The notes below the pieces were generated by a model. That model was not told the DNA's origin. It saw nothing but the letters and a program-made list of their open reading frames with translations, and did not search any database. A stretch of 64,000 bases of DNA from Eledone cirrhosa (Eukaryota). The position numbers were made by a program, and so were the translations under genes. Location: positions 1-64,000 of the forward strand of contig CAXHJY010000868.1 in NCBI GenBank assembly GCA_964016885.1. Reading direction: 5' to 3'. How positions within the stretch are numbered: the first letter of the stretch is position 1; the number at the start of each line of letters is the position of its first letter. Shown here in pieces: positions 1 to 64,000 of this stretch.

Positions 1-27300: not shown

Positions 27301-28811
27301 TATATATATCTGTTAGAACACGAAAAGTGTGAAACAAACAGAATGTTCACTTTTCGTGTTCTAACATATATGTCTAACATCTTCATAAATTTTTCGGGGA
27401 TAGCCGTGGTGGTGGTGATCGTATGTCATTGGCTAATTTTCAACCAATCAGAGTAAGTGTTGATATATATATATATATATATATACTATTCCCCCTCTCT
27501 CTATATATATCTTACGCTTTCGCTTTACACTCCTCCCCTTCAATAACACATTTCCCCCTCTCTATATATCTCTTCCACTGTTACTTACGCCTGTTTCTCT
27601 CTATCTGTTCCGTCTCTATATATATATCTCTCTTACTCTTTCGCTTTGCACTCCTCCCCTTCAATACCATCTCTCCCCCTCTCTATATATTTGTTACTCT
27701 ATCGCTGTACGCTCCTCTCCTTCAATATATCAATTACACACGCTTTACACTCCTTTATCCCCAGCGCCCCTATATATACACCCCCCTCCCGCATCTATAT
27801 TTTAATGTTCCGTTGCACCGTGAATATATGTGTCTATATATATATACATATATATTGTATATACACATTCATGTATGTGTATACACACTCATGTATGTAT
27901 ATACACTGGTTTTATGTGTGTATTGTAAATTTGTACTGTTAAAACACGAAACTAACATTCGATTGACACTTTGATTACCTGTACAGGCAATAGTTATTAG
28001 AATGCTGTTGAAGTGTGTATATATTTTTGGGGGACATCCTGTATATACACACATTATATATAATACAATAAACAGATAAATACACACATATATATATGAG
28101 CTTATTTAATTATAAATATTGTGAATTTTTAACTCAGTTCAATTATATATATATAAATGGCTTCTACAGGACTAGAACTGTTTCATTCGAAAGAAATCAT
28201 CATAATATTGAGAGGGGGGACTAGATAAAATATTTCAAATCAAATGTGTATAAGTTATAAGTTAAAATGTATAAATAGAGACGATAGTGGAGGTATATCT
28301 GTTTAGTGGAACAGTAGACGATAGAATTAAATACAGACGAGAATCTCCCTTTAATGAAACAGCAGACGATAGAATTAAGGCAATTTAAATTTTAAGCATT
28401 TGCATTTCATCGTTACGGGGTCGATAAAATAAAGTACCAGTAATACACTGTCACTATAAGTAGACGACTTTCAAATTGAATTGTTGGTTCCATTTCTTTA
28501 GTATTTTCAATTGTAGTTATCTACTTAAAAAGCGTTACACGGTTAGAGACATAATTCGTAAGTTATATCTTCCCTATTAAACCATTGCATTATTTCGCCT
28601 ACAATATAACAAAAATGAAATGTTTTTAAAGAAACAGGAATATAACTTTATAAAAAAAAAAGTTGCATCCGCTTCTTTTATCATTGATAATTTTTTCGTT
28701 TTAATATTAATTGTTTTTTGTAGTTGTTTATATTAAAAATCTTACTGTAATATTTACTTAAACGAAGGCAGACATCTAAACTTATAGATTAATCTTGAGC
28801 GAAGGACTAGA

Positions 28812-28852
<41 letters not shown>

Positions 28853-30005
28853 GAAGAATGATAAAATTTCAAGCAAAGAATTTAAGTAGGTAATGACTTA
28901 CAAATTTGTTTCAGTATATATTTAATATAATATTAATATATTTTGTAATATTATTAACTAATTATTATAATTAGCGCTTCAGGCTTTGTCTATATACTGA
29001 AACAAATTTGTAAGTCATTACCTAATTAAACTCTTTGCTTGAAATTTTATCACTCTTCGTTTTGAATTTCTCCTAAGTATTCAATACTCTGTTGAGAAAT
29101 ACATTTTACATAAACAGTCTTTGTACGGTATTAATTACTTATATTTATATATATATATATATATAGCGTATGATTAGAACTGTGTTTATTATTAATATTT
29201 TAATGGATTTAATGAAAAATTTTAGGTGTTCATATATATATTCTAAAAATGCGCGAAATTGTGAATCCGCGATAGTTGAACCGCCAAGTAGCGAGGTATC
29301 ACTGTATATATGTTTAAATATATAGTGTAGCTGTGATGTATCTCGCGAGTGAATCGAGACCTGTCACTGATTTTGGTGTCCCCACTGCCGATGTAAATGA
29401 GCAACGCTGCACTTGTGAATTGGGTCTTGATGTTGCAGGCAGTTCATATACTTACAATGATGCGGTCCCACAAGCTTGTTCACATTCCTGTGCTAATAAT
29501 CTAGATGGGCGTATTAAATTGGATGTGAAAGCAGCTTACCGGATGCGGAATCGGGAGAAGTTGAGACAAAAACGGGCCGATTATAGAGCTGTGAATTTTG
29601 CTAAATTAACACAAAAACAGGCCAAGTATAGATGTTCAAAACGGTATGAGTTGGCAAACAAGCAGGCCAAGTATAGATCTGCAAATTCAGCTATTATATC
29701 TCAAAAGCAAGCCGAGCGTAGAGCTTCTAAACGTACCGAGTTGGCTAAAGAGCAGACCAAGTACAGATCTGCAAATATCTTATTGCACAAACAATAATTC
29801 TGCACAAATGTTGCTCCATTATTAGATCTAATGTTGCAACGATACAGTTAAATGTTGTCTGTGTATTTTAAAAAAGATTTGCTTATAATCTTTTCAAATT
29901 TCATTACGCCAATGATTCAAGCTCAAATTGACATTATCTAAAAAATTGTACAAACAGCGGTGGATTAGCAGTAGTGAACAGATAAATCAGTCAATTTATT
30001 AAGAT

Positions 30006-30640
30006 TGACTTGGCATCAATCAGCAAGACCTTCATTAGCTGCTCTCCAGCCATCTATTTAAAGCTGTATACATCTATGGTACGAATACACTTGGAGTTCG
30101 CGTCATCAGTCTGGAACCCCTATCTTGCTCAGAACATTGACCTCCTGGAAACTGTTCAGAGACATGCAACCAAGCGCATACCCTCCATCAGACACCTACC
30201 ATACCCTGAATATTTTGCTTCCCTCTGGCAATGGACTTGGTAAACACCCACAAAGTTATTAACCATCCGACCAACAACAACCCCGAACACCTTTTTGATC
30301 TCCATGTGTCTAACACGTGGACATGCCTACAAAGTCAGAAAACAACACAGCTCCCATGACTTTAGGAAATATTTCTTCATGCTCAGAGTTGCTGAAGGAT
30401 GGAACAAACTTCCTGCATCAGTTGTTAGCTGATGACACACTGCATCCTTTAAAACCATCATACATTCCGAAATACACCAAAACTACACCTGATGTCCCCC
30501 TTCCATACACATGCACATATGTGTATATCATGACTCATGCACTGTTCTTTTTTCCTGACGTTTTTATATTACCCTATGTATTATATATGCACTTTTGTAC
30601 ACAATATTTTCATTATTATTATCATTATTATTATTACACT
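30006..30640 (+). mobile_element. 3' fragment of the same CR1-type LINE
   Basis: HLEFASSVWNPYLAQNIDLLETVQRHATKRIP and an (ATT)n tail. Confidence 0.85.
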
Positions 30641-32424
30641 CATTGATCCATTTTGCACTAACTCTGCATCAAGCACCCTCACCTAAATATTAACCAATCA
30701 AGGATCCAATACAGCTTTCTGTTGGATGAGTATTGTATAGTGCCAAAAACGAAACCAATCAGTTTAGCAGAAAATTTCCAGACAAGAAACACGCATATTT
30801 TGCTATCCTCAAACACGTTTACACATGGCATGAAATATAACTAATCCGAGATGGCTAGGTTTCATCTTCTAACTGGATATACGAAATCCATTATGTCTTG
30901 ACAACAACATGAGGTAACATTATGTTATTCACAGACACACTTTGTACACTGTTCCATATCAGAATGTATTTCCTTCGTCACATTCACAAACAGTATTGAA
31001 AATATGTTCTTCGGCAAATAAAAATGTTTTGTTCATAATATTTCAACTAGCGATTGCTCTACTCCACGCACGACCACCATAAATTAATGACCAGCTCAAC
31101 ACAAGTATTGGTAGAGCGTCAGACACCATGCTTTGCAGTATTGTTATGGTCCTTTGCATTCTAAGTTCAAATCCTGCCGAGGTTAACTTCGACTTTCATA
31201 CTTACTAATTCGATAAAATAAAGTACCAGTAATGGACTGCCGTAATGGATTTGTGCCGAAAAATAGAAACACTATTAATGTGCAATAAGAGCAAAATATA
31301 ACGACATTGCTCAATTATTTTATCTAATGTTGTAATAACACAAGGAAATGTTGTTTGTGTATTTTTTTTTATATTTGCTCATAGGCTTTTACAATTTCGC
31401 TCAGCCAACAACTATTAAAAAGTGAGTTGCTTAAGATAACAATTTAATCACAAATTGTTGCTATCTTTTAATACACTCCAACAAGTCATCAAATTATGTA
31501 CAATAAAAACAAATCTTATTAATTTGCTCAGGGAATATAAAGAAAATGTATATACACTGATAATTGCAATTGTATGTAAATATTTTGTTTTTGTATTGTT
31601 TATTTTATGTTTTCTATTATGTATAATATATTGATTTAATATTGATTGTTTTTTGTAGTTGTTTATATTAAAAGTCTGAAAATATTTTTATACATCTTAC
31701 ACTAATATTTATAAGATAATTTATAATAACAATTACATAATCTAATTACATTACAACGATAATTTATTATTAATATATATCCTCTTTAACTAGAGTTATT
31801 ACAAGCGTTGCCTTAAAAAAATATTAAACTAGACATGAAAAATGCGCAAGCTCAAAAGTGCCACAGAATGTTATAATAAACCTTCAAAAGTGTGGGACTA
31901 GAGTTGTTGCTAAAAAATATTGTAATCATTATATATCGTACATTCTGTGGCATCCTTTATAAAAATAGCTTAAACCAACGAAGCCTTTATTTTTACGCTA
32001 TTTCACTTAGTTAATTCTTAGAGTGTAACATATAAAAATAAATACATCTATAAATAATTACGTAATATTATTATCATATACTCATAGTAACAAAATAATT
32101 GTGTTGAAAATTAATATAATGCTTATATGAACGATCAAATCTATAATGATAATTTCTTAAATATACTAATAGTAAAATAATTTAGTTATCTATTGTTACA
32201 TTTTCATAGAACTATAATATTAACAATCGTATTGCATTATCAAATTTTTATCACTACAAACTTTCATATTGGAATTACCTTAAGCCACTTATTATTACTT
32301 CGCTTTCGTACTTTTACAGCTGTAGATATTGCGCTGTATCTTATATCTAATATCAATATCTCATGGTAATTTGCATGCAGTGTAAAATAGGTTTATTAAT
32401 AACTTTAATATGAAATGTATTATA

Positions 32425-32512
32425 CAGGGCTGCGGAGTCGGCCAAAAATTGACTGGCTCCAACTCAGGATCCGATATTCCCTTATTTCCTAAATTTCAGC
32501 TCCGCAGCTCTG
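32425..32512. mobile_element. hAT-like MITE
   Basis: TIRs cagggctgcggag / ctccgcagctctg, with 8-bp flanks gtattata / ttattata (one mismatch). Confidence 0.7.
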
Positions 32513-35224
32513 TTATTATATTAATTAATTTATTTTATAGTTGTAAATCATATTTTTATATGTTACACTCTAAGAATTAACTAAGTGAAATAGCGTAAAA
32601 ATAAAGGCTTCGTTGGTTTAAGCTATTTTTATAAAGGATGCCACAGAATGTACGATATATAATGATTACAATATTTTTTAGCAACAACTCTAGTCCCACA
32701 CTTTTGAAGGTTTATTATAACATTCTGTGGCACTTTTGAGCTTGCGCATTTTTCATGTCTAGTATATATATATATATATATAATTCTTTACCCACACGAA
32801 ATTGTCATTCTCGCTATTTAACGCATTAATGTGCACTTTGTTTTCTTTGGGGTTGGTATAGTATCTTAAAGTTTACTAGTTTAATTAAAACATTGAGTGG
32901 GTACGAAGGCTATCAAAGTTTTTTTTCAGTCAAATCCGAATATATATAATTAAGTTAAAAATGTACATCCACATATGTATACTGAAATACTAGTATGCAT
33001 ATGAATACACACACGTATACATATGTAGATGTACCAAGTCTTTCACTGGTCACTTTACTGTGAGTGGCCAGCTATTCTGTATGTAAACACACAGACAAAC
33101 CGGTTTTTAGAGTCATACTGGTTTTTGAGGAAACACCTTTCCTCTATTCTCCAGAAAGCCAGACAAGGAATATTGAACTAGTTTCGTTGTTGTTACAACT
33201 CATCAGCAATATTTACCTATCTACCGGCCTTTCTGGAGAATCGTAAAAGCACATATCGTTATATGCTTTTTCTATGAAAATTAGTAGTGGGCAGACCAAT
33301 TTGCATAGAGTGTGAGTACGTACCGGTTCAACGGAGACGATAAAAACAAATAACGAAACGAAATTAAATTTCGTTTCGTTTGTAACTCACTTTTGTATGA
33401 CTGACGCTTAAACAATTAAGTTAAAAATGTACATCCACATATGTATACTGAAATACTAGTATGCATATGAATACACACACGTATACATATGTAGATGTAC
33501 CAAGTCTTTCACTGGTCACTTTACTGTGAGTGGCCAGCTATTCTGTATGTAAACACACAGACAAACCGGTTTTTAGAGTCATACTGGTTTTTGAGGAAAC
33601 ACCTTTCCTCTATTCTGTTTACATACAGAATAGCTGGCCACTCACAGTAAAGTGACCAGTGAAAGACTTGGTACATCTACATATGTATACGTGTGTGTAT
33701 TCATATGCATACTAGTATTTCAGTATACATATGTGGATGTACATTTTTAACTTAATTGTTTAAGCGTCAGTCATACAAAAGTGAGTTACAAACGAAACGA
33801 AATTTAATTTCGTTTCGTTATTTGTTTTTATCGAATATATATATATAAGTTTATATAGGACAGGCTTCCTCAGGAATACTGTTTAAAATTGTAAGTCGTT
33901 GTTGTTTATAAGTTTCGTAGTAGTTTGGAATAGTGGTGATCAAGGGTCTTGTTTCAAGGGGATACCAGGGGACAAGACCCGTCGATATCCAATTTTAGTG
34001 GACTAAATGCTGCTTACGTGCTGTAGTTGCTGTTTACTTCAATGTATGAGGCTATTCCAACAAATTTACATTCCCTTTTTTTTAGCCATTAAAAGAAATA
34101 TAGATTTATTTATTGTTTTTTTTTTGCGATTTATTTGCCACGTTTGTTTGTTTGTTTGCGATTTATTTGCCACTGGGGCATAGATTTATTTATTTGCCAC
34201 TTTTTTGTTTGTTTGTTTTTTTTTCCGATCCGTGGGGATATGTCGCCGGCCAACAAGTGGTCCTCTTCTTCCGATACCACTTCGAAAGAAGGATCAAGGT
34301 GGAGAGAAAGGCACTCAGTCCCAGCCAATTTCATGAAAGATGGGTGAAAGTAGCAATAATGGCCCATCTCTCTATATCGGCTTGTACAGGTAAGAGAAGG
34401 GAGCACCCCCCCCCCCCCCTCTCTCTCTCTGTGCTCCCTGGCAGAAAGGTCGCACACTTTCTACGGGGGTGTGTGTGACCCCAAAAGGCTGCCTCTCTAT
34501 TGGGGACTTAATTTTTTATATTCCTTTTTAATCACTCGTTAAATGTTTGTACTTGATTTTTGTAAAAACTTCCCCCGCCTAATGCTCTAGTGGCAAATAA
34601 ATCGCAAACAAACAAACAAACGTGGCAAATAAATCGCAAAAAAAAAAAACAATAAATAAATCTATATTTCTTTTAACGGCTAAAAAAAGGGAATGTAAAT
34701 TTGTTGGAATAGCCTCATACATTGAAGTAAACAGCAACTACAGCACGTAAGCAGCATTTAGTCCACTAAAATTGGATATCGCCCGAGTCCCCCCACTTTT
34801 TCAAACGTCTATATTTTATTTTTTGTTTATTTGATGTAATAAATTCTTTTTAAGCTTATTTTTTTTTATATCTAAACTTCATTTGAATATATAAAATTTA
34901 ATTAGCATAAAATTTTACTTATGTGATAAGGTCCGGGAAAGGCAGCATAAGTAATTTATGCTCCTTTAAGAATCAACAAATGTTGGTTTGTCCCCCTCAC
35001 ATGTTTAAGGCAAACGAGGCCCCTGGTGGTGGTGATGGCGTTTGTTTGGGGGTAGTGTGGCGGTGGGAGGTGGTAAGAAGTGTTAGGGGAGTGGAAGAAA
35101 ACATTTTTAAGTATGTAGAAAAATACTTATACACACCTGTATGTACGTATGTGTATAAACATACGTACGTATATACAACCGCGCACACACGCCTATATAA
35201 GCACCCAGTCTAAAAAAAAAAGTC

Positions 35225-35480
35225 TAAAGTCAATCTTAAGCCAGAAGGCTTATTTGGACGGTGCTTATTCCGGTTTCATGACGTGAAGCAACTGAGAGTA
35301 CAAGACTCTCCCCTGGATAGGACGTCAGTCCATCGCAGGGTTAAACCTCCAGCTATTGCTGGTACACATTTTCAGCTGAGTATACTGGAGCAACGTGAAA
35401 TGAAGTGTTTTGCTCAAGAACACAACACAGGAATCGAACCCACGACATTATGATCGTAAGTCCAACACTTCCACATAAGC
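35225..35480 (-). mobile_element. Second tRNA-derived SINE family (CORE-like)
   Basis: Reverse-strand B box ggttcgattcct followed by ttcttgagcaaaacacttcatttcacgttgctccag. A related + strand fragment lies at about 2700-2810. Confidence 0.6.
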
Positions 35481-36559
35481 TCCCACACACACACTTATTT
35501 ATATTCAATCATTCCTCGAGCTGATCGGCTGATGCAATTCTGATTCTTTGTGTCCCATTTATTCTGCTAGCATATATAATGTGCATATTGGTATTATACG
35601 CAAATATATATATATATATATGTAAATTGAAAAGTAAATTGACAATATTTCCTTCGCCCACTTATTTCTGAAAGGGTCGTGGGGGCAGAGTCCTTCTCAA
35701 ACACTCTATAACGAAATACTCCTACATATTACCGGCGAAGATTCGAAACCGAATCTGAACTTTCCCGCCTCTGGGACAAGCCGTAGTTGGAAGTTTTCAC
35801 CTTTGTCCTGTCAACGATGATGGATGACATTCCATTTGCCCTGTGACCCCAACCCCTTGGGAGATGCTAACCACAGGTCAGATGATATATCCATCCTTCT
35901 AACTTCAACGAGGTTATAAATACAAGGATTGTTTATGCCCAGAAGAAAAAAGTGGTAGTACAGACAAGAAAAGAGGTATTCACCGACGCTGTCAAATCTC
36001 CCGAAAAACAGTCTGTCCACTAATTTCTCACACGCCATTACCGCCTGGCTGATTGAATATTACTAATGCTAAGACAAGAACGTTAGGGTCGGACGCCATG
36101 CTTTCCAGCATAGTTACGTCCCTTTACGATCTGAGTTCAAATCCCGCCGAGGTTGACTTTGCCTTTCATCCTTACGGGGTCGATAAAATAAAGTACCAGT
36201 AATGCACTGGGTAATTGCTGGCCTTGTGCCTAAAGTAGAAACAGTTATTAATACGCACACACACACACATAGTAAGTTCACACTGTTTGCATTTTACATT
36301 CACCATTACTGTCTGTCATATTGTGTCTTTCAGATACAATACAAATTATATTATAATCGTATTCTGTGATACTTGTATTTACGTGGCACGAAGAGCCACC
36401 AACTTATTGTACGAATATTTCATGTTATAGATTTTATCATTCAATATTCAAATTGAATATTGTTATTGTAAAATAAACATTGTAACAACACAATCCTGGT
36501 ATTATTCTTTGCATCGAAACCATCATACCAACAATTCCACTTATCCGTTACAACTCCTT

Positions 36560-37150
36560 CCAGCGAGTCTGTCAGAAGCAAACATCTCTAACTGATTCAG
36601 CTGGATCCCAAAGCGTGACCAGCCAAGCTCATGGATGTTATCCAACTATCTTGCTCAGGGTCTACCTCTTGGTCTCTTGACGGTTGGTTTTGCCTGTAAA
36701 ATGTGTCCAGCGATTCTTTACTGAGACATTCTAACCACATGCTCATAATATCAGAGTTGTGATCTCTCAATTTGGAGAAGTAGCGGCTCTACCAGGAGTG
36801 ACTCTCTGATCTCTGAGTTATGCAGTTTATCGAGTAACGTTACTCTAAAGACCCTTCGGAGGAATCCCATTTCTGCCGCTTTTATTTGCAATTGTATTCT
36901 TTTGGTCATTACTCAAGATTCATGATCCTCGGTAAGAGTTAGCAGGAATACCAGGAAGTCAGCGAGTTTGGCTTTTATACCTACCCCCTTCTTCTGATTG
37001 CTGAATGAGGAGGCTGGCGCATTACTGCATCAGCTTTTGCAATTCTTGCACTTAATTCAGCCTCCTGCATTCCATCACTCATGAACACGGCTCCAAGATA
37101 CTTGAACTTCTCTAACTGCTTCAGTAGAACTCCATTCACATGTATATAAA
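36560..37150 (-). mobile_element. RTE-clade LINE 3' fragment
   Basis: LKQLEKFKYLGAVFMSDG..EAELSARIAKA, followed by a degenerate AAEMGFLRRV...GHVVRM...RPRGRP region. Confidence 0.8.
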
Positions 37151-37299
37151 TTTGAGGGGCTTCTGTCCACCCGTCCATCACACAATGTGTTTGTCTGAAT
37201 GTATGTGTGTGTAAAAGGTAGTAAAGATATACACACATATTGTCTCTAACTTAAACACAGTGACACACACACATCTCTAATTTAAGAACGCCGACAAAT

Positions 37300-37770
37300 T
37301 CGCACGTGCACATCCACACACTGTCATACTACCACTCAAGAGCTTTGGCCCGGGCAAATATCCCCTCAATTTTGGAACCGTCTGGGTTGTCCTGAATTGA
37401 TGGGAAAATACTTGACGGTCTTACTCTGTACTCCTGGTCAAGAGGCAAGTGCCTTACCTCGGACGTCACAGTTAGTGACTCTTTTGCTTCTTCCCACATT
37501 CTGGATGCAGCGGTAAGGGCGATGCAGCTGAACGGAACAAAATCCTAAAATGCTGTGTTCTGTCAGCTAACTACATTATCCAGCCTGTGGCGTTCGAGAC
37601 GTTTGGGGGAGTCGGGCTACTGACAGCGAGGTTCTTATCTTCACTGGCGGCTCGCCAAACAGAGGTAACTGGTTATACTGGAGAGGGCACTTGGTTGTTC
37701 CAGCACCTCAGCCACGCCATTACCCCAAGTAACGCTGCAAGCGTGCTGGCTTGCCTCAAAAATTATTAGA
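37300..37770 (+). mobile_element. CRE/NeSL-like RLE-domain fragment
   Basis: ILEPSGL...DGLTL..WSRGKCL..DVTVSD...PVAFETFGGVG...FQHLS.AI...NAASV. Confidence 0.75.
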
Positions 37771-38559
37771 GGTTTCATAGTGCTTCTCGCTATATTGCTA
37801 TCTTTTGCTCTGGTAGCGTCTCGTTTTATCACTCTTTTGCCTGCATATTGTTCTGTGTGGTCTAAGACGTGTGTATTACGTGCTTGTGTATTTTTCTCTT
37901 TCTTTTTTCCCTTTCCCTTTCCTTTGTTTATATTATATTTGTTAGTGTCTTCGTTCTGTAACATTATATTAAACTAGCAGAATAACCACCCTTGGGGTGG
38001 TTTTCTGCTAGTATGTGTAGTGTGTATATTGATATTATACGCAAGTATATATGCATGTAGATATGATCAAATAAAATCGTAATTGACAATATTCATAGAA
38101 ATTGAACGAAGACTGTGTTACACTGTCTTATGTAATCAGTAACGTAATCCATGATACATTAAAAAAGACGATATATATAAACTGCATTAGGACAAAATTA
38201 GTGACAGAAATATATGAATATTTATTTAAACGATCACTAACCGGAAGTGTTGACATTTGAAAATTTTAAAGAAGTGAATCTTTAAATAAGTAATAAAATA
38301 TATTTAATGAACAGCCACGAAATTTAGTGGATAAATTATGTAATATTCATTCATTATTTATTCAAAGTAATCCAACTTATTTTACTAAGGGGATAAACAA
38401 TTATAAACCGTTCGCAGTCCCGTGCTTCTTACTTTATTATAGTTTAGATTTTTATACAAATGAGTTGGCTTGATAATTTTTTGTTGGCAGATATTGATCT
38501 TGTGCTGATATAATCAGTCCTTCAGTCTCCGATTTCAGTCTTGTTATTATTTCCTTAGG

Positions 38560-39089
38560 TCAGGAAGAGCAGGACATCTTCCTTTGTCTGGTGGCAGTTG
38601 CGAAAGAGATTATATGGTGGACCAGGTTGAAAGGACTAAAGACAGACACTTTTCTCTTCGGCCAATCCCTCATCAACTTCTTCAAGTTTCACCTGGAAAG
38701 GAAGGTGAGGGTGGAGAGAGAAGTGCTTCCCCCCAGTACATTTGCTAAAAGGTGGGTGAATGTGGCGAGAATGGCTCGTGTGAATGGGCCTACTCTGACC
38801 ATGCGCCTATAGGCTAGCTAACTTGAGGAGAGGGGTGCTCTCCCTGGGTGCCCTAGAAGCGCAGGGTGGTTCAGGATTGGTGGGGTACCCGAATCACCCC
38901 AGGGTCGTCCACCCCCTATCGGGGAATTTATTTTGTTATATTTATGCATAGTTTATTTTATATTTTTATATTTTCATTGTTAAATTAGTCTTGCCATTGT
39001 GCACTTTTACTCGACCTTATTGTAAACCCCCACTGTCCCTGTCTTTGTATTGTCCCCTACATGTCGGCCCTTGTGGCTAATAAATGAAA

Positions 39090-39123
<34 letters not shown>
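38560..39123 (+). mobile_element. Tx1/L1-like LINE 3' end with (ATT)n tail
   Basis: VAVAKEIIWWTRLKG...FFKFHLERKVRVERE...F.KRW, then 3'UTR and aataaa-(att)n. Related fragments lie at 10870-11100 (-) and 34240-34590 (+). Confidence 0.65.
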
Positions 39124-39189
39124 GCTTTGACTCTCAGTCATTGATGTTATTTAACTGGAAAGTTTGTTGAAATGAATATCAAGCCGCTA

Positions 39190-40018
39190 CCTGCAGACTC
39201 AGGCATTTGGAACGTATCAGAGGGTTCTTGCTGTTCCCAGCAAGCATGCCTTTTGAAGTGTTCCAAAAAGCAGGGTTGGATTAATCTTCTTTAACCATCC
39301 TTGGAAACTCTTTGAGATAGTACCTAGTGCGCCTATGACAATCAGGACGACCTTGATTTCATGGCAGTTCCAAATCCTTTTTACCTCCCACTTTAAGTCC
39401 TGGTATCGGTTAATTTTCTCCCTCTCCTTTTCTTGCACTCTCGTGTCAAATGGGCAGGCTACATCTACAATCAGGCACAATCTTTTTTCCTTGTCCAAAA
39501 CCACCAGGTCAGGTCTATTGTGTTCCAGTTTCTTATCCGTCTGTATCATAAAATCCCATAGCACCTTCACCTGATCATTTTCTATCACCGACTCTGGCTT
39601 ATGCTCATACCACTTCTCAGAATGTGGTAAATTGTTTATTTTGCATAGATGCCAGTGGATCACCTGCCTATCACATCATGTCTCCAGCCTATATAGTGAG
39701 TCTGGGCTAGGTGTTTACACTCGGTTACAATGTGAGCCACAGTCTCCTCACTCTCTCCACAGATCCTGCACAGTGGGCTAGCCTCCTCCTTGTCAATATG
39801 GTGTTTCAACCAATTCGTTCTGAGGGCTTGCTCTTGCGCAGCCATTAGCATTCCTTCTGTAGCTTTTTTAAGGTCTCCTCTTTTTAACCAGTTCCATGTC
39901 TGTGGAACCCTAAATTCCGTTTTCTTAAAGAAGGTACTATGAAGGGATTTTTCATGAAGGTTGCTCTTCTTCCTTGTTGTTATTTCCTCCCTGGACATCC
40001 CCTGGTCTATTGTCTTCT
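39190..40018 (-). mobile_element. R4/Dong-type non-LTR element, C-terminal fragment (CCHC + restriction-like endonuclease)
   Basis: AAQEQALRTN, CRICGESEETVAHIVTEC, RHD, LWDF.IQTD, RPDLVV.DK, IVDVACPFD, KI.RY.DL. Confidence 0.88.
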
Positions 40019-40031
40019 CCATTATTATTAT

Positions 40032-40075
<44 letters not shown>

Positions 40076-40696
40076 TAGAAGAACACTTCATTCGATCTCA
40101 GTGGAAAATAGATACTTTTCTTCGGGGTGGGGCTTTTTGGAGGGGGGGGGGGGGGTACTATCAACTAATCTGACCTCCTAGGTGATCGTAATCAACTTTT
40201 TTTTCATAGATGTGGGTCAGGGTTATGGTTGGAGTTAGTGTTAAGGTTAGGGTTTCTGTTTTCCGGGGGGGGGGGGGGGTCGATAGCACATGAACAAATG
40301 GAAGAAAAATAGTTATTTACCACCAAACGTGGTGAGGGTGTAGATCTGCAAAACTCCGATAGTGTTTCTGCCTCTTTTCCCCCTTTTTCTACAAAGCTAA
40401 TCATTTCTGATAGGTCTGGAGGTCATATTCGTTGATAACATGCTAAAAAATTAAAAAACCGTGAAAAAAAGATGATTGTGAGCATCTTGGAGATTAGATT
40501 AGTTGATAGCACATGAAAAAAAATTCTCTCGTTGGAGGTGAAAATTTATATTATTCCTGTTGTTTTTGATACATTTTGAATGAATCTGGCATACAAAACC
40601 ATTGCAAATTGTTTGTTTTTTAGTTGATTGGAGGATAGGACACAGAGTGTAATTGATATGAAAATTATATATGAGCAATTTCCCTTGGGCTATCAA

Positions 40697-41260
40697 TTCT
40701 TTTTCTTCTTCTTCCTGGGAGGGTCATGGGAGTAAAGTCCCCAAACAGACCTTCCAGCAGGTCCTATCCAAAGCAACTGTCTCTGACTGATCCTGCTGTA
40801 TTCCCAAGCGAGACCAGCCAAGCTCATGGATGTTATCCAACCATCTTGCTCAGGGTCTACTCCTGGGTCTCCTGCTGATTGGTTTTGCCCATAAAATCTG
40901 TCCAGCGATTCTTTCCTGCGACATTCTAACCACATGCCCATAGTATCAGAGCTGTGGTCACTCAATTTGGAAAAGTTGCAGCTCTACCTGGAGTGATTCT
41001 CTGGTCTCCAAGCTTCGCACTCTATCAAGTAATGTTACTCCAAAGACCCTTTGGCGGAACCCCATTTCAGCTGCTTGTATTCGATATCGTATTCTTTCAG
41101 TCATTACCTAAGATTCATGACCATAGGTAAGGGTTGGCACGATTACTGAATTGAACATAGTGAGTTTGTCTTTTACACCTACCTCTCTTCTGATTACCGA
41201 ATGCTGAAGCTGGCACATTACTGCATCAGATCCAGCAATTTTTGCACTTAATTCAGGCTC
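40697..41260 (-). mobile_element. RTE-clade LINE 3' fragment (same family as 36560-37150)
   Basis: ELSAKIA...PTLTYGHES, AAEMGFRQRV, (AAG)n tail; high similarity to 36.6-37.1 kb. Confidence 0.8.
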
Positions 41261-42308
41261 TGAAAAATAATTTCTCCCCAAATGCAATGGGAGTGTAGAT
41301 CTGTGAAACTGATGGTCCTTTCGTCCCCTCTCACACTGCTTTTTATACAAACCTAGTCATTTCCAACTGGTTTGGAGTTCTTATTCATTGATAAGATGCG
41401 AAAAAAAACAAAGTCATAGGGAAAACTCAAAGGAGATGGCGACTCACCCTACAACCTCCATTCTCCAGGGGGGATAAAGATTCATCTTCAAGGTTAGATT
41501 AGTTGATAGCACGTGGGGGGGGGGGGGATTTTCCCCGCTGAAATTGAGTGGGGTGTTCTATTATTTACTTAAACTACACCTCACAATAGAGATAGAGGAA
41601 ATAGACAAATGGAGATATGTTGTACTGGAGAGGACTCATTAAACCTATGGAAGCATAATAAAACTGACATAAAAACAATGAGGATGATGTTGTATATATA
41701 TATTCATCCAACTTTAGGCCCTGAACTCATGACAGCATCATAAGAGCCTTGCCTTCAGTATTTAAATCTGTTGGAGATGATCCCTCTCCAAATTTGAACA
41801 AAGTCGATTTCATCAAAAATAGAGAAAGAAAGACAGAAAATAGACTCAGTACTGTCACTTTTTCTACTCACCTTGATGTACCAAAAGGCAAAGAACCTGA
41901 ATATCGTGAAATATAATTAAAAAAGAAAAAAAAGAAAAAGAGTGCACTGTGCAGGCTTCCTTGAGAGGATAAGTGTATTTTCATTCCAGCCATGTACCAC
42001 TTGGCACCAAACTTATCAACTGCAACTCAGTTGAGTTAAGTAACACCATGTCATCTGAAAATTCCAGTCGTATGTTCTTTATTTATTTTCAAATTCCTTT
42101 GTTGATCTTTCTAAAGGATTTGATTTGTGTGAGAATGAAATCATTTGTGTAATTTCATCTAATATGTTTGTAACACCCACTTATCACACCATTGTGTTCT
42201 GTCAATATCAACCATGTATATTGAACAAAACAGTGAATTATATTGCTTCTTTCATTGAATAATATATCTTCTAACTTTTAATCCATAATTTCTCATAATA
42301 TTTTTCAG

Positions 42309-42569
42309 TAATTTTAAAAATGGGATCTTCAACATCAACTCTTATAGAAAATAAGAGAAAGTCATTGAATCAGGAGATTGTAAATCTCCTGAAGAAATAT
42401 CCAAAAGGTATTAAAAAATCAAATTTTTGGAATGTTGTGAACCATAATATAAAAGAAGTTGAATCAAATATAAGTTACGGTGTGACAAATATGGACGAAT
42501 TGTTTGACATTTATAAAAATCTTGAAATTGTCTCAAAGGATAATATTTCATATGTGAAGTTAAAACCAG
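42309..42569 (+). CDS. LOTUS/OST-HTH-like exon, copy 1 (diverged; candidate start ATG at 42320, MGSSTS...)
   Basis: Acceptor tttttcag ends at 42308 and donor CCAG|gtttgt follows 42569. The exon is 261 nt, phase 1-1, with an open frame. The protein LNQEIVNLLKKYPKGI...FW...SYGVTNMDELFDIY..L..V....YVKL fits the LOTUS helix-helix-YG-helix-strand pattern. Confidence 0.75.
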
Positions 42570-44029
42570 GTTTGTAAATATTTATTACTTTCCATATGTT
42601 ACTTTTATAAGAAGAGAAGTTCCAACTATGTGGCTAAAACATACAACAACAATACCATTCATTGTTAATTTCACCATTTATATTTTATGTATTAAATATT
42701 TGTTATTTTCGTAAAAGGACAGAAATTTGGGGTAAGGGGTAAAATTGACTCTTATCATCCTCAATATATTACCAGTACTTTATTTTATTGACCTCTCACT
42801 GATGAAAGACAAAGTTGACCTTGGTGGGAGTTGAACTGTGAACATAAAATTTGAAAGTAAATACCACAAAGTATTTATTCCAATGCGCTAATGACACTGC
42901 CAATGACCTGCCATGACAATTTCTGTAATAATTGTTTCTATTTTTGGTACAAGCTGAGCAATTTAAAGGGAAAAAGAAAGTCAATTAAATTGACTCCATT
43001 GCATTACTGGTATTTTATATAATTCAAACTCTTAATGATGAAAAAGTTAAACTAACACTGGCAGAATTTAAAGTAAGAACATGAAAGTCTGTAACTATAT
43101 ACCACAAAGTACATTGTTAAATTCACTACCAATACTGCCAATCCACCACCCTAGGGTCTCTAATAATAATAATAATTTTTATTTTGTAACAAGACCACCT
43201 ATTTTAGTAAGAATTGTAGTTGATCAATTTCAATACTTCACTAATACTTATTTTATCAACCCTGAAATACTGAAAGATAAAATCAATCTGCACATATTTA
43301 AATACAGAATAAAAATAACATACAACTAAATACTCTACCAATTCTGCTATTCCCCATCATATGATAATAATTATATCAATGATATCTTATTAATATAGCA
43401 AATGAGAGTTTTATAGGCGAATAATGAGAATCAAACAAACTCTATATAATTGTTTCTACTTTTGGCACAAGGCCAGCAATTATCTCAGTGTATTACTGGT
43501 ACTTTATTTTATCGACCCCGTAAGGATGAAAGGCAAAGTTAATCTCGGCGGGATTTGAACTTAGAGCGTAAAGGGCCGTGACTCTATCCTGCAAAACATA
43601 GTGTCCGACTCTCTACTGATACTGCCAAATGTTGTCTAGTTCTTATTGCTGATTATGGCTGTAAAAGAATTAAACAAAAACTTCTGGACATGGAAGTGAA
43701 ACCTAGGATGAAGAGGTCTTAAAGTAAACTTAAGAGAGACCAATATTTTAGTATGTAAAGAAGAAGGCAGGACCTTGCCATAATTGTGGAAATATCTGTT
43801 CTTGATATGTAGAATATAAGAAGGTAAAATAGTATCTATATACCACAGAGGATGTTATCCAATGGTCTACCAACACTACCACTCCACCCCCTTGGGTCTC
43901 CAATAGTAATAATAGTGAAGAACAGATTGTATAATGTTCTATGGTAGCAAGACATGGGCCTTAAGTGACAAAGATTAACCATAGCTAGGTAGATATAAAT
44001 TAATAGAAATATTTTCTCATATTTTTCAG

Positions 44030-44290
44030 TAACATTTCAAATGGAAACTCCATTATTATGTGACATAGAAGAAAGAAGGATGTGGTTAAATAAGGAGATT
44101 GTAAATCTTTTGAAGACATATTCAAAAGGTATAGAAATATCTAATTTTTGGAATATTGTGAACCATTATATAAAAGGAGTTGAATCAAATGACAGTTATG
44201 GTGTGACAAATATGAACGAATTGTTTAAATATTATGAAAATCTTGAAATTGTCTCAGAGAATAATATTTCATATGTGAAATTAAAATCAG
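44030..44290 (+). CDS. LOTUS-like exon, copy 2
   Basis: tttttcag|TAACATTTCAAATG ... TCAG|gtttgt; 261 nt, phase 1-1, no internal stop. Confidence 0.72.
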
Positions 44291-45100
44291 GTTTGTAAAT
44301 ATTTATTATTTTCTATGTTATTTTATGAGAAGAAAAGTTCCAACTATGTGGCTAAAAAAACCCAGCAATGCCATTGATCGTTAATTTCATTTTTTATAAG
44401 AGGAATTTGTAGTTTCCTTGAAACATTTTGTATGGTATATAGAATTTGAAGTTTCAAACCTACATCAATGCGAAATAGATGGATAAAGAGGTTCCATGCA
44501 ACCAGATGTTATGTATTTTACCTGAATTTATTTATATATCCTGATACTTCGAGATTAAAATCTCATCTTCTGAGAAAAATAAAAGGGACTAATCCAGTGT
44601 TTGATGGAACAGGCTATACCTATGTATTAAATATTTCTAATTTTGGTAAAAACATAAATTTGCAGAAAAGGGTAAAGTTGACTATATGATCCTCAATATT
44701 TTACTGGTACTTTATTTTATTGAGCCTCAATGATGAAAGACAAAGTTGACCTTGGTGGGATTTGAACTCTGAACATAAAATGTTGAAAGTAAATACCACA
44801 AAGTATTTATTCCAATGCGCTAATGACCTGCCATGACAATTTCTGTAATAATTGTTTCTATTTTTGGTACAAGCTGAGCAATTTAAAGGGGAAAGAAAGT
44901 CAATTAAATTGACTCCAGTGCATTACTGGTATTGTATATAATTCAAACTCTTAATGATGAAAAAGTTAAATTTACACTGGCAGAATTTAAAGTAAGAACA
45001 TGAAAGTCTGTAACTACATACCACAAAGTACATTGTTAAATTCACTACCAATACTGCCAATCCACCACCCTAGGGTCTCTAATAATAATAATAATTTTTA

Positions 45101-45593
45101 GTAAAACCTACTACAGTCAGTAGGCATCTCTAACAAAATACACCCCGTCCCACCACCCCCACCCCACCCACACCGCCCCTTTCAATGTAAAGTTATGTTG
45201 GTGCCACAACATCCAGGCCGAAACAAATGAGATCGTGTAGGTGTCACGACAAAAAAAACACACAGTCCACGCTGTAATGTGACTGTGTAGGCAACACGGT
45301 AAAAACCTCCCAGTCCCACACTGTAAATGTGGTTGGTGTTAGGAAGGGCATCCAGCTGTAGAAAACCTGCCAGACAGTCCACGCTGTAATGTGGCCGTGT
45401 AGGCAACACGGTAAAAACCTCCCAGCCCCACACTGTAAATGTGGTTGGTGTTAGGAAGGGCAACCAACTGTAGAAAACACGCCAGTCAGTCCTATGCGAG
45501 CAAGACAACCACTCTTGCCTCAAGTGGGAAAACTCCCATCCAAACCCATGCAACCATGGAACACGGACGTTAAACGATGATGATGATGATGAT
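45101..45593 (+). mobile_element. Insertion unique to array unit 2, ending in a SINE-like 3' part with a (GAT)n tail
   Basis: Absent from other units. Contains a duplicated ggtgttaggaagggca.cc..ctgtagaaaac motif and ends ggacgttaaacgatgatgatgatgat. Confidence 0.75.
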
Positions 45594-46445
45594 TTGTAGT
45601 TGATCAATTTCAATACTTCACTAATACTTATTTTATCAACCCTGAAATACTGAAAGATAAAATCAATCTGTACATATTTAAATACAGAATAAAAATAACA
45701 TACAACTAAATACTCTACCAATTCTGCTATTCCCCATCATATGATAATAATTATATCAATGATATCTTATTAATATAGCAAATGAGAGTTTTATAGGCGA
45801 ATAATGAGAATCAAACAAACTATCTAGTCTATATAATTGTTTCTACTTTTGGCACAAGGCCAGCAATTATCTCAGTGTATTACTGGTACTTTATTTTATC
45901 GACCCCATAAGGATGAAAGGCAAAGGTAACCTCGGCGGGATTTGTATTCAGATCATAAAGGGCCGTAACACTTTGCTGCAAAGCTTGGCGTCTGACCCTC
46001 TACCGATACTTCCGAATCCATAGTATATAATTATAGTCTATATAATGTTGTCTAGTTCTTATTGCTGATTATGGCTGTAAAAGAATTAAACAAAAACTTC
46101 TGGACATGGAAGTGAAACCTAGGATGAAGAGGTCTTAAAGTAAACTTAAGAGAGACCAATATTTTAGTATGTAAAGAAGAAGGCAGGACCTTGCCATAAT
46201 TGTGGAAATATCTGTTCTTGATATGTAGAATATAAGAAGGTAAAATAGTATCTATATACCACAGAGGATGTTATCCAATGGTCTACCAACACTACCACTC
46301 CACCCCCTTGGGTCTCCAATAGTAATAATAGTGAAGAACAGATTGTATAATGTTCTATGGTAGCAAGACATGGACCTTAAGTGACAAAGATTAACCATAG
46401 CTAGGTAGATATAAATTAATAGAAATATTTTCTCATATTTTTCAG

Positions 46446-46706
46446 TAACATTTCAAATGGAAACTCCATCATCATGTGACATAGAAGAAAGAAGGATGTG
46501 GTTAAATAAGGAGATTGTAAATCTTCTGAAGACATATCCAAAAGGTATAGAAAAATCTAATTTTTGGAATGTTGTGAACTACAATATAGATGGAGTTGAA
46601 TCAAATGACAGTTATGGTGTGACAAATATGAACGAATTGTTTAAATATTATGAAAATCTTGAAGTTGTCTCAGAGAATAATATTTCATATGTGAAATTAA
46701 AATCAG
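46446..46706 (+). CDS. LOTUS-like exon, copy 3
   Basis: Same splice signals; 261 nt; protein identical to copies 4-8. Confidence 0.72.
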
Positions 46707-47790
46707 GTTTGTAAATATTTATTATTTTCTATGTTATTTTATAAGAAGAAAAGTTCCAACTATGTGGCTAAAAAAACCCAGCAATGCCATTGATCGTTAA
46801 TTTCATTTTTTATAAGAGGAATTTGTAGTTTCCTTGAAACATTTTGTATGGTATATAGAATTTGAAGTTTCAAACCTACATCAATGCGAAATAGATGGAT
46901 AAAGAGGTTCCATGCAACCAGATGTTATGTATTTTACCTGAATTTATTTATATGTCCTAATACTTCGAGATTAAAATCTCATCTTCTGAGAAAAATAAAA
47001 GGGACTAATCCAGTATTTGATGGAACAGGCTATACCTATGTATTAAATATTTCTAATTTTGGTTAAAACAGAAATTTGCAGAAAAGGGTAAAGTTGACTA
47101 TATGATCCTCAATACTTTATTTTATTGACCCCTCAATGATGAAAGACAAAGTTGACCTTGGTGGGATTTGAACTCTGAACATAAAATGTTGAAAGTAAAT
47201 ACCACAAAGTATTTATTCCAATGCGCTAATGACACTGCCAATGACCTGCCATGACAATTTCTGTAATAATTGTTTCTATTTTTGGTACAAGCTGAGCAAT
47301 TTAAAGGGAAAAAGAAAGTCAATTAAATTGACTCCATTGCATTACTGGTATTTTATATAATTCAAACTCTTAATGATGAAAAAGTTAAATTTACACTGGC
47401 AGAATTTAAAGTAAGAACATGAAAGTCTGTAACTACATACCACAAAGTACATTGTTAAATTCACTACCAATACTGCCAATCCACCACCCTAGGGTCTCTA
47501 ATAATAATAATAATTTTTATTTTGTAACAAGACCACCTATTTTAGTAAGAATTGTAGTTGATCAATTTCAATACTTCACTAATACTTATTTTATCAACCC
47601 TGAAATACTGAAAGATAAAATCAATCTGCACATATTTAAATACAGAATAAAAATAACATACAACTAAATACTCTACCAATTCTGCTATTCCCCATCATAT
47701 GATAATAATTATATCAATGATATCTTATTAATATAGCAAATGAGAGTTTTATAGGCGAATAATGAGAATCAAACAAACTGTCTAGTCTAT

Positions 47791-47971
47791 ATAATTGTTT
47801 CTACTTTTGGCACAAGGCCAGCAATTATCTCAGTGTATTACTGGTACTTTATTTTATCGACCCCATAAGGATGAAAGGCAAAGTTAACCTCGGCGGGATT
47901 TGTATTCAGATCATAAAGGGCCGTAACTCTTTGCTGCAAGGCATGGCGTCTGACCCTCTACCGATACTGCC
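47791..47971 (-). mobile_element. SINE (main family) carried in each array intron; representative copy
   Basis: Reverse complement of the 11145 family; recurs at 1968-bp steps. Confidence 0.85.
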
Positions 47972-48402
47972 GATCCATAGTATATAATTATAGTCTATAT
48001 AATGTTGTCTAGTTCTTATTGCTGATTATGGCTGTAAAAGAATTAAACAAAAACTTCTGGACATGGAAGTGAAACCTAGGATGAAGAGGTCTTAAAGTAA
48101 ACTTAAGAGAGACCAATATTTTAGTATGTAAAGAAGAAGGCAGGACCTTGCCATAATTGTGGAAATATCTGTTCTTGATATGTAGAATATAAGAAGGTAA
48201 AATAGTATCTATATACCACAGAGGATGTTATCCAATGGTCTACCAACACTACCACTCCACCCCCTTGGGTCTCCAATAGTAATAATAGTGAAGAACAGAT
48301 TGTATAATGTTCTATGGTAGCAAGACATGGGCCTTAAGTGACAAAGATTAACCATAGCTAGGTAGATATAAATTAATAGAAATATTTTCTCATATTTTTC
48401 AG

Positions 48403-48663
48403 TAACATTTCAAATGGAAACTCCATCATCATGTGACATAGAAGAAAGAAGGATGTGGTTAAATAAGGAGATTGTAAATCTTCTGAAGACATATCCAAAA
48501 GGTATAGAAAAATCTAATTTTTGGAATGTTGTGAACTACAATATAGATGGAGTTGAATCAAATGACAGTTATGGTGTGACAAATATGAACGAATTGTTTA
48601 AATATTATGAAAATCTTGAAGTTGTCTCAGAGAATAATATTTCATATGTGAAATTAAAATCAG
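48403..48663 (+). CDS. LOTUS-like exon, copy 4
   Basis: Same splice signals; 261 nt; phase 1-1. Confidence 0.72.
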
Positions 48664-50370
48664 GTTTGTAAATATTTATTATTTTCTATGTTATTTTATA
48701 AGAAGAAAAGTTCCAACTATGTGGCTAAAAAAACCCAGCAATGCCATTGATCGTTAATTTCATTTTTTATAAGAGGAATTTGTAGTTTCCTTGAAACATT
48801 TTGTATGGTATATAGAATTTGAAGTTTCAAACCTACATCAATGCGAAATAGATGGATAAAGAGGTTCCATGCAACCAGATGTTATGTATTTTACCTGAAT
48901 TTATTTATATGTCCTAATACTTCGAGATTAAAATCTCATCTTCTGAGAAAAATAAAAGGGACTAATCCAGTGTTTGATGGAACAGGCTATACCTATGTAT
49001 TAAATATTTCTAATGTTGGTTAAAACAGAAATTTGCAGAAAAGGGTAAAGTTGACTATATGATCCTCAATATTTTACTGGTACTTTATTTTATTGACCCC
49101 TCAATGATGAAAGACAAAGTTGACCTTGGTGGGATTTGAACTCTGAACATAAAATGTTGAAAGTAAATACCACAAAGTATTTATTCCAATGCGCTAATGA
49201 CACTGCCAATGACCTGCCATGACAATTTCTGTAATAATTGTTTCTATTTTTGGTACAAGCTGAGCAATTTAAAGGGAAAAAGAAAGTCAATTAAATTGAC
49301 TCCATTGCATTACTGGTATTTTATATAATTCAAACTCTTAATGATGAAAAAGTTAAATTTACACTGGCAGAATTTAAAGTAAGAACATGAAAGTCTGTAA
49401 CTACATACCACAAAGTACATTGTTAAATTCACTACCAATACTGCCAATCCACCACCCTAGGGTCTCTAATAATAATAATAATTTTTATTTTGTAACAAGA
49501 CCACCTATTTTAGTAAGAATTGTAGTTGATCAATTTCAATACTTCACTAATACTTATTTTATCAACCCTGAAATACTGAAAGATAAAATCAATCTGCACA
49601 TATTTAAATACAGAATAAAAATAACATACAACTAAATACTCTACCAATTCTGCTATTCCCCATCATATGATAATAATTATATCAATGATATCTTATTAAT
49701 ATAGCAAATGAGAGTTTTATAGGCGAATAATGAGAATCAAACAAACTGTCTAGTCTATATAATTGTTTCTACTTTTGGCACAAGGCCAGCAATTATCTCA
49801 GTGTATTACTGGTACTTTATTTTATCGACCCCATAAGGATGAAAGGCAAAGTTAACCTCGGCGGGATTTGTATTCAGATCATAAAGGGCCGTAACTCTTT
49901 GCTGCAAGGCATGGCGTCTGACCCTCTACCGATACTGCCGATCCATAGTATATAATTATAGTCTATATAATGTTGTCTAGTTCTTATTGCTGATTATGGC
50001 TGTAAAAGAATTAAACAAAAACTTCTGGACATGGAAGTGAAACCTAGGATGAAGAGGTCTTAAAGTAAACTTAAGAGAGACCAATATTTTAGTATGTAAA
50101 GAAGAAGGCAGGACCTTGCCATAATTGTGGAAATATCTGTTCTTGATATGTAGAATATAAGAAGGTAAAATAGTATCTATATACCACAGAGGATGTTATC
50201 CAATGGTCTACCAACACTACCACTCCACCCCCTTGGGTCTCCAATAGTAATAATAGTGAAGAACAGATTGTATAATGTTCTATGGTAGCAAGACATGGGC
50301 CTTAAGTGACAAAGATTAACCATAGCTAGGTAGATATAAATTAATAGAAATATTTTCTCATATTTTTCAG

Positions 50371-50631
50371 TAACATTTCAAATGGAAACTCCATCATCAT
50401 GTGACATAGAAGAAAGAAGGATGTGGTTAAATAAGGAGATTGTAAATCTTCTGAAGACATATCCAAAAGGTATAGAAAAATCTAATTTTTGGAATGTTGT
50501 GAACTACAATATAGATGGAGTTGAATCAAATGACAGTTATGGTGTGACAAATATGAACGAATTGTTTAAATATTATGAAAATCTTGAAGTTGTCTCAGAG
50601 AATAATATTTCATATGTGAAATTAAAATCAG
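50371..50631 (+). CDS. LOTUS-like exon, copy 5
   Basis: Same splice signals; 1968 bp after copy 4. Confidence 0.72.
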
Positions 50632-52338
50632 GTTTGTAAATATTTATTATTTTCTATGTTATTTTATAAGAAGAAAAGTTCCAACTATGTGGCTAAAAAA
50701 ACCCAGCAATGCCATTGATCGTTAATTTCATTTTTTATAAGAGGAATTTGTAGTTTCCTTGAAACATTTTGTATGGTATATAGAATTTGAAGTTTCAAAC
50801 CTACATCAATGCGAAATAGATGGATAAAGAGGTTCCATGCAACCAGATGTTATGTATTTTACCTGAATTTATTTATATGTCCTAATACTTCGAGATTAAA
50901 ATCTCATCTTCTGAGAAAAATAAAAGGGACTAATCCAGTGTTTGATGGAACAGGCTATACCTATGTATTAAATATTTCTAATTTTGGTTAAAACAGAAAT
51001 TTGCAGAAAAGGGTAAAGTTGACTATATGATCCTCAATATTTTACTGGTACTTTATTTTATTGACCCCTCAATGATGAAAGACAAAGTTGACCTTGGTGG
51101 GATTTGAACTCTGAACATAAAATGTTGAAAGTAAATACCACAAAGTATTTATTCCAATGCGCTAATGACACTGCCAATGACCTGCCATGACAATTTCTGT
51201 AATAATTGTTTCTATTTTTGGTACAAGCTGAGCAATTTAAAGGGAAAAAGAAAGTCAATTAAATTGACTCCATTGCATTACTGGTATTTTATATAATTCA
51301 AACTCTTAATGATGAAAAAGTTAAATTTACACTGGCAGAATTTAAAGTAAGAACATGAAAGTCTGTAACTACATACCACAAAGTACATTGTTAAATTCAC
51401 TACCAATACTGCCAATCCACCACCCTAGGGTCTCTAATAATAATAATAATTTTTATTTTGTAACAAGACCACCTATTTTAGTAAGAATTGTAGTTGATCA
51501 ATTTCAATACTTCACTAATACTTATTTTATCAACCCTGAAATACTGAAAGATAAAATCAATCTGCACATATTTAAATACAGAATAAAAATAACATACAAC
51601 TAAATACTCTACCAATTCTGCTATTCCCCATCATATGATAATAATTATATCAATGATATCTTATTAATATAGCAAATGAGAGTTTTATAGGCGAATAATG
51701 AGAATCAAACAAACTGTCTAGTCTATATAATTGTTTCTACTTTTGGCACAAGGCCAGCAATTATCCCAGTGTATTACTGGTACTTTATTTTATCGACCCC
51801 ATAAGGATGAAAGGCAAAGTTAACCTCGGCGGGATTTGTATTCAGATCATAAAGGGCCGTAACTCTTTGCTGCAAGGCATGGCGTCTGACCCTCTACCGA
51901 TACTGCCGATCCATAGTATATAATTATAGTCTATATAATGTTGTCTAGTTCTTATTGCTGATTATGGCTGTAAAAGAATTAAACAAAAACTTCTGGACAT
52001 GGAAGTGAAACCTAGGATGAAGAGGTCTTAAAGTAAACTTAAGAGAGACCAATATTTTAGTATGTAAAGAAGAAGGCAGGACCTTGCCATAATTGTGGAA
52101 ATATCTGTTCTTGATATGTAGAATATAAGAAGGTAAAATAGTATCTATATACCACAGAGGATGTTATCCAATGGTCTACCAACACTACCACTCCACCCCC
52201 TTGGGTCTCCAATAGTAATAATAGTGAAGAACAGATTGTATAATGTTCTATGGTAGCAAGACATGGGCCTTAAGTGACAAAGATTAACCATAGCTAGGTA
52301 GATATAAATTAATAGAAATATTTTCTCATATTTTTCAG

Positions 52339-52599
52339 TAACATTTCAAATGGAAACTCCATCATCATGTGACATAGAAGAAAGAAGGATGTGGTTAAAT
52401 AAGGAGATTGTAAATCTTCTGAAGACATATCCAAAAGGTATAGAAAAATCTAATTTTTGGAATGTTGTGAACTACAATATAGATGGAGTTGAATCAAATG
52501 ACAGTTATGGTGTGACAAATATGAACGAATTGTTTAAATATTATGAAAATCTTGAAGTTGTCTCAGAGAATAATATTTCATATGTGAAATTAAAATCAG
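52339..52599 (+). CDS. LOTUS-like exon, copy 6
   Basis: Same splice signals; 1968 bp after copy 5. Confidence 0.72.
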
Positions 52600-54306
52600 G
52601 TTTGTAAATATTTATTATTTTCTATGTTATTTTATAAGAAGAAAAGTTCCAACTATGTGGCTAAAAAAACCCAGCAATGCCATTGATCGTTAATTTCATT
52701 TTTTATAAGAGGAATTTGTAGTTTCCTTGAAACATTTTGTATGGTATATAGAATTTGAAGTTTCAAACCTACATCAATGCGAAATAGATGGATAAAGAGG
52801 TTCCATGCAACCAGATGTTATGTATTTTACCTGAATTTATTTATATGTCCTAATACTTCGAGATTAAAATCTCATCTTCTGAGAAAAATAAAAGGGACTA
52901 ATCCAGTGTTTGATGGAACAGGCTATACCTATGTATTAAATATTTCTAATTTTGGTTAAAACAGAAATTTGCAGAAAAGGGTAAAGTTGACTATATGATC
53001 CTCAATATTTTACTGGTACTTTATTTTATTGACCCCTCAATGATGAAAGACAAAGTTGACCTTGGTGGAATTTGAACTCTGAACATAAAATGTTGAAAGT
53101 AAATACCACAAAGTATTTATTCCAATGCGCTAATGACACTGCCAATGACCTGCCATGACAATTTCTGTAATAATTGTTTCTATTTTTGGTACAAGCTGAG
53201 CAATTTAAAGGGAAAAAGAAAGTCAATTAAATTGACTCCATTGCATTACTGGTATTTTATATAATTCAAACTCTTAATGATGAAAAAGTTAAATTTACAC
53301 TGGCAGAATTTAAAGTAAGAACATGAAAGTCTGTAACTACATACCACAAAGTACATTGTTAAATTCACTACCAATACTGCCAATCCACCACCCTAGGGTC
53401 TCTAATAATAATAATAATTTTTATTTTGTAACAAGACCACCTATTTTAGTAAGAATTGTAGTTGATCAATTTCAATACTTCACTAATACTTATTTTATCA
53501 ACCCTGAAATACTGAAAGATAAAATCAATCTGCACATATTTAAATACAGAATAAAAATAACATACAACTAAATACTCTACCAATTCTGCTATTCCCCATC
53601 ATATGATAATAATTATATCAATGATATCTTATTAATATAGCAAATGAGAGTTTTATAGGCGAATAATGAGAATCAAACAAACTGTCTAGTCTATATAATT
53701 GTTTCTACTTTTGGCACAAGGCCAGCAATTATCTCAGTGTATTACTGGTACTTTATTTTATCGACCCCATAAGGATGAAAGGCAAAGTTAACCTCGGCGG
53801 GATTTGTATTCAGATCATAAAGGGCCGTAACTCTTTGCTGCAAGGCATGGCGTCTGACCCTCTACCGATACTGCCGATCCATAGTATATAATTATAGTCT
53901 ATATAATGTTGTCTAGTTCTTATTGCTGATTATGGCTGTAAAAGAATTAAACAAAAACTTCTGGACATGGAAGTGAAACCTAGGATGAAGAGGTCTTAAA
54001 GTAAACTTAAGAGAGACCAATATTTTAGTATGTAAAGAAGAAGGCAGGACCTTGCCATAATTGTGGAAATATCTGTTCTTGATATGTAGAATATAAGAAG
54101 GTAAAATAGTATCTATATACCACAGAGGATGTTATCCAATGGTCTACCAACACTACCACTCCACCCCCTTGGGTCTCCAATAGTAATAATAGTGAAGAAC
54201 AGATTGTATAATGTTCTATGGTAGCAAGACATGGGCCTTAAGTGACAAAGATTAACCATAGCTAGGTAGATATAAATTAATAGAAATATTTTCTCATATT
54301 TTTCAG

Positions 54307-54567
54307 TAACATTTCAAATGGAAACTCCATCATCATGTGACATAGAAGAAAGAAGGATGTGGTTAAATAAGGAGATTGTAAATCTTCTGAAGACATATCC
54401 AAAAGGTATAGAAAAATCTAATTTTTGGAATGTTGTGAACTACAATATAGATGGAGTTGAATCAAATGACAGTTATGGTGTGACAAATATGAACGAATTG
54501 TTTAAATATTATGAAAATCTTGAAGTTGTCTCAGAGAATAATATTTCATATGTGAAATTAAAATCAG
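54307..54567 (+). CDS. LOTUS-like exon, copy 7
   Basis: Same splice signals; 1968 bp after copy 6. Confidence 0.72.
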
Positions 54568-56274
54568 GTTTGTAAATATTTATTATTTTCTATGTTATTT
54601 TATAAGAAGAAAAGTTCCAACTATGTGGCTAAAAAAACCCAGCAATGCCATTGATCGTTAATTTCATTTTTTATAAGAGGAATTTGTAGTTTCCTTGAAA
54701 CATTTTGTATGGTATATAGAATTTGAAGTTTCAAACCTACATCAATGCGAAATAGATGGATAAAGAGGTTCCATGCAACCAGATGTTATGTATTTTACCT
54801 GAATTTATTTATATGTCCTAATACTTCGAGATTAAAATCTCATCTTCTGAGAAAAATAAAAGGGACTAATCCAGTGTTTGATGGAACAGGCTATACCTAT
54901 GTATTAAATATTTCTAATGTTGGTTAAAACAGAAATTTGCAGAAAAGGGTAAAGTTGACTATATGATCCTCAATATTTTACTGGTACTTTATTTTATTGA
55001 CCCCTCAATGATGAAAGACAAAGTTGACCTTGGTGGGATTTGAACTCTGAACATAAAATGTTGAAAGTAAATACCACAAAGTATTTATTCCAATGCGCTA
55101 ATGACACTGCCAATGACCTGCCATGACAATTTCTGTAATAATTGTTTCTATTTTTGGTACAAGCTGAGCAATTTAAAGGGAAAAAGAAAGTCAATTAAAT
55201 TGACTCCATTGCATTACTGGTATTTTATATAATTCAAACTCTTAATGATGAAAAAGTTAAATTTACACTGGCAGAATTTAAAGTAAGAACATGAAAGTCT
55301 GTAACTACATACCACAAAGTACATTGTTAAATTCACTACCAATACTGCCAATCCACCACCCTAGGGTCTCTAATAATAATAATAATTTTTATTTTGTAAC
55401 AAGACCACCTATTTTAGTAAGAATTGTAGTTGATCAATTTCAATACTTCACTAATACTTATTTTATCAACCCTGAAATACTGAAAGATAAAATCAATCTG
55501 CACATATTTAAATACAGAATAAAAATAACATACAACTAAATACTCTACCAATTCTGCTATTCCCCATCATATGATAATAATTATATCAATGATATCTTAT
55601 TAATATAGCAAATGAGAGTTTTATAGGCGAATAATGAGAATCAAACAAACTGTCTAGTCTATATAATTGTTTCTACTTTTGGCACAAGGCCAGCAATTAT
55701 CTCAGTGTATTACTGGTACTTTATTTTATCGACCCCATAAGGATGAAAGGCAAAGTTAACCTCGGCGGGATTTGTATTCAGATCATAAAGGGCCGTAACT
55801 CTTTGCTGCAAGGCATGGCGTCTGACCCTCTACCGATACTGCCGATCCATAGTATATAATTATAGTCTATATAATGTTGTCTAGTTCTTATTGCTGATTA
55901 TGGCTGTAAAAGAATTAAACAAAAACTTCTGGACATGGAAGTGAAACCTAGGATGAAGAGGTCTTAAAGTAAACTTAAGAGAGACCAATATTTTAGTATG
56001 TAAAGAAGAAGGCAGGACCTTGCCATAATTGTGGAAATATCTGTTCTTGATATGTAGAATATAAGAAGGTAAAATAGTATCTATATACCACAGAGGATGT
56101 TATCCAATGGTCTACCAACACTACCACTCCACCCCCTTGGGTCTCCAATAGTAATAATAGTGAAGAACAGATTGTATAATGTTCTATGGTAGCAAGACAT
56201 GGGCCTTAAGTGACAAAGATTAACCATAGCTAGGTAGATATAAATTAATAGAAATATTTTCTCATATTTTTCAG

Positions 56275-56535
56275 TAACATTTCAAATGGAAACTCCATCA
56301 TCATGTGACATAGAAGAAAGAAGGATGTGGTTAAATAAGGAGATTGTAAATCTTCTGAAGACATATCCAAAAGGTATAGAAAAATCTAATTTTTGGAATG
56401 TTGTGAACTACAATATAGATGGAGTTGAATCAAATGACAGTTATGGTGTGACAAATATGAACGAATTGTTTAAATATTATGAAAATCTTGAAGTTGTCTC
56501 AGAGAATAATATTTCATATGTGAAATTAAAATCAG
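56275..56535 (+). CDS. LOTUS-like exon, copy 8
   Basis: Same splice signals; 1968 bp after copy 7. Confidence 0.72.
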
Positions 56536-58243
56536 GTTTGTAAATATTTATTATTTTCTATGTTATTTTATAAGAAGAAAAGTTCCAACTATGTGGCTAA
56601 AAAAACCCAGCAATGCCATTGATCGTTAATTTCATTTTTTATAAGAGGAATTTGTAGTTTCCTTGAAACATTTTGTATGGTATATAGAATTTGAAGTTTC
56701 AAACCTACATCAATGCGAAATAGATGGATAAAGAGGTTCCATGCAACCAGATGTTATGTATTTTACCTGAATTTATTTATATGTCCTAATACTTCGAGAT
56801 TAAAATCTCATCTTCTGAGAAAAATAAAAGGGACTAATCCAGTGTTTGATGGAACAGGCTATACCTATGTATTAAATATTTCTAATTTTGGTTAAAACAG
56901 AAATTTGCAGAAAAGGGTAAAGTTGACTATATGATCCTCAATATTTTACTGGTACTTTATTTTATTGACCCCTCAATGATGAAAGACAAAGTTGACCTTG
57001 GTGGGATTTGAACTCTGAACATAAAATGTTGAAAGTAAATACCACAAAGTATTTATTCCAATGCGCTAATGACACTGCCAATGACCTGCCATGACAATTT
57101 CTGTAATAATTGTTTCTATTTTTGGTACAAGCTGAGCAATTTAAAGGGAAAAAGAAAGTCAATTAAATTGACTCCATTGCATTACTGGTATTTTATATAA
57201 TTCAAACTCTTAATGATGAAAAAGTTAAATTTACACTGGCAGAATTTAAAGTAAGAACATGAAAGTCTGTAACTACATACCACAAAGTACATTGTTAAAT
57301 TCACTACCAATACTGCCAATCCACCACCCTAGGGTCTCTAATAATAATAATAATTTTTATTTTGTAACAAGACCACCTATTTTAGTAAGAATTGTAGTTG
57401 ATCAATTTCAATACTTCACTAATACTTATTTTATCAACCCTGAAATACTGAAAGATAAAATCAATCTGCACATATTTAAATACAGAATAAAAATAACATA
57501 CAACTAAATACTCTACCAATTCTGCTTTTCCCCATCATATGATAATAATTATATCAATGATATCTTATTAATATAGCAAATGAGAGTTTTATAGGCGAAT
57601 AATGAGAATCAAACAAACTATCTAGTCTATATAATTGTTTCTACTTTTGGCACAAGGCCAGCAATTATCCCAGTGTATTACTGGTACTTTATTTTATCGA
57701 CCCCGTAAGGATGAAAGGCAAAGTTAATCTCGGCGGGATTTGAATTCAGATCATAAAGGGCCGTAACACTTTGCTGCAAAGCATGGCGTCTGACCCTCTA
57801 CCGATACTTCCGAATCCATAGTATATAATTATAGTCTATATAATGTTGTCTAGTTCTTATTGCTGATTATGGCTGTAAAAGAATTAAACAAAAACTTCTG
57901 GACATGGAAGTGAAACCTAGGATGAAGAGGTCTTAAAGTAAACTTAAGAGAGACCAATATTTTAGTATGTAAAGAAGAAGGCAGGACCTTGCCATAATTG
58001 TGGAAATATCTGTTCTTGATATGTAGAATATAAGAAGGTAAAATAGTATCTATATACCACAGAGGATGTTATCCAATGGTCTACCAACACTACCACTCCA
58101 CCCCCTTGGGTCTCCAATAGTAATAATAGTGAAGAACAGATTGTATAATGTTCTATGGTAGCAAGACATGGGCCTTAAGTGACAAAGATTAACCATAGCT
58201 AGGTAGATATAAATTAATAGAAATATTTTCTCATATTTTTCAG

Positions 58244-58504
58244 TAACATTTCAAATGGAAACTCCATCATCATGTGACATAGAAGAAAGAAGGATGTGGT
58301 TAAATCAGGAGATTGTAAATCTTTTGAAGACATATCCAAAAGGTATAGAAAAATCTATTTTTTGGGATGTTGTGAACCATAATATAGATGGAGTTGAACC
58401 AAATCACAGATATGGTGTTAAGAATCTAAAGGAATTGTTTGACATTTATGAAAATCTTGAAATTGTCTCAGAGAATAATTTTTCGTATGTGAAATTAAAA
58501 CCAG
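58244..58504 (+). CDS. LOTUS-like exon, copy 9 (diverged 3' half)
   Basis: Acceptor tttttcag and donor CCAG|gtttgt at 58504/58505; 261 nt. The intronic TAA after the donor is lost, which explains the longer 150-aa ORF call. Confidence 0.75.
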
Positions 58505-58770
58505 GTTTGTTAACATTTATTACTTTCCATGTTACTTTTATACGAAGAAAAGTTCCAACTATGTGGCTAAAAAAAACAGCAATGCCATTGATCGTTAATT
58601 TCATTTTTTATAAGAGGATTTTGGCCTACCAACACTGCCACTCCACCACCCTTGGGTCTCCAATAGTAATAATAGTAAAGAACAGATTGTATAATGTTCT
58701 ATGGTAGCAAGACATGGGCCTTAATTTAGGTATATATAAATTAATAGAAATATTTTCTCATATTTTTCAG

Positions 58771-59028
58771 TAACATTTCAAATGGAGACTCCAGCATCAC
58801 TGATAGAAGAGAAGAGAAAGTCATTAAATCAGCAGATTGTAAAACTCCTGAAGATATATCCAAAAGGTATAAAAAAACGCCTCTTTTGGAATACTGTTAT
58901 GCAAAAAATAAAAGGAGTTGAATCAAATGACAGTTATGGTGTGACAAATATGAACGAATTATTTAAATATTATGAAAATCTTAAAGTTGTCTCAGAGAAT
59001 AATATTTCATATGTGAAATTAAAATCAG
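58771..59028 (+). CDS. LOTUS-like exon, copy 10 (258 nt, diverged 5' half)
   Basis: Acceptor ends at 58770 and donor TCAG|gtttgt follows 59028. It is one codon shorter than the others, with the frame preserved. Confidence 0.75.
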
Positions 59029-59588
59029 GTTTGTAAATATTTATTACTTTCCATATGTTACTTTTATACGAAGAAAACTTCCAACTATGTGGCTAAAAAA
59101 CAACAACAATACCATTGATTGTTAATTTCACTTTTCTATATTTTATGTATTAAATATTTGTTATTTTCATAAAAGGACAGAAATATGGGGTAAGGGGTAA
59201 AGTTGACTATTTCATCCTCAATATTTTACTGCTACTTTATGTTATTGACCCCTCATTGACGAAAGACAAAGTTGACCTTGGTGGGATCTTAACTCTGAAC
59301 ATAAAAAGTTGAAAGTAAATACCACAAAGTATTTATTCCAATGCGCTAATGATACTGCCAATCACCTGCCATGACATTTTATGTAATAATAAAAATGATC
59401 TCTTTTGAAAAGGCACAATTGAATTCACTACATAGTAGAATAAATGGTGAAGTTGTTGCTGTCAGGATTTGATAAGGAGGGGAAACAGACAACTGTATGA
59501 CATTAATTAACTCAATTGCTTTTCCATTTCTTCTAACTGTGGGCTATAATATTAATAACAATTTCTTACATTGATACTAGATCACCTA

Positions 59589-59675
59589 TCATATGTGAAG
59601 TTAAAATCAAGTTTGTAAATATTTGCTACTTTCTATATGTTACTTTTGTGAGGATAAAAATCCCAACTGTGTGGG
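59589..59675 (+). pseudogene. Relic 3' end of an additional LOTUS-like exon plus the start of its intron
   Basis: tcatatgtgaagttaaaatcaagtttgtaaatatttgctactttct...cccaactgtgtgg matches the exon end and downstream intron of the array units; the 5' part is missing. Confidence 0.7.
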
Positions 59676-59760
59676 TAAGATTTTTGCTTTGCTCAATTTG
59701 TGCATTTAGTTGACATATTTTTTTCCTTTCATTGAACTGTATTTTTATTTTTATTTCCAG

Positions 59761-61109
59761 GTAATAAAACCAGAATGGTAAATAAACCCAGTTTTGAAGA
59801 TCTTAAAAAGGTCATATGTGAAGTTCTTGATAAACACAGAAGTAAAATAAAACGTGAACATTTTTGGAATAAAGTGGCTGAGAGGCAAGGACATGTTATC
59901 AACCCTAAAGATTATGGTTTCAATAATTTATATGAATTACTGAAACAACTTTCTGATGTGCTGATAGAGGTGGCTGAAAAGAATGAACTATATGTAAAAA
60001 AGAAAACTTCAAGTGATTCCAATAAACCATCTGCTGAGAAAAGCTCATCCTACTTAGGAGACAACATATATAATTTTCCATCACTTAATGAAACTATACA
60101 AAGTGACCCATCAAAACCATCTCTAGTTGAAATTAGACAAAGATTCTGTGACATTGTTGTGAACTCACCCCAGGGTTTATCACTGCAGCTATTGATGGAA
60201 TTCTATAATAGAAAATATCAAAAGTCACCATTTAACTTTCAAGATTATAATGTCAGTAATTCTGAAGAATTTTTTAAGTTGCCTGAATTTCGATGTTTTA
60301 ATGTTTTAATACAGAACAATACAATAATGGTTTATTTAAAAGGACACAATTCTTCCCAAAATATGTTTCCGTTAGTTAATCAAATGCAAGCTCCTAAATG
60401 GGGTGAACCAGCATTCCCCCTCAGGCAACAACCTGTTCCTAATTTACAACATGTTACTGATAGTTTTCATCTTGCTCCTTTTTCCAAACTCCCTCCACCA
60501 AAAACAAATGAAAAAGAAATTGTAATACCTCCCTTAAATATTGCTCCTGGGGAGACACTGTCTAAAGAACAGCTTGATAAAATAGCCAAAGAATGTATTG
60601 AAATACTTGCTGATAATAAGGAATATGTATCTGCTCAAGCTATTGAAAATCTTTTCCTTAAACGTCTTAGAAAGAGAAATATGCGTGAAGTTGGTATCCG
60701 TAATTTAGATTATTTGCCTTCAGTTCATGAGCATAACCGTATGGCATCTAAAGTAAATGCTTATATTCAAGCCTTTGTGACAGTTCGGTCTGTATGCACA
60801 CTGAAAGAACTAGAAGAATGTGTTACACTTTATGTGAACGAAAGCAATTCCTTTCAAAGTTTAAAACTGGGTCCTTTTCATAAGATGCAAATTATTTTTG
60901 ATTTGTTTAAATTTCCTCCTGGTGAAGAAAGCTACCCAGACCTTACTACAATGGATATTTTAGATAATATAAGAAATTTCCTTAATGAGAATAATTGGTA
61001 TAAGAAACACGAAATGCCAGAAGTTATGTCTTATTTGACAAAAGCTTTTTATTACAATGATCCATTTCAACTTGGGATTCGCTTGAAAAGCCTCCCACTT
61101 GCTATTGGG
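59761..61109 (+). CDS. Large exon of a NO VEIN (NOV)-like protein: two LOTUS-like domains, a Pro-rich linker and a NOV N-terminal-like region
   Basis: Strong polypyrimidine acceptor (ttttatttttttatttccag, phase 1) and donor GGG|gtaagg (phase 0); 452-aa ORF. EYVSAQAIE...LPSVHEHNRMASKVNAYIQAFVTVRSVCTLKELE...FQSLKLGPFHKMQIIFDLF resembles, from memory, the NOV N-terminal motif VSAW...KINAFIHCFVGVRRITSLYDLE...FEELELGPL. Confidence 0.85.
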
Positions 61110-61216
61110 GTAAGGATATCTTTGTTTATTTAAATATTGGAATTGTTTTACCTATTTTTATTCCAGTGTTAATTCTTTCTATTTTAAATACATTTATACA
61201 ATGTCATCTGTTACAG

Positions 61217-61670
61217 GTCTTAAAACGTGCTCAAAAAGATGATTCAGCCCTTACCAGGAAAGTCTTTGATGATATGAAGTTCAAATTAACTGAAGAAATA
61301 CAAAGCGCTTTCAATAAATTCCGTGGCTATATTCTTGCAACAAAACAAAATGAAACATATTTGAAGAAGCACTATGCTAAAATGTCAGCTGATGCTGCTC
61401 TAAAAGAGATATTTGAACGGCTGTGCTTGTTGCTTGAAAATTATGAACCTAGAACTATATTTGAACAGAAACAAAAAAGAAAATTTATAGAGATTTCTAA
61501 TAATTTCTTTCAGCAAATAAGTAGTCATGATCTAGCTAAGACTGTGTTTCATGTTGCTATTTGTGTCACTACTACTGAACTACAAGCAATTACCCTGGAA
61601 TTCTTAAAGCCAAGATCTCAGCCCTCAACTGATCACTCTAACAAAGTTAAAATTCCTCCTCCTCGAAAAG
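61217..61670 (+). CDS. Next coding exon of the NOV-like gene (helical region)
   Basis: A 107-nt intron (61110-61216, gtaagg...ttacag) joins in phase 0 (LPLAIG|VLKRAQ). Donor AAAG|gtaaga at 61671 (phase 1). The gene continues past the window. Confidence 0.85.
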
Positions 61671-62239
61671 GTAAGATTTTGAAATATGATTTTAATAGGG
61701 CAACTTCTAAATTTTTAACTATTGTTATTGTTAGGTGCCTATAGCCCTGATTCAACTATATACTACTTCTATATATTAACTGTGGACTATTTTCCTACTA
61801 AAATTGAGAGGAGAGTTGGCTGTCTAGATAGAATACTAGACAACTAGGTAAGAGATTGTTTGCATCTTGGCATTGTGTCCACTACAAAAACTCTGATGTA
61901 TTTCTGCTTGAAATTCTACAAACTCACACAATAAAATGAGTTATCTTTTGCCTTGTGTCAAAGAAGCCTTTTAAAACATTTATTGATAAACATCTTGTGG
62001 ATAAACATGTCCTAATGATTCAATTTTAACAATTTCTATGCAGTTTTTAGGAGATATAATAAATGCTGTAGAAATAATTTTGTTTGCTTCAGAATGTAAT
62101 ATATAATTTGTTTTATAAAACCTGTTCTTAAAATGTAACGGAAACAAAAAATAATATTGATGTAGAAAACCAGCAGTATGAAATATGAATGCATACAACA
62201 AACAAGAAATTAAATATTAAGGTAAAAATAAAAAACGGT

Positions 62240-62570
62240 GGCATGTACCCCATCACAGTAGGTAATGTCTTCTGGAGGCTTGCAACTAAGATCATCTGCA
62301 AGTCTATTGCACCAGAGATAGGTGTGGAACTCAGCCCAGTGCAGCTGGGGGTCGGTGTGGCCAGCAGGTGCGAGGGACCTGCCCACACTGCTAAACAGTT
62401 CATTCCAAACTCTCTTCCCAAGCCGGTGCCAATTGATCCTAGGATCTCATTGTCAAACTTGACATGAGAAATGCCTTCAATTGGTTGCGCCTTGCCTCAG
62501 CCGTGCCTTGTCTACCAACTCACTGGCCTACCTGCTATATGGGTCCCCAAGCATGCTCCTCACTGCATAC
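62240..62570 (+). mobile_element. CRE/NeSL-like RT N-terminal fragment
   Basis: PITVGNVFWRLATK...SPVQLGVGV...CEG..H, then KLDMRNAFN. Confidence 0.75.
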
Positions 62571-62727
62571 AACAATTACTCTTTAATTGGTATATCCAGT
62601 GTTTCATATAGCTCATTTAATATATAAATATTAGCTAGACAATGGTGTATTTACAAAACACAGTAGGTGTTGTAGGAAAGAAGTATATTTTTTTTAATGA
62701 TTTGCCCTATCTCTATTCAATTTTAGA

Positions 62728-64000
62728 GTCCTGAAAGCCCAGTGATATTTATATTATGGCTTCAATCTCAGGATAAAGTGGGAAGCATTGGTGCATAAGG
62801 ATGTCAGGACAAAATATGCAGATACTATTGCATTCAAATTCATAGAACTCCCTGAGCAAACTGAGGACGTTGGGACAGAGTGGAGATTGTTCAGTACAGC
62901 AGTGTCTGCTTCAGCTGTTAAATGCTGCGGGTGAAAGAGGCTTGGTGTGATGTCGGATGGCAGGAAGACTCTTTGGTTCAATCAAGAAGTCAAAGATGCC
63001 ACCCAAGAAAAGAAGAAGGCTTACAAAGCTTAACTTGGAAGTAAGTTAAGTTGGAATCTGACTTCAGATCAGCAAATAAAGTGTTCTAGCAGACCATCCA
63101 CCAACTTCATATTAAGAAGCCCTCCTCCACACCTGCTATCAAGAACACGTCTGGGGTTCTCATCTCTTCAGATAGGTGCATCCTCGCGAGGTGGAGATAA
63201 TACTTTGCTGATCTCCTAAACCTGATCACAACAGCATCTTTGGATGTACACAAGGAGCATCTGGGAACATGACTAATCTCTCAGAGGCTGAGGTCACAAG
63301 AGCAGTTAAAGAGCTCAAATGTGGCAAAGCTGCTGGAGAAGATGAAATCTGGCCTGGGGTGTTAAAAGCCTTAACTAAAGAAGGTATTTTGTGTTTGACT
63401 CCTTTGTGCTAGGTGGCCTGGATCTCTGGAAAGACACCTAAGCAATTGGGAGTCTATGCAAAATGTCTTGCAAAGAGATTCAGGGAGATTGTCGAGTCCA
63501 AGCTAGCTGATAAACAGTGTGGTTTTCACTCAGGACAGCAGAGCCAACTAAATATTCACACTGCAGCAAGTATTCAACAAATTATTGGAGTATTGCCAAG
63601 AAGTATATTTTCTTTTGTCGACTTCGAGAAGGCATATGACCATGTTCCTCAGGACCTACTGTGGAAGGCTGTGCAGGAGTATGGGATTGATGGTCAGCTT
63701 CTTGCTGCCCTGATGTCTTTATATGAATGACCAAGTACTAGTGTTTGGATAAATAGTGCTAAATCGAAACCATTCAATGTGGGAGTCAGACTCCACCAAG
63801 GGTGCATACTGTCACCTCTCCTGTTTATTATTTACATGAACAGGATTGACATGCACAGCTGGGTTGGAAGTGGTATCACAACTGGCAGGTGTAAAATCAG
63901 TCAGCTGGAATTTGAAGATGACTTAACTTGACAGATGATCTTCAACTTGCACTTGATAGGTTTGATGCCAAGTGCTGCTTGGTTGGAATGAAAATCAGGG
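62728..64000 (+). mobile_element. Degenerate RTE-clade LINE in the NOV-like intron
   Basis: GKAAGEDEI, QCGFHSG, FVDFEKAYDHVP, GLHQGCILSPLLF and FEDD-like motifs; many stops. Confidence 0.85.

Follow-up and report, generated by a model that had tools for sequence, protein, structure and literature searches.

LOTUS domains at the N-terminus of NO VEIN (NOV)/Tiamat proteins are already described in two October 2026 preprints. Section 20 of bioRxiv 10.64898/2026.09.30.754977 (the Tiamat preprint) counts them in 316 of 918 eukaryotic Tiamat/NOV proteins, some of these from molluscs, with four in zebrafish, and the consulted part of bioRxiv 10.64898/2026.09.30.755639 reports repeated LOTUS domains in fish NOV. 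Section 21 of the Tiamat preprint defines a Tiamat-like Type VIII-A as LOTUS plus ATPase with no PD-(D/E)xK nuclease. In the parts drawn on here, both preprints ask what animal NOV/Tiamat proteins do and what their LOTUS domains are for, and the former contains no assay of antiviral activity for a eukaryotic Tiamat. Elsewhere, the consulted sections of the literature describe LOTUS domains that bind G-rich or G-quadruplex RNA (PMC7498356), minimal LOTUS domains, without the C-terminal helix, that do not bind Vasa (PMC5458760, PMC7498356), and MARF1, in which minimal LOTUS domains follow one another in tandem, six of them in Drosophila (PMC6168497).

Here, we analysed a window of 64,000 nucleotides from Eledone cirrhosa, in which the ancestral first coding exon of such a gene, with one minimal LOTUS domain and symmetric phase 1, is present ten times, so that 12 LOTUS domains precede the NOV N-terminal region and the GHKL ATPase. 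An earlier note on this DNA had known of no described LOTUS-NOV architecture, a claim that the two preprints overturn. The gene family itself is known; what is unusual is the 12-LOTUS version and the fact that it occurs alongside a normal copy.

With LOTUS-bearing NO VEIN proteins (zebrafish wu:fj29h11; 'protein NO VEIN' of Octopus sinensis and O. vulgaris; Argonauta GAB1610178.1) this array copy shares the LOTUS domains, the NOV N-terminal motifs, the SACS-type GHKL ATPase and, by sequence homology, the middle region, but it has 12 LOTUS domains by tandem exon duplication and is predicted to lack NOV_C. Its ATPase exon matches PADLOC profiles of bacterial Tiamat (TmtA), an antiphage ATPase/DNase that has neither LOTUS domains nor a long N-terminus; the array copy is predicted to be without the nuclease. 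The LOTUS fold is shared with MARF1, TDRD5, TDRD7 and Oskar, but the repeats are not of the Vasa-binding extended class, and Pfam scans showed no NYN, RRM or Tudor domain. If the contigs C895, which holds the window, and C259 are one gene, the array copy has the Type VIII-A composition of LOTUS plus ATPase with PD-(D/E)xK absent; it differs in that the loss can be followed back to a decayed exon together with a stop, and in that the genome also has, and co-transcribes, a full-length paralogue that is 99% identical. The examined sections of the Tiamat preprint take up neither pairs of paralogues nor arrays of exons. OST-HTH without NOV_C annotation was found in 5 of 26 proteins listed, all from fish, some of them maybe partial models.

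RESULTS

The ten repeat exons are each bounded by tttttcag/TAA and CAG/gtttgt, and all are open and symmetric in phase 1, nine being 261 nt long and one 258 nt (Table 1). A recount of the exons reproduced the stop-free join reported earlier, which leads from the ATG at 42320 through the ten repeats and the two following exons over 4399 nt, or 1466 codons. This ATG has A at -3 and G at +4, and the Argonauta and O. vulgaris orthologues begin at the equivalent ATG. The gene model needs a 5'UTR exon upstream of repeat exon 1, where a search found none; a promoter candidate at 38000-38400 was dropped as a dispersed repeat of at least 40 copies.

Table 1. Features of the array-bearing gene in the window
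Feature	Position	Strand	Remark
Repeat exon 1, LOTUS 1	42309-42569	+	likely first coding exon, ATG at 42320
Repeat exon 2, LOTUS 2	44030-44290	+	12 nt away from exons 3-8
Repeat exon 3, LOTUS 3	46446-46706	+	first of six identical exons; modelled, LOTUS fold
Repeat exon 4	48403-48663	+	same sequence as exon 3
Repeat exon 5	50371-50631	+	same sequence as exon 3
Repeat exon 6	52339-52599	+	same sequence as exon 3
Repeat exon 7	54307-54567	+	same sequence as exon 3
Repeat exon 8	56275-56535	+	same sequence as exon 3; exon type in an X4 contig, 0 differences
Homogenised array core	46446-58243	+	six exon+intron units, 1957-1969 bp, 99-100% alike
Repeat exon 9, LOTUS 9	58244-58504	+	differs from exon 3 by 23 nt, none of them in the first 44
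Repeat exon 10, LOTUS 10	58771-59028	+	258 nt; mosaic: 5' divergent, 3' end near-identical to exon 3
Eleventh repeat exon, remnant with donor region and 3' end	59589-59667	+	90% like C8-type exon
Large exon 11	59761-61109	+	LOTUS 11, LOTUS 12 and NOV N-terminal helical motif
LOTUS 11 in exon 11	about 59796-59975	+
LOTUS 12 in exon 11	about 60129-60281	+
Conserved NOV N-terminal helical motif in exon 11	about 60525-61109	+
Exon 12, NOV N-terminal region	61217-61670	+	X4 contig departs exactly at its donor
Start of intron 12, with reverse-transcriptase fragments	61671-64000	+	5820 bp, against 1005 bp in the C8 copy

The ten exons comprise only five distinct sequences. Exons 3-8 are 100% identical; with introns counted, the four units of 1968 bp that begin at exons 4-7 are 0-2 nt apart. 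The open frames of the five distinct exons are not due to chance, since their at least 88 substitutions would be expected to create 6.3 stops under neutrality (P of no stop = 0.002). Exons 2-9 are predicted to be acidic (pI 4.7-5.1, net charge -3 to -4), exons 1 and 10 basic. As each repeat is frame-neutral and contains an in-frame ATG, it is possible that exon skipping varies the LOTUS valency; the earlier proposal of an RNA-sensing array of variable valency is weakened in its simple form, more RNA valency, by the acidic repeats.

Assignment of the repeats to LOTUS is based on the predicted fold and on a home-built profile, the Pfam scores being sub-threshold. The model of repeat exon 3 (pLDDT 90.7) shows a winged-helix LOTUS fold of three helices and a beta-hairpin, and among 48,161 chains its three best structural matches are all LOTUS domains: TDRD5 (Z 9.9, rmsd 2.1, 79 aligned), TDRD7 (Z 9.1) and MARF1 (Z 8.4). 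Foldseek placed the Oskar LOTUS first, but with E > 0.001. For OST-HTH (PF12872), none of the five distinct repeat exons reached the Pfam cut-off (best 12.1 against 23.8 bits, E 0.19), and the repeat exon of the canonical copy gave no match; a profile search of PDB sequences returned nothing at E < 0.2, with a TDRD7 LOTUS at E 1.1. With the home-built profile, each of the 12 modules gives a score (31.8-57.7 bits), including the two further domains that the earlier note had recognised at the start of the large exon, the only place where the Pfam cut-off was passed (LOTUS 11, 28.1 bits). A reading of the following NOV N-terminal motif as a further LOTUS domain found no support: it models well (pLDDT 95.8), yet its best Z is 5.4, with generic helical matches and at most 15 bits, and a fourth octopod 'LOTUS' proved to be profile drift into this motif.

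The repeat model ends in the beta-hairpin (strand 79-84), the next repeat following about 10 residues on, and has no C-terminal extension helix, although such a helix can be disordered when unbound according to the consulted part of PMC5458760. Because the modelled repeat corresponds to a minimal LOTUS, the Vasa/piRNA link suggested before is unlikely.

Exon 11 contains the conserved NOV N-terminal region. A homologue search with it gave 199 matches at E ≤ 0.001, the best, an Argonauta NO VEIN-like protein (E 1.9e-146), aligning to exon-11 residues about 250-449, in agreement with the proposed NOV-family membership; a length-limited search gave one weak match. From exon 11 onward the identity to the O. 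vulgaris protein is 77%. The gene runs past the window on C895, where an ATPase exon at 96729-97202 matches the PADLOC TmtA profile at 5e-28, this single exon scoring below the SACS cut-off. The E-x-x-x-N and G-x-G motifs are identical in the array copy, the canonical copy and O. vulgaris, and the downstream exons of the array copy encode, judged by sequence, an intact Tiamat/NOV GHKL ATPase. Sequence homologous to the middle TPR-like/Fold B/metalloprotease-like region is found on C895 and C259, which probably belong to one gene.

The canonical copy lies on the chromosome-scale scaffold C8, at 21.7 Mb, and has one such repeat exon, three LOTUS domains in total, and an intact PD-(D/E)xK nuclease. 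In a genome search, four coding probes from the stop and its surroundings each matched two places and no more, and both linker exons searched were single-copy. The array copy is spread over three unplaced contigs, C895, C259 and C206, which the assembly leaves unjoined; C895 terminates in a (TTC)n run, and the gene probably extends onto the other two. Probably, the three contigs form one gene with a product of about 3290 aa that ends at the start of a disordered linker, without the nuclease. Its about 3290 codons are free of stops across 37 exons, whose splice sites are canonical. Its 12 LOTUS domains compare with at most five among 194 fetched homologues and three in other octopods.

On C259, an in-frame stop follows 2424 open codons, with a second stop 9 codons later. 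The first stop sits where the last folded domain gives way to the linker; only beyond it do lesions accumulate. The nuclease exon (DUF3883/NOV_C) on C206 is frameshifted, with a 16-nt deletion at the E-x-K motif and further lesions, and only profile positions 1-47 of 91 are left, whereas the C8 copy scores 71.9 bits. Given the inferred contig join, an in-frame NOV_C/PD-(D/E)xK domain is therefore present in the C8 copy and absent from the array copy. Of the downstream exons anticipated by the earlier note, the GHKL/sacsin-type ATPase was recovered and the DUF3883/NOV_C exon turned out to be broken, so that the ATPase/nuclease-like effector finds no support for this copy: the assembly's only intact nuclease exon is on C8.

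Spliced sequence of both copies is present in X4, an RNA-like public run that is not on record as RNA, and the array copy is thus transcribed as far as this RNA-like run indicates. A contig with 0 differences leaves exon 12 at its donor with 25 extra letters, which end exactly at the point in exon 13 from which the two copies share a path; in this run, variant letters match the C8 copy at four of four listed sites. Another contig, of 291 nt (229 nt of it aligned, up to a 4-letter ambiguity), corresponds to one 261-nt repeat exon looped head-to-tail at k=31. From its length and geometry we infer repeat-to-repeat splicing, a joint that is absent from the joint table. In X4, no joint from any repeat exon to 59761 was seen, and exons 9 and 10 as well as most of exon 11 were without cover, for which contig filtering or bubble removal may account.

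DISCUSSION

Is the ten-exon array real, and does it belong to a separate gene? That the assembly has over-expanded a shorter array into the six identical units might be suspected from their distance of only 0-2 nt and from run X1, where the depth ratio is just about 4x (37-44 against 9.9-12.4, about 3.5-4.5x). In run X3, from the same sample, repeat-unit contigs have a depth of 88-113 and copy-specific contigs 15.8-17.2, a ratio of about 6-7x that agrees with the 5.8-7.5x expected, contig depth being no copy number in either run. Together with private differences among the units at three positions and at least five distinct exons that remain in any case, this makes over-expansion extremely improbable, and the array is probably not an assembly artefact. 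Alternatively, the copies could be two deeply diverged alleles that balancing selection maintains at one locus, a 3-LOTUS allele with the nuclease and a 12-LOTUS allele without it, the unplaced contigs being the retained haplotype. The synonymous divergence of about 1% in most exons, typical of heterozygosity, the one-to-one division of exons between the chromosome and the unplaced contigs and depths that fit roughly equal dosage speak for this. However, 21 kb align inside the gene and neither the 42 kb upstream nor the 105 kb downstream flank has a syntenic match in 400 kb of C8, an ORF in the C206 flank is single-copy in the assembly, and both copy types are present in samples S1 and S2, which may be one individual. 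Flank searches gave no placement for the array copy, their match lists being filled by repeats. We regard allelism as distinctly improbable. Our main account, which as a whole has about even odds, places in the window the 5' end of a second octopod NO VEIN/Tiamat gene copy that is not allelic to C8.

The divergence of the array copy from C8 is mosaic, with about 1% in the ATPase and 30-45% at synonymous sites in the repeat exon (dS 0.32-0.46, against 0.01 in exon 11), which suggests an old duplicate with gene conversion. Synonymous differences are heterogeneous along the gene (chi2 59, df 6, for blocks chosen post hoc), and exon 12 has 30 differing sites in its last 104 nt and 9 in its first 350 nt. 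We consider it likely that the duplicate is old, that the array arose via repeated unequal crossing-over, as its ends are diverged and its centre identical, and that gene conversion holds the ATPase core nearly identical to that of C8. Such a duplicate could also be relaxed or decaying: transcribed, its nuclease lost by drift, its identical exons a selectively neutral outcome of unequal crossing-over where repeats abound, and its protein, if made, adding nothing beyond the C8 protein. The overall pN/pS between the copies is 0.83, polarised amino-acid changes are in excess on the array copy (66 vs 32, twice as many derived residues), introns are inflated 3.3x (85 kb in total against 26 kb), the repeats have lost basic charge, and exons 3-8 are too young for selection to show. 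The long open frame with its canonical splice sites, the five stop-free distinct exons and a stop placed at a domain/linker boundary, with lesions only beyond it, render decay rather doubtful. Positive selection on LOTUS 11-12 was also considered, where the amino-acid excess (12 N, 2 S) falls short of significance (p 0.75). The original picture of a 12-LOTUS RNA sensor, active ATPase and nuclease in one chain, acting in piRNA or virus silencing, retains the confirmed LOTUS fold and ATPase; the contig bearing the stop is not joined to C895, and conversion or recombination with C8 could make such a gene. With the sole intact nuclease exon on C8 and repeats modelled without the Vasa-binding helix (PMC5458760, as consulted in part), it is very unlikely.

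Tentatively, we speculate that the array copy is a nuclease-less, multivalent targeting or regulatory subunit of the full-length C8 protein. The LOTUS array would dock the array-copy protein on G-rich RNA or on P-body-like RNP granules, and the near-identical ATPase domain would let it pair with the full-length C8 protein. This pairing could either recruit the C8 nuclease in trans or damp it, because GHL proteins are predicted to need nuclease dimers.

Several observations run against such a multivalent partner. The contigs C895, C259 and C206 are unjoined, the pN/pS and the excess of changes noted above fit relaxed selection, and the acidic amplified repeats are poor for RNA binding. The Tiamat preprint (bioRxiv 10.64898/2026.09.30.754977) proposes, in the part consulted, nuclease dimerisation as a constitutive dimer contact; if so, a nuclease-less subunit may pair poorly.

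A bolder and quite unlikely possibility is that an ancestral immune protein of the Tiamat type was split into a sensor-effector pair, an accordion-like LOTUS paralogue and a full-length nuclease partner, with the ATPase dimer interface held by gene conversion. The LOTUS exons would then expand, contract and splice to tune the recognised RNA or RNP, and pathogen pressure would make repeat number differ from one individual to the next.

Sensor/helper immune pairs show rapid copy-number change at the recognition end and effector loss. The array copy fits this pattern at its putative recognition end, and the immune hypothesis is therefore testable.

New here are the count of 12 LOTUS domains, the coexisting canonical C8 copy and, if the three contigs are one gene, an array copy that ends before the nuclease. 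Should the array copy merely be relaxed, it would still show clearly how a domain array grows when a symmetric exon is duplicated. For the NO VEIN/Tiamat family, the locus offers a natural experiment, in which two co-transcribed versions have near-identical ATPase cores and unlike ends, 3 against 12 LOTUS domains and a nuclease kept against one lost.

RESULTS

The repeat-exon array and its gene family

The exon model of the earlier note proved exact: read from the ATG at 42320, ten repeat exons join exons 11 and 12 in 4399 nt with zero stops. All repeat exons have the acceptor tttttcag before TAA and the donor gtttgt after CAG; nine measure 261 nt and one 258 nt. Five distinct sequences occur among them. 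Exons 3-8 share one, in exon-plus-intron units of 1957-1969 bp that are 99-100% alike, and exons 1, 9 and 10 at the array edges are diverged and partly mosaic. Repeated unequal crossing-over would be the expected source of such an identical centre with diverged ends. The five distinct exons are at least 88 substitutions apart. Simulated with the observed spectrum, that many changes would bring in 6.3 stops, and the probability of no stop is 0.002, so selection has kept the reading frame. In two DNA-like read runs, which may stem from the source sample of the assembly, the depth of the repeat unit was ~6-7x (X3, matching the assembly) and ~4x (X1), supporting several copies.

Exon 11 has 199 homologues, the closest being an Argonauta 'protein NO VEIN-like' with OST-HTH, SACS and NOV_C, in keeping with the proposed NOV family; this match points to an octopod as the source of the window. 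The window is the start of an unplaced 119-kb contig (C895), along which the exons run on through the GHKL ATPase that the earlier note had suggested looking for; the ATPase exon matches Tiamat TmtA (E 5e-28). The NOV N-terminal motif was modelled as a confident all-helical fold (pLDDT 95.8) whose first three helices are HTH-like; among solved structures none clearly resembles it (best Z 5.4).

Coordinates of the features (window positions unless prefixed by the assembly, G000)
Position	Feature	Observation
5973-9934, 11650-19000, 62189-64000	Broken LINE-type elements	Pieces of endonuclease and reverse transcriptase; long CA-rich satellite tracts
27557-32782	Blocks of 1.3 and 2.0 kb, upstream of the array	97-98% alike to G000:C259:4187-7586, downstream of the stop
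29318-29797	Open reading frame	Lysine/arginine-rich repeats; no Pfam match
42309-59028	Ten repeat exons	
56303-56531	291-nt contig of X4	0 differences
56438-56552	Contig of X5 on a repeat exon	Letters mostly C8-type
59589-59667	Remnant of an eleventh repeat exon's end	
59761-61109	Exon 11	
60525-61109	NOV N-terminal motif	
61217-61670	Exon 12	
61537-61670	Contig of X4	0 differences
61567-61665	3' end of exon 12	Divergent island between the copies, 30 differences in 104 nt; adjoining exons 99-100% alike
G000:C895:83553-92791	Long tandem minisatellite in an array-copy intron	Unit translates to a 21-residue repeat; absent from the C8 intron
G000:C895:114435 and C8 equivalent	GC-AG intron donor	Common to both copies
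G000:C206:11892-12524 (-)	Single-copy 211-codon open frame	2.8 kb past the decayed nuclease exon; no Pfam match

The blocks common to the window and contig C259 are probably a mobile element, or possibly the trace of a shared neighbourhood; the LINE fragments and CA-rich satellites are ordinary repeats.

Fold and class of the repeat

The Pfam OST-HTH cut-off is passed only by the first domain of exon 11. The LOTUS identity proposed for the repeats was upheld by an AlphaFold2 model (pLDDT 90.7, 8-sequence alignment), the three top structural matches of which, among 48,161 chains, are all LOTUS domains (TDRD5, Z 9.9; TDRD7, Z 9.1; MARF1, Z 8.4); Foldseek put the Oskar LOTUS at the top, with E above 0.001. 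Because the model lacks a C-terminal helix, the repeat falls into the minimal LOTUS class, which is reported to bind G-quadruplex RNA and not Vasa (PMC7498356, PMC5458760). Good RNA binding by the amplified unit is not to be assumed, since the domains of exons 2-9 are acidic (pI 4.7-5.1), whereas those of exons 1 and 10 are basic and those of the orthologues range from neutral to basic. By a profile built from N-terminal hits, the array copy has 12 LOTUS domains, while O. vulgaris, O. sinensis and Argonauta have 3 each. Of 200 fetched proteins, a non-exhaustive sample with many fragments or isoforms, 194 bear the NOV N-terminal motif, and these 194 have 0-5 (five in 2, four in 11).

A second copy with an intact nuclease

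Each of four coding probes found exactly two genomic places. One is a complete copy on the 60.6-Mb scaffold C8, with one repeat exon followed by 31 exons that stay open for 2796 codons, nuclease intact. The C8 repeat exon is 67-73% identical to orthologues and the array exons 42-63%; judged by sequence, the C8 type is the ancestral one, in agreement with the letters in X5, a run of another species.

The second exon set is colinear and non-overlapping across C895, which ends in a (TTC)n run, and two further unplaced contigs, C259 and C206, and we infer that the three carry one gene. So read, the gene has 2424 open codons from exon 11 on, its ATPase motifs match those of C8 exactly, and it stops at the start of the disordered linker ahead of the nuclease. 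Three linker exons were not found on the contigs checked, and two of the three are single-copy genome-wide. On C206, the nuclease exon has lost 16 nt at its E-x-K motif and bears further lesions after that. On this reading the predicted product is ~3290 aa long with 12 LOTUS domains and no nuclease, and the earlier idea of an effector in the same chain as the array is not sustained. Counted on the alignment, 46 nt separate the stop from the next donor, a distance under the usual limit of 50-55 nt for nonsense-mediated decay if the next junction is the last.

Expression

No run is recorded as RNA; X4 (sample S2) was classed as RNA-like by its behaviour, and unique intron bins covered in X1 and X3 are uncovered in it. 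Its contig at the end of exon 12 carries 25 extra letters, which is what splicing to exon 13, the place where the sequences of the copies merge, would give. This contig matches the array copy and its variant letters are those of C8 at 4/4 listed sites, so both copies are transcribed. The 291-nt contig is as long as a single 261-nt exon would be if looped head-to-tail at k=31, begins at offset 28, the would-be loop entry of exon 2, and ends at the 4-letter ambiguity of the repeat-to-repeat joint. Its length and ends support repeat-to-repeat splicing; single-exon back-splicing would look alike. No joint from a repeat exon to exon 11 was seen in X4.

DISCUSSION

Are the two copies paralogues or alleles? 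Over 21 kb of the gene the copies can be aligned at >= 94%. Their divergence is a mosaic: pS is ~0.01 for exon 11, exon 34 and the ATPase exons but reaches 0.13 in exon 12 and ~0.10 in exons 35-37 (chi2 59, df 6, for blocks picked post hoc), and dS of the repeat exon is 0.32-0.46. Introns total 85 kb in the array copy against 26 kb in C8, neither flank of the array copy matches 400 kb of C8 except via repeats, and the divergent islands hold derived residues in both copies. On these comparisons, the best fit is an old duplicate whose core has undergone gene conversion; deeply diverged alleles are less likely. A purely adaptive reading of this duplicate is weakened by an overall pN/pS of 0.83 and by the 66/98 polarised changes that fall on the array copy. 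In exon 12, 13/16 polarised amino-acid changes fall on the array copy.

The feature is real, but its architecture is already known, contrary to the earlier supposition: the Tiamat preprint (bioRxiv 10.64898/2026.09.30.754977) reports LOTUS in 316/918 eukaryotic Tiamat proteins, molluscs included, with four in zebrafish, and names a nuclease-less LOTUS type, VIII-A. A second preprint (bioRxiv 10.64898/2026.09.30.755639) describes fish NOV with repeated LOTUS and shows that plant NOV plays a part in virus interaction. Five fish NOV-like proteins (P0191, with five LOTUS, P0192, P0195, P0197 and P0182) have OST-HTH and no NOV_C annotation; they could be incomplete gene models or additional forms that lack the nuclease. 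The accessible text of the Tiamat preprint does not mention octopus, cephalopod or paralog, and the literature searched contained no octopod NOV or LOTUS exon array, although preprint supplements may list higher LOTUS counts. New are the size of the array, its mode of growth and the way in which a nuclease-less copy with 12 LOTUS domains is paired with a full-length copy that has 3.

Because the Tiamat preprint predicts ATPase and nuclease dimers, and P-bodies for LOTUS-bearing homologues, and remarks that effectors may come in trans, we propose that the product would serve as a multivalent targeting or regulatory subunit. The array would dock this subunit on RNA or RNP granules, the near-identical ATPase would pair it with the full-length protein, and this pairing would recruit or damp the nuclease.

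What the first reader, a model, noticed from the sequence alone, without database searches (positions are those of the whole stretch)
42309..59790. Each repeat exon has its own ATG and an intronic stop: concatenated, cassette or alternative-start use are all possible
Every copy has an ATG 11 nt after the acceptor in a good context (aaaATGG / caaATGG), and the large exon has one 14 nt after its acceptor (agaATGG). Reading through the donor gives GGT TTG TAA, so intron retention yields a free 84-85-aa single-domain protein (except copy 9). Because all the exons are phase 1-1, any subset can be skipped without a frameshift. The locus could therefore make isoforms with 2-12 LOTUS modules, use one variable exon at a time (as in Dscam or clustered protocadherins), or produce solo LOTUS decoys. 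This is inference from exon geometry only.
Basis: inference. Interest (0 to 1): 0.75.

Follow-up and report, generated by a model that had tools for sequence, protein, structure and literature searches.

The report
Twelve-LOTUS NO VEIN paralog, nuclease broken
Ten tandem copies of the start-codon exon of an octopus-type NO VEIN/Tiamat gene are likely spliced end to end into one long chain of predicted RNA-binding domains on a duplicate gene that appears to have lost its nuclease, so the repeated start codons are inherited leftovers rather than a Dscam-like choice system.

Summary
The geometry is confirmed: 10 of 10 exons are phase 1-1 with an ATG at +11, 9 of 10 read GGT TTG TAA through the donor, and the large exon has an ATG at +14. 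The exon folds like a LOTUS domain. The gene is an animal NO VEIN/Tiamat homologue. A second, intact copy on chromosome-scale contig C8 and the Argonauta protein each have this module once, as the start, so every duplicate inherited the ATG; the large-exon Met is not conserved in Argonauta. One public run that behaves as RNA has contigs whose lengths match exon-to-exon splicing exactly (upstream exon to c1, c1 to c2, c3-type to c3-type) and not one-exon-at-a-time use or intron retention; this rests on lengths, the letters were not shown. Copies 3-8 are identical, so there is no diversity to choose from. The window's gene is likely a paralog spread over three unplaced contigs, with intact ATPase exons but two stops before the nuclease and a frameshift within it. 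Best reading: a concatenated, up to 12-LOTUS, nuclease-less NOV paralog. Skipping and minor isoforms are untested.

The parts
42309..42569 (+). Repeat exon c1, first coding exon (likely start ATG 42320); ortholog of the single small exon of the C8 copy
   Evidence: shares about 165 nt of upstream intron with C8 (83%), exon 80.6%. X4 record 25 covers it with unaligned letters on both sides.
44030..44290 (+). Repeat exon c2
   Evidence: 12 differences from c3; c1>c2 junction inferred from 58 letters.
46446..46706 (+). Repeat exon c3 (identical to c4-c8), LOTUS-like winged helix
   Evidence: model pLDDT 74.5; best structural matches TDRD5, TDRD7, MARF1 LOTUS; X4 record 28.
48403..56535 (+). Repeat exons c4-c8 (48403-48663, 50371-50631, 52339-52599, 54307-54567, 56275-56535) in 1968-bp near-identical units
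58244..58504 (+). Repeat exon c9 (no early intronic stop; 5' end like c3, 3' half diverged)
58771..59028 (+). Repeat exon c10 (258 nt; 3' end identical to c3)
59589..59667 (+). Truncated 11th copy: last 22 nt of the exon plus intron start, exon end changed
59761..61109 (+). Large exon: LOTUS, second weak LOTUS-like repeat, conserved NOV N-terminal region; internal Met at 59775
   Evidence: Pfam PF12872 28 bits, above cut-off; second repeat E 0.017 only; 98.5% to C8.
61217..61670 (+). Next NOV exon; the gene continues beyond the window on C895, then likely on C259 and C206
   Evidence: X4 records 31-32 carry this copy's letters.

Best explanation
The ten exons are tandem duplicates of the start-codon exon of an octopod NO VEIN/Tiamat gene and are likely spliced end to end, which would give one protein with up to 12 LOTUS-type domains ahead of the NOV body and ATPase. 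SHOWN: a second copy of the gene on C8 has this exon once; the Argonauta protein starts with the same module and joins the next LOTUS with a linker of the same length; the 11 joined exons of the window are one open frame; the module folds like LOTUS. INFERRED: translation starts at the c1 ATG and the other ATGs and the intronic TAA are passengers of repeated unequal crossing-over. INFERRED by parsimony: C895, C259 and C206 are one paralog whose frame ends at the equivalent of residue 2421 of 2754, before the nuclease. Likely role (untested): a nuclease-less, multivalent RNA-binding NOV paralog under relaxed constraint.
For: Single small exon on C8. Argonauta NO VEIN-like GAB1610178.1 begins with the module, 66% identical to the C8 exon, and has the same linker length. 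X4 has a contig spliced at exact C8 exon ends with GT-AG introns of 272 and 496 nt, absent from the 3 DNA runs. X4 record 25 has 58 letters after the c1 end and record 28 is 291 nt starting at exon position 29. Of 8 transcript models simulated, the two concatenated ones give 58, and the simplified one gives both numbers; none of the other 6 gives 58. No stop in 6 distinct exon variants: 0 of 1500 neutral simulations, and about 0.001 or less from the minimum 111 changes. The joined exons are 1315 codons with no stop. CAG|GTTTGT-type donors occur at 2 of 25 ordinary NOV introns. Copy-2 exons 0-24 have no stop or frameshift; the next short exon is open; exon 25 has two stops; the last exon has a 16-nt deletion after YIEV.
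Against: The RNA evidence is one run, not on record as RNA, as assembled contigs whose unaligned letters were not shown. The 291-nt loop would also arise from a c3-type>c9 junction or from a one-exon circle, and it does not count exons per transcript. No record was shown for c9, c10 or the c10>large-exon junction. Amino-acid constraint is weak: pN/pS 0.65 among array exons vs 0.91 +/- 0.21 neutral (p = 0.057), and 0.75 between the two gene copies (37 synonymous, 102 nonsynonymous), so the paralog may be decaying. The three contigs do not overlap. The small exon has no Pfam LOTUS hit (0 of 5 window variants; C8 exon), and the twelfth domain is weak.
Confidence: 0.72

Rival explanations
1. Transcribed but non-functional duplicate: the array is a by-product of repeat expansion in an unstable region, and the message is a decaying (possibly NMD-targeted) pseudogene transcript.
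For: Copy-2 introns are inflated (54.7 vs 23.9 kb; 38.0 vs 8.9 kb) with more tandem repeat (0.20 and 0.56 vs 0.08 and 0.33). Stops and frameshift at the 3' end. pN/pS 0.75. C8 exons 26-27 not found in the fetched parts of copy 2.
Against: No stop or frameshift in 26 consecutive body exons or in 6 array variants that differ by up to 21%; splice sites kept; copy-2 letters are present in X4. The body's intactness is weak evidence because it is 97-100% identical to C8 over most exons.
Confidence: 0.3
2. Concatenation with regulated or stochastic in-frame skipping, giving a ladder of LOTUS counts.
For: All exons are phase 1-1 with identical splice sites, so skipping keeps the frame.
Against: The one c1 record shown fits c1>c2 (58 letters), not c1>c3 or c9 (27), c10 (173) or the large exon. 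Symmetric exons are common in this gene: 8 of 24 internal C8 exons. Skips among identical c3-c8 cannot be seen in short-read contigs, so this rival is untested there.
Confidence: 0.2
3. Dscam-, sDscam- or protocadherin-like use of one exon or one start at a time.
For: Tandem 5' cassettes, each with an ATG, in front of a constant region resemble sDscam and clustered Pcdh in layout (PMC4835542, passages read).
Against: Mutually exclusive models predict 20-27 letters after c1 and a 260-nt c3 record; observed 58 and 291. Six exons are identical. c1's acceptor is used by an upstream exon. Only simple-repeat complements between unique flanks and the unit. Unit introns are 30-35% GC with no CpG-rich stretch.
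Confidence: 0.05
4. Solo 84-85 aa LOTUS decoys made by intron retention or intronic polyadenylation.
For: Stop two codons into the intron in 9 of 10 copies; AATAAA hexamers exist in the introns.
Against: The two array records shown end at the donor and do not run into the intron. Early stops after donors are ordinary, AATAAA density is background, and only the first ATG of a transcript would normally be used (general knowledge).
Confidence: 0.06
5. C895 is the other allele (haplotig) of the C8 gene, so 10 vs 1 exons is allelic variation.
For: Most body exons and shared intron blocks are 97-100% identical; C8-specific and C895-specific contigs have similar depth (about 6-11 vs 5-17).
Against: No non-repeat match between 42 kb upstream of c1 and C8, or between 50 kb downstream on C206 and C8. 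The gene ends are only 81-92% identical. No single-copy depth baseline was obtained.
Confidence: 0.12

Closest known systems
Animal NO VEIN / eukaryotic Tiamat with N-terminal LOTUS (bioRxiv 10.64898/2026.09.30.754977 and .755639; Argonauta hians GAB1610178.1)
   Same: NOV N-terminal region, sacsin/GHKL ATPase exons matching PADLOC TmtA, N-terminal LOTUS modules; the C8 copy also has NOV_C. 61% identity of the C8 model to the Argonauta protein over 2822 columns.
   Different: Up to 12 LOTUS-type modules, against three in the C8 copy and Argonauta (by alignment) and four reported for zebrafish; one exon per added module, very recent expansion; nuclease likely lost.
Type VIII-A Tiamat-like proteins (eukaryotic, LOTUS present, PD-(D/E)xK nuclease absent; section 21 of the Tiamat preprint)
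   Same: LOTUS N-terminus, ATPase kept, nuclease missing.
   Different: Here the broken nuclease exon is still visible beside an intact paralog, and the LOTUS number is amplified.
MARF1 and TDRD5/7 tandem LOTUS arrays
   Same: Tandem LOTUS domains; best structural matches. Eight in mammalian MARF1, proposed to raise RNA binding (PMC7498356, passages).
   Different: Those arrays are old and diverged (recalled); this one has six identical exon copies and a different catalytic body.
sDscam, clustered protocadherins, Dscam1
   Same: Tandem 5' cassettes in front of a constant region.
   Different: No sign of one-at-a-time use, separate promoters or sequence diversity; cassettes appear joined to each other.
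NBPF/Olduvai exon-unit expansions (PMC9313022, search listing only)
   Same: Recent tandem gain of exon-plus-intron units that lengthens one protein.
   Different: Unrelated domain and gene.

Membership tests
NO VEIN / Tiamat (strict) | GHKL/sacsin-type ATPase domain | tested here: met
   C895 exon matches PF25794 (23.4 bits, below cut-off as a single exon) and PADLOC TmtA E 1e-28; following exons 95-100% identical to C8.
NO VEIN / Tiamat (strict) | C-terminal NOV_C PD-(D/E)xK nuclease | tested here: not met
   Met for the C8 copy (PF13020 71.5 bits). For the window's copy: two stops upstream and a 16-nt deletion in the motif on C206, if the three contigs are one gene.
NO VEIN / Tiamat (strict) | Eukaryotic NOV N-terminal region | tested here: met
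   Clam full-length NOV P0013 residues 359-750 align to window 60405-61684, E 1e-54.
Type VIII-A Tiamat-like | LOTUS fusion, ATPase, no nuclease | tested here: met
   conditional on contig linkage. The preprint's HMM-score criterion was not applied.
LOTUS domain | Winged-helix LOTUS fold | tested here: met
   Top three of 48,161 chains are LOTUS domains: Z 9.1 (rmsd 3.1, 79 aligned), 8.2, 7.6; Foldseek had no match at E <= 0.001 but listed LOTUS chains among the top rows. Single-sequence model.
LOTUS domain | Pfam PF12872 above cut-off | tested here: inconclusive
   Met for the first domain of the large exon (28 bits); no hit for the small exons, which do match that domain and molluscan NOV LOTUS by profile.
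eLOTUS (Vasa-binding) | C-terminal extension helix | tested here: not met
   The model ends in the beta-hairpin; definition from PMC7498356 passages. Minimal-LOTUS type. The 11-residue linker to the next copy was not modelled.
LOTUS domain | RNA (G-rich/G4) binding | not testable with these tools
   No assay.
Dscam1-type mutually exclusive cluster | One exon per transcript | tested here: not met
   one run, lengths only.
Dscam1-type mutually exclusive cluster | Docking-site/selector pairing (feature recalled) | tested here: inconclusive
   Only simple-repeat complements in a BLAST screen; short imperfect pairing could be missed.
Dscam1 / sDscam / clustered Pcdh | Diverged variable exons | tested here: not met
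   6 of 10 exons identical; 5 distinct variants.
sDscam / clustered Pcdh | A promoter before each cassette | not testable with these tools
   No start-site data; indirect evidence against from c1's used acceptor.

The most novel reading that the evidence does not exclude
An octopod has split its NO VEIN/Tiamat into an intact nuclease copy and an expressed nuclease-dead partner whose RNA-binding end has been amplified to 12 LOTUS modules. The partner would dimerise with the intact enzyme through the near-identical ATPase body and act as a multivalent RNA sensor, condensate scaffold or brake, with module number varying between individuals or, by in-frame skipping, between isoforms.
Probability: 0.2. 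Interest if true: 0.7.

Novelty: new variant of a known kind. Interest (0 to 1): 0.42.

Why it matters
Whether animal NOV/Tiamat is antiviral, and what its LOTUS domains do, is stated as open in two 2026 preprints. This genome offers a natural pair: an intact three-module copy and a likely nuclease-less copy with up to twelve modules, nearly identical in between. That makes the role of LOTUS number and of the nuclease testable in one species. The alternative-start or cassette mechanism itself is not supported; the ATG-in-every-copy pattern is what duplication of a first coding exon produces.

Tried and rejected
No RNA holder listed: none of the 4 runs is on record as RNA; X4 was judged RNA from its spliced contig. 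X4 showed little or no cover on c9, c10, most of the large exon and the C8 small exon; records can be filtered out, so this is no finding. Depth was not used to rank the two copies or to count exons. The exon upstream of c1 was not located: no non-repeat match to the C8 upstream region and no convincing shared donor. Protein searches for longer relatives found nothing; the near search gave 7 hits, the representative search 10, one of them (P0020) not aligning to NOV. My early idea that the large-exon ATG is the ancestral start (clam NOV and locus L063 begin with Met just before a LOTUS) was dropped for octopods after the Argonauta protein showed the small-exon Met conserved and the large-exon Met not. 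A fold of the first 200 residues of the large exon was submitted and had not finished, so the twelfth domain is unconfirmed. No complex prediction was run. Scan-note look-ups returned nothing. Paper searches: 'NO VEIN'+'LOTUS domain' 2 papers; 'fj29h11' 2; 'tandem exon duplication'+'octopus' 1, unrelated; 'NO VEIN'+'cephalopod' 1, unrelated; 'LOTUS domain'+'exon duplication' 0; a five-term exon-duplication search 1, unrelated. None describes this array; the preprints' supplements were not seen and may list octopod proteins.
Full report
Observation. The window is bases 1-64000 of G000:C895, a 119,226-bp contig of a 3.0-Gb genome. Exons c3-c8 are identical and sit in near-identical units of about 1968 bp. 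A truncated eleventh copy lies at 59589-59667. In three DNA runs of one sample, contigs from the repeat unit have depth 38-113 against 5-23 for neighbouring non-array contigs, so the array is not an assembly invention; this gives no copy number and the sample may be the assembly's own.

What the gene is. The large exon carries a Pfam LOTUS hit above cut-off and the NOV N-terminal region. The genome holds a second copy on C8. My corrected model of it from the large exon onward is 2754 aa without a stop, with sacsin-type ATPase exons and NOV_C that match PADLOC TmtA. The closest named protein is Argonauta hians NO VEIN-like, 61% identical, so the animal is likely an octopod. The small exon has no Pfam hit, but its single-sequence model (pLDDT 74.5) matches the LOTUS domains of TDRD5, TDRD7 and MARF1 best among 48,161 chains (Z 9.1, 8.2, 7.6) and lacks the eLOTUS helix.

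Why every copy has an ATG. The C8 copy has the small exon once, with the same acceptor, ATG offset and donor. The Argonauta protein begins with the same module (66% identical to C8's) and runs into the next LOTUS with a linker of the same length, but without a Met at the position of 59775. So the small-exon ATG is the conserved start, in a first coding exon that follows an intron, and each duplicate inherited it. c1 is the ortholog of the C8 exon, sharing upstream intron; c2-c10 begin about 21 nt before the acceptor, and c9 and c10 are mosaics, as expected from repeated unequal crossing-over (inference). The intronic stop is ordinary: 3 of 25 real NOV donors reach a stop within 2 codons and 8 within 5; GTTTGT donors occur at 2 of 25.

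How the exons are used. None of the 4 holder runs is recorded as RNA, but X4 has a contig in three pieces that end at C8 exon boundaries, skipping GT-AG introns of 272 and 496 nt that the three DNA runs do not skip. On the array, two X4 records were shown. Record 25 (363 nt) covers c1 with 40 unaligned letters upstream and 61 downstream, of which 3 are the exon's own last letters: an upstream exon is spliced to c1, and 58 letters follow it. Record 28 (291 nt) starts at position 29 of the c3-type exon and also has 58 letters after the exon end. With 31-letter words (word size taken from the tool text; the assembly behaviour is recalled), c1>c2 gives 58 letters, c1>c3 or c9 gives 27, c1>c10 173. 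Of 8 transcript models, the two concatenated ones give 58; the one with minor variants collapsed also gives the 291-nt record from position 29; mutually exclusive models give 20-27 and 260, and retention runs into the intron. The number of exon-end letters left unaligned (3 and 4) also fits a small-exon acceptor, not the large-exon one. Limits: one run, letters not shown, most joints not listed, no record shown for c9, c10 or c10>large; the loop could also come from c3-type>c9 or a one-exon circle, and skipping among identical copies is invisible.

Selection. Six distinct variants (five in the window, one on C8) differ by up to 21% yet have no stop: 0 of 1500 neutral simulations did so, and the minimum 111 changes give about 0.001 or less. 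The only exon gap between c1 and C8 is 3 nt, against gaps of 1, 5 and 5 upstream. Amino-acid constraint is weak (pN/pS 0.65 vs 0.91 +/- 0.21, p = 0.057). The joined c1-c10 plus large exon is 1315 codons without a stop, 870 more than a start at 59775.

The rest of this copy. Each NOV part searched has exactly two copies in the assembly: C8, and in order C895, C259, C206. These three contigs do not overlap, so their linkage is by parsimony. Exons 0-24 have no stop or frameshift and are 92-100% identical to C8, pN/pS 0.75; one further exon is open. Exon 25 is 82% identical with two stops, the first at the equivalent of residue 2421. C8 exons 26-27 were not found in the fetched parts, and the last exon has a 16-nt deletion in the nuclease motif. 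Neither flank matches C8, which favours a paralog over an allele. The old ends (81-92%) and young middle (97-100%) suggest gene conversion between the copies (inference). Introns are two to four times longer and richer in tandem repeats, so the array may be one case of a general expansion.

Mechanism, committed. An upstream promoter and leader exon feed c1; scanning ribosomes start at 42320; the ten modules and the large exon are read as one chain, giving up to 12 LOTUS-type domains, the NOV region, the ATPase and the middle repeats, ending before the nuclease (0.72 for concatenation with inherited ATGs; whether the protein is made and useful is roughly even). Tandem minimal LOTUS domains are proposed to raise RNA binding (PMC7498356), so the expected effect is avidity, not diversity.

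Comparison. The Tiamat preprint (10.64898/2026.09.30.754977; abstract, outline, passages, sections 15 and 21 read) reports LOTUS in 316 of 918 eukaryotic Tiamats, four in zebrafish, predicted dimerisation, and a nuclease-less LOTUS class (Type VIII-A). The NOV preprint (10.64898/2026.09.30.755639; passages) reports animal NOV and an antiviral role in a plant. sDscam cassettes each have a promoter (PMC4835542; passages). MARF1 has eight tandem LOTUS (PMC7498356; passages). PMC9313022 was seen as a listing only. Supplements of the preprints were not seen. The window's gene works like a Type VIII-A Tiamat-like protein, fails strict Tiamat membership, and is not a Dscam- or Pcdh-type cluster.

Verdict. 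What remains is a new variant of a known kind: a recently amplified, probably transcribed and concatenated LOTUS array on a likely nuclease-dead NOV paralog. Interest 0.42.

Noticed in passing
G000:C8:21712442-21757277 (-): Intact NO VEIN/Tiamat gene, 2754 aa from the large exon plus one small LOTUS exon, with one GC-AG intron.
   Followed up: yes
G000:C206:8652-9140 (+) and C259:15340-15520 (-): Decayed 3' end of the second NOV copy: two stops in one exon, frameshifting deletion in the nuclease exon.
   Followed up: yes
C895/C259/C206 versus C8: Identity is 81-92% at both gene ends and 97-100% in the middle, shared intron blocks included, while copy-2 introns are 2-4 times longer; suggests gene conversion followed by fast repeat gain.
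   Followed up: partly
window 61258-61735 and L009:3725-4176: X4 holds both versions of this exon, so both gene copies appear transcribed in that sample.
   Followed up: partly
window 14445-19473: About 40 copies of a 120-bp unit with a TG tract, beside a 2.7-kb AC-rich array at 11688-14364.
   Followed up: no
window 5973-9656, 39217-40097, 62128-63931: Broken retroelement-like reading frames (endonuclease- and reverse-transcriptase-like by eye; zf-RVT below cut-off at 39660-40094).
   Followed up: no
window 27557-32782: Two blocks (1.3 and 2.0 kb) match C259:4187-7586 at 97-98% in opposite orientation; probably a shared young repeat.
   Followed up: no
window 45093-45600: A repeat element inserted only in the c2 intron.
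   Followed up: no
P0004, P0011, P0013; P0017, P0026: Clam and ark-shell databases also list partial or additional NOV entries beside full-length ones, so NOV duplication may be common in molluscs.
   Followed up: no
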